A DNA stretch of 64,000 nucleotides from Haliotis rubra (taxonomy: Eukaryota): positions 930,001 through 994,000 of the forward strand of contig NW_025766780.1 of the NCBI RefSeq assembly GCF_003918875.1, read 5' to 3'. The stretch's first letter is position 1; the number at the start of each line of letters is the position of its first letter. Under the pieces are notes generated by a model. That model was given only the letters and a program-made list of their open reading frames with translations. It was not told the DNA's origin and did not search any database. The position numbers and the translations under genes were made by a program. Shown here piece by piece: positions 1-64,000 of the stretch.

Positions 1-560
1 TTCACTGACGTAATTGCTCAGAGAGTACAGGTCAGTAAGCGGAGTGTCGACCACTTCTGCAGGTAGCACAAGACTGGCCTCTCAGTCTATCTAGTCATAA
101 CTATGACAGTGCAGACACGCCCTAGTACCCTGAGGTGGTCTATGCCTAATATAATCCATATCAATAAGAAAGACCGATATCTTTCATGATACAGAGAATG
201 CAAAACCTACACAAAGGTAGGAACTGCATCTTATCTGCGTTTGCGAGCCGATGACAACTGCTACCGCCAGAACCAATGGACCCAGATGGTCAAGACCTTC
301 CATGTGAGTGACCGACAGATCCCTGAGGTAGGGTGAGACGAAGACTGAGTCCAAACTTAAAAAACAACCCTCCATGATGCCTTGAAGGAAACAGTTCTAT
401 GTAGCGCCATCGTAGAGGTCAAGGCTCTTGTCTCATGAGGGTTGGTCGTAGTAGGAAGAGGAAGGTTAACACAGGCGTATGCATGAAGGATGGTAGATCG
501 CATCCCGAAGGTCATTGTGGTACGAGAGACTTCTGTAGATGAGGCAGATGACGGAGAATA

Positions 561-2177
561 CTGTAAATCATTAAATTAATGCGTCATGAATTTAATGTGA
601 GTGCGAGGGTCCAGTCTAAAATGCGTCATGAAATTAATGCGAGCTCAGGAATTTGTGTTGATGATAAAATGCGACACCCTGAATCTTTGATGTTGTTCAT
701 GCTCTTTTCATTTCTATTTACCAAATAACCTGAATTGAGCTTGTTAAGCAATGAATGGAAATGAGCTCATGATGTTTTGATTACGCTGCTATGTTTGATC
801 ACGTGATTGCCTGCTACTACTTGTCTTATGACAACATGTATAAATGTAATCTGACTTGAAAGACTTCTGTTGACAGGATTTGCTCAAATGAAATTGAGGT
901 GACACATGTTACCATATAAAAAACCTCGGTAATTGTGCAGTGTCACAAACTGTTAGACCGACTTGTATATGAACATGTGAAGGAGATTAGAGCAGCAGGT
1001 GGAATCATCAATCGAAACATTATTTTGGCTACTGTTAGGGGTATAGGGGAGGGAGGACAGTCGAGTCAAAGTCGATTCCAGCCGACCTTGTGATTAACTT
1101 CGACCAGACCGAGTTAAAATTGTGCCTGTGTCAAGCTGGACATTAACCCAACAGGGTGCAAAACAAGTGGACGTGATCGGCGTGGAAGACAAACATGAAA
1201 TCACCATGGTTCTCGGCAGTTCCGCTTCAGGAACCTTACTCCCCCCGCAAGTCATCTACCAAGGTACAACAAACAAGTGCCAGGCCAATCACAACTTTCC
1301 AGACGAGTGGCACGTGACTCATTCAGCCAATCATTGGAGTACTGAGGATACCATGCTTACCTAAGTTGATAATGTGTTGGTACCATACATGAAAAAACGT
1401 GAAAAAACAACTTGGACTTGGTGTGAGACAAAAATCATTGTTGATTTTTTTATGTATTTGCGGCCCATAAATGTGCATTTTTCCTTGATCACTTGAAGAA
1501 AAAACATTTAGAAGTGCGATTTGTGCCCGCAGGATGTACGGGAGAGCTCCAACCTATGGACTTGTCAGTTAATGGTGATTTCAAGTTGGCCATGAAAGAC
1601 CAATTTATCAACTGGTACGCCGACAAAGTGTCGGAGAATTTGATGGAGTCAAGGAAGGACACACGTGTTGGTTTATGCATTAGCGTAATGAAGCCTCTTC
1701 ATGCCAGGTGGATGAAGCCGCGATTTCAAAGGTGAGCAAAGATCGCGAAATGATCCTGCGTGGTTGGAGAATGTCCAGCCTGGCTGATGTGCTTGAGTGA
1801 CTTTGAACAATGACTAGTGATTGTAACCAGTGATAATGGACTTGAGATACCTGTAATGAGGAAGTGACCTGTATTGGTGTAATGTGTAGTGTCAACACGT
1901 CCTCTATTGTTACAAATGAAGTTCAATGGATATCAATTAGTGTCACGAACATTAGTGCTCATTTGTCAATTAATTTTATGAGTGATGTCTGAATTGTTGT
2001 TATATTCTGTATTGTTATGAAAATTGCTAACCTGAAGACAATAAAGATGACAAGAGATTTACGTTGTCTTTCTATTATTAAGTTCTCAAAAGTAGACATG
2101 GTCAGACTGAAATGCGTCATTATAGTAATGCGAGTAGAGTACAGACGCATTTTTCGCATTAATTTCATGATTTACAG
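561..2177 (+). mobile_element. pogo-like (Tc1/mariner superfamily) DNA transposon, decayed, inserted in the DIRS YR gene
   Basis: TIRs CTGTAAATCATTAAATTAATGCG / CGCATTAATTTCATGATTTACAG with TA on both sides (559-560, 2178-2179). Broken DDE_1-type transposase: VINFDQT, LLPPQVIYQG, NHWSTEDTM, FVPAGCTGELQPMDLSVN. Confidence 0.9.
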
Positions 2178-3750
2178 TAAACAGTCTCTTACGTAACCTA
2201 CGACGGTCCAGCGACGAGATCCCACTTCAACCAGGGAGGGCTTTGACTTGTCTGGTCCTCTCGAAACGCAACTGGGTGACATCCAGTGCATGAAGCTCGG
2301 AGATGCAGGCAGCAGTCACAAGAGCCAGGAGGAAGAAAGACTTAAACGTGACATGCTTGAAAGCCTTCTCTGCCAGAGGTTCATACTCCTCTGACATGAG
2401 ATGATTAAAAAACACGGAAAGGTCCCAGGCTGGTGGCCAGAACTTCCGGGATTGATCAGCAACTTGTAAGATCTAAGGAGAGACTGGAGCTCAGGGACAG
2501 TTGACACCTTCGCACCCGTAGCCGGCGTAATAACTGTTACGCATGGCCAGGTATGTAGACAAGGTGGAACCCGTCAATTCCTTGGAAGTTCAAGGATGCT
2601 GGAGGTACTCCGTGACCATCTGAGACGATGCTGTAGTGGTAGATATAATACCCATTATCTAGCAGTAGGCTTCAAAATACTTCCATAGTCATCACAGAGT
2701 GGCCTGGTAGAAGTTCAATGCGCCGTGGTAATCGCTGTAGCGACTCGCTTGGAATATCCCTTTGAAGTTAGCGATTCAAATAAAGGCACCAGGCGTGAAA
2801 ATTAAGTGTGAACGGAGACCATGCAGCTGATCGGAGTGAAGATGAACCACAATATTGGCGTGAACGGGAAGTGGTACTGGAATGGGTCAGCCAAGTCTTG
2901 CAGGTTAGGAACAAACTAACGAGCCAAAAGGATGCGAAGATCAGTGTCAACCGCTGCGTCGTGCGTAACTTTAGCAGTATGCGTGGAAGTAGCGCCACTG
3001 GTGAAAACGCATACGCGTTCAAGTCATCCCAGGGGATGGCTAGAACGTTGTGTTCCCAGGCCAAAGGAAACCACTGTAGGTAACGTAGTGTGCGAACTAG
3101 CAAACAAAGTCATGATGACAGTAGGCGCATAGAAGTAACCAGATGATTCGGCGAATGCTGACAGTTCAGCGAACACATTCGGATCGGTGAATACTGTAGG
3201 AGAGGCGAACTGGTATGGTTCTGCGATCAGGATCGGTTCTGAGATCTAGGGTGGTTCGACGATCTGGATTGGATAGATGATCCGGTTCGGCAGTGTGATC
3301 TAAAGTGCGGAGTCAATCGAGACCGATGCACTTGTCTAAAAAGTCATACCATACAATAATAGTGTACTGGACTGAAAAGGTGTTCCGATCAAACAACAAT
3401 TCACTAGGTTGAATCGTTGTTCCAATCGAAAACGGCACTGGTCGGAAGCGTTGATCTAATCGAAAAGGCACACTGGGCTGAAGTGTTAATCCAATCAAAT
3501 GCGGCGCATCGGTCACCAGTTGTACGCCAATCTCTGTCCGATCTACGTCTAGATGCAACCCGTCGATATTCAGAAAAATCATCATCATTCAAATGTGAAC
3601 AATCAGAACACCGATGTGACCAACTACAACAGCCTATACAATCCACACATAGAGCGTGTGGAACAGCAGCAGAAAAGTTGCTGTTGCACTTTCTTAGAAC
3701 TTCGATTCGATTTATTTCCCATATTGACAATCAAATAATGTCTAACTGAG

Positions 3751-3890
3751 CAGGGCCGTAGGGAGCCCAGGGGGGCAGCTGCCCCCTAGAATCTTTTTAC
3801 ATATTAATTTTTGTGCATCAAACTATTGATATAACACTGTTTTAACATGGATGGTGCCCCCCGTATTAATAAAAGTTAACTACGGCCCTG
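3751..3890. mobile_element. 140-bp MITE with 11-bp TIRs and a 5-bp TSD
   Basis: CAGGGCCGTAG...CTACGGCCCTG, flanked by CTGAG at 3746-3750 and 3891-3895. Confidence 0.85.
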
Positions 3891-4006
3891 CTGAGAGAAC
3901 AACACACGTCCACTCAGTGTAGCGACAAAAAAGAAAATGACAGGCACAAACCATCATGTGATCATCTGAGCTATCTGCACGCTTATTGAGATGATTGACA
4001 GGTACT

Positions 4007-4079
4007 GCGGTCGGAGTGGGGTCAGCGGTCGGAGTGGGGTCAGCGGTAGGAGTGGGGTCAGAGGTCGGGGGGTCAGAGG
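4007..4079. repeat. 18-bp minisatellite, about 4 copies
   Basis: Tandem GCGGTCGGAGTGGGGTCA units inside the DIRS 5' region. Confidence 0.9.
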
Positions 4080-4338
4080 CCAGATAACTTTTCATTCAAC
4101 TTAGCCTACAGCACGTTTCCACACATGGTTGTAGAAGAAGAACCGTGAGATAGGATAAGTTTAAAAATCTCGGTTATCTTTTTACCACTGGTTAAACACT
4201 CTGAACCGGCCATTAAAGTTAACCAAGTGGTTAAAGCGTTTCTCAAAACCCGGTTATCTTTAACCCGCCGTTATCTTGGCGTTAACACACCTACAGACCG
4301 CCGCTAAATAGTTAACCGGGTTGTTTAACATCTGCAAG

Positions 4339-7300
4339 ATGGCGTTGATCATGCAACCGAATGCTGCGTTCATGGAGCCGTTAAAGAACCAAGGACAAGA
4401 GAAAGTTTATAGAGCTTACAATTTAAACATTCTAGGCTATTCGGACAGTGAACTGCGTCTGCGTTACAGGTTTGGAAGGAGGTCTATTGAGTATTTGGTT
4501 GACACTTTAAGAGACGATCTTAAACGACCAACAAATCGCGGACACGCACTTACAGTTGAGTAGGGGAGAAACGGTATGCTCTTTACACGGTACGGTACGT
4601 ATTGCGGTACAAGGCCTTCGGTTTGGTCCGTTTCGGTCCGGTATATGAGATATGATCATAATGCAGATAATTGACAAGAGCCAAACCTTACATTGTTTAA
4701 TAACATGGAAAAAAATAACCATAATCTTTGTTATTTTTAATGAACAAAACTGTCATTTCATGACAAGATGGAACAACTAAAGTTTCACTGGAACCTTGGA
4801 GCTCACAGCTGTGTGGCAAAATAGCAAGTAGCCAAGTATGATTAAAAGTCACTAACATCACATCAGCATTTACTGCAGTGAAATCACCACGTCCCAGAAA
4901 TGTTCATGTTTTAAAAAACAAAACAAAAAAATCCAACAAAAAAAAATACACAAATCAGATCTTGTCGAATGTGACTGTTAAATATAAATAAATCAGATAA
5001 ATAAATTAAACAAAATAACTCAACACAGTTGTCATAAGACAGTTACAGTCTGTGTGACAGATCATTGTCCGTGCTCTAAATCATTGTCTATCTCAGTCGG
5101 TTAAACATTTACAGACTATCCAGTCCTTGGGAAGTACTGCTACACAATATTGGCACATTCCAGAATTTTGTTGTATTCATTTTTCAGATTCATTCAAAAT
5201 ATCTTTTAAAGTTCACTCAGAAATATATTTCTCCTTTCTGAAACAAATGTGTTTTAGCTTGAGAAAGCTGCTTTCTCCTTTTATTGGTCGTTAAATGTTC
5301 ATTGTTCTGATATAGCTTGTAATGAGATGGTAGCAACAACAAACAAACATAAGTGTTAAGAACTGTGACGGGAAAGGTACCAGATCCCAACCCCAAATTG
5401 CAGTCATTTCTCGCCATAACGCCGGTCTTGGGGTCCATGGATGACACCGAGTTATGAGATACCCGCGTTATACATAACCCAGAACAAAGGCCAATTTTTA
5501 AAAATTTCGTACTTTCCATGGACATAACAGAACTGCTATTTCGTGCATTGTGCTCAGTCAAAACTATATTGTATCGTCGAAGGTGAAAAAACAAACTTTG
5601 TACATGAAAATAAACATGTGTATAGGAAACCTGCAATCAAATTGAACATCACTAGACGTGATAACCTGTCATTCAACTAAGCCGGAAATAACAATCAGCT
5701 GTGTACTCATGTTTTGTTCCCATCTACCGGTGATTCAGTTAAAAACAATCTGAAAATATAACATCGAAGGATTTCTATTCCATTAGAAGAATAATTTATA
5801 TCCCAAGTAGTTATTTTAAAAGAGATAATATACATTGCTATGTTATTAGAATTATGCATGTTTTCTACGAACATATTTAACACAATAATTAACATAGGTT
5901 CAGCACTTTGGGTTACGTAGCTTGATACATTTTACATAGGAGACAGTTTGACAAGTCACCGTTGAAAAAACAAAATGTTGGCAATTAATGAGTCAATAAC
6001 GCGGCTCTAGGGGTCCATGGATGACGAGGCGGTAATCTGTTCGTGATTGCTGAGAATAATGTGAAATTGGTGCTATCGTGGTGGGCACGAAAAGCGGACC
6101 CTTATGAACAAGGTAAGCGGAAGTGGTACCCGTATAGAATGAGGAGGTGTCATTTCACATGTTTTCTCTGATGTTACTGTAAACAGTTTTAATAAATGAA
6201 AATGGGATTAAATTTAATCAAATAAAAAGAAATAGAGGAAGATCGTTTTATTATGAGTTTTCAGATATCATACGTGTTAGGATGGCAGTGTTTACCCACG
6301 CTATAACCACGGTATGTTGCATCACAGCAAACATTGTAAGTACTCGGCTTATGGCTTGTACTTATGATAAAATCGACTTTAATAAAGTAAAACGATGTTT
6401 CGCTGTTCGTCTGATTTGAAATAACCAGCTACTGATCTGGTATCTGCCGATGCTGTCTTTCTGACTTTGTAGACGACTTCAGGCGATCTCGTACTTACTT
6501 CCAGGAAAATAGCGGCCGCCAAGCAAAGAAATGTATAGATTTTGACCAAATTATTCGATTTCTAGACATTTTAGGAAAGGTTTAAAATGATTAATGAAAT
6601 GACGGTACGAAAACCGAAAATACCGAATGTTTGGATTGCAGTACGGTATACCGAACCGAAGGCAAAATACTGCGGTTCTACTAATACCACGGTATACAGT
6701 TTCACCCCTACAGTTGAGCAACAAGTTTTAATTGCCTTGCGATTTTATGAAAGTGGGAGTTTTCTCCGAGTGGTTGGGGATACCTTGGGTGTGGACAAGA
6801 GTTGTGCTTCGCGAGTGGTTAGAGATGTCACTGATGCCCCCGTTGCACACGCAAGCGCGCTTACATTACTTGGCCAACCGACGCCAAGCACCTGCATACT
6901 ACTCAGAGTGGATTCTACCAACTTGGTGGGTTTCCTAACGTAATAGGCTGCATAGATGGTACACACGTAGGGATCCAAGCTCAAACAAGAGATGAACCAG
7001 CTTATGTGAACAGAAAAGGTTACCACAGTATCAACGTTCAAGCTGTATGTGATCACGAAGGTAGACTAGCTCTATATTTTAGTGCGATATACCTGAGAGT
7101 GACTTCCCTCGGTTTATATAAAATCCATTTCTGAATAAAATACGCAATACGTGACCATTCCAGAATGTTTTCAGTCAATTCATGTAATTTATGTTTAAAG
7201 TTCATTTCATATCAACATATATAAATAATAAATTGTGAGGAATAACTGTAATCAATTTAATGATCGTAAAGATTGACAAGTAAACTTAATTTAATGTATT

Positions 7301-7639
7301 TTAGTGAAATGAAGCGCTCATAAAATGTGACTTCTTATGCTTGTATTACAACTGCTTTGCAGGAAGGTTAACAAACGTGTGTGTCAAGTGGCCAAGTGCT
7401 GCTCACGACAGCCACATATTCGGAACATCTGCACTCTGTCATCATCTAGAGCAACACCACTTGACAGTTTCATTTTAGGAGACAACGGATACCCGTGTAG
7501 GCCTTTCCTCCTCACTCCCTACTTTAACCCCCATGGACAACCAGAACAGAGATACAATGGCAGCCTATGTGCGACACGTGTCACAATTGAGAGGACATTT
7601 GGCATGTGGAAACGATTTTTCCATGTCCTACACTCTGAG
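4339..7639 (+). pseudogene. Harbinger (HARBI1-like) DDE transposase, interrupted and frameshifted
   Basis: LRYRF...HALTVE (to 4560) resumes as QQVLIALRFY (6719) once the hAT insert is removed. Further motifs: [26 protein letters not shown], a GT-AG intron 7061-7362, [28 protein letters not shown]. Confidence 0.88.
4561..6710. mobile_element. Non-autonomous hAT element
   Basis: TIR TAGGGGAGAAAC / GTTTCACCCCTA with a perfect 8-bp TSD CAGTTGAG (4553-4560, 6711-6718). Subterminal CGGTA repeats; no coding capacity seen. Confidence 0.92.
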
Positions 7640-7737
7640 GTAATATTGATACTGTAGGCCAGGAGCATTAGACACAAACAATAGGTAACATTGGAAAAAA
7701 ATAGAAAGCAAAGATATTTTTCAATCCTCAGAATATT

Positions 7738-8007
7738 CTAACACATGACATTACGTAGGAAACTCTCTCTCTCTCTCTCCTGCATGCATCCATCCATCAA
7801 TGTACTTTGGTAATTTCCATCCAAATTTGATTTTTCTTTTTTTCTAGTAACCTCGTTACTGTGCCTTTCATTTATTATTTTCGAATTGGCCTCCACCCAG
7901 CTTTGAATAATGTTTTCTTCTTCCACCGAAAAATTCCTACTTCTTTTCTTTCTAGGTTTTAGGTTTTCAGGGTGTGATTTCTCGTTTGGTGCCTCCATTT
8001 TTGACAT
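7738..8007 (-). pseudogene. Harbinger accessory Myb/SANT-like DNA-binding protein, truncated
   Basis: RKKRSRNFSVEEENIIQSWVEANSKII...SNEVTRKKEK fits the MSANTD/NAIF1-type N-terminus. It lies convergent to the transposase. Confidence 0.8.
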
Positions 8008-8889
8008 TGCCGGAAGTAAACAAACTATTGCATTATGGGACTGATAGAACTTTAACCAGGACTTAAACCACGACGTTAAAGATAACGATGACGTTAGGAA
8101 ACGGCAGTGTTAAACATGGACTGTGCAACGCTTTTTTAACGTTCGGTTAGCTAAGAGTTAACTGAGTTTTGAACAACCGTGCCCAGATAAATTTGCATTT
8201 TCACTTGGCCCTCAGATAACCAAATGACCCATAACTTTCAGACATAATTGTTAACAACCAAGAAGTACATGTTTGGAAGGTGCAGACATGCTGGAGAAGT
8301 TTGCATGAACTGAACAGTTTAATGAAATCATGCAATCTGCTTCAAATGCCAATGCATAGTGTACAGTTCATGTGTGCAACTACTTTATCGGGATATCAAC
8401 ATACTTTATTGAGACAACAGGTTCAAAACAGAACAAAAATGGCTTCATTCTTCCTGCCGAGGCTATCTTTAAACATTAGGATTAAAATCTGTCCATTTGT
8501 GACAGCTTATACAGATATAACATGCTGTACCATAACACTAGTTTGACTAACTTCACAGCCTTATCAAATCAACTGCTTTGATATTTTGATTAATTTATAA
8601 CTAAAAATGACATCAGTCTAGGTTTATCTTTTACATGTTACCAGTCCTTTTGGAAGTCCAAACATAGGACTAATAGTACCACTTCGATCTGCCACCATCA
8701 ACAAGGGCTGAATGCAAAACTGACTGCTGACTTATTTATAAAAGAACCAACATTCAAGACTAAATGCAAGGCTGGCCTTCCACTTTGTCTGAAAGTTTTG
8801 TCAGATGCGTTGCACATTGTGTTTCTCAGCATACATTACATGCGATTTCATGAGCTTCTCATGTAGTTATGACTGAGTATTTCAGAACA

Positions 8890-9060
8890 ATGACACCAAC
8901 AGAAATGGCTTTTATACATTCTCACTGAACGAAGAGGGACAGAAGGAGTTTCAAAGGTAATCAGACTTTCAAGGAAACAGTTTTACCATGTTCTGAAAAT
9001 TGAAGCCACCATCTCAAGACAAGATACAAGGCTCAGAAAGGCAATTTCTGTTGGAGATAA
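8890..9060 (+). pseudogene. Short relic of a second Harbinger-type transposase N-terminus
   Basis: Frameshifted translation EFQR..RLSRKQFYHVL..IEATISRQDTRLRKAISV resembles the FRMS...I..QDT..R.AI motif of this family. Confidence 0.5.
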
Positions 9061-9468
9061 TATGTGTTCTTAAATACAAGTATTCCTTTTTACATGATTA
9101 TATTTGGAATAACAGTTAGTGAGTTACACTATCCAAATGCCACGCAATTCTAACTTGCATTTATTGAAAACAAGAGACATGTCACAAGATGAAGATTCAG
9201 TTTCTCTTCAATTACACCATTTTGTAACCGTATCACACAAAAACACAAACTCAAAGTACAGATCATCAGCATCTTTAAAAAAAACTGAAACACAAACAAT
9301 ATAATGCAAATGAGTCATCATCTTGATGCACTTATTTGTCTCATGAATGAGCAATGAGAATCTTAGAAGCTCCCAAAACTAAGGTTGGGCTTTAAAGCAA
9401 GAATTTCCATTCCATTCCCTCAGTGGAAAATACTCCTTCCTATGTGTTCAAAATATACTGTTCCTGCT

Positions 9469-9842
9469 AACCAACATCTGATTGGCATAAACTAGATGCA
9501 AATGACGATGTAACTGACAACCAATACCTGATGGGTATACACTGGCTGCATGGGACCATGTAACTGACAACCAATACCTGACGGGTATACACCAGCTGCA
9601 CGTAACCATGTAACTGACAACCAATACTTGATGGGTATAAACTGGCTGTATGTGACCATGTAACTGACAACCAATACCTGATGGGTATACACTGGCTGCA
9701 TGGGACCATGTAACTGACAAACAATACCTGATGGGTATACACTGGCTGCATGGGACCATGTAACTGACAACCAATACCTGATGGGTATACACTGGCTGCA
9801 TGTGACCATGAAACTGACAACCAATACCTGATGGGTATAAAC
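9469..9842. repeat. 50-bp tandem satellite, left block (about 7.5 units)
   Basis: Unit CATGTAACTGACAACCAATACCTGATGGGTATACACTGGCTGCATGGGAC; the first unit is degenerate. Confidence 0.97.
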
Positions 9843-12800
9843 TCTAACAAACCTGTAGAGGTTGATGATTTTTTGAAGAGAGTCCTCCTTGGGGTACTTA
9901 TAAGCATTTTTATGTCCATTTAAAAATCCTACGACTGTAAATATATTTTGAATAAAATATTTTCAAAACAAAAACCATGTTTTCTTCTTGTTTGACCACC
10001 CCCACTGAGCCCAGAATGGACCCGTCCGCCGGGAACAGATAACTCCAAGCGCTCACCTCTTACCTCACTTTCCATGCTGAATACGATGAGACAGAATGTG
10101 TGGAGGCGGGTGGCCCTACCCCAAGGAGGACTCTCTTCAAAGAATCATCAACCTCTACAGGTTTGTTCGATTCTTTTTCATAAGAGATCTTCCTTGGGGT
10201 ACTTATAAGCATAAGACAGACTCCCAAAGATCAGAGTCATGAGTGGCATTCTGTCAGCCAATGAAAAAAACCCACGTAAGCGGAATTCACCTGAGTCTAA
10301 AAATAGACAAAATCACACTGACCCAGTCACATGTCTTGTAATGTCGACTAGCGAGGGCGTGACTGAGAGAACGGAGTCAAACATACTCCAGGTAGTAAGA
10401 AAAGCATAAACTGCTTGATTACTAACTAGATCCACCCCACACTCTCCTACCAAGAAGGGTAATACGAGGGAGATGAAAAAAGGAGTACATTATGATGTTC
10501 CCAGAAAATACTTGCACCCAAGCAAAGTTTTCTGAGAAAAGCCTGTGAGGTAGCTCCTGCCCTAACAGAGTGAGCTTTCAAACCCTCAGGAGGGGACAAA
10601 CCTTTGTTAGTATAACTTACACAATTGGCAGAGACAAGCCACCTAGAAATGGTCTGCTTGCTCGCCGGAAGGCCAGACTTACCACCGCCATAACAGCAGA
10701 ACAATTGATTATCCTTACGGATATCTTTTGTTCATTTGATATAAGCCTTGAGACACTTACCGACATCTAAGACGTGAGCACGTGGAAGGCACTATCTTTC
10801 TTAGGACGAATGTATTTCTGTAAGTTGTTTGGCCAGAGTTGCCGACGAGATATCATCGGGACTCGACCCCTGGCTCACCAGCTCCTGCTGCATAGTGGAG
10901 AGGTATCCTGAATGAACCGTAATACACAACTGCTGGGCAGCATTGGGGAATTCTTCTTCAAAAGAACGGTAACGGCAGTGTAGAACCATTAGCCGGGAAG
11001 GGTGGCAGGCGCCAACCCTGTTTGGTAGAGGTGAATGTTGGAGTGGACGAACCCCCCAGGGTGACCGATGTGAACACACACTTGTCAACCGCTGGGGGGT
11101 CGAATATATCCTCGCGCCCCATGACATAACGGCAACTAAGGTCTGGTAAATCAAACCTAGCCCGTGTGCCCATGAGGAGGGGATTAACAATTTCCGTAAT
11201 AAGAGACAGCAAAATACGCAAAAGCCTCCCCAGGCAAGCTGAAATCTGAGGGATCTGGACAGCACTCAGGGACTGCCACCTGAGGCAGGACAGTTGCAAT
11301 ACGATCGCATACCTGCCTCAGTGAAGATGTAAAGGAGAACTATTCCTCAAAGGCATCTTCCATCTCCTCATCATCTTCCACTGCCTCTATGTCACGATCC
11401 TCAGAAGCATAACTATCCTCACAAGGAGGAACCTCTGAGTCCGCCACCGATGAGGACAATGAGAGTGACAAGGGATGCACAAGCGCTGAGGCATTCGACT
11501 CCACATTCCCCCTGGTCCCGGGACCCAAAATGGCCATGTAGTGACAGAGCGACCGAGCCCGGTGGACCAGACAACTCATCAGCCGAAGCATCCGGTTGCG
11601 TCTGGTCGAGACCTGATCTACCATCGCTAAAGAGGCCACGGGTAGCCGAAGCAACCGGTACCTCCGGCACACTCAGCGGCCCTTTGGCCAAGGCACCAAG
11701 GGGTTGAAGGGTAAAGGCCTTATCCCCTGCGCTGGGAATCAATGCTGAACATGAGCCGAGACTCGAGACAACTGTGGAACCCAGGGTCAGAGCGCTCCCG
11801 GAGCCAGTGCTCGGGTTAACTCCTCCCTTGGGGGTTGGGGCTAACCCTGAGACAGAGCTCTGGGTAGCGCCTCCCCCAACAGATGCGCCGGCGCCATCCC
11901 TCAACCGAGACCAAATCGCCGAACTCCTCACGGAGTCCGGAAACTGTGTCTGATATCAGGGTACGCACCGACGACATCTGTGGCTGCAATAAACTTGATC
12001 ATTCATTTAATGACATAGGTGCAACATGAGATGAATGTGGGGGAGAGGCATGCGTCGGTGGTGGATTCCATGTAGATGGTGCAGAAGGCGGGACAGAAAC
12101 AATTTCCTTAGAACCCTTGGACTTCTTGACCTCCGAGGAGACAGAGGAGACAGAGGAAGACGAGGAAGTCGATTTGCGACTTTTAGGCTTTTTGGAGGGG
12201 GGTTCTTTGTGTCGTGTGTCGTGATTTTTGGGTCCGGAGTGAAAAAGCCTGGCAAGTGTCCCAGCCCTGATGATCATAGGCAGATTCCTCCAGACATCTG
12301 AGGCACAAATTGTGTCCATCCCATAAAGGAAAAGACGTCCTGCATTTATTGCAGTGTTTAAACGGCAATAAAAAAGGAACACCCTCCTATACACAACAAA
12401 AACTACACCATATAAAATACACAATAGGAGGGAAGGTAATAAATTTATTCCTATAATAATAAACTAATGCTGTAACCCCCAAAACAAAAGGCACAAGGTA
12501 AACATAGCCTTAGAAAAAGAAAATACAGCACAAACCATCAGACAGGGATGCCTATACAAGCCGCCATGCTGAAGGAGCGCACATACACCTAGTAGCATCC
12601 ACACTATAGTGAAAATACAAAACGCTTGTAGCATATATATATATAAAACATATATAGTGATTATTAACCGAGTGTGTTTCCGTATCATTAATATCATATA
12701 TTAGGAATAAAAATTCTATTATGCGAGCCTTTGTCGTCTGCATTGTGATCGATAGATCGAAATCCTTGGTTGGTACCTTTCTTAGACGATTGCCTTTCAG

Positions 12801-13113
12801 TTGTGCCTCATAATCCGTACCTTTAATGTGAACGAAGTACTCCGTTTCATGTTTTCCAAAGTCAATTACTGCAGTAACAACTCCAGAACCTTAGTCATCA
12901 ATTCTTACAGAATCACCAATTTTGAGAATGGGGGCAGCCATGTTTGTTTACTAACAATGTAAACTCGTGACGACGTCATCAATGAAATGTTAACGTTTTA
13001 GGATTCGCATGGCATGTATGGAGTCTTGTAAAGTTGAAAAATAGTAAATGCTGGTTCTGGTTTCATAAGTTTAATTCATAGGTTCAGGTATCAAATACAG
13101 CTGCATGGCATCA

Positions 13114-13281
13114 AGGTGTCACACACACCCTCACTCAAGAGCACATGTTGTACAGCTCACATGGCATCAGATACAAAAGTCGGATTCAAGGGTGGAAGGT
13201 TATATTCCCTACAGTTACTGGGCGGATTATGAAAGGGTATCATGGAGCGGAATCAGATTCACAAATTACTTCTCTTTAATA
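13114..13281 (-). repeat. BEL/Pao LTR, shared segment of the 3' copy
   Basis: Near-identical direct repeat of 18481-18647, preceded on the minus strand by a PPT-like GGGGGCC. Confidence 0.85.
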
Positions 13282-16200
13282 GTGGCCCCCAAATTTTGTC
13301 ACAAAATTTGAAACAATTGACGAAGAAATTCTTAATTTCAAACTACAAGTCTTTCATTTTGAATCAAAAGACAACTGAAAATTTCAGCTTTTAGTCTCTG
13401 AGCTGATACTTGAAAAAAAGAAAACTCTTTAGTCATGTATGTCATCTTGACATTATTACGAGGTCATCTCAACATTGATAGTCTTTCAGCATTTCAGTCA
13501 CTCATTGTCCAGATCTGGCAGCTTTACCAATCTGGATACTGGTCTCCGATAATCTTGTTTCCCTACTCGTATCTCAGGATTCATTGCAGTGAATGCATCG
13601 TGAAGTTCGCTCTCTCCACCGTTAAAGTTTGTGCCACAGTCTGAGAGTAGCTCATATGGTTTCCCATGATGTGCGATGAATCTTCTCACTGCCATCAGGA
13701 AAGCGTCCGAGTCCATACTTTCCAGGAGATCAAGATAAACTGCCCTAGTTGTCATACATTTAAAGATTACTCTCCATCTGTTATCCTGACGACGACCCAG
13801 TTTTATCCTCATAGGCCCCAAGCAGTCAACTCCAGTGGAGTAAAACGGCTGGTTAATGTAGGCGAAGTCTCGCTATTGGCAAATCTGCCATCTTGGGCAA
13901 CTTTGGGCTTGCTCGTAGCTTCTGGCATTCCTTGCACTTCCTTTGGTGTTTCCTGAATGCTTCTCGACCTCGAAGGATCCACACCTTTCTGCGTAGTTCT
14001 GCAAGTAGTCTTTCAGGCCCGTAATGGTGAAGTCTATCATCAAAGTCCTTGTGATTTGGGTCTAACACAACTGGATGCTTGGCATTTTCTGGTATTTCTT
14101 CTGCTAGCCTCAGTCTGCCGCCTACTCTGATAATATCATTCTCCGCATCATACTCTGGTGCCAATTCTATCAACCTGCTCATTGAGAGAATAGATTTTCC
14201 TGACCTCAGTGCTACTAGTTCCTGTGGAAAACTCTCTTCCTGTACCTTACGTAATACCACAGTTTCGGCAAGTTCCACACAGTCCACTGTGACTTGTGTG
14301 GCATCAACAGCCGCCCCATCAAGGCAATGTGCAGTTGCTTTGACTAATGACTCAAATGTAGAGTGCTTCGAAAAGTCTGGTAGGTTCACAACTCTTGCTT
14401 GACACAAAACTGTCTTTCTCAGTTCTGTTTCAGACTTCATGGTGATTTTATCACTTGAAGTAGGAGGATATGAGGGCCACTGATCAGAGGAACCCAGGAG
14501 GAAGAACGGACCACTTCTCCATCTGGAATCAACGCACAGTTCATGTAGGAATTTACCTCTTGTGATGTCATCGGCTGGGTTTTCTTTTGTGTAGATATAG
14601 GACCAATTGTCAACTGGAGTCAATGACTGGATCTCGGTGACACGAGTACCAACATACACCTTATAGCGACAGGAGTCAGACTGTAACCATTTGAGAACTG
14701 TTGTAGAATCACTCCAGAGGTAGGTATCACTGATAGGTAGGTTCAGTTCCTTGCTTAATGTATCAGCAAGTTCGGCTCCAGTCAGAGCTGCACACAGCTC
14801 CAGTCTTGGCATTGAGATCTGCTTCATAGGAGCAACACGGCTCCGTGCAGCTACAAAGCTCAGGCAGGCATCATCATTTGGTTCTCCATTGCTGATCTCA
14901 TCTTCCCAGGTTCTCTTGGATTTCCACATGTCTTTGATCAATACCTTGGCACGGGCAATGAAAGGTGTCAGGTATCCAATGGGATCATATTGGGTGGCAA
15001 GTACTTGATATACTGCTTACATGTTCAGTGTGTCATAGGAGACAGACTGGTATTTGTAGGACATGAATCAGAGTCACATTTCAAACAGAGGCCAAGAGCA
15101 GCTTCATCTGCATTATCCTGATTCAGGGTCGACCAGAGTTCGAAAGAGGTTGATTTAGCCTCGCCAGGCAGGTCAGCTAACACTTCAGGTACATTGGATG
15201 CCCATTGGTGGATGTTGAATCCACCTTCTTGTAAAACACGTCTCAGATTTGTGACCAGTTCTTTTGCTTTCACTGGATCTGTTAAACTGTCAAGACAGTT
15301 GTCGACATAAATGGCTTCCTTCACACACCTGGTGACTTCTGGGAATTGTTCTTGTGCGGTGATGGCGTGCTTCAGCAGTGTGCAGGACTGCAAGTGGTAC
15401 GAATGGCAAAACTTGCCACTGGTATATGGTAGGTTCAATGTCAGTATTCATGTGTCGCCAAATGAATCTCAGTAATGGCTGGTCTTTAGGCAGGAGTCGA
15501 ACTTGGTGAAACATAGCTTTTATGTCACCTGAGATAGCAATCTTGTTTCTTTGGAATCTCAACAACACACCTAGTAGAGAAGATCCAAGAGTGGGGCCTG
15601 GTATCAGTTGCTTGATAAGAACAATTGAAAACGAGACGAGATTTCCCATTATGCTCCACAAAATGTGGTGTGGAATGAACCATGATTCCTCAGACTTATT
15701 TGCTTCGTCCTCGCTGATCGCTCTGACGTAGTTGGAATTGACAAGTTTCTGGATCTCATTGTTGTGAATTGTGGACAATTCTGGTTTGCTCAAATGGAGT
15801 TTTTCTGTTTGTTTCAGGCTTGACATCACAGCTTCTTTGCCTTCATGAAGGGTAGCAGCATTGTTCCGTCGAGAAGTAGTGGAGTGGCATAGTGGATCTC
15901 ATTATCAACTGTCATTTTGACTGTTTCACTATCCAGGATAGACAAGGCCTGTTTGTCCTCCTTTGACCTAATGACCTGCTTGCCTGAATAGGGTAATGTA
16001 TCCATTTTCCACAGATTCTCAACATGATGCATCAATTTCTCACTGTCCCTGGGCAGGCTTGTGAGAAAACAAGTAGTATGGGCGTTACTGACTGGCAACT
16101 GAGTGGGTCCCTGTGCTGCGCATCCAAACTTTTTACGCACTGAGACCGGTGTGCCTGGAGGGCCAAACTTGACCGGCTCAACTGGAAGAATGAGGTTGGC

Positions 16201-18480
16201 ATTATCAGAGCCAATTAGAATGGTTGGACATACATTGTGTATGTCGGGAAGGGCTGAACCTTGGAGATGAGGGTACTCTCTTTGAAGAGAATCAACATCA
16301 TAGGAGTATTCAGACAGTGCATTATGGGCAGAAGTAAACGCACCTCGAATTGTGAATCTCTCATTTGGCTGATCAAGCGGGGAAATGTCAAACCCACAGA
16401 ATGGCCATGGCAGTCAAAATTTCCACGACGGATTGTATACAGACGAATGCTGGCTGGTGACCTTGATAACTCAAGCTGATTTGTTGTAGACGAAATAATC
16501 ATTGTCCTCATGGACCCTTCGTCAAGAATAGCATAAGTCTGAAAACTGCAGGTAGGACCATGGAGAATGACTGGTACTATTTTCAGTATGATGCTTTCTG
16601 GATTGGTTGGCTGATCCACAAAAAGTTGCTTGACTTTGATATGCTGGAAACTCTCTTTGATGTGATTGTTTGCATCATGTAGTATGGTGAGGTCAAGTTT
16701 GTTACATTTCATGCACAACTTCTTCAGGTTACACTGTTTAGCAGTATGAGCTCGTCCACAGTTCCAACACCTGCGTTTATCTCTCATCCAGTTGACAACT
16801 TCGATCACGGACAGTTTCTGGAAGTCCGAGCATGTGCTAATGTGATGCTGTTTGTTGCAGTAAGCACAATATCCTGTTCGTTGGTTCCCTCTTGCTCCAT
16901 CACTGTTATGGGTAGCCTGTTGATCTAACTTGGAGGTATTTGAGTTGTAGACTGAGGTGGGCATTTGTGGTAACTCCCCTTCATTACTGGAGTCAATGTA
17001 TCTCGTACAGGCTTTGGGGCTTGATACAAACTGGCTGCCTTATGACCAATTTTCTTGGCCCGAGCTGTCAGCTTCAACAAATCCGAGAAGTGAAGAAGAT
17101 TGTAGGTCCTGTCTTTATCCCGACTCAGAATACCCTTGTTCAGGAAGTATTCAATAAATCCATCCCGGTTGGTTTGTGGCAGTTTACTCAAAAGACGATC
17201 TACATGCGACCCACATCTAAGTTCAAAACCGTTGTCACCCTCAAGGGAACGAGCATTCCAACAAGTGTATGTACAGAAAGAGCGAGATTTTCAAATGTGT
17301 CAAAGTCATTGTATCTCACAGTAGGAAGGTTCATGATCATGGCTAGTTCACTTTGGACCAACTGTCTTGGCTGACCATACGTTTCTTTTAGAGCTTGCAT
17401 AGCACTAGTGTAGGGCTTCAAGTCATACAAGAAAGCCTCGGCAAGGCGCCTTGGAGAACCACCCAATCTATCCAGCAACACCTGAAACTTAAACTGCTCT
17501 GACAAATGGACGTGGCTATCTACAATACTGTCAAAAGCCATCTTGAGGATAGCAAAGTCTCTCTCCTTACCATTAAAAAACGATGGCAGTGTAGGCTGGG
17601 GGATTCCGTAGGATGAGGAAACCAATCGTTCTGTCATGTAATGTTGATTAGGAGGCTGTGGCTCTTGGTGAGAAAGAAAGCTTTGTTGAGTATTGGAGTC
17701 AAACCTTGGGGAACGTGTCACATGCTGGACTTGAGGAAGCAAACCAGAATTAGATGGCAAATCGTCAGGTGTATGAGTGTAATTGTCATCAAATCCAGTT
17801 TGGGTTCCAAGTTGAGGATTGATCTTATTACTCAATTCATTATCTGGAAGTAAGGATGTAAACACTGCTGCGTTTGGGTCCAGCAGAGACTCATGAGACA
17901 AGAGCTCAGTTTTAGGTGTCACAATGGCAGGGTTATGATTAAGCAACTGATCAACCAGTTCTACTTCTGCTAACATCCTCTCTTCTTGACGTACCTGCCT
18001 CTTACGGGAGACTTCAATCTGAAAGCGCTCTCTTGCTTTCAAAGCTTTCCTTTCTTGCATCTGTGCCTGAATTCATGCATGAATTATATCTTCCTCTGCC
18101 CTCTTTTGTACCTCAAAAGCCTCATCTTCTACTCTAGCTATCAAAAAATCTAAGTGTCTATCTTCACTCTGCCTACGTTTCAACTCCTCTAATTCAGCAC
18201 GTTTCCTTAATTTCTCAAGTTTTGCAGTTTGCTTTCCTGATAGACTATTATTACAGTGGTAAGACTGCTTGAAGAGTGTTTACTCACATTTGAACTTCCA
18301 GACCGATGTGAAGACTGAGATTTCCTTGACACTCTAGTTGACTTCTGTGATATTAGACTGAGTCCTCCTACTGCTCCTAAATCCTCTTCCAATGTTCCAG
18401 TATGAACACTCTTGTCCTTATTTACATCCTCTGTGTTAGGGATAGGCAAAGTTTCACACACATTGTCCTGAAGATAGGAT

Positions 18481-18647
18481 AGGTGTCACACACACCCTCA
18501 CTCAAGAGCACATGTTGTACAGCTCACATGGCATCAGATACAAAAGTCGGATTCAAGGGTGGAAGGTTTAGTCCCTACAGTTACTGGGTGGATTATGAAA
18601 GGGTATCATGGAGCGGAATCGGATTCACAAATTACTTCTCTTTAATA
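18481..18647 (-). repeat. BEL/Pao LTR, 5' copy (truncated)
   Basis: Direct repeat of 13114-13281 with a few substitutions; no PBS follows it. Confidence 0.85.
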
Positions 18648-19019
18648 AAAGTAGTTTGTGGATTGACGTAATTTGCATAGTTATCAGATTTGGATACCAT
18701 GTTTATCAGATTGCTTTATTGCACCTATAACAACATCCATTAGATGATAAATAAATATATCCTACCCTGTCCCCACTAAACGGAAAGGCCTATAAAGGCA
18801 AACTGCAATAAAGAAAGGCAACTGAGGGATATCCCGCACACGCCATCTTGGAAAACTCCTGATTTACCATGGCGAAGTACGGACAAAGTTACAACATTTT
18901 ATGAATGAAAATTCATCAAAAACACAAAATATACAGTTCAATCAAGAAGGAAGGAAAGGTTTCTCACTCATTGTCTTCAAACCATACATACAGTATTTGA
19001 AGGTTTCTCACTCATTGGT

Positions 19020-20630
19020 GGGACCTTCTGATGGGTATACAATGTGACCATGGACCTGATGGGTATACAGCATGTGAAAGTATGGAGTGCACTGGGTATA
19101 CACTGGTGCATGGGACCATGTAACTGACAACCAATACCTGATGGGTATACACTGGCTGCATGGGAGAACTGACAACCAATACCTGATGGGTATACACTGG
19201 CTGCATGGGACCATGGGTGATGTAACTGACAACCAATACCTGATGGGTATACACTGGCTGCATGGGACCATGTAACTGACAACCAATACCTGATGGGTAT
19301 ACACTGGCTGCATGTGACCTGTAACTGACAACCAATACCTGATGGGTAACACTGGCTGCATGGGACCATGGGATGGGTATACACTGGCTGCATGGGACCA
19401 TGTAACTGGCAACCAATACCTGATGGGTATACACATGGGACCATGTAACTGACAACCAATACCTGATGGGACTGGCTGCATGTATACCTGATGGGACTGG
19501 CTGCATGGGACCATGTAACTGACAACCAATACCTGATGGGTATACACTGGCTGCATGGGACCATGTAACTGACAACCAATACCTGATGGGTATACACCTG
19601 ATGGGTATACACTGGCTGGACCATGTAACTGCTGATGGGTATACACTGGCTGCATGGGACCATGTAACTGACAACCAATACCTGATGGGTATACACTGGC
19701 TGCATGGGACCATGTAACTGACAACCATACTGATGGGTATACACTGGCTGATGGGACCATGTAACTGACAAACAATACCACTGGCTGCATGGGACCATGT
19801 AACTGACAACCAATACCAATACCTGGCCTGTATACATGGCTGCATGGGACCATGTAACTGACAACCAATACCTGATGGGTATACACTGGCTGCATGGGAC
19901 CATGTAACTGACAACCAATACCTGATGGGTATACACTGGCTGCATGGGACCATGTAACTGACAACCAATACCTGATGGGTATACACTGGCTGCATGGGAC
20001 CATGTAACTGACAAACAATACCTGATGGGTATACACTGGCTGCATGGGACCATGTAACTGACAACCAATACCTGATGGGTATACACTGGCTGCATGGGAC
20101 CATGTAACTGACAACCAATACCTGATGGGTATACACTGGCTGCATGGGACCATGTAACTGACAACCAATACCTGATGGGTATACACTGGCTGCATGGGAC
20201 CATGTAACTGACAACCAATACCTGATGGGTATACACTGGCTGCATGGGACCATGTAACTGACAACCAATACCTGATGGGTATACACTGGCTGCATGGGAC
20301 CATGTAACTGACAACCAATACCTGATGGGTATACACTGGCTGCTGGGACCATGTAACTGACAACCAATACCTGATGGGTATACACTGGCTGCATGGGACC
20401 ATGTAACTGACAACCAATACCTGATGGGTATACACTGGCTGCATGGGACCATGTAACTGACAACCAGTACCTGATGGGTATACACTGGCTGCATGTGACC
20501 ATGTAACTGACAACCAGACCATGTAACTGACAACCAGTACCTGATGGGTATACACTGGCTGCATGGGACCATGTAACTGACAACCAATACCTGATGAGTA
20601 TACACTGGCTGCATATCATCATGCAGCTGA
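19020..20630. repeat. 50-bp tandem satellite, right block (about 30 units)
   Basis: Same unit as 9469-9842. Very homogeneous at 19840-20480, with fragmented units at 19020-19840. Confidence 0.97.
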
Positions 20631-20654
20631 CTTCAAATACTCTCACAGGTACAG

Positions 20655-21280
20655 CTGAGACCGGACATCAATCTTCTTGTGCTTCTGTGCTACAATGGAG
20701 ACATTTGCACAGGCCAACGAAACAGCTTTTTAGAAAAAGCATCTGTAGAACATGAAATGCATCAAGCAAAAACGTGTTCCTGGAATATATTGATTACTAC
20801 CAAGTGTTCATGGCAAAGCATGATGTCACACATCATCTCATTCACAAAACCTAAAGGTGACCCTGATTTCAGGCACCAAGCTGAAGTATTTTCCTGAAAG
20901 GCATCAAAGAAGGAGTATGACAAAGCATATGTCCTTCTACAAAATGATAATCCTGGGGAAGACATGGATCTATTGAAGTGCAGTAAATTTTGCAACAAAG
21001 TCATGACTAACACCTCATTTAGCCACATTCATGTCTTACCACCACTAGCAGCAGCCAAACACCACTGTCAGCATGTTTTCTTGCAAGTGCAGTAGTGGAT
21101 AGGGCTAGATTGGGGAATTGATTCCACGTGATTGGGGAGTGGGTGACAAACTTCAGTCTATCCTACCCACATGCCTTTGGCACCAGAGAAACTACTGAAG
21201 ATCATTAGATGTAACTGTAAAACAGACCGTTAATGCTTCAACTACCAGAAACATGGTCAGTTTGATGTAGAGACTGTCAG
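20655..21280 (+). pseudogene. Relic of an AcademX transposase C-terminal region
   Basis: DINLLVLLCY; KFCNKV...HVLPP..AAAKHH..HVFLQVQ*W; PLAPEKLLKIIRCNCKT. These parallel the C-terminus of the 57442-59097 protein. Confidence 0.65.
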
Positions 21281-22013
21281 TGAGAGCATCAACTCTTCTT
21301 ATTCATCTTCTGTTAATCTGCTGACCTTCTAGGTGAAACATAAAATGACAAAAGAAAATGAACAAAGGTTGAACAAATCATGATTAATTAAAATCAGAAC
21401 AGAAAACAGTTTCAAATGATAAAGAAAACATACAGGACGCAGGCTTCAAATGCTGACTTTTAGAACAAACAGGGTTCGCCACTCATTTGTTCCAGTATGA
21501 GTATTAGACGTTTAAATAACAAATTCAATGAACGACTTTGTATGTCTAATTTCAACATAGAATGTCTAGTCAATACAAATGTTTTGTGTACTAAATTGAT
21601 CTATAAATATGTCCTGACTATTTTATACAAATAATTTTAGGATTATCATTTATAATTTTATATATAGCTGCTTTTTTATTGTAAACACTGGAGAACTATG
21701 TATGATGCAAAAACATTTCCCTTGGGATAATAAAGAAATTTGTTTATCTTACCTTATCATATCTCAAGGGTGTGTCAAGGGAAACCTAATTTTAAAAATG
21801 TTCTTCATACTGAATGTTTCTAGACTGGGATATTGTCAGTACGAGAATTCAACTGCTCTCTATGAAAGGTGTGCCTGCATGATGATGTTTGTTTGCGTTA
21901 AACGCAAGGACAAAATTTTGTCATCATGCATCCCCCATCTACCCATGACACCAACGAAGGCCCATGTATTGTAGTTTTTAACACAAAGAAAAATAGCAGC
22001 ATGTCTCATTCAC

Positions 22014-22163
22014 CTGGTTTCTTTTCTTCTTCAACATCAGTATCATATTCATCAGAATCATGGGGTGAGCCCTCTACCCAGTTCTCGAATGAAAGGTGAC
22101 GGGTTCCCTGTGAGACACTTTGTTCCTGAGATGGCTGAGGCCATGATGTCTCTCTTGCTTGCT
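22014..22163 (-). CDS. Putative host-gene internal exon (150 bp, phase 1-1)
   Basis: T-rich tract plus CAG acceptor, AG|GTGAAT donor, and one open frame QARETSWPQPSQEQSVSQGTRHLSFENWVEGSPHDSDEYDTDVEEEKKP. It is in frame with the 60941-61250 exon. Confidence 0.6.
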
Positions 22164-23136
22164 CTGAATGTTGTCAAAAAAATCAAAATTAAAATAACAA
22201 AAGGGGGTTGCATTACAACTTAGATACAAAAGCTCACATAGGTACAATGTTTTGGAGACAAACGGTATCTACTAAGCACAAGTACAGGAATCAGTTTCTT
22301 AAACACCCTCAAGTCGCACCATTTTAGCATCAAATCGACAAACATTCGGTCTATTTTCATGCTTACAGTGGTGCATTAATACTTAACACAATGGTTATTT
22401 GTGATGTGACTGGGATACAGTGTTTACTCATATACAGAGTAACCCACCACTGGTCATACCTATGGATTATCAAGGCGGAGATGAAAAACTAGATAAGATC
22501 AATACTGTAAACATATAAACATAAGTGAAATCAACCAAAGCACAAATTATCAAAGAATTGTAACAAGGAAATTAGTCCATCATAATCTGAACTAAAGTCA
22601 TCACCATGGAATAGCCAAACCAGAACCTGGAATTCTATCTCACAAACATGTTTGATATCAGTTACATCATATGGGTTTGTCACCCACCTGTGAATAACAA
22701 AGGAATGTTGTAATTGAAAACAATGGTCAACAAATGACAACGTGCCAAATTTACACTTCTTCCCGTGGTCCCTGGCTAGTAAAAATTCACCAGGACCACC
22801 AAATGATAAGTTTGCAGTGGTCCTGGTGGCCAGTGAAGTTTGTTTTGATAGTTAGGTAAATCTACAAATGATATTCTGTACCAGTGAAGTTTGTTTGAAA
22901 TTCGCTTTTCTATCATAGCATCTGGTCTAATTGTATTGAGGGAAAATTTACTGAAAAATTACATGCATCGTAAACCTTGCCAGTTTTGACACATTACTAA
23001 ATCATCATTCACTGCGTTTTACATAATTTAGTCATAATTTTAATGTTGTTTTTGTTGTTGTTTGATCTAATCACCAAGTCGTTCTGAAACATTGTTGATG
23101 AACTGAGAATCGCTGAGAATGTTTTGGAAAATATGC

Positions 23137-25250
23137 AACTACGAACATCGAGCCTGGCCGTCATGCTCACGGAGTCCAATACTATTCCGAGGTACTCCAA
23201 CTGACATGCCAATCCAAGTCTTACTCTCAGATAATGGTACCTGCAACTTGGAGAAAACAGTCTGTAGAGTGTTCATGGTCATAGTGGCTGAATACGTAGG
23301 CCGGTTGATGGTGAGGAAGTTGTCCACTAATGAATGAATGAATCTCACGTAGATATCTTTCAGAATCCACTCAATACCTTGTGATATGTGATCGATGATA
23401 CGAGGACTGGACCAACATCCAAAGGCTAGTCTTTTAAAGAAATAATAGTGACCGTCCCATTTAAATCCAAACAAAGGCCAGTTGTTTGGATGGAGTGAAA
23501 CTTGTTTGAAGGCATCCTTAATGTCTTCTTTGCACATTTGGACACCTTTACCGACTCTGTATAACTCCTTAATAGCATCAAGTGGCACATATGTTCATGT
23601 GCACATATCCTTGTAGCAGTCCGTTCACCACATAGTCGCTGAATTGTCTATCCGGATGGTGCTCCAAATCTCTCTTGAACTGGCTTGCATTTAAAGGCGT
23701 CAGTGGATGTCACTTCCTCACATTGGTTTGCCTCTTGTCATTTAAATGTGTGACTTTCTTACAGTCCATCTTACCATGGCCTTTGGTAAAGCATGAAGTG
23801 CATACGTGTAAGAAGGTACAGCTTGGTCGCATGCAGCCGTCGTTGTTATATAGTTGTTGCACACTTCCTGCCCTTGATATTGTATCCTCATATGTCCATG
23901 AGAATCAGGGTTAGTGTTCTTCCTTGCAGTTTGTCCATACAGAGATCAGTGTCCTGCACCGTCATTGCAGGGCATGTAGCGGCATCATGGCTTAGCATGC
24001 CGCACTTGTCACAGGACTGACAACGTAGACCCGATGTACACATTGTATGGATGCGGGTGTGTGGAATCCCCCAGTTGATATGGGTACCCCTCTCAGCCAA
24101 TGCAGCCACTCGTGCCGCGAATTGTTTGTGGTACTCATAATGTACGAAACTGCCATAAAGTTTGTACAATTCCCTGACTGTGTGTTCCTGCTGGTCCAAA
24201 TGCTGACGCCGATTTGGCCATGCCTCACAAAAACACATCCTTAAAAATCTTGAACGCTCTGGTAAATTCTGCAAAGTTGAGGTTCCTTTGCAGTCTAAGG
24301 TCTGCTTTCTAGCTCCTACAATCACTGAGAAGCTCATCAACAACTCTGTAATCTCCTGTTTCCTGTGTAGGTAGCAGGAGTGTAGCAAGGTTGATATATT
24401 TACCTTGGTGGATCTTCCCTCTGGTAGTTTCGTCCACAATGTTGACATAAGGGACAGTGGTGGCCATCGGAGCAGCTACCGGTGGTGGCTGCTCCGATGG
24501 CCCAGAAATGTCGGTTCCTCTTGAAGTGCATGCCAGCTGTTGTGAAAGGGAAGAAATCAGGTCCTTCATCTCTCTCATCACCCCTACCATATCAGCTGCC
24601 GATGTTGGGAGGGTGTTGAGTACAAGGCACAGCCACCTGTTGAATGCCCCTGTCGGGGGAGGGTAAAGGAACCATCTCGCTATGCTCTGGTGTTTGTCGT
24701 TATTCTCGTTGTAGAGTTGTAAAAGTACCTTCCGTTCCGTTTACACCAATGTCAAACAGTTTCTGTCGCAAGACGGCTGTTGTTAGATAGGGGGAACTTC
24801 TGTTTGACCTCCGTCTCTCGATGCTGGGTCCAACATGGCGATCCCCACCATTATCTAGTGTTCGTGATCGCCTTCGAGTGTGTCTGGTGGCCATGATCGT
24901 GAGCCCTGACAGCTTCTCTGCTTGAAAACTGGATTGGATGATAAGCTGGTAACTCGATGACAGAGGATTGAGTTTTGGAATATCGCTGTGCTTACTACGC
25001 ACGTTTGGAGAAGAAGGCATTTACGGAATTGTGGGATGTAAACAACGAGTGCGCATGGCCGGATGTACTTACAGGAATGTTGCGCATAATAGAATGTACC
25101 AGTAGGGGAGATGACGATGCCAGACAAGCAAGGCAATAAAAGTGGTAAATGTATCATGGGCCAAAAGGGGTTACAAGAAACCAATACTAGATTGAAGATT
25201 GGTAGTAAGACGTTTATGTTTGCACAAACAAAAATATAAATTATCATTTT
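23137..25250 (-). mobile_element. Ngaro-like tyrosine-recombinase retrotransposon relic (gag and RT)
   Basis: RT: KEDIKDAFKQV...RLAFGCWSSP...LEYLGIVLDS. ORF1: KIHQGKYINLATLL, YEYHKQF, CDKCGMLSHDAATC. The 3' part is absent. Confidence 0.75.
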
Positions 25251-28200
25251 ACAGTTTGGAAATTTTAACTATAAATTGTATATTTATATATATACAATTA
25301 TTATCTCACGATTTGCACTTCTCTCTCTTGCTTCGATGCCGAGTGGAACGAATTAGAACTTTCCCTGTAGACCTCTCTTATCCATACGCCCGTGTTCCCC
25401 AGGCTGCTTTCCTTATAGGACAGGTCCCTGGTCCCATGCTGAGCAAGCAGCATGCTCCCCTATCTACCCACGTGACTACCTCAGAGTGATCATTCTCTTG
25501 TTGGAGCGAATGACAGTTAACTGTAACCGCCGTAATCTGAGTAGCGGGGAGGCTGGGCGGACATACATCGCGTGAGATAGGATAAGTATATAAAAGTACA
25601 AATATACAATTTATAGTTAAAATTTCCACATTTTTAAACTGACCCTATCTCACAATTTGCACTTTATCCCACGGTTGGACGGCGGGTCGCAGATTACACT
25701 AAGCCAAAAAGCACTGACAGTATACACTGTATAGGCTAATGACAACCGTAGATAGCAAAGAACAAGGGAGGCTGGATCCGACTAGCATAGTACCTATACT
25801 AGTGATGGGTTATCCTGAACCCCTTGGCTTACTAGGTACAATCGCTCCCAAGGAGTGGATGCCCCCAGAGCGATGTGGTGTTCGGCCGCAACCCTCGCAT
25901 ACACAAGGGGACGCAACTAGGCGAGTCACCTCGCTTAGTCACGATTTATCAGAGTACCCCCGTAATTAATGTCTTACGACTAGTAATTGGGCCCGCACCG
26001 GCTTCGAGACAGCCCCCCAGACCCCATCACGAATAGGGGAAAAGGAAACTGAATCGGAAAGGTCACAAGTTTAACGTTCAGTACCAGAACACCACCACAT
26101 GGTTTCCACTACTTACCACAGTAAGACCACAACGGTGTGCTGAGGTACTTAGGAACTAGAACACTACGAATTCCAAAAAGAAATCAGGAAGGACTACACT
26201 GACGTGACTGCTCAGTGGAGTGGAGGTCAGCAAGCGAGATTGTCGAACACTTCTACATCGCAAATACAAGAACTAACCACTGTAGATCCGTATAGACACT
26301 AATTGCAATAACCCAATAAAATTGAGTGAAGAGTTCTAATCCCAGAAGAATCGAGAACAAAAATCAGAAATATAATTCAGAATTTTATTCAGTATGTCCA
26401 CGAGAGCAAATGCATAAATGCGCACTGTACTCATCTGTGTTGATGGGCCGACGATAGCTGCTGTGCCAAGACAAGGGGTCGAAACTGGTAGCAAACCCTG
26501 GACGCCAGTGACCGATAAGTACCTCAGATAATGTGAGGAAAACATTGTATCCGAGCACCAAAAGCAGCCCTCCATGATTTGCACAGTTGCTGTGTAAAGC
26601 CATCATAGAAGCTAATGCTCAGGTCTCGTGTGGATTGGATGCTGCTGGGGGTGGCAATCCAGCAAAGGCGTACGCCCTCAGTATGTTACACGCATCCAAA
26701 AGGACAAAGTTGTCCGTGAGACCTCAGCCTTGGATGTAGTAGACAGCGGGATGAATAGCCTCTTACCACGAAGACGGCGGCGCTCTTGGGAGGCATCTAG
26801 GAAGATACGTAGAGCTCTGACAGGGCAGAGAGACAAATCTTCCAACATCATGTGGCCCAAGAATGGTTGACAACGGTGGGATGGTAAACATTCTATCCGG
26901 TTGTCCTGGTAACTGGTTCTTTGCGACAAAGTCCCAACGCAGTCCCAGAAAAACTCTGCCATGACGTTTTCATTCAAAACACACACAATTCACAACCAGT
27001 GCATGTAACTCCGAAATATGAGCTGCAGTAGCTAATGCTACTGGAAAGAAAGTCTTGAACATTATCTGTTCAAACTCCTTATCATGTAGTGGCTCATATT
27101 CACTGGATACCAAGTGACAAATCCCATGCAGGAGGTCTGAACCTCCTAGACTGGTCAGCAAGTCTGAACGAACGCAGCAGATACTGGAGCTCTGGAGTAG
27201 TTGACACCTTGGTTCAAGTAGTCGTGGCAAGAACTGAATTATGGTAGCCAAAAAGGTTGACAATGTAGTTTTTTCGTAGCCCGTAAATGCTGCAGAAATT
27301 CCGCAACAACCTGAGGTGATGCAGTGGTGGGAGAATTAATTCTCCTAATTCCACAGTAATTTCTTCCATTTATCGTCGTACAACGATCGGGTCGATGTCC
27401 TATGCGCAGATGTTATAGCTGTAGCTACTCTGAGAGAGTAACCCTTGGCTATCAGAGATTTCTGTAAATGCGCCATACGTGCAGATAAAGTGTCTGTGAT
27501 GACCCGTGGTACAAATCCGAATGTGGATGATGAAGTAGGTCGTTTCGGGCTTGTAGCGGTACTGGACCAAAAGCAGACGAATCTTGCTGGTTGAAAGTAA
27601 CTTTTGAACTACCTTGGGTAGCAGAGCCGGGGGAGGAAATGCGTAAGCTTTTAGACCCTCCCATGATATGGCTAACGCGTTGTGGTCCCACTCCTGAGGA
27701 TCCGGAATTGGGGACACGAACCATGCGAGCTGATGGTTGTACCAAGTGGCGAATAGATACGGGTAGATCATTGACTGGAATATCAGGGGCAGTAACTTCC
27801 ACTCAGTTGGTGATGGCCGTTTGGGGCGTGACATGGCGTCGGCTATGACATTCCTCGCCCCCGGAATGTGTCGGGCTCTGGCCATAACGTTGAGAGAATC
27901 GATTAGATGGTAAAATCAAAACGTCCACTGGAGCAGAGCTGCCGAACCTGTCAAGCCTTGATGATTGATGTACCATACTACTGTCGAGTTGTCTGATTGA
28001 ATCAGTAGATGGGACAACCGGAGTTCTGCCGCCCAATGCTGAATGTCGAGAATGACAACACTAAATTCCAACGTTGATGTGAAGGGCCTTTTCTGCAGAT
28101 GACCACTGCCCGGCCACTTGATGATGAATCACTCTTATGCCCTTAAGAACAAGGATTTATCTACCATTACTCTACCTCCTCGTCCATGCTTATTACAGTT

Positions 28201-28712
28201 AGTAGTAGTACAATGGGGATTCTGCATCACTTTGTGTTGTAAGGGTTATATTTGTGTCTGAATCCGCTCCCATCGATGATGAAAAATGGGTGTGTTGTCT
28301 GTGTGACTATCGTTGGATATGTCCTTGTTTAAAAAATAAAAAAATAAAAAAATGTTTCCTACAGGGATTCAGGCGCCAAAACTCAATATCCAAAGTCCAG
28401 CATGTCCCCTTTACACCAGCAGAGCCAGCGTCCTTGTTTTACATGTAGTCCTTATATTGAGTGACGATTTTATGGATGGGGTCTGTCATAAATTCCTCGA
28501 AGAAGGCTAAGGAGTAGGTCAAGTACGGGTCGGTGCGGTATCGGGTTTCGAGGCTATAATTGACTAAAGTATCCATGAGACGCTGTAACCGTTCGGTACC
28601 CACGAGACCTAAACTATCGTACAGGGTGGTGAATATCGAGCCCATGGACGTCTGAAATACCATTTCTCGATCAATGTTCACATGATGATGATAGCTATAT
28701 ATAGACGTATCT

Positions 28713-29691
28713 TTAATAAGGCGGTAATACCGTGTCGTCAGGGGTGATTTGCAATTCCTCTCTGACGAATCCCCTACCTGGCCCCTCTTTCAAGTAGTAC
28801 AAATGGGGTTCATCTTCTTTAATATCCATCCGATCGATAAGATACGTTTTAACGGACCATACAGGGTCTGTGGCACAACATTTATCCCCTCCTTCGAGTT
28901 CACCGGGCTGGTACAGATACCTCACGACAACCCGGTCTGGTAGTTTTTTCTTTTTTCCGTGATGTGATGGTGCAGCTGATTCAGTCGTGACGGATTTCAT
29001 TTTTATGGCTCCAACAGGTCTTTTATCGATGAGTCTAGTGACTTCGTTGTTGATTGCCGACACCACTCGCGGTAAGCGCACAACCCAACCCATTCCATAT
29101 TTCTGCTTCCGGGGTTTACCATCTCTTGGGCATACTGATGTCCAAACAAATGCTCAGCTAAAGTCCTGTTAAATCTTTCGACGATGGCTTGGCTTCGGTG
29201 AGCTCCGGCCACGCCTGTCTCACCTGGATTTGGTGTTTCGACAACAGCTGTGATACAGCTCCCATGAACTCGCGTCCAGGATCGACTTGTAATTCGGTCA
29301 GCCAGGTCAAGCGATTGCGTTTGTAGATGCATTCTAAGGCCTTAGCGACTAGACTCGAATCTTTGGTCATTAACGGCTCCGCTTCCTTATAGCAACTGGC
29401 AACGTCCACGATGGTCAAAGCATACTTATACGTTTTGTTTCTCACCCTATCATGCGGTAGAAACAGGAGGTCGGCTTGATGGGTACGATTGGGTATTGAA
29501 ATGTCAAACTTTCTTCTCGGGATATATCGGGGAGCCGGCAGGTAAACTTGCCAGATAGCTTGTTTTTTAAGCCGAGCTTTGGCGGTATCCTCGGAGACTT
29601 GAGCGGCTTGGCTAGCTTCGGGATGGCACCCACACCTTTCCAGGAACCCCGAGGGCTGTAGTAAACCTTCTCTATGATTCATGTAGTTCAA
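28713..29691 (-). pseudogene. Polinton-type rve integrase, frameshifted
   Basis: HQADLLFLPHD...YALTIVDVAS, LQVDPGREFMG and QAIVERFNRTLAE give the D-D-E residues across three ORF pieces. Confidence 0.88.
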
Positions 29692-29810
29692 GCTATTGTC
29701 CGTTCAATTGTTGTTTTTTTCGCTAGGGACATAATAGACTGTCTAGTCCTCAACGTGCCGAGTGGAGTTTCATATATAGGGGGGTCTTAAAACTCCCAAC
29801 TCGTCAAGGT

Positions 29811-30975
29811 CTAGACAGACTGTTGGTATCCATAGCCATAAGTGTGGATACCATCGTTTGAAATCCATCGTTTGGTATCCATGGGCAACAGAGACGTTTT
29901 GTTTAGAGTGATTCCGTAGATTTTGTGTTTATCACTTCTCAACGCATTCATTTGGTGTTTGAACGTGCGTTTATCGAAGAGAGCCTGTTTGAAGAGGGTG
30001 TGCTTGATGTGCTGTTTCACCACGTATTTCTTGACCCTTTTGGATTTTTTGATTTCGTCGTCGGCTTTCTTGATGGAATACATTTTAGGTCTTAATCCGA
30101 CGTATTCCGTGATGGGTGTCCCAGCACATTCGTCTTTCATCTTGCCGAGGACCTTTTTATTGGTCGTATTGTGCAGGGCGTGGTCTTGGGGGTAATCACT
30201 CGTATCGTACAGGTGGATGTGTTTTGCCATGTCCTCGTAGACGTCCTCCGTATGCATTTCAAATCCACTTCGAACAGGTATCCTATCTCGAAGTTTTCGG
30301 GGATAGCAATAATGTTTTTCGCATTAAAATTTTCTAAGTTAAAGCATTCGAACCCCCCTGTGGGCAGATACTGACTCATAGCCCAGCCATACAAATTGTT
30401 GGCATCGAGGAAGAGGATGTGGTTGGAGGGTTTACTCCAATCGTAGCCTTCGACGTATGGGTTGCTGGCTTTAGCTTAGCGTTTGGAGACCACCGAGATC
30501 CCGCCGCGCATTCCTTTCTCGATAAACAGGTGCATGTCGTAATCCGTTAACAATTCCAATTTAACTCTGTTTTTATTTTAACAAGGCATCCCACGAGAGA
30601 CTGAGGCCTAGTTTCTCCCACATGTTATGAGCGTGAGTCGGTTAAGATGCTGTAAAAGCAGTCGATGGGAGGTAATCGTGTCTCCTCGAACTTAGACCAA
30701 TCGTCCATGTACTCATACAGGTACACCCCCTTTTTTAACAGCAGATGTCGAGTCGCTGCGTCGGTGTATCGATGGGTGATGGTGAAGGTATCATTTGCCT
30801 TCACCAAACTGTCGAGCGATGACAGGAGAGATTGAGCACTATCGATAAATCTCAGACTGTTGAGTGAGAAGGAAATGTATTTTTCCATGTTGTTGGGGAT
30901 GCACGTTAACTTGCCCTCAATCTTCGAGATGGCCTGCATGATCAGTTGGGCATCATAACCTCCCGGGGAATCATG
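29811..30975 (-). pseudogene. Protein-primed family B DNA polymerase, internally deleted
   Basis: GYDAQLIM, LRFIDS, KGVYLYEYMD, GMRGGIS, LDANNLYGWAMSQYLP, NKKVLGKMKDE, GLRPKMYS. The central part and N-terminus are missing. Confidence 0.9.
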
Positions 30976-30989
30976 AGCGGTGAGCCCGT

Positions 30990-31600
30990 TCAACTGTTAC
31001 ACGCGATCGATAATACGTCGGGACGACTCGAAGTCGCTCTCTGCAATCTCGTGTATTACCCACGATGGTCGAAAATCAGTCAATCTAGAGGGAACAACAG
31101 GCTATACATCGATAGCAAACGCCATGATTTGTCCGACGGTTATTACAGTGATTGTACGCTGAAAGATGACATTTTCAAACCCATTGGAGCCCATCTCAAA
31201 CTCAACGAATCGAATGGCACGCTGACGTTAACGGACGGGGGAAAAACCCATTCGACTCGGTAGACCCTTGGCGAGAACTCTCGGGTTGTCGTCGAACGAA
31301 ATACGACCACGAGACACAGTAACGGGCTGGAAATTACCGAGCCTCGTGGTCTGTCACGAGGTGTTTGTTCATCTCGATCGGGTAAGCACGACCGATAATA
31401 TTCAAGGCGAACGCCCTTCCACGCTGCTAAGAGCCATGCCGGTGAAAACAGAAGAGTGCAACGACGGTCGTTTTCTACCCTGCAGTACAAAAAGTTAACG
31501 CAGGGCATGATCACGGAATTGAAAATTATCCATTTTAGATATAAAACATAAACCGGTGTATATGGAATATCTTAGCGTCACACTGCACGTAAAACAATGA
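30990..31600 (+). pseudogene. Probable minor capsid (penton-like) protein of the Polinton/adintovirus
   Basis: GRLEVALCNLVYYPRW...DGYY...VFVHLDRVSTTDNIQGERPSTLLRAMPV...QYKKL...VTLHVK has the pattern of Polinton single jelly-roll minor capsids. Frameshifted. Confidence 0.6.
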
Positions 31601-32229
31601 CTCAAGTTTCTGGTCCTGGAACAACCATGCGCCTGAGAAAATGCCCTACCATCGCGATCTTCGATCTCAGGGACACGCGAGGATTCGATGAACCCGGTGT
31701 CGAAGGCAAGTTATACGCCTTAGAATTAAGAAACAACGTTTACAGGCGAACGGAAGTGAGCGGTGGTGGTAACCTAGGAGATTTAGACGATGTCATAACC
31801 GGAGGTCTCATAAAAAACATGCAGTACAATCTCGTCCTCAACGACAATAACACGATTTATATATAGAGAGACGTCAACGCTTATGCGAGTCTCAACGGGG
31901 TGACTCACAATATATATTTTACCTCCAAAAAATCCATCTCATCAGCTTAAAGTTTACGCACGAAAAATTGTCGGAAAACCAATTGAAGGCTCTTCCCTAA
32001 TACAAGTATAACCATGGGTGACGTTTCAAACCTGAGTTCACAGGCCACCACTGCGTTCTCAGATCTCGAGGACACGCGAGGATTCGACCAACCCGGTACG
32101 GAAAACACCTTATACGTATTGCACTTACAAAACAACGTGTACCAACGACGCGAAGTGATCATCGAATCTCAGTTGAACTGGATTATTAATCTTGTCCTGA
32201 CCTACCCTGGATTATTAATCTTGTCCTGA
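31597..32229 (+). pseudogene. Viral protein with an internally duplicated ~35-aa module
   Basis: DLRDTRGFDEPGVEGKLYALELRNNVYRRTEV (31597 ORF) and DLEDTRGFDQPGTENTLYVLHLQNNVYQRREV (32014 ORF). Confidence 0.55.
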
Positions 32230-32239
32230 CCTACCCCCT

Positions 32240-32760
32240 ATGTTTCGTTTGCGCCAAATCAGCGAGATCAGACGTCAACTGGAACAAGAATGCAACTTGC
32301 GGATCGGATTACACAAAAAATACCATAGGGCCACTAATGCTCTGGACGGTGTTGACACTGCCCTGATAGTAGCCAGCATGTGACTTGGCGCGGCTGGCGT
32401 CGGCTTAATATCGACCATTATAGCCGCCCCCGTCGTCCTCGGGTTAGAAATAACAGCCGGGATATCGGGACTGGTGGGAGTAGCCCTTAAATTCATTTCA
32501 CGTCAGCTTCAACGTAAAGCATTTAAAACACAATGAAATCAGGCTTCTAGCCGAAGCGAAGTTAAACACGATCGATGATCATATCCCGACAGCGATCTCT
32601 GATAGCAAAATCTCCGAGGAAGAGTTTCGTCTGGTGATGTATGAAATCGCCAAATACCACAGAATGAAACAGGAGATTCGAACCAAGTCTAGGAAAACCG
32701 CTGACATCAGCGAAGAGGAGAAAAAAAAAGTTGATAGAACAAGGCTGACAGCAAATCATT
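32240..32760 (+). pseudogene. Adintovirus-type two-helix membrane protein (GasderminX-like)
   Basis: KKYHRATNALDGVDTAL...GVGLISTIIAAPVVLGLEITAG...KHNEIRLLAEAKLNTI...AISDSKISEEEFRLV; one stop and frameshifts. Confidence 0.6.
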
Positions 32761-32802
32761 CAAACCTTCCTTACCAAGAACATAGATCTCATCAAAGATT
32801 AA

Positions 32803-35800
32803 CTCTTTCAACACCAGTCAACCAAAGGCTTTTACTGCCATGACACCGAGTTCCCAGAGACTCTGAGGTCATAGATGGAGCATATGTTTATCAAGGAAAA
32901 TATCAGCTTGTAAAACATTATTGCTTCTACATAGCATACACCATTTGAAAGGTCTAATCCTACTGTTTATAAATATGAAATTTATTTTTGATCATATTAT
33001 CCAAATAATCCAACTTCAACGTAAATAATTAAATTTTTAATGAAAATGCAAGCTTAAAAATTTATAATGTCCAGATAATCCACGAAGGGAGCAAAAAATG
33101 CGGCAATTTTTTCCATTTGTAACATGTCATAATATCCCCTTAACCTTTTCTTCTATAATTCATTTTTACGTAATCGGAAAATTATTTTAACTCATTAAGC
33201 CCGAGAGCCCCATCACTACTCAACACCTGGAAGCCCTCGCTGATTGCCCACTCTCTGTGCCGAGACTAATTAGTGCTAGTCACACCTGATTTCCCTGGCA
33301 GGTTTCGGGGATCACAGGAAACTGTCTAGTCGTACAAACAAGTCCTGATTGTTTAATTGTGTCGTAAAGATACATGTTGAAAGAAATCAGGTGTGAATAC
33401 ATGTCGTGTATTGCAAGCTTTATGTAATTTTATTGCAAGTTTCTCTTGTAGACCTTTTGTCGGCTTGTACATTTATATTTTATCACAATATGCATACACA
33501 TGTATTCTTTGTATGTAACAGATGAGACACACGTTAACAAATTCTCTCTCTTATATCATTGTGTGAGGTTTAAATTTACAAAACATCTATGACAATGACA
33601 TACTGTAAAGAAGAATTTACTTTCATACTTTATAATCTTGGACGAATATAGTGGTTTTGCCGATACATTTCTAGTGTTTACGAATTATTTTAATGAAAGT
33701 ACTTTAACGCTAGTCTTTGACTAGCACAAAGCACATTCATAGCATTGCACTTTATTTCATACAGATTTAATGCAGAAAACATACGTGACCATACAAACAT
33801 ACATATACAAAATGTATACTACATATTCCTTGCATAGACATAAAACAAAGAGTCACGTGATAGGGCGTCATCAAATTTCCCGAATAGAACGTTCGGTATC
33901 TCAACTGTTCAATGAAGTGGCTGGTCATATGTTATCTGCGACCAATCGTATCATGAGATACCTGTCACAGAGGAAAGGACAGGTGATGGGGCGTGGGCGA
34001 AATTTCTGTAGAGCACGTTTGGTCACTCAGCAGCTTGGATAGAGATTGGTTATTGGCTATATCCATGACCAGTCGATATGCTGGGTTTCGGCTTTATCAA
34101 CTCAAGCTATCATGTAACAGTTTGGGGATTGTAAACATACACACTGGTAACGATGTATGAAATATACACATAAGACAAATAGGAGTAGATAGTCACTTTG
34201 GCGAGTTTATTTGTCCTCATTTTAGTGTTTTTCGATAAGTAAAACAAAGCGATTGAAATCCAATCACTGAGTAGAGGTAGTATTTATTTTCATATACATT
34301 TTATGCACACAACTAGTACATAAAACATAATGGTTTGCTGCACATGTAAATATAATCTTCACCTTGATACGAATGACTATCCAAACTAGAGTACACGCAT
34401 TACAAAATCCACGAGGTGACACTATACTGAATTATTATAGTGTATAAACTTGCAGTTGACACCCCCCACCCCCAATATTTATGAAGGTGGGCGTGCCTAT
34501 ATCTTTACTGAATGCAAACGAGGTTCATAAGATTACAGATGTGCATGCATGTATAAACATCACAGAGAGGGGCGTGACTCCATAAAGCAAGATGTCCAAT
34601 GATATAACAGCGCGCATCTGTTTATTTTACACTTGTCACGGGACAAACCTTTCAACAAGGACGTAACTACATATGCATTCTACCGGAGGCTGTTATTTCA
34701 AGGTGGAAAGAGGCTTTCAATTATCTCATTACTGTAATCTGCTTGAATGATTATACGCATGTGTATCGATACCGTAACTGATATACTATCCAGCTTTTAT
34801 TGACGATAGATCAATAGAGACTGAGTTGATTGATACACGTGATAATTGCACCGGATTGGATAATTACACAGATCAAATACAAACGTTTTACAGAATGCTC
34901 ATGTAAATTGCATAGAAAACTGACAATTCAAATCAACATGAAACTTTCAACAGCTTGAACAAAAATGCTTGAAATACCTCTGTATGGCTTACATGTAATA
35001 ACTTATGATACTACTTCTGTCCATGTGTGACAATGTTTTGAATTACCAACTTACTGTCTTTTGTAACAAACGTAGTAAAAGATTTCATTGTTGTAATAAC
35101 ACTGACATGTATATATGTATTCGCTGCAAAGGCGCGTCTTATCAATTTATATTCGCTTAGGTAACATTACAAACTTTAGATTATGGAAAACAACTAGTTA
35201 CAATTCAGTAAACTTCAAATTAGTAAGTTCAATTATGTTTAATCTATTGGAGCTTGGATGTATAATTACTTGTGTTTAATGTTTAACGTAATGATGCCTA
35301 AAAAGTAAATTCAAACTATTCTATTGTGTTTGAATTCTTTGTATGTCCTTGAAATTTCGTATATTGTTTCCTATTTATTAGGTAGTTGAAGGAAATATAA
35401 TTTTTAGTAACCTCTAAAACATTACATTTAATTCAATCAAGGTGCATACGAAGTATTTTAGTATCCATTCACAAGGAAGAGTACCAGGCACTTACCTCTG
35501 TAAAAACATCATAATCCCCTTGCTCGCCGACATGCGTTTATTTGCTAAACGCTGTATAAGCCTATGATAATGATTAGCAATTGTTATCAAAACACTTTAA
35601 ATACTTCTTCTGATTGATACTAAAGGTGGGATCTCTCGTAAGAAAAGCTAACATTTGCTCAGTACTGCTAAATTGGTTGAAATAATAGGTACAGTGCGAT
35701 TTTTAAAAGTGCAACACACATGTGCGTCTTTTGCTGAATAAGAGGTGCTTTCTGTTGACAACTGTATGTGGCTCTCGCTGTGAGAAACTGCTAATTACCT

Positions 35801-36360
35801 GCCCCATAAACACGTCACTCGCTGTGAGGAGCTGATTAATTTGCCCTATATATGCGTCTCTCGGCCTTAATGAGTTAAAAAAGATTTCTCAAATAATATG
35901 TATGGTCGTCTATTTCCCGATATCAGCGACTTTCCGCTTGGTTACATGATACAACAGTGGGAAATACCTGTGTTTTCGAAGCTTCGTATGAATAACATGT
36001 GAGGCGATTCGTTTGATGGCGGGTATCGTTCGCAAGCTCTGAACATCAACAATATCACTGTACCCTTGCCAAGAGTATTTTCACAGTTGTAAGAAGTGAT
36101 TTTATTGGATAAAAATTGGTTTCTAATGACTCTTTTTCGCCATAGTCTGATATAAGCATCGTGATTAGTCAAAATCTTACACGTGACCTAAGGCAGCCAA
36201 TCATATTACAGCAATGTATACCGTCCTCATTAACGAAAATTAATGCTTAAAACGAAAGTTTTGGGTAAAATCACGCTATTCTGAACGTGTTACGCAATAA
36301 ATCACCACCTATACGTATATTATGGAGCTTAGTGGACCTATCGTCCTAGGTTATGACCTG
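32803..36360. mobile_element. Non-coding TTAA-anchored repeat (piggyBac-like end), copy 1
   Basis: Begins TTAA|CTCTTTCAACACCAGTC. It is colinear with 40702-41472 once the 33191-35874 insert is removed. The other terminus was not found. Confidence 0.7.
33191..35874. mobile_element. Non-autonomous TTAA-specific (piggyBac-like) element
   Basis: TIR CTCATTAAGCCCGAGA / TCTCGGCCTTAATGAG with TTAA on both sides. The empty site is present in the paralog near 41085. Confidence 0.9.
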
Positions 36361-37646
36361 TGACTAAAATGCTTCATGCATATATTTTACCATTCAACAT
36401 TGTGTCCGAGCGCGAAGTTTGAGGCGACGAAAGCCCAGATGTCACTTGAATTACAATACACGATTGCTCAAAAAGATGGAAATAGTAAGTTATAATGTAC
36501 GTTTGACAACTTTTATGAGCACTGTTGTGGGTTTTATTCTTCAGTTTATTCAGTTTGTTTAATTATTTTCTCGAAACATTGTTACTTTGCTCTTTGACAA
36601 CTTTGCTGTGGACCCTTGCCAAAGCATGTGTCCGAGAAAGGTATTTTCCAATAACATTGCGAAAAAATAGTTCTTAATTTTAATGCTGTCGATAATATAT
36701 GGTCATTTGAAATTTAATAAGCTTTTTCAGACATTGTGAAAAGTGATAGATTTAATAAAACAATTATATGTTAGTTAGGTTCCTAAAATTATAGATCATT
36801 TTGATGCGACTACTGCCTGGCCGTTGAACTGTTTTGTAGATATTAACATAGAAAGATAGAAAGGTTCAAAAAGTAGCAAAACGTCCCCAGCAGCCACAAT
36901 CCATGATTTTAGAATCGGTTTTCATCAGCTTGGAAGGCGCATTAGCTATTTATAGCTCTAATGCACTGACACCAGCAGAGCCAGTCTGCTGGTGTAAAGG
37001 GGACAAGCTGGACTTCGGATATTGAGTTTTGGCATTCGAATCCCTGTAGAAAACATTTTTTTTATCATTTTTTTTAAAACAAGGACGCATCCAACGATAG
37101 TCACACAGACAACACCCCATTTTTTATCATCGATGAGGGGGATTCAGACACAAGTAACCCCTACAACAAAATGATGCAGAATCCCCATTGTACTACTACT
37201 AACTGTAATAAGCATGGACGAGGAGGTAGAGTAATGGTAGATAAATCCTTGTTCTTAAGGGCATAAGAGTGATTCAGGTCATTTAGTGATCTGCTCAAGG
37301 GAAGCTGTAACTTTTCAACAATCTATGCTTGGACATGACATGGCTCAACCACATCATAACTACCCTCCGGGGTAGAAATGTCCGAACGCCCAGGAGGCGG
37401 CAAAGGGATGTTCGCCTGAGATGAGACAACCAGTCGGCTAGCCGAGGCAGCAGGTTCTGATTGCAAATAGCATCCAGCCTGGCATTGATTCCAAGCAGCC
37501 GTAATTGTAGCAGCATGGTGTCCAAGTCCAGCGTCAATGTGGATTCCTGTGCTGGATTCCAAGATTCAGATGTCATGCGAGATCCAGAAGGTTATATCGA
37601 TGCGTGAGACACCCCTGGATCCGAAATAGGTTCATGCCTAGAGGTA

Positions 37647-38377
37647 TAGTTTGGCATGAAATGCATGTGGACCCGTTTTTTGTAAATATCTCTTCATCCA
37701 ATGACCCAATCGATCTCAAACTGTGCAAGTAGATGTTTTGTCAGACAACCTAATCACATTGTAAATCACCGTTTTTATGCATTTGTATTAAAGAATCTGT
37801 CTATGTAACTGTCAACAAAATAAACAGCAGACCGCAGACTGCTTGCAGAGGGAGGGAGCCAATGACCTGTAACAGCAGCAGTGTTGGGTCATAAAGGTCA
37901 ACGTTCGTCAATGTAGGTCAGCTATGTACGTTTCATGTAATCCGACACCTTATAAATCTGTTTGCTACGTTTGCTCTCTTTTTAAAAAAAATTCAACACA
38001 TTTCTAATTAAACGTTTAGCATCATCTGAATAAGCTTTCATGATGACAGCTAGAAGTAGTCAATGTGAATGATCCAAACGGTCTATCACTGTGCAGTGCA
38101 TAGGTAACTATCATGAACTGCACGTGCATTTACCTTTATGACCTAACACTGCCGCTGTTACAGGTCATTGGCCCCCTCCCTCTGCAAGCAGTCTGCTGTT
38201 TATTTTGTTGACAGTTACATAGACAGATTCTTTAATACAAATGCATAAAATCGGTGATTTACAATGTGATTAGGTTGTCTGACAAAACATCCACTTGCAC
38301 AGTTTGAGATCGATTGGGTCATTTGATGAAGAGATATTTACAAAAAAACGGGTCCACATGCATTTCATGCCAAACTA
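37647..38377. mobile_element. Fold-back MITE with ~250-bp TIRs and TAG...CTA ends
   Basis: 37647-37899 is the reverse complement of 38132-38377, with TA on both flanks. The TAG/CTA ends recall Academ, but the superfamily is unresolved. Confidence 0.85.
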
Positions 38378-39570
38378 TAGTGTAGTATGGGTGTAACAAT
38401 ACGGCAATACAGTATCGTATCCCGATACAAGGCCCATGATACGATATATCGATTTGAAGGACGTGTATCGCGATACATACGATACATTATAAATACTCTT
38501 TATGTAAATTTTAGTTTCACAAAACTGTGATAATTTTCAAAGGTATTAAGCGAAATAAAAGCGAACCTCTCCTGAAACAAGACATTGGGGTTTCTCAATC
38601 TATAAATAGCGGACTATTCCCCGCTTGCCCAAACACTGTCGGTGATTTCTGTCCCGTTGTAACAAACTACGATCTCAAAAACATAGAATGAAATATTATT
38701 TTTGAAACAAAGGGCAAATTCATGATTTGTTTGGCGACTAATAATGTTTTTTAAAAAATGACTTCAGTTACCCACAAATCGCTACACAAATATGCATGTG
38801 TATTGCACAGTGTACACAAACAAAATGGCTGGGGCAAGTACAGACGATCAACAGAAAATAACAAGGCTTTTAGACCCACCAGCTATGTATAGGGCAGCAA
38901 TTTGGCCAACGTTTGGTTTTGAGGCTATTGATGATAAAGCAGGAGTTTCAGCTCTTGACAAGAGCAAAGTTATTTGTAGGCACTGCCGAATGTCTGTCAA
39001 GTATTCGGGGAACACGACAAATCAGACAACCCATATGCAGCGACATCATCCCGAAATTCTTGTGAAAGTTGAGTCAGGCAAGACAGTAAGTGACACCTCA
39101 AATACATCAGGTCTTGCCAAAGGCATATATCATTACACAGTCCAAACTAAACTTTGACAAACAGTTAAATTTCACTAGTAGTCGATCACAGGCAATAACA
39201 AGGTTGATTGCAGAATTTATAGTGAATGACTTACGACCTTTCTCAGTCGTTGAAGATGAAGGTTTGAAACGCATGGTGCATATGTTAGAGCCGAGATACA
39301 AACTTCCTTCTCGTTCCTACTTTTCTGATAAAGTTATCCAAGAAATGTACTTAGAGGTCAAAGCACAACTGGAACAAGATTTTAAGGCAGCCCAGTCAGT
39401 GAATGTGACATCAGATGGTTGGACTTCAAGAAACACTGAGTCCTATGTTACTGTTACCTACCACTTTACTTCACTTGTTTGGAAAATGCTCAGCTGTGTG
39501 CTTGAGACAGAAATTATGAGTGAATCTCATACTGCTGAGAATCTGGCTAATGCATTACTGAAATGTTTCA

Positions 39571-39669
39571 CTGACTGACTGACTGAGTTTGGTTTTACGC
39601 CGCTTTTAGCAATATTCCAGCAACATCACGGCGGGGAACACCAGAAATGGGCTTCACACATTGTGCCCA
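39571..39669 (-). mobile_element. 5'-truncated SINE/LINE 3' end with a (CAGT)n tail
   Basis: TSD TGAAATGTTTCA (39559-39570, 39670-39681). The body GAGTTTGGTTTTACGCCGCTTTTAGCAATATTCCAGC resembles a common abalone interspersed repeat, from recall and unverified. Confidence 0.75.
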
Positions 39670-40252
39670 TGAAATGTTTCAGTGATTGGAACATCAGTGA
39701 AAAGACTTTTGCAGTGGTTCCTGATAATGCATCGAACATGGTGGCTGCCATGGAAATGCTGCCTCAACATCGCATGCATTGCTTTGCTTACACTCTGAAC
39801 TTAGCTTCACCAAGAGCTATGAAAGTAGCAGCTGTCTCCAAAGTACTGGCCAAAATTCATCGGGACTGTTACTTTCTTTCACAAAAGTGCGATTGCAACA
39901 CGTGTTCTGAAAGAGAGAAAACTCTTGCTTAATTTACCTGAGCGCAAGATAAAAATGGATGTGTCTACTCGATGGAACAGTTCATACGAGATGGTCCAGT
40001 GTTATCTAAAACAACAGCCTGCAGTTCATGCGGCTATGCTCAGCGAAGAAATCAGAAAAAACCCAAAGTGATCTGGCAACTTTCACAGACAGCAACCTCA
40101 CAGCTGCTGAAGATATTGTTGTGGTAATGAAGCCAATGAAGACAGCAACTGTGGCATTTCAATGGTCAGTCCCCTCTATCAGAAACTACTGAACGACCTG
40201 TCACCAAAACCAGATGACAGTTTTGTCACAAAGGAAATTAAGTGAATTATGC

Positions 40253-40613
40253 CTTGTTTTCTGCTGTCTCACTGAAACTGCGCCTTCCTATCTATCCAAC
40301 CTTCTAACCGTGTACACGCCTTCCCGATCACTCCGCTCACAGGATAAGAACTTGCTTGTTGTACCCAAAGTAAAGACAGTGCAGTATGGAAACAGGTCCT
40401 TTGTCCACGCAGGATCAATGGCCTGGAACAGTCTCCCACAGTCTCAGAGACTGTTCTGACTTTCATACCTTAAAATCCAATCTAAAAACACACATGTTCA
40501 AGATAGCCTTTGAACTGTAGCTCTTTGCCTTACTTGCATTTTTATTTGTGCGCTTTGAGCATGCATAAGCGTGGATATATGCACGTTACAAATATGCTAT
40601 TATTATTATTATT
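40253..40613 (+). mobile_element. 5'-truncated L2/CR1-group LINE
   Basis: ORF2 end APSYLSNLL..YTPSRSLRS...YGNRSF..AG...WNSLP, a (TAT)n tail and an approximate TSD AATTATGC/AATTACGC. Confidence 0.85.
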
Positions 40614-40701
40614 AATTACGCACACAGATCTACAGTCGAGATATAAAGGTAAGGTTAAGGGAAATACATTACAACAGTAAATAACCTGAAACATTAATTA
40701 A

Positions 40702-41472
40702 CTCTTTCAACACCAGTCAACCAGAGGCTTTTACTGCCATGACACCGAGTTCCCAGAGACTCTGAGGTCATAGATGGAGCATATGTTTATCAAGGAAAAT
40801 ATCAGCTTGTAAAACATTATTGCTACTACATAGCATACACCATTTGAAAGGTCTAATCCTACTGTTTATAAATATGAAATATATTTTTGATCATATTATT
40901 CAAATAATCCAACTGCAACTTAAATAAGTTAAGTTTTAATAAAAATGCAAGCTAAACATTTATAATGTCCAGATAAACTATAGAGGGAGCAAAAAATGCA
41001 GCGATTTTTTCCATTTGAACATGTCATAATTATCCCCTTACATTTTTCTTCTATATTTTCATTTTTAGGCAATCGGAAAATTATTTTAAGAAAGATTTCT
41101 GAAATAATATGTATGGTCGTCTATTTCCTGTTTGATGGCAGGTATCGTTCGAAAGCTCTGAACATCAACAATATCGCTGTACCCATGCCAAGAGTATTTT
41201 CACAGTTGTAAGAAGCGATTTTATTGGATAAAGACTGGTTTCTAATGACGCTTTTTTGCCACAGTTTGCTATAAGGATCGTGACTGGTCAAAATCGTACA
41301 CGTGACTTAAGGAGCCAATCATATTACAGCAATGGATACTGTCCTCATAAACAAAAACTTAAAAATTCAGACGAAAGTTTTGGGTAAAATCACGCTATTC
41401 TGAACGTGTTGCGCAAAAAATCACTACCTATACATATGTTATGGAACTTAGTGGACGTATGGGTTATGACCT
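40702..41472. mobile_element. TTAA-anchored repeat, copy 2, in the hAT intron
   Basis: Diverged direct copy of 32803-33190 plus 35879-36360. Confidence 0.75.
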
Positions 41473-42411
41473 GGTTCTGACATGAAATTGATACGCATTG
41501 CGATACGCTGATCGAAAACCGGTATTTCGACATGCATTCGGAAAACTTCGTAACTTTTGGAAATCTTCGGATTTCCGTTTTTCACACCAGAAGTCAAGTT
41601 AAGTTCGGTTTGAAGGTGTGTTCTTAATTTTTGTTCAAGTGATTCGGAATGCTTTGGATCTGAATGTTTTAAATATTTAGTAATTAATGAGCAGTCAAAT
41701 ATTAATGTACAATGAAAAAAGCATAGCAATATTTCTATTTTTCAGGTTAAACTGGAACATGAAGGTTTTGATGGCAGTGATGTGGAACTGCCTTTGCCTC
41801 TGCTGCCAGAGCTTTCAGACACGCCAGAAGATGCTGAAGCTGACACTTTTGCAGGGCTTGACTCAAGTTCAGATTCATCTCCTGATAAGTGAACAAGCCT
41901 GAAAGTGGCAGTGTTCTTCATGAGATGTTTGGGGAAACATTGATTACAAAAGTTGAAGTGAAGCAGAAATCATCTATTGAGATTGCTCAAGATGAAATTC
42001 TTTGTTATCAGAATGCAGACATGCCTCATCTAAACAGTTGTCCACACAGATGGTGGAGTGAAAATTCTATTTATTTTCCAAAGCTTTCAAAAGTTGCTAA
42101 AAGGTACCTGAGTGTACCTTCTACATCTGTACCCTACGAAAGGGAGTTTAGCACTGCAGGTGATAATGTCACGGTTCAAAGGTCTGCACTTAAGCCAAAA
42201 CATGTGAACAGACTGATATTTCTCAAGAAAAATCTGAAGTTTCAGTGATTTGAAATTTGTGTTGCCTCTTGGATTAAAATTACGAGTCTTACGATGCACC
42301 CATAAAATCCTCTGCATCATATGACGAGAAATCAAGATTGGCCAATCATTGATAGATTTCTTGATCTGATGATCTGATACAGCATTCTAGCTCTGTCTGA
42401 TATATGATGTG

Positions 42412-45400
42412 TAGGGATGTCACAATAAATAAGTTTCATGAATCACGATACGTATCACGATACCCATGTCACGATTCAATACTTATCATGATACCTATTT
42501 TTGTGGCATTATTGCGTAAATTCATACAAACCTGTAGAGGTTACTGATTCTTTGAAGAAAGTCCTCCTTGGGGTACATACAAGCCTTTAAATGTCCATTT
42601 TAAATCCCTCGATAGTGTAACAATATTTTAATAAAAATAGTTACAAAATAAAAAACTCGTTTTTGTCTTGTGAGACCACCCCTACAGGACCCCAAAGGGC
42701 CCCCTACAGCCAAGAGCAGGTAACTCTGTCTGTTTACCTCGTACCTCAGTTTTCATGCTGAATGAATCAGACAGAATGATGGGAGGTGGGCGGCCGTACA
42801 CAAAGGAGGACTTTCGTCAAAGAATCAGTAACCTCTACAGGTTTGTACGATTCTTTTTCAGCAGTAGTCCTCCTTTGGGTACATATAAGCATAAGACAGA
42901 CTCCCAAAGATTGTGAGTCGGGAGTGATATTCTGTCTGGCAACACTAAACCCATGGTGGAGTTAGATCTACGACCGAATCGGAGATAGAAAAAACACACT
43001 TACCTAGTCACCTGACCGCTGATGTCAAACAGGCAGGGGGCGAGGCTGGGGCAGGAAATAGAGAGCCCAGGCTCATATTTCGATTGGCTCAAATCTAGTA
43101 TGACATAGACCCCACTCCCCAACCATTACAATGGAAAGGAATGTATGGGGACATGCCGAAGCAACTCCCAACCTTAATAGCCCGAACCAGCAAAGCGTGG
43201 CAAGAGCTATAAGGGGAGGGAAAGTGTAAAAACGTGTAAAAACACAGGGGTCGAGCCAATTAGTACTGCAAACTAATGGTTCGAATGCACCCCTCCTGTT
43301 TGGAAGAGGGCTTTGCCGGGACCTCGATAAAACCCAGAAAAATTATTAGCCTTGCTAAAAAATATCTTAGGAAATCGAACGAGGACAAATGCCACTGTAC
43401 GAGTGAAAAGCGAGGGTAAGTGTAAACCACCATCACCCAAAGTATAGATTAACACAGACTCCCAAATACCGAAGTCTCAGGAAGAGGGAAAAGCTGTTGA
43501 CGTATAAAAATCCCCTGAATAGCGAAAAGCGTAGCCGAACATGTGTTGGCTCACTATTACGCTTACCTGGTCATGTGACATGCGGCTCGAAGAGAGACAT
43601 TCCAAACAGTGACACGTGGGGGGGTTGGTACCCAGTTCCGTCGTAAGACGGGTTAATAGCATATGACTGGTTATAGCGTTCAAAAACTTGCCTTTAGGTG
43701 GATGTAAGGGACAATTGTACACCTAAAGCTGATAAGGGTGGTAAGGCTGATATGATGTAGTGATATGAACCATATCGACATTGAACACATAACTGATACC
43801 AATGACCAGTTACTCACTTGATCAGGGTGGCAGAACACTCTCAACTGGAGAAAACCGAAAGACTGAACTGAGCACGATCATTAGAATGCGTGTTAAGTCG
43901 ACAATGGCAAATGAAAGTGTTCGGCCAGCTCCAAAGAGTGACAGAACAGATCTCTTCAATGAGCAGTGCCGCTGTGTATTGCCAACGAAGCGGGATCTGC
44001 CCTCAACAAGTGTGCCTTCTCAACCCCTCAGGGGACGGTAAACCTTAGCATTGTAACCGAACAATTACGGAAACAAGCCAACGAGATAAAGTCTGCTTGC
44101 TAGCAGATTCCCCAGTCCTTGCGCCACCAAACAGAACACATGGGTACCCGTTCGGATCCCTTTCGTTCGTTTGTTATAGAACGGGTATAAACGTTTGTTA
44201 TATAAACGGGTGAGCACTTGAAAGATCGGTCGCCGATGTGGAAGTCTGGTAAGCGGTGGAAGTTCGATATGAGCTGTCACATGGAAAGCAATATCGATCT
44301 GAGAGTGGTAGGTATCCGGGAGGCGAATACGGACATGATCAGTATGAAATACTGTCAGTGTCGGGTCAGTGGATATCGCATGGATGTGTCCCGACCCTTC
44401 TACCAGAGCTCACCACCACAAGTAAAGCAGTCTTCCACGTGAACAAGCGAAGTAAGAGAGACGATATACTTGAAAAGTCAGGGCCAGAGACCAGAGGGTG
44501 CTGGCTAGGCAGAGCACCATCGAATGGCGTGTGAAACGTGGAAATAGCCATGGAGTACCCGGGAATGGTGAAGGCCATAAGGCCCTCAACCAAAACAGGG
44601 TTATAGTAACTCCAATATCCGAACGAAATTCCCCTATCTGCACACCAGCACGTTCCACCAATCAACATACTGAATGGGTGTCGAATCCCACCTCGAAGCC
44701 AGAATTGTGTCTGCAACAGCTGCAGGAATTCCACATGTCTGGAGGTTAGACCCAACAGAGGCCAAGCCACCCAGAGAATCTGAGGATTCGGGTGTGGCGC
44801 CCCAATCAGAGTGAGATTGTCTGGCCTTAAAGGTAATTCGAAACCCTGCGTTCTGACTGCTGTCAATTCCAGCACATTTATGTGCAGATTGTGACTTCGT
44901 TGTCAAGAGACCGCAGGTCGCCCAGACAATCGCCCCAACCCGGGAGGGATGTATCTGTCTGGACTGAAAGCGACTGCGTCTCCAGGGGGATCACCTTGGA
45001 GAGACGCCCGACGTCTGTCCACCACTGCAAATGAGGAATCAACCACTCTGGCATCTTGAGAAAGTTCTCGTAGCTCTATGAGTGTGACCCCAGCTGCTAA
45101 AGCTAGCTGCATGGGTCTCATACTCAAACTCGCATCACCCCCCAAGAAAGACCGGATCCTGCTCCGAGACTAGGTCCAACTTCTTGAGATTGACAATTCA
45201 GCCCAGTTTCGTAAGAGTGACCAACACTGATCGCGAGGTTTCTAGACTCAACTGTTTTTCTAGAACCCCGATGAGCCAGTCGCCTAGGTATGGGTGACAA
45301 CACTGGCACTGCTATCTGGCTATCTAAGTAAACCCCAATTTGGTGAACACCCTTGGCGCCGTAAAGAAGCCTAAGGGGAGCACACGAAACTGGTAACACA

Positions 45401-47937
45401 TCCCGCCAAAGAAGAACCGAAGGTAATTCTTGAAATCGGGGTGCATTGGAACAAGGAGGTATGCGACCTTGAGGTCGATTGATGTCCGCCAATCCCCCTG
45501 TCTTGACAGATGAGATCACTGAGCGCGGTTTCTCCATTCTGAAGAACAGTACCTCTATTAACTTGTTCAGCTCTCAGATGAGAATGGGTCTGAACATTCC
45601 GTTCTTTGTGGTAACGAGGAAATAAGTGGAGTCGAAGCCCACATTTCACTGACCATTTGAAACCACCTCGACGGTTGCCTTGCCCAGCAGAGACTGGATC
45701 TCGGCATGGAGTATTTCCGTCGTCTCCCGGGAAGCCGACACTAGTGTGTGTTGCACTCCCACTGGGATTTGCGGCAGAATACAGTAAACCCGTGCAGCCG
45801 GGAAACAAAACGTTTGCCAGTGCCGGGGCACCTGAGGGATTAACGAGAAACCCGACAGACATCCGTATTCCTCGAAATAGTCCTAGGTGTCATAGGCCCA
45901 AAACTGCACCCATCATTTGGCTGGCACAGCTACAATGCAGTCCCTAGCCAGATGAGAGTGGACATCTGTCAGCTGCCGCCCAGAGTTGCTGATGAAGAAT
46001 CACCGGTCCACTAGTTCCCTCTGCAGAGCAGAGATGCACCGAGTGGAGCATACAGCGTCGAGCTGTTAAAGGGAAAGGATGGCAGACTGACGGTAAAATG
46101 TGAGGCAGTGACCCGGATGCCTTGCTGGCAGCAGGCTCCCCCCCCCCGGGAGGTGAACTTCAACGGTCCTGGCCCTCGTCGTGGACAACACCTGAGGCAA
46201 CACAGCCGCAATTCTATCTCGCACTTGCCTAAGGGGCAAACCTAATCATTGTAAAGTTCGAAGTAGCGAAAAGAGCCAATGCTCAAATCGACTTGTCCTC
46301 TGTTCAAGCCTGAACCCCGATTCCGAGGCACATGGGAGTAGCCTGATAAATCAGGGAACCCCAAGCACTCAGACCTCGGAGCAAATCCGGCACACCCGAT
46401 AGCCTCTTGGTCAAGGCGTCGATAGACATCAGGCCGAGACCTGAGCTACCAGCGTTCGGGATCTGTGCCGTACCAGGTCGTAACCCACGTCGGTGCTAGT
46501 CCCCAGGTTCAGATTTCCTTAGAAACCCTTCATCAAATATCACGCCCTGCCTGAAGCATGTGAGGTGCAATAAACCCAGGCAAAAAACACAACCTTGGTC
46601 ACCATAAGGCACATTGTGTGTATACGTATGAGAAGTGTATATGTGTAACATAACACAACATAATGTAAAAAGAATAAATTAACGCAAGGGCGCTAATTAT
46701 AAACATCCTTGATGGGCGTGAGCCTCCTCGACATACCACCGGAGGCACACCATATGACCATCCTGTTGCGGTAGTGTGGCACTGCACGACACACAGGGCT
46801 TAAACTGCAGCAAACAAGCCGCGCCAGTGTTACTAGCAGGAACTGTGAAGCAGCAAACATATAAACACAAGCAACTGGCAATAAATAAAACGCATGGGCT
46901 ATATTTAAATGCTACCAGCTACAGCAATTTAAATACTAAACAAAAAGTTAAGCAGAAAAAGGCTAGCCACAACCTGCGTAAACATACAATTGAGCAGGAT
47001 TGAGAGTGATACGAAACGAACACGCCATCAAATTACTCACGACTTACCGTAAATTCGCTCTAAAAAACGAGAATTAAGGCAAGCCTATGATATAATATGC
47101 AAACATAATATATAAACTTCCAACGACCGCGTGGTCCGCCATTTTGCCTGCCACATGGCTAGAAAACAGACCCATGGCACAAAGTTACAACAAATGATGA
47201 ATGAAAATATCAATATGTGAAGTCCATCTAACGCCCATGCGTAAAGAAAGGAACCATAGATACAGTTTGAGAATCTTTATCAATCATCGTCGATTATAGG
47301 AAGAGATAATACTCTAAGGACATCACACACGTCTGTTCTGAGAACGACAGCATGAAAAGTGAGGTACGAGGTAAACAGACAGAGTTACCTGCTCTTGGCT
47401 GTAGGGGGCTCTGCGGGGTCCTGTAGGTCTCACAAGACAAACACGAGTTTTTTCTTTTGTAAATATTTTAATTAAAATATTGTTACAACTGTCATGGGAT
47501 TTAAAATGGACATTTAAATGTTTATATATATGTAGGACTTTCTTCAAAGAATCGGTAACTTCTACAGGTTTGTACGAATTTATGCAATAATGCCGCGAAT
47601 ATAGGCATCGTGATACGTATCAAATCGTGACATGGGTATCGTGATACGTATCAATTCATGAAACTTTAGTTACATTTTGAACATTAATATTTCATATTTT
47701 ATAATTGTCCATGAAAAGATCAACATTTTTTATTCTCAGAGATTAAGAATTCTAATTTCCCATCTATGTGCATGGAAAATAATCATTTATAACTCTCATA
47801 ACATCAAAAACATGATACATTTGTAAACTGTAAACTATACATAAACATATTTAAACCTATGCTTTCAAAACTAAATATCGATACAGTTTTGAATGTATCG
47901 ATGATTGCATCGTCTTAGATGTATCGTGGAATCCCTA
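42412..47937. mobile_element. Non-autonomous hAT hosting a DIRS insertion
   Basis: TAGGGAT...ATCCCTA ends, an 8-bp TSD ATGATGTG / ATGAAGTG (7 of 8 match) and CGATAC subterminal repeats. Confidence 0.8.
42522..47580 (-). mobile_element. Degenerate DIRS (family B)
   Basis: ITR/ICR at 42522-42895 is homologous to 9843-10215. RT and RNase H remnants at 44300-45860 (EIQSLLGKATVEVV, MGGDAS, TAVRTQG, HPNPQIL); the inverted end is at 47330-47580. Confidence 0.8.
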
Positions 47938-50900
47938 ATGAAGTGCACAAGAATGTTTATAAGCATTTCCTCGAAGAAATATTAGATTATCCCTCGGCAA
48001 AAAGCAATCATAGAACTCAAAGTTTTATCATGTCCACACAGTAGAGTGACAAGAAAGAGAATTATCACTCCGAGGTAGTCACGTGGGCTGGTAGTGGAGC
48101 GTGCTGCACACTCATATTGGGACTATAGTCCAGCGGATAATGGCATGATTTGTATGCAATTGTGCATTTACATGTTACAAGTGAAATTTTAGTTAAATTA
48201 CTAAGAACATAATATTCTAACATGTTTCAGATAGGGAGGCACTCAAAAATATGTTTTATTATTTTTGTATGAAGCTCCCAAAAAATATTGTTAAATATTG
48301 AGCCACTGTTATTTGTTGTGTGGAAAGTACTAGAAATGAGGTGAAGTGAGAGTGATCTCCCCTTTGTTATGACTTTGCTATTATGTCATCAGTCAAGGTT
48401 ACAATGATGTAATCAGTCAAATAGTCCTGTATAATTGGACAATTTTACATTCATTTTACCCACATGGCAAGAAGAATGTTCATTGTTGCTGAGGAGACAT
48501 GAATGGTGAGTAAAACTCTTTTCACTGTGTTAGTTATGTGCAAGGGGCACCTAGGGATTTCATCACTAGATCTAACAAGTTGCAGGGACATTAAATACTT
48601 GACAAGACAAATAATGTATATCTCCTTGATTGGTATATAGTTTCAGAATTGTCTAAAACAATCAAATACCCAATTTACATCATTCAGATTACTTGGTATT
48701 TTTAAAAATAATGGTATCACAGGCTATGTAGAATTTACGTGTAATAATACTTCCCTTCCACTGATCTTATTTCTTTAGATGGAGGGGACTTCTGTTGAAA
48801 ATGTTTGTTGAATTACAGTTTTGATGGTATTTCACTACCAATTAACTAAAAGCCATATGTGGTTTATTTTCTAAAGACAGAATGGTTTATAAACAAAATA
48901 ATGTCACTGTTATTTGGAAAATTTTAGCTTCAGATTTCAAAATCATCTATGTGTACAAGTTCAAATCATGTCCATGATAATAACTAATTAGTGTAATATT
49001 TCTTTTATCAATATAAATACAGCAGGTTCATAAGTTATTTAAATTCTCAAAATATCAATCATGAGGATAAGGTTATGACAAGGACAGTTCATACTATCAT
49101 GTCATGAAATTAATTTTTATTTTGGTCATTTCTCCAGAAAATAATAGCTTTATCATTTTTGCAGATTCCACGGATGATGACTAGTCAAACACAATCCACA
49201 GATGCTTCCAAGATGGATTGGAGTTTGTGTGTATTTTGCCAGAAATGCACAAAGGATCCTGTTATCTGCCCTGCCAATGCTAAGAACCAATCAGGAAACG
49301 GTTACGCCACAATGGCTAGTAACTTACAAGTCTTTTCTGAACTTGGACAGCTGCCAATGGACATAAATTTGAGTTGTTTTGGAGGTGTTATGAATATTTT
49401 CACCACCTTTGAATCTCACAGAGCACGCTGGCACAAGTCATGTAGCCTCAATTTCAACAATAACATGCTGCAGAGGGCAAAGAAAAGACGATTTTCCAAT
49501 GAACTTGAAACTTCAAACAGTAAATGCGGTGACTGCCTTTCCCCATCACAACATTGTGAAAGTAAAGTCGTAAGAAGTTCACCTCATGACAGGAACAAAA
49601 CTGCAGATAACGGCAACCTTTGCTTTGTTTGTGAGCAGTCAGGACTGCAATCAGAGTTAAGATGTGTATCAACCTTTCAAGTTGACAAACGTGTACGCGA
49701 ATGTGCTTCGAAGTTGCAAGATAGTCAGCTGTTAGCTAAGCTCAGTACTAGGGATTTGATGGCACAGGATGCAAAATATCACCCGTGATGTCTTTCCAAT
49801 TTTTTACAGAAAAGCAACCCAAAGCGAGGAACTTATACAGTCAGATGATATCAGTCATTCCCAAAGACTTAAAGAAGGTTTAACTTTCACTCAGCTTAAA
49901 CAATATGTTGACGAATGTAGACAAGAAAATCTCCCTGTACTGAAACTGTCAACACTGTCTAAAGTGTATTCAAGCTATTTGAAATATCATGGCCTGAAAT
50001 ATGATATTCACAGCACAAGACTGAAGAACAAGTTACTAGATGAGTTTCCAGATCTCCAAGCTCATTCAAGTGGAAGGGAAACACTTTTGGTCTTCACAGA
50101 ACATGTAGGGGAAGCTCTGAGAACCGTTCATGATCAGGACTTTGATGATAAAGGTCAGATACTCTGTAAAGCAGCTCAACTTGTGAGAAAGGACATTTTG
50201 GCAATGACACACAAACCTTTTGCAGAGTCTATTCCACACTCTCTACTTTCTCTTGTTGAAATGATTCTGGAAGGAACAACCCCTAATTCACAGACAACTG
50301 CTAGGAAACAAACTGCCTTATCACTTTCTCAGCTACTTGTTTACAACTGTAGTAAACGCGCAAAGGAAGGAACTACATCCCTTCGGCACAACAAGGATCG
50401 AGAGACACCACTTCCCTTGTATATTGGAATGACACTTCATGCCAAGACACGGAAAAGAGACTTGATTGACTTCATGTATGACTTTGGAATGTCTGTATCA
50501 TATGACAGAGTGTTGGAGGTTTCCACAGAGGTGGCTAATGCAGCATGCCGGAGATACATTGAGGAACAAGTTGTCTGCCCATCAAAACTCAAATTCAACC
50601 TCTTCACAACATCAGCAATAGACAACATTGATCACAACCCAAGCTCAACAACTTCACAAGGGTCCTTTCATGGTACAGGCATATCCATCTTTCAACATCC
50701 AAGTAAAGACAATCAAGGGGTTGACAGAATGAAACCTTTAGATGTAAACTCCAAACCACAGTCAAAATCTGTGAGAGAGCTGCCTGCTTTTTATGAAGAG
50801 GTTCCACCAGTTATCCTGAAGAAAGATGTTTCATCCTGTCCAAAGACACCATGCTATCATGCTTCTACAGCTGTGAAACTTGATGACTTCATGCAGCAAG

Positions 50901-51418
50901 AAAATGAGTAAGTCAAGTTAAGTTCTTTCAGAAAAAACCTAAATTATGTTTCAATTATCATAAGCTTCTTCAACCTTCTAATAATGTAATTTTTTTAGTA
51001 AAATTGATATTTTATACTTATCCTGACTCATGCTCTTTTGCTTGTCTTCTTCTTCTTGCGAACATAGTGGAACACTTGTATCTCCTTAATTGAAGCTCCC
51101 TTCAATGTAAAATCACTAATTGGTACTCACCAAGAGTTGCCTCCCTTGCCCCTTTTGGCGGGAACAGGTGTCGCCACCCTCTGGCCTCATGCTTCACTCT
51201 CTCCTGATTTTGCGAGCCCAACACTTGAACTTACAGGGAAATCCAAAGTGTTATGTGGGGAGGATGGGAGGGCTAACCTCATGAGTCAGGATAAGTATAA
51301 AATATCAATTTTACTCAAAAAATTACATATTTTTCCTTATCCTGACTCATGCTCTTTTTGCTTGTAGAATCCTACGGAAACGGAGGTGGGCAAAACAGAA
51401 TACTTTGGATTTATAGAA

Positions 51419-52957
51419 TTAGTGATTTAAATAGATATAACTGTAATAACCCCTACGTCCCTTATTTGCTGCGTAATTCTCAAAACTGTGCCACTTGTCG
51501 TCGTACAAGTTACGTGTAAAATTGTGTAAGGCAAGCGTGACCGCTTTTGCCGCCCTGGTAGAATACCCTCTCTTGTTTAAACACATTTTAATACAGTCCA
51601 TACGTGAAGTTGGAATACTTCTGGGCTTCCGTGCACCTGTTTGGTGTGTGGATGTATTAATAGATTTGAGCGCTTGGGTAGCTCTAGTGTTGGTTGACCG
51701 ATTTCTTGAATTAGAATGGGAAACCACGTTCTGGCCGGCCAGTAGGGTGCGACCAAAGTGAGTTGGAGGCTCTGTGTTTGTCTGATTTTCTGTAACACTT
51801 GAGGTATTATTGCTGGCGGCGGAAATGCGTACGCATTGAGGCCTTCCCAGGATATGCTTAGAGCGTCCGTTGCCCATGCTTGTGGGTCTGGGACTGGTGA
51901 CACGAATGTCGGTAGCTGATTGTTGAAGCGTGTTGCGAATAGATCTACTAGCGGCGCTCCTATTTGCTTGATTATCTGTGCAAATATTTCTGTATTGAGC
52001 ATCCACTCTGTCGGTGACGGTTGATGTGGCCGAGAGAGTGCGTCTGCTAGTACATTCTTGGCTCCGGGAATGTGACATGCTCTTACATGTAGGTTTAGAT
52101 CGTGTATTAGATCGAACAGTTGAAAGCTTAAAGTCAATAGGTTCAGTGATCTCGTTGAACCTTGTTTGTTCACATAGAACGCCACAGTCGAGTTGTCGGT
52201 ATGAATCATTAAGAGCGCATTCTGTAGAATGGTGCTCCAATGAAGTATGGCGTTGATTACAGCTTTCATCTCTAACATGTTTATATGGAGCTTGCTTTCT
52301 TGTTGATTCCATAACCCTGATGCCGTCCGGTTGGCGAGATGAGCTCCCCAACCTTGGAGCGACGCGTCTACATATAGATGGGTTTTGAATTCCTGCTCTT
52401 CTAAACAAATACCTGCGCAAACATTCGACCTCCTGGTCCACCATAGTAGATGAGGTCTGAGACGTTTCGGTAGACTGAATGGTTGTAGGTCGTCGAGATG
52501 AGCATTGATGAAGACCTGTATTGGGCGTAACTGTAATCTGCCTGAGACTGTCATGTCTTGGGCTGATGTGAGGAGACCCAACAAGCTCTGCCATTGTCGT
52601 AGTGTTAACGGAGAGAGTAGAGCTGGCGGAATGGTCTGTTGGATCTTGAGCCAACGGTCTTCTGGTACGACGATACGGTTGTGATTCGTGATAAATCGAA
52701 TGCCTAGGAACTGCAGATCTTGCGATGGTACTAGGTCCGACTTGAGTAAGTTTACTAACCATCCTAGCTGTGTTAGTAGCTTTATGATGTAGTTTAACTG
52801 TAGTTTGAGACGCTGTGGATCTTGATCTACTTGTATCCCGTCGTCGAGGTAAAACGCACTGCGTAGCCCTAGACGATGTAGATAGGTGACAATAGGTTTC
52901 GTTATCCTCGTGAATAACCAGGGGGCTGATGATATGCCGAATGGGAGTACTTTCCAT
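51419..52957 (-). pseudogene. DIRS ORF3 overlapping pol; tyrosine recombinase truncated after its first helices
   Basis: A long alternative frame ends KRGYSTRAAKAV...TRNLYDDKWHSFENY and then runs into the 3' end. No R...HxxR...Y motifs remain. Confidence 0.8.
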
Positions 52958-53583
52958 TGGTAATGTAGCCCGTCTAGTGTAAATCTTAGATATTTCCTGG
53001 ATTCGGGATGTATCGGGATATGTAGATATGCGTTTTGCAGATCTATACTGGCCATGTAGTCCATGGGGCGAATCAACTGCCGTAACTGAGGAAGGTGTAT
53101 CATGCGAAACTTTGGTGGTTTGCGTAGATAATTCCTGTTGAAAAAACTCATGTTGTAAATGAGTCTGTATTTCTCCTTGGAGTTTTTCTTGGGTACTAGG
53201 AAAACTGGGGAGTAGAAGCCTGGTTCGATGTTTACTTGATCTAGTACTTCTATGGCCTGCTTGGTTATGAGTGATGTAACCGCCTCTCTTAACTTTGGTA
53301 GTTGTTGTGCCTGTAAGTCGAACTTGTAAGGGTTGACTGTCAGCGGAGGCGTGGCCTGTAGTGGGATACGAAATCCGTGTTGAAGAATGTTGGAGACATA
53401 AGGGTCTTGTAACATTCCCCAGTTCTCCCAGTGTAGTTGGAGGCGTCCACCCACTTGTGACGGTTGTACTGGAACGGCTGGGGGTGGAAGACTCCAGTCG
53501 TTCCGAACCTGTCTTTCAGCGTTTATAGTTGCGGGAACCTCTGGGTGTCCTGTCTCTTCCTGACCCTCCTCTATAGTTGCCAT
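51577..53583 (-). CDS. DIRS pol: reverse transcriptase, RNase H and DAM-like methyltransferase domain (668 aa, uninterrupted)
   Basis: GFYSPVFLVPK, IDLQNAYLHIPI, LPFGISSAP, YLDD; YVDASLQGWGA, HINMLE, TDNSTV, NVLADALSR; DLFATRFN, YAFPP. Confidence 0.95.
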   Translation of the reverse strand: MATIEEGQEETGHPEVPATINAERQVRNDWSLPPPAVPVQPSQVGGRLQLHWENWGMLQDPYVSNILQHGFRIPLQATPPLTVNPYKFDLQAQQLPKLREAVTSLITKQAIEVLDQVNIEPGFYSPVFLVPKKNSKEKYRLIYNMSFFNRNYLRKPPKFRMIHLPQLRQLIRPMDYMASIDLQNAYLHIPIHPESRKYLRFTLDGLHYQWKVLPFGISSAPWLFTRITKPIVTYLHRLGLRSAFYLDDGIQVDQDPQRLKLQLNYIIKLLTQLGWLVNLLKSDLVPSQDLQFLGIRFITNHNRIVVPEDRWLKIQQTIPPALLSPLTLRQWQSLLGLLTSAQDMTVSGRLQLRPIQVFINAHLDDLQPFSLPKRLRPHLLWWTRRSNVCAGICLEEQEFKTHLYVDASLQGWGAHLANRTASGLWNQQESKLHINMLEMKAVINAILHWSTILQNALLMIHTDNSTVAFYVNKQGSTRSLNLLTLSFQLFDLIHDLNLHVRACHIPGAKNVLADALSRPHQPSPTEWMLNTEIFAQIIKQIGAPLVDLFATRFNNQLPTFVSPVPDPQAWATDALSISWEGLNAYAFPPPAIIPQVLQKIRQTQSLQLTLVAPYWPARTWFPILIQEIGQPTLELPKRSNLLIHPHTKQVHGSPEVFQLHVWTVLKCV

Positions 53584-55760
53584 GTGGGCGACGAAAAGAA
53601 TCTTTTCCCCTGGAGCTGGCTATCTTCCTATCCCGTGCTTTCTGTAGTCCCGAGAACTTAGATCTCCCTGAGTATCTTTGTGAAGTCTGCCTGATGACGC
53701 TGGCTAGCGTGTCCATCGACTTGATCATAAGGGCTTCTCTGGAGTCCTTAGTGACTTCCTTGGAGACTTTGTCTATTTCTCCGTCAAAGATGTTTGGGGA
53801 TGACCACGGGGCTGTATAGAGTGGAGCTGTAAAGTTCTCACCCCAGCTGCAGGAAGCGAGGAGGCCTTGACGACGAGCTAAGGTCAGTGCTGCTGAGACA
53901 GACGTGAGATGATCTGTAAGGAACTGCTGGTCCTTCTTTTGCATCAGTAGGGCCGAGTAGATCATCCTATCATCTTCAGAGGTCGTATTACGAAATCTGG
54001 TGATAAGTGTCTCATTGATCGTTCTGGATCTATTTAGGCCAAAAAACATGCGTCTCGTCATGTTTTCTATCTGCACCAGCTTGCGATCGTCAATCTTGTA
54101 GTTCTTGTTCTTAACATCACTGATCAGCTTGTAGTTGTCATCGATGTCTTGTGCCTTCAGGAAGGGGTCCATGTTGTGCGTGGAGAACTTCTTAGCGTGA
54201 AAGTTCGGCAGATGTGGTGTCTGCACTTTCGTAGCTTTAATGAAGGCTGTATCTAGATTATGTGGCACCGCAGCAATCGGGTCGATCGGAGGTAAGGTGA
54301 TGGCGTCTGCATCGTCTTCCTTCATCAGGTATGTCTGCGCTGAGTTGCCACTCTTGGGCCGGTGAAGATAAATCTAGGTTGTTTACCATCCAATATCTTA
54401 TCTCAGCATCTGAGAAGATGATGCCTCCATCATCTTCTGTACCAGCATCGGAGATGAGAGGTTGATGCTCTTCTGATGGTGACCTGTGGGCTGCTATCTC
54501 TATGTCGGGTGACACTCGGTGAGACCTGACTGTAGACCTGTGTGCCGACTTGTGTGGTGACCTGCGAGGTGATGTACGTGGAGATCGGCGTGGTGAGCGG
54601 CGTGGAGATCGTCTAGGTGATCTGCGTCTATGGGAAGACCTAGATCTGCGAGGAGAATGTTGGACGGCCTTTGAAGCTCTTGAATAGTCCCTCGGCGTCC
54701 TTCTGGGCGATGGCGATCTGTGTGGCGGCCCTCGTGCAGCTTCCTCTGCGTCGGACCTGGGAGCGGCGCCTTGACTTCGTGGCGGTTTCCGTGCCGTCTG
54801 GTGGTCTGAGTCTGCATCTGAGGATGAGGCCGAGGGCGGTGGCGATCTCTCCGTCTTCGCGAAGGCCAGCCAGCGAAGACTGTATCATCGTCCTTCGTCG
54901 AGGTGGTCTGTGACTTCCTTCTCGAAGGCTGCTTCGTCGTGGCTGCTACGCTGACTGGGGGTGCCTCTGGGGTATCGTCTGCGTTGCTCGGGCCCTGGGC
55001 TGGCTGCTTTCCTCGACTGTAGTGGCCCTCCATCATGGTCATGATCTGCCGCAACAGCTCGTCTGGGATGGTCTGCGACAAAGTAGTCGGTGCCCTCTTT
55101 GCGATGACAGCTACTGAGCCCTCAGGGAAGTCGTCTGACATCAGTGTAGAGGCATCAGGCTGCATGGCGATCTCTGCTGAAGTCACTGTAGCTGTCACCG
55201 GTCGCTTCTTGTGGCGTACGTCAGGGATGATGATCGGCTGATCATCGTAGAGGCCCAGTTCGGCGGCTGGAACGATCTCGGCTGAGAAAGTTCTTGACGC
55301 TTTCGAAGACTTCCCCTTGGATGTCGGCGCTGCTGCCCTGGGGTCGAAGTCTGCGTTGGGAAGGCGTCGTGGCCCTCTTGGACTTTAGCTGCGATGGCGG
55401 GGCGTCTGGGGAGGCAGGGCGCTTCTTAGAGGTGGCGGACTGCATCCCCGCCCATCTTCCGGCCGGAGTCTCTTGCGAAACACCAGGCGGGAGGGGTCTA
55501 TCGACAGCAGCTGACTGGAAGGGAATCCGATGTATCGGCCATGTCTAACCCTTGTTTGCGTGACCTATCTGCGGTGCGTCTCCACGGCGCAAAGATATTT
55601 ATGAAAAGCAGAATTGGATAGATTAATGCAGTAACTGCAGCGTATATCAAGCGCACAAAGTAGCACAACTAGGGCATAATACATGCGGGTCAGCAACCGC
55701 ATAAAGCGTAAATTGCAAATAGTACAGATTTTCATCAGCGTAAATACTAGCTGAACAATC
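53516..55760 (-). pseudogene. DIRS ORF1 (gag-like), split by frameshifts
   Basis: Cys-rich N-terminus (CTIC...CSYC), Ser/Arg/Pro-rich middle and a helical C-terminus (LTLARRQGLL...LYTAPWSSPNIF), spread over several ORF pieces. Confidence 0.75.
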
Positions 55761-58700
55761 CGCGAACTCCGTGAATAAACAGTAGAAATACGATTAATTA
55801 TCAATGCAAATTAATGAAGGATACTAGCTATACCTCTATAGTAACCTATAAGAGGTAATAAACTAAGAAAAACCAAAGGATATAGTGTGTAAGGAGACAC
55901 AGGCGCTCTCACATCCTGCTCACTGGGCGAAGAAGGAGAGAGTGAAGCATGAGGCCAGAGGGTGGCGACACCTGTTCCCGCCAAAAGGGGCAAGGGAGGC
56001 AACTCTTGGTGAGTACCAATTAGTGATTTTACATTGAAGGGAGCTTCAATTAAGGAGATACAAGTGTTCCACTATGTTCGCAAGAAGAAGAAGACAAGCA
56101 AAAGAGCATGAGTCAGGATAAGGAAAAATATATAAATATCATATAAATACTCCCTGACATCTTAATTGGTAAAAGTAGGAGAAAAACTTGCTTTCCTTCT
56201 TAACTGTGAAGACTGTAAACTTGATCAAACTTTCACCTTTATATACCGTATATACATATCCACACAAAGTATGCATGATAATTGAACATCAAAAAAATAT
56301 TCAAGGCTCATTTCTATTGTTTTCAGGTGGTTAACACATGTGGACACACTAATTAAAGAAAGGCATGTTGATCATCCTGATGTTTCATGGGCTGTTTACC
56401 ATGCAAAGAAGCAACATTCAGATCAGATCATCAAGTCCATTTCTTCTCTCCTTCCACTTTTCACAAAAAATGCAGACTCTGCTGCAATGTTGAAACATGG
56501 CATGGATGTGATTACACAGGCAACATCTTACCTCAATCCCGGACAAACTCCAGTCATAGCTGCAGACCAACCATTGTATGCCACAATGAAGCAGATACAG
56601 TGGCAGTATCCAGCAACACATGGTGAGGTCAAGATGATAATAATGATGGGAGGATTGCATATAGAGATGGCGTTTCTGAAAGTGTTGGGAAACTGGCTCA
56701 TGGACAGTGGATGGACAGATATGATAGTTGCAGCCCAGATTGCATCTTCTGGCAAAGCTGATTCGTTCCTTCGAGGATCACATGTCAGAAGGACTAGACG
56801 AGCACATGAAGTCACTGCTTGTGCACTTTATCATCTTCTTCTTGAGGCTCATGGAAAATCTTCAGCAACATTTGAAGACTGGATCAACACCAGATCGAAG
56901 ATATCCCCAACATTCCACTTCTGGTTGATGGTTCTTAACTTGGAACTATTGCTCTTGTCATTTGTTGGATGTTTAAGAAGCGGAAACTTCTGTGAGTATA
57001 TCAGACTTCTAGAAGCCATGACACCGTGGATGTTTGCCTTTGACCACACAAACTATGCAAGATGGATGCCAGTGTATATTCGAGACCTAAAGAATCTCAG
57101 TCATATTCAACCAAACACAACTGAAGAGTTCAAGAAAGGGAATTTTGTTGTTCACAAGACAGAGAGGGCTTATTCTGCAATCCCATTGGATCATGCTCAG
57201 GAACAGAATAATGCAAGCGTAAAAGGTGATGGAGGTGCCATCGGTCTTACAGAGAATGCATCTGCCTTGAGAAGATGGACAGTTGGCGGTCCAGAAGTGA
57301 ACAGAATTCTTGATGAATTTGATGCCTCTTTGAATGTTCAAAGTATTTCTTCTGTTTCACACCATGAACAGAGTAGAGGAATGCAAGAATCATTTTACAC
57401 AGATGTTAGTACTCTTACAGATGTAATCAGAGAGTTAGGAAGTGCCATTTCTTGAGCATGGACATGATCTTCTTGTAATATCAACAAGGGACATTGCTGG
57501 ATCAGCTGTTGTAGAAACTCTGAATAAAATTGAACGCCTTGGGAGAGATCAATATGAAGATTTTGTCAAGGAGCGGTTCATCAAAGGTATTGCACTTTCA
57601 GAACCTATCAAGAAGAACAAACTGTCACTTTTGTCATCACCTCAAATAAAATCACAGTCATCCTCAAAGATGCAAGTTGTCAGCCTAAAGAATGACTGTA
57701 GTCTGTTCTCTCGCCTTTACATATCCTGTCAAACTAGAGAAGGCAATTTAGATGAGTTTTTCAAGCATGAGAATCAAACTTGTCCACCATCACTCTCACA
57801 TCTTGGTATGCTTCGATCATCTGTTAAATCACAGCTTCTTCAGTGCCTGGAAGATGTTTTCTGTCCCACAGTGAACAGACCAGATGTTGAGGTAACAATA
57901 CTAGATGGAGCAGCAGTTGTGAATATGATGAAACCTGGAGAACATAAGACATTTTCATCTTTCAGTGAGGGAGTGTTTGCTAAGTATCTGGAAAACCAGC
58001 TGGAAAACACAACAAGACTTGATATTGTCTTGGATGTGTACAAGACAGATAGTCTAAAGGCGAGTGCAAGAAGTAGGAGAGGCCATGGACAGAGAAGGCG
58101 AGTTGAACCACATTCCTTCATTCCTCACAACTGGAAAGAGTTTCTTAGAAGTGACAACAACAAAACAGAATTGTTCCAGTTTCTTGGAAAAGAAGCCATG
58201 AAAACCAATACTGACAAACTGATCATCAGTACTGTGAATGAAACAGCTCTCTCAAATAAGCCATATGATGTTTCAGATCTCTCACCATGCAGCCATGAAG
58301 AAGCAGATGCCAGGATGATACTGCACTTGTCAGAAGCCAACAAGAGAGGATTCCTGCGATTTATGATAAGAACAGTGGACACAGATGTTGTGGTGTTAGC
58401 CATTTCATCAGCAGCAGTTCTTGATATCTCAGAAGTATGGCTTGCCTTTGGTACAGGAAAACAGTTCCACTACATACCTGCGCATGAAATAGCCGCTTCA
58501 TTAGGTCCAAGGAAATCACTGTGCCTCCCTCTCTTCCACAGTTTCACAGGATGTGATACTCTATCTTCCTTCAGTGGATGTGGTAAAAAGAAAGCTTGGC
58601 AAGTCTGGTTTCATCTCGAGGAGGCAACTGATGCATTTGAATGTCTGTCCAAGCATCCTGATAAAGTTACAGATTCTTTGATCAGCACACTTGAACGTTT

Positions 58701-59189
58701 CACAATATTGATGTATGAAAGAACAAGTGACCATGTGAATCTGAACGAAGCAAGAAAGTACATGTTCTCTTCGAAGGGTAGAGCAATAGAAAATATACCT
58801 CCAACATCTGCAGCTTTCAAAGAACATGTTAAGAGAGCAGTTTATCAGGGAGGACATATATGGGGACAGTCAACCATCCGTTGTCCTGATCTGCCTGATC
58901 CATCCAAATGGGGTTGGCAGCGCAATGCATCCAACATGTGGGAGCCCTTATGGTCAACAATACCAGACGTGTCAAAGACCTGTCAAGAACTGTTGAAGTG
59001 TCGCTGCACCAAAGGCTGTTGTGGCAGATGCAAGTGTCTCAAAGCTGCCCTCAAGTGCACTGCACTGTGTCTTTGTGGTGGAGACTGTGCCCAATAATGT
59101 GGTCATATGTTGCTCTGAGTAGGTAAGTGAAGAAATCCCCAGATGAATATTATTCATGGGAATCTGGATTAGGTTTACGCTGACTCCCA

Positions 59190-60110
59190 GTATCATGGAA
59201 AATGGTGGCCAATTAAGGTTTTCAATGTTCCGACATGTATCGAATGGTACAAGCAACATACATTTATCTGCCAAATTCCATGTATATTGTATGAAAATTG
59301 TGGAATTGACATTGAATCTAAGTCTCTGATGGTGTAATTTTGAGTGGAAAATGGTGGCCATCTTGAATATTCAATGTCTCCCTCTAAACCCTCTCCCTCT
59401 ATATTATCTTCATAGTACAAGCAACATAACTGGCAAATTCCATGCATATTGTGTGAAAATTGTGGAATATACATTAAATATAAGCCTCTGACGGTGTAAT
59501 TTTGAGTGGAAAATGACGGCTATCTTGAAAAATGGCAGCCATCTTGAATTTTCAATGCCTCCCTCTCAGTATATTATCTTCATGGTACAAGCAACACAAC
59601 TGCCAAATTTCATGCATATTGTATGAAAATTGTCGAATATACATTGAATATAAATCTCTAACGGTGTAATTTTGAGTGAAAAATGGCGGCCTTCTTGAAA
59701 AATGGCGGCCATCTTAAATTTTCAATGCCTCCCTCTCTGTATATTATCTTCATAGTACATGCAACATAACTGCCAAATTTCATGCATATTGTATGAAAAT
59801 TGTGTAATATACATTGAATATAAGTCTCTAACGGTGCAATTTTGAGTGGAAAATGACGTCATCTTGAAAAATGGTGGCCATCTTGAATTTTCAATGTCTC
59901 CCTATCAGTATATTATATTTATAGTACAAGCATCATATCTGCCCTAATTCATGCATCTTGTATGAAAAGTCTGGAATTTACATGGAATCTAAGTCACTGA
60001 CGGTGTAATTTTGAGTGAAAAATGGTGGCCATCTTGAATTTTCAATGCCTCCCTATCTGTATCTTATTTTTATAGTATAAGCAACATATCTGCCAATTTT
60101 CATGCTTGTA
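59190..60110. repeat. ~170-bp subterminal tandem repeat of AcademX (5-6 units)
   Basis: GGTGTAATTTTGAGTG(G)AAAATGG recurs at about 59331, 59493, 59663, 59833 and 60002. Confidence 0.9.
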
Positions 60111-60940
60111 ACATGAAAATGCATAATTATACCATTATCCGCTGGACTACTAAGGAAGCTGTCCGATTAGGGGAGCAGCATGCCATGGAGTCACGGACGA
60201 ATGGACAAGGAGGCCTAAGGAAGAAGTTTGTAATTTTGTATGAATCTTCAGGTGAGACGGATATAAATCTGAAATCATTTTTGCTGCTGTTTGCAACTGT
60301 ATACTTTTAAATAATTTATATTCTATTACAAAACAATATGCATTAAGATGTACACGTACAGAATCTGACTTGATTTTTTTTACAGTTATTAAATACACTA
60401 AGAATAATAAATGAAAAATACATTTTCAGTGAAGACCAAACATTCAAAGACAAGCGGGCTACCCTTTCTATCAATTTAAACATGGAATACATGCACCCAT
60501 CTTGCATGCCCTTCCTATCTATCCTTGTTTCTTCTTACTCATCTTGTACCACAAGCATTTTCCTCCCCTGTTTATCTGCTGCACTCTCTTCTTTTATTTA
60601 TATACAGGTTGCATATATGCACAAAGACAAGCCAATTTCATGTCTTGCAGCCCCTTGCCTCATGGGCACGTTTGGGCATGTGTGAGTGCATGGCTAAATC
60701 AATATAAAATACAACCTGTATTCCAAATAAATATATGAAAGGATCATGTTTGTCCAGTCAACACAGACAAGTGATAGTTTAGTGACTGAAAAATGGGCTC
60801 TGATCCTAAATGAATTGTATTCTTGCATTGGCACCTCTGTGGAAGAAGGGGGATGTTTCTGTCTGATGGTACAAGATCAAAGTCCAAAAGGAAATTGCAA
60901 TGTCTTGTTTCAGGATAAGAAAACAATATTGTGGTCTTAC

Positions 60941-61250
60941 CGTGCAGGTTTTCATGGCTTTGATGATTCAGAGTTGAAACACTATCAATACCAGCTTCTT
61001 TGCTTCTGCCTGGCACTTTCATGTGAGACTTGCTAAGATGTTGTCTTGGTATTTTTCTTGGAGAAACCTCTGACCGAACTTTAGGATGTGCTGTCCATGG
61101 TCGGAAGTGACCACTGGTGCTACCTGTCTGGATAAAGGCAGCTGCACGAGAATCATATTCATTGGAAATTTGGGCTGATTGTGGACGTTGAACTTTCTGA
61201 AGAAACATATTTGTTCTGTACTCTTGCTCCATTTGTTTCAAGAAAAATGC
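60941..61250 (-). CDS. Putative host-gene exon (310 bp, phase 0-1)
   Basis: TTTTTCAG acceptor, G|GTAAGA donor and open frame AFFLKQMEQEYRTNMFLQKVQRPQSAQ...RPWTAHP...HENLH. No TE motifs; product unidentified. Confidence 0.65.
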
Positions 61251-62507
61251 CTGAAAAAATATAAATGAATAAATGACTTAAGTCTACTATAATAGACTGA
61301 ACCCACAACCCACCATCACTTGATGATGAAGCTGCCCAAAAATACAGTTTACATTGCATGTTATGTTGTGACATAATTTCAATACTCTTCAGTCATCATG
61401 GTCATGGTCTAGAAGCCAGACCCTCAAAATGGTGGACATGTGGTGCAGTTCTGGCAACTGAATGGGATGTGGTTTTTCACAAACAAGAATGAGTGTATGT
61501 CACCCAAACAAACAGTACTCCGGTCTTCTCAAGTAGTATTAGTTTACACTGTAAACATGAAACAACTGGCACACTTAAACAACATAATGCCACCTATATA
61601 CCTTCCATTTGGATATCATATTATTATCCACCAGCTTTAAGGGTTTTACAGAATATCAGTACAGTGCAGGTGGAGCATGAAGTGACACAAATATTAACCA
61701 TCTTGACATTTATCAAAACATAGATCCGACATCAGCTGAATTGTTGTTTCTGCCACACTGTAAATACACGGAAAATGTTAGATAGTGCAACAGTATCTTT
61801 GACATATTTAGCATTGTTGATGTAAAGCATGGAGCTGTTACTGCTGAACAGACATTATGCAATCTATGTTGCTGATCTAAATAGAAAGTACCAACTTTCA
61901 TTTCCATTTTCATGCATACAGTGCCAACCAAATGTTAATATGATGTTTAATTGATATAGCTGAATCTAGAAAAACATAACTCATATTTTTCTCATTACAT
62001 TTTCTATAAAAATTGACCTTTGACCTTACCAAAATATATTTGTGACTAGCATATAAAATATTATTGTCCACAATTATAAAGCATGATCGGAACATTCTAA
62101 AACTACTGATTTTATTTAAATCACTCAATCCAAACTAAAGTTATTAAATTAAATCATCCAGTTATTGGTTAAAATATTGCCATAACTTTTAAATATGTTG
62201 CACCTTAAAAGGATCCCTGCACGGTAGTCATGCACAGTAGCTGATGACAACCAGTTTTATATCAAAGCTAATTCGTTCCTGATTGTGATAAATCACATCC
62301 TATTAGGTCACCAGAAATGTACATTTTCACCATTTTGGGGGTCTGGCTTTGAGGCAATTAGTTCATCTTTGTGATACAGTCACTGTTGCACCAAGGCCTA
62401 AAATGACATGTTTGCTTTTCATTTCCATATTGTGGTTCACTTGGTGAGAATTTGCTGTGGACAATATCTTTTCTTTTAATTTCAGTTCCACAATGTAACG
62501 GAATATA

Positions 62508-63060
62508 ATTTTTAAACTTATCCTATCTCACGACTTGAACCTCTCTCTCTCGCTTTGACTTTTAGTGGAACGACTAACTTTTTTCCATAGGCCTCCTTGT
62601 CCATTCGCCCGTGCACACCATGCTGCTCTCCTTAATTAGCTTCCTAGTTCCTAATGAAGCTTGCAGCATGCTTCACTAATTGCCCAGATCACTGGCTTAC
62701 CAACCTACTTCGGTACTTACCACGTTGAGATCTCGATACAGTTCCTCTGACCGACGTTCGGGTGATCATTGTTCTGATACCACTAATAGGCCTACAGTCA
62801 CTTACGATGTTCCGACTATACACTCTGAGAATCCTAGGATCATCGCAGAGTCATAGGAACCTGATCACAAATCCCACTCCTACAGCAACTCTGGATCTAA
62901 ATACGATGATCAGAGCCATAACCTCAACCTGGAACCAAATACAGCCTTCTACTCCAGCCCATCCGGCTTCGGTAGCACCTGGCTCTTCATCTGGTCCACC
63001 TCCTGAGATTGATCCAGTCCAAATAGTCATGCTTTGCAGCAGTTGAGACAGCTCAGGTAC
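62508..63060 (+). mobile_element. 5' end of a degenerate DIRS (family A)
   Basis: ATTTTTAAACTTATCCTATCTCACG terminus and an ITR homologous to 25295-25480, followed by gag-like low-complexity remnants. Confidence 0.7.
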
Positions 63061-63061
63061 T

Positions 63062-63460
63062 TGTAATGGATCCTGTTTCGTTTACAGATTCGAGTTTTAT
63101 ATGTATTGTGAATTTGAGATTGCCGGACCAAGTTTTTGTACTGATCGTCACATGGCTGAAGTAAAGTTGGCTCGTATTGAGCTAGAGTTGTGTCATTAAT
63201 ACGAAGATATTACATGGTGTCAGAAGTCATGGCAGGTCGAATTGACATTCCGCCCATGAATTTCGATGCCGCTAATGTAGCAGAAAGTTGGAAAAAGTGG
63301 AAACAGACGATAGAATTGCTGTTCAGTGGACCACTCGCGGCGAAGATGAGAAGGAAAAGTGTAGCTATTTTCTGTTGTACATTGGTCAGGAGGGCAGAGA
63401 TGTATTTAATACTTGGACATTGACAAATGAAGAAAAGGTCATACACATATAAAAATTGCA
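63062..63460 (+). mobile_element. Gypsy-type LTR retrotransposon 5' end (LTR, PBS, gag start)
   Basis: TGT...ACA LTR at 63062-63214; PBS TGGTGTCAGAAGT (63215-63227, tRNA-Leu type); gag MAGRIDIPPMNFDAANVAESWKKWKQ...CSYFLLYIGQEGRDVFNTW. Confidence 0.85.
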
Positions 63461-64000
63461 ACCTCTGTACACAAATTTGGAAATATTTTCCTTATTTTAC
63501 ATGGTTACAAGAAAATGAAAACGTAATAGCGATTTGGATGGCCCTATCCGATATATAAGTTAGCTCTTAGATTCCCATATTGTCCTGTTTGTGTAGATGT
63601 ATTTTGACTAATTTTGCATGTTACCAGAGTAATTAGCCATATCTTCAAATGTAATGAAATTGAAGATATTACATGGTGTCTTTAAGAAGTCATGGCATAA
63701 AATGATTGATTTTCCATTTAAATAGTGTCGAATTGACATTCGCCGCACCTGTGTGGCATCCATGAATAACATTTCACAACACCCGATGCTTTGTTTATGA
63801 TTATGTAGCTAATGTGCAAAAGAGCAGAAAGTTGGTCCAAATTAAAAGTGGAAACAGTTTGATATCCGATAGAATTGCTGTTCAGTGGACCACATTAATA
63901 TTATCAGTTTTACTTATAAGGTTGAATTAAATCGCCGTTCATTAACCTGTTCATGTGAAACTGCAATATTGGTCCAAAGATGAATATTGTACAAGGAAAA

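Follow-up and report, generated by a model that had tools for sequence, protein, structure and literature searches.

Inverted arms enclose an 8.5-kb insert

The locus consists of two long inverted arms that enclose an insert of 8,540 bp (hereafter the cargo), with a decayed retrotransposon gene on the left (Table 1). We analyzed it within a 64-kb window, the whole stretch of Haliotis rubra DNA under study. In a self-BLAST of the window the arms aligned as inverted copies (E 1e-112), as the original prediction had claimed, and 267 of 293 columns (91%) were the same in a global alignment. This identity is uneven, with 99 of 100 columns alike in the outer zone, 127 of 150 in the middle and 41 of 43 at the inner end (outer vs. 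middle zone, Fisher p 5e-5). Removal of the cargo and one copy of a 16-bp direct repeat at its borders does leave the expected palindrome of ~590 bp with a 5-nt loop. In the reconstructed empty form, the loop is closed by 21 perfect pairs, and folding of 582 nt with DNA parameters gave -287.5 kcal/mol. The loop sequence lies both after the left arm and before the right arm, which is most simply accounted for if one hairpin was split; from this arrangement we infer that an empty hairpin once stood at the locus.

Empty copies of the arms were absent from the window by self-BLAST, and exact arm patterns had 0 matches in metagenome contigs and viral contigs, collections that may lack the host. Against 81 Polinton loci, the arm gave matches at chance level only; a similarity of 10 bases at the beginning of locus L081 was put down to chance. 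The joint expected of the empty hairpin (28428->36985) was not among the 15 contig joints listed of 522, which is weak evidence.

Table 1. Features of the locus, in window coordinates.
Feature	Position	Strand	Remarks
Left flank, DIRS-like retrotransposon, decayed pol (RNase H end)	27400..28127	-	tblastn E 4e-49
2-bp target-site duplication AT, left copy	28128..28129		flank comparison
Left arm of foldback element	28130..28423	+	starts CAC; self-BLAST and alignment
16-bp direct repeat, copy 1	28413..28428	+	last 11 bp of stem plus 5-nt loop
Filler, 13 nt	28429..28441	+	reverse complement of 37075-37087; shared base on left
73-aa open frame	28442..28660	-	stop codon is the last three filler bases
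Polinton-type integrase relic	28713..29703	-	three reading frames; Pfam rve E 3e-8
Protein-primed DNA polymerase B (pPolB) relic	29811..30963	-	three pieces; relatives carry PF03175
Decayed accessory genes, probably Polinton	30970..32229	+	tandem pair of diverged frames (31576, 31987)
Broken Polinton accessory gene, 174-177-aa family	32231..32802	+	E 1e-28 (L015), 1e-18 (L081)
Nested repeat X	32803..36821		follows a TTAA (32799-32802); right edge somewhere in 36821-36831
Nested repeat Y, inside X	33191..35874		short TIRs and TTAA duplication
147-bp cargo tail	36822..36968		probably Polinton DNA continuing from 32802
16-bp direct repeat, copy 2	36969..36984	+	exact match to copy 1
Right arm of foldback element	36985..37271	-	ends GTG; outer end contig-bridged (X1 record 8)
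2-bp target-site duplication AT, right copy	37272..37273		flank comparison

The insert holds Polinton relics and nested repeats

The cargo had been described as 8.5 kb of virus-derived DNA. This is not supported, because 4.0 kb of it consists of nested TTAA repeats; the Polinton-like part amounts to ~4.5 of 8.54 kb (~53%), 4,521 bp being left without repeats X and Y. A second copy of repeat X (93% and 88% identical) lies at 40698-41473 and lacks repeat Y. The contig comparison covered four of the seven listed runs (X4, X6 and X7 were left out): the empty form of repeat X, a joint 32802->36822, was seen in 3 of the 4, and empty-site joints of repeat Y (33186->35875 and 33188->35878) in all 4. 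The cargo tail is reached in contigs by the same 32802->36822 joint and by another, 32636->36822. Its depth at 36958 is ~9-12x single copy, and it has no protein match against the 81 Polinton loci.

The integrase relic covers amino acids 9-339 of the 346-aa integrase of Polinton L015 and matches 61 of the 81 pPolB loci, with no match among viral contigs. Its pPolB neighbor lacks the N-terminal half and two internal stretches; compared with three natural relatives, 361-373 of 1214-1264 amino acids are covered at 59-66% identity, or ~30% of a pPolB. Among the decayed accessory genes, the stretch 30970-31465 weakly matches a 277-aa L015 protein (E 6e-4 and 0.002), and the two tandem frames share a repeat that is 73% identical over 112 nt. 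The 174-177-aa family occurs in 4 of the 81 loci. Apart from these two accessory genes, the other L015 proteins, including the ATPase and the central genes, had no match in the cargo at E up to 0.01 (the L015 capsids are not identified by name). The stop codon of the 73-aa frame lies inside the filler, so the frame may be cut at the junction; relatives were found in 0 of the 81 loci, a protein search gave no candidates, and Atlas matches were weak and below the recognition mark.

Together, a pPolB with PF03175 relatives and a Polinton-type rve integrase mark this DNA as Polinton in origin, and the pPolB, integrase and accessory relics share 50-66% identity with elements like L015. Polinton/Maverick elements end in (AG)3 or (AGT)2 and are flanked by a 6-bp duplication (PMC8097293). 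In contrast to them, the cargo has no such ends and an incomplete gene set, with no match to the ATPase or to another central L015 gene. As anticipated, neither a TIR nor a 6-bp duplication is common to its two ends. The order of genes also departs from theirs: the integrase is on the same strand as pPolB, whereas it is on the opposite strand in all 42 relatives that have both. The decay of the cargo is likely to be older than its capture, since outer arms that are 99% identical, set against frameshifts and large deletions in the cargo, fit the capture of a dead relic.

A tip duplication and a filler mark the inner junctions

The direct repeat at the cargo borders, ACACCAGCAGAGCCAG, is exact in both copies, in agreement with the original prediction. 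The cargo was also thought to begin with 12 bases copied from the right arm. The match is real and longer than proposed, running for 13 nt from 28429, or for 14 nt (28428-28441, reverse complement of 37075-37088) with a shared G. Arm matches of at least 13 nt occur at only 2 of 63,237 other positions in the window, and the filler match is far beyond chance. A 10-nt version of the filler stands in direct orientation in the left arm (28321-28330), and an older state of this arm could therefore also have been the template. The filler could instead be donor DNA, if the donor adjoined another arm fragment. Neither end of the cargo has a poly(A/T) run (sequence at 28429 and 36968).

Outer ends and flanks

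When the outer flanks were compared at lengths of 1 to 8 bp, a direct repeat was seen at 2 bp only, the 3-bp flank being one base off. This AT duplication comes from a single locus, for which an empty site was not seen, and a 2-bp repeat is expected by chance in ~1 of 16 cases. The termini, CAC (28130-28132) and GTG (37269-37271), are those of CMC/EnSpm elements. According to PMC12730594, the CMC/CMCT group (EnSpm/CACTA, Mirage, Chapaev, Transib) is characterized by CA..TG ends (CAC..GTG in EnSpm), a 2-5-bp duplication and a DDE transposase with C(2)C and H(3-4)H motifs. Unlike those elements, the present one is non-coding, lacks a transposase and is a full foldback. Judged by its ends, this low-copy, gene-less foldback is likely to be a non-autonomous transposon of the CMC/EnSpm type.

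The left flank was identified by tblastn with the window's own intact RT-RNase H frame, which we take to be DIRS-like from the layout of the retrotransposon; this pol had no match among viral contigs. On the right, a weak minus-strand match to amino acids 362-401 of the same pol, just upstream of the part matched by the left flank, was equalled by 2 of 40 shuffles. In a second comparison that frame was reached by 49 of 300 shuffles, while another, better-scoring frame (amino acids 410-446, 3 of 300 shuffles) overlaps the region of the left flank; a further search of the right flank against this pol gave no match. Collinearity of the two outer flanks is no more than suggestive.

Contig support and copy number

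The left junction is bridged by contigs in two samples (X2 record 11, 28289-28498, 0 differences; X5 record 27, 28282-28622, 7 of 341 bases different), so it is not an assembly artefact. The right outer end is bridged without differences by X1 record 8 (37247-37669), and an artefact is ruled out there too. No contig spans the right inner junction among the 32 pieces listed, beyond which there are 66,175 further pieces. The left-junction contigs run unbranched through the junction, with depths of 5.3 in X2 and 17 in X5, vs. 4.6-8.1 and 10.5-15.8, respectively, for the other low-depth pieces listed. Among the rows listed in these two runs they are thus at single-copy depth, which gives no sign that the composite has moved. 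A paralogue could account for the X5 contig, although its 2% difference also fits an allele in another sample. The proposal of a Pack-type element able to move viral genes is not supported, given this depth at the bridged junction and the broken state of every matched gene.

MITEs are short, non-coding, TIR-bounded elements with a target duplication and a high copy number. The inferred ~590-bp empty form, short, non-coding and bounded by TIRs and the AT duplication, has the structure of a MITE. Its copy number does not agree with the MITE label previously given to it: the right-arm bin has a depth of 3.4-6.5x single copy at 85% likeness (about 3-7x), vs. 5,354-19,420x for the bin of the neighboring MITE, summed contig depth being a rough measure that overstates copy number.

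Repair-mediated capture as the best explanation

We favor, with a probability of about two in three, a single-copy product resembling a Pack-TIR, in which repair pasted a decayed Polinton segment once into the broken or stalled tip of the foldback. The original prediction had invoked templated repair of a cruciform tip. Templated-repair insertion exactly at the tip is indeed the best reading, but fork stalling or gap repair would fit as well as cruciform cleavage. A palindrome of ~590 bp with its 5-nt loop would have been present at the site beforehand, and its tip would have broken or stalled a replication fork. The left end may then have halted at the loop, copied 13 nt of its own arm and switched to a donor at another site, after which synthesis would have returned to the element at a point 11 bp short of the loop, leaving 16 bp duplicated. 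By abolishing the hairpin, the insert would have stabilized the locus. No donor for the cargo was found within the 64-kb window.

Among the junction classes listed for repair-mediated TE insertions is one that combines filler with a 4-21-nt duplication and lacks a poly(A) tail (PMC2671141, Table 1). Most single-copy Pack-TIRs of animals are attributed to gap filling that is independent of transposition and takes place at fragile sites inside the element (PMC8277862), and palindrome centers are known break sites (PMC1851657). The largest unequivocal repair duplication measures 619 bp (PMC2671141) and the largest human Pack-TIR 3.6 kb (PMC8277862). At 4.5-8.5 kb, the insert described here exceeds typical published cases, which counts against the repair reading, as do the lack of an empty hairpin and of a contig over the right inner junction among the rows listed, the lack of a donor in the window, and the weak case for collinear outer flanks.

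The locus has the structure of a Pack-TIR, an insert between two parts of one TIR element with both termini present. A Pack-TIR should also have an identifiable parental copy of its insert elsewhere in the genome; the window contains none. The search of Tan et al. (2021, PMC8277862) was limited to inserts of 100-5,000 bp; the present insert measures 8,540 bp now and 4,521 bp without X and Y, and the figure at capture depends on whether these repeats were already part of the donor or were later arrivals. As in the animal single-copy Pack-TIRs described there, both TIR halves flank a foreign insert, the breakpoint is internal, little or nothing of the element is lost, and gap filling at a structure-prone site is proposed. 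Those elements carry host sequence, whereas here the cargo is mobile-element debris, beyond the 5-kb limit, at the exact apex and with a 16-bp duplication. The multicopy Ssk-FB4 of Drosophila, from the same source, is also a capture inside a TIR element with rearrangement-prone arms, and one of its junctions likewise holds a de novo insert; unlike Ssk-FB4, which is amplified and protein-coding, our locus gives no sign of amplification or of an intact known gene. Repair duplications in TEs (Pace et al. 2009, PMC2671141) likewise have filler DNA and a short target duplication but lack poly(A), and chimeric templates are reported for them. They average 162 bp and come mostly from within 5 kb, whereas this insert spans kilobases with no donor in the window. 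Human PATRRs (PMC1851657) are palindromes of similar size with the breakpoint at the center; they differ in being AT-rich, in not being transposons and in resolving as translocations. Among the paper titles listed, we found no Polinton captured in a MITE or foldback, which is not proof of absence.

The duplication and filler are accounted for equally well by a transposition-dependent, abortive gap repair, in which the element excised and both ends were re-synthesized from a sister copy: the left end would have stalled at the hairpin and switched, and the right end would have read 11 bp past the loop, so that a 16-bp overlap arose with no cruciform cut. This route is listed in PMC8277862 and suits the nearly identical outer TIRs, which suggest that the family may have been active recently. 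Section 8 of that source leads one to expect larger deletions and breakpoints near the ends, whereas here the break lies at the exact center of an inferred element that is otherwise complete, and we regard this explanation as unlikely. Quite unlikely, in our estimation, is a mobile composite, a multicopy Pack-TIR of the FoSTeST type that was captured elsewhere and transposed here as a 9.1-kb unit, with sister copies. The intact outer TIRs and 2-bp duplication would suit it, as would the X5 contig if paralogous, the few other near copies over the low-depth cargo positions 29714 and 30336, and the arm depth of 3-7x single copy. Against it stand the unbranched junction contigs at single-copy depth, the allele-like difference of the X5 contig and the inflation of copy number by summed depth. 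It is similarly doubtful that a CMC-type foldback captures DNA time and again at a fragile apex and, as a multicopy Pack-TIR with virus-like cargo, has brought Polinton DNA to at least two loci. If the composite did prove mobile, the scrambled Polinton layout would reflect multiple template switches during a single repair event.

That two separate truncated copies flank an older Polinton relic, without ever having formed one hairpin, is very unlikely. The merely suggestive collinearity of the outer flanks would allow it, but a rare element would be needed twice, 8.5 kb apart, both copies would have to end at the apex or 11 bp from it, and matching AT flanks occur at the outer ends only. Target-primed retroposition, with a chance landing at the loop, would make the 16 bp an ordinary target duplication (within the 4-21-nt range of PMC2671141, Table 1); this we hold to be highly improbable, as the cargo lacks poly(A/T) at its ends, has genes on both strands and contains nested DNA repeats, the arm served as template for the filler, and the exact landing at the loop would go unexplained. 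The arms fall within the length range of Maverick TIRs (46-1,447 bp, PMC8097293), an AGT run stands within the arm (28201-28209) and the interior derives from a Polinton, so that they might be seen as TIRs of a gutted Polinton/Maverick. This reading is hardly tenable, and was rejected both for the ends and for the internal AGT run: the termini are CAC..GTG rather than (AG)3 or (AGT)2, and a 6-bp duplication is absent from both places. The mini-hairpin and 16-bp repeat would also be left unexplained.

Implications

On the best reading, the capture is a known kind of accident, unusual only in its Polinton cargo and exact-apex position. Under repair-mediated capture, the locus would be a natural example of the route from a break at the center, through gap filling, to Pack-TIRs, with tip position, filler and duplication directly legible. 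Host repair could relocate dead Polinton pieces without their own integrase, and a relic relocated in this way between long inverted repeats need not be annotated as a Polinton with TIRs. On present evidence, the composite does not transport functional viral genes. Should sister copies turn up between different flanks, or should further captures prove to have occurred independently at this apex, the family would offer a testable model of hairpin-driven gene capture.

Structure and class of the foldback element

The two arms of the foldback element were described as inverted copies and are indeed so (267 of 293 alignment columns identical), with no further arm copies in the window. Identity is uneven, at 99/100 in the outer, 127/150 in the middle and 41/43 in the inner zone (outer vs. 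middle, p 5e-5), suggesting that the differences in the middle are probably older than the insertion here, or that the outer part was homogenised afterwards. The 16-bp direct repeats around the cargo are exact, and the inferred empty form folds as a single stem with a 5-nt loop, both as originally described. The observation that the cargo begins with bases matching an arm also held: this filler measures 13 nt (14 including a shared G), and just 2 of 63,237 window positions give an arm match as good. The opposite cargo end matches the arms over 4 bases only.

The element starts with CAC and ends with GTG, and AT lies on each flank. These features match the CA..TG ends and 2-5 bp target duplications of the CMCT group (excerpt of PMC12730594), so that a non-autonomous CMCT member is likely, an assignment made from termini and flanks at one locus. 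The original label of MITE had to be dropped: the right-arm bin lies at 3.4-6.5x single-copy depth vs. 5,354-19,420x in a neighbouring MITE, ruling out high-copy MITE identity (pPolB bin, 322-521x; repeat Y bin, 1,294-3,127x; the single-copy reference is one contig per run and summed depth does not equal copy number, only the contrast being meaningful). On its left, the foldback borders the RNase H end of a decayed pol (E 4e-49) that we take, from its layout, to be DIRS-like. On its right, the flanking DNA could be the upstream linker of this DIRS-like element, its match falling below significance in sequence comparisons of this flank.

Positions of features in the window
Feature	Position	Details
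Foldback element	28130-37271	
Arms	28130-28423, 36985-37271	
16-bp repeats	28413-28428, 36969-36984	
Filler	from 28429	left cargo junction
Integrase-pPolB spacer	within 29700-29810	
Diverged tandem frames	31576-32236	two, in Polinton relic; 73% alike over 112 nt
29-bp tandem duplication	32178-32235	exact; in Polinton relic
Repeat X	32803-36821	inserted after TTAA
Repeat Y	33191-35874	nested in X, with TTAA duplication
Repeat X, second copy	40698-41473	
Second foldback element	37645-38379	about 735 bp, beginning some 370 bp to the right of the first; arms 94-100% alike, spacer about 210 bp
hAT-type transposase	38762-40071	broken; weak Hermes DNA-binding domain match
Gene region	49114-59097	DNA-transposon-like; weak DUF6589 match; frames 49760-50911, 56286-57455, 57439-59097
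DIRS-like RT-RNase H frame	51577-53619	intact, 680 aa
DIRS-like inverted repeats	51007-51205, 55934-56131	199 bp, 99% alike
50-bp satellite arrays	9469-9843, 19093-20640	one shared unit; larger array scrambled mid-array, partial units
Pao/BEL retrotransposon	13114-18647	168-bp terminal direct repeats 13114-13281, 18481-18647, 97.6% alike

A cargo only partly of Polinton origin

The cargo had been described as virus-derived. This is not true of its whole length (8,540 bp), of which about 4.5 kb resembles Polintons and the other 4.0 kb consists of repeats X and Y. The integrase relic is spread over three frames, the protein-primed DNA polymerase B (pPolB) relic consists of three pieces that together span 29-31% of natural pPolB proteins, and its closest named relatives are from marine invertebrates. 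The closest layout reference is a near-complete Polinton-like element (L015:655-14114) with an open pPolB (1176 aa, part of it resembling endonuclease VII), an integrase and an A32 ATPase. Two accessory-gene relics in the cargo match this contig; its ATPase and other central genes have no cargo match. As predicted, the cargo has neither TIRs nor a 6-bp duplication, the marks of Polinton-type integration, and no poly(A) was found at its ends. The whole element as a Polinton failed both end tests and gene tests.

The cargo integrase follows pPolB head to tail on the same strand, whereas in Polinton relatives it lies on the opposite strand (tail to tail) in all 42 loci with both genes, among 81 examined. 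Depth drops sharply in the spacer between them (460 at 29714 vs. 13,637 at 29673, run X1). Together, these data fit a rearranged, low-copy derivative; rapid non-coding divergence or a family-specific layout would look alike.

Junctions in public sequencing runs

Junctions and copy number were checked once, in contigs of four of seven public runs (X1, X2, X3 and X5; 3 samples, 2 studies). The output, listing 15 of 522 joints, 32 of 66,207 pieces and 24 of 6,247 loose ends, shows presence, not absence. The left junction is real: a 210-bp contig from X2 spans it with 0 differences, and a 341-bp contig from X5 does so with 7. These two contigs have the depth of other low-copy pieces, and each continues without a break past the arm end, from which we infer that a near-identical empty hairpin is not abundant in X2 and X5; diverged ones could be present. 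A contig from X1 spans the right outer end, and the right inner junction was absent among the 32 pieces listed. At 36958, X1 and X3 carry the window base at about single-copy depth, and X2 and X5 do not carry it. All four runs contain joints without Y, and three of them a joint without X. It should be noted that positions 30336 and 30343 carry a non-window base in all four runs, at about 1-1.5x single-copy depth; this base may be an allele, an assembly error or a donor copy, and it counts against a simple picture.

Neighbouring elements

The window is dense in decayed retrotransposons, DNA transposons and satellites. The second foldback element, whose depth in each of the four runs is thousands of times the single-copy level, is an ordinary high-copy MITE, directly followed by the hAT-type transposase. 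The large gene region, presumably Academ-like, is split by a retrotransposon that we also take to be DIRS-like and that probably inserted recently.

Probable capture by repair at the foldback tip

The original prediction invoked a tip break and templated repair, and capture by repair at the tip is indeed the most likely history. A foldback element of ~590 bp would have inserted at the present site, and its tip would then have broken or stalled a replication fork. Using its own arm as template, the free end would have gained 13 nt before synthesis moved on to a dead Polinton segment at another site, and rejoining 11 bp before the loop would have duplicated 16 bp. Breakage at palindrome centres is established for PATRRs (excerpt of PMC1851657), and filler with a 4-21-nt duplication lacking poly(A) is among the types of repair-mediated insertion into TEs in Table 1 of Pace et al. 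(PMC2671141). Tan et al. (PMC8277862) attribute most single-copy Pack-TIRs of animals to gap filling at fragile internal sites, independent of transposition. The near-perfect outer arms and exact 16-mer, set against a heavily decayed cargo, suggest that the Polinton DNA was already dead before capture.

The tip break itself is the part of the prediction that sequence cannot separate from gap repair after excision of the element, which yields the same junctions and which we consider unlikely. Since the X5 left-junction contig could be a paralogue, we also keep among the readings a composite mobilised as one unit, with slightly less credence still.

Foldback and cargo work like a single-copy Pack-TIR (the class of Tan et al. 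2021, PMC8277862) or a repair-mediated duplication, a likeness drawn here by structure, as Pack-TIR membership formally requires a parental copy. In a narrow search of literature listings, no earlier description of a foldback with Polinton DNA at its apex was found. The foldback element and its cargo are most likely a one-off repair product, the cargo being dead.
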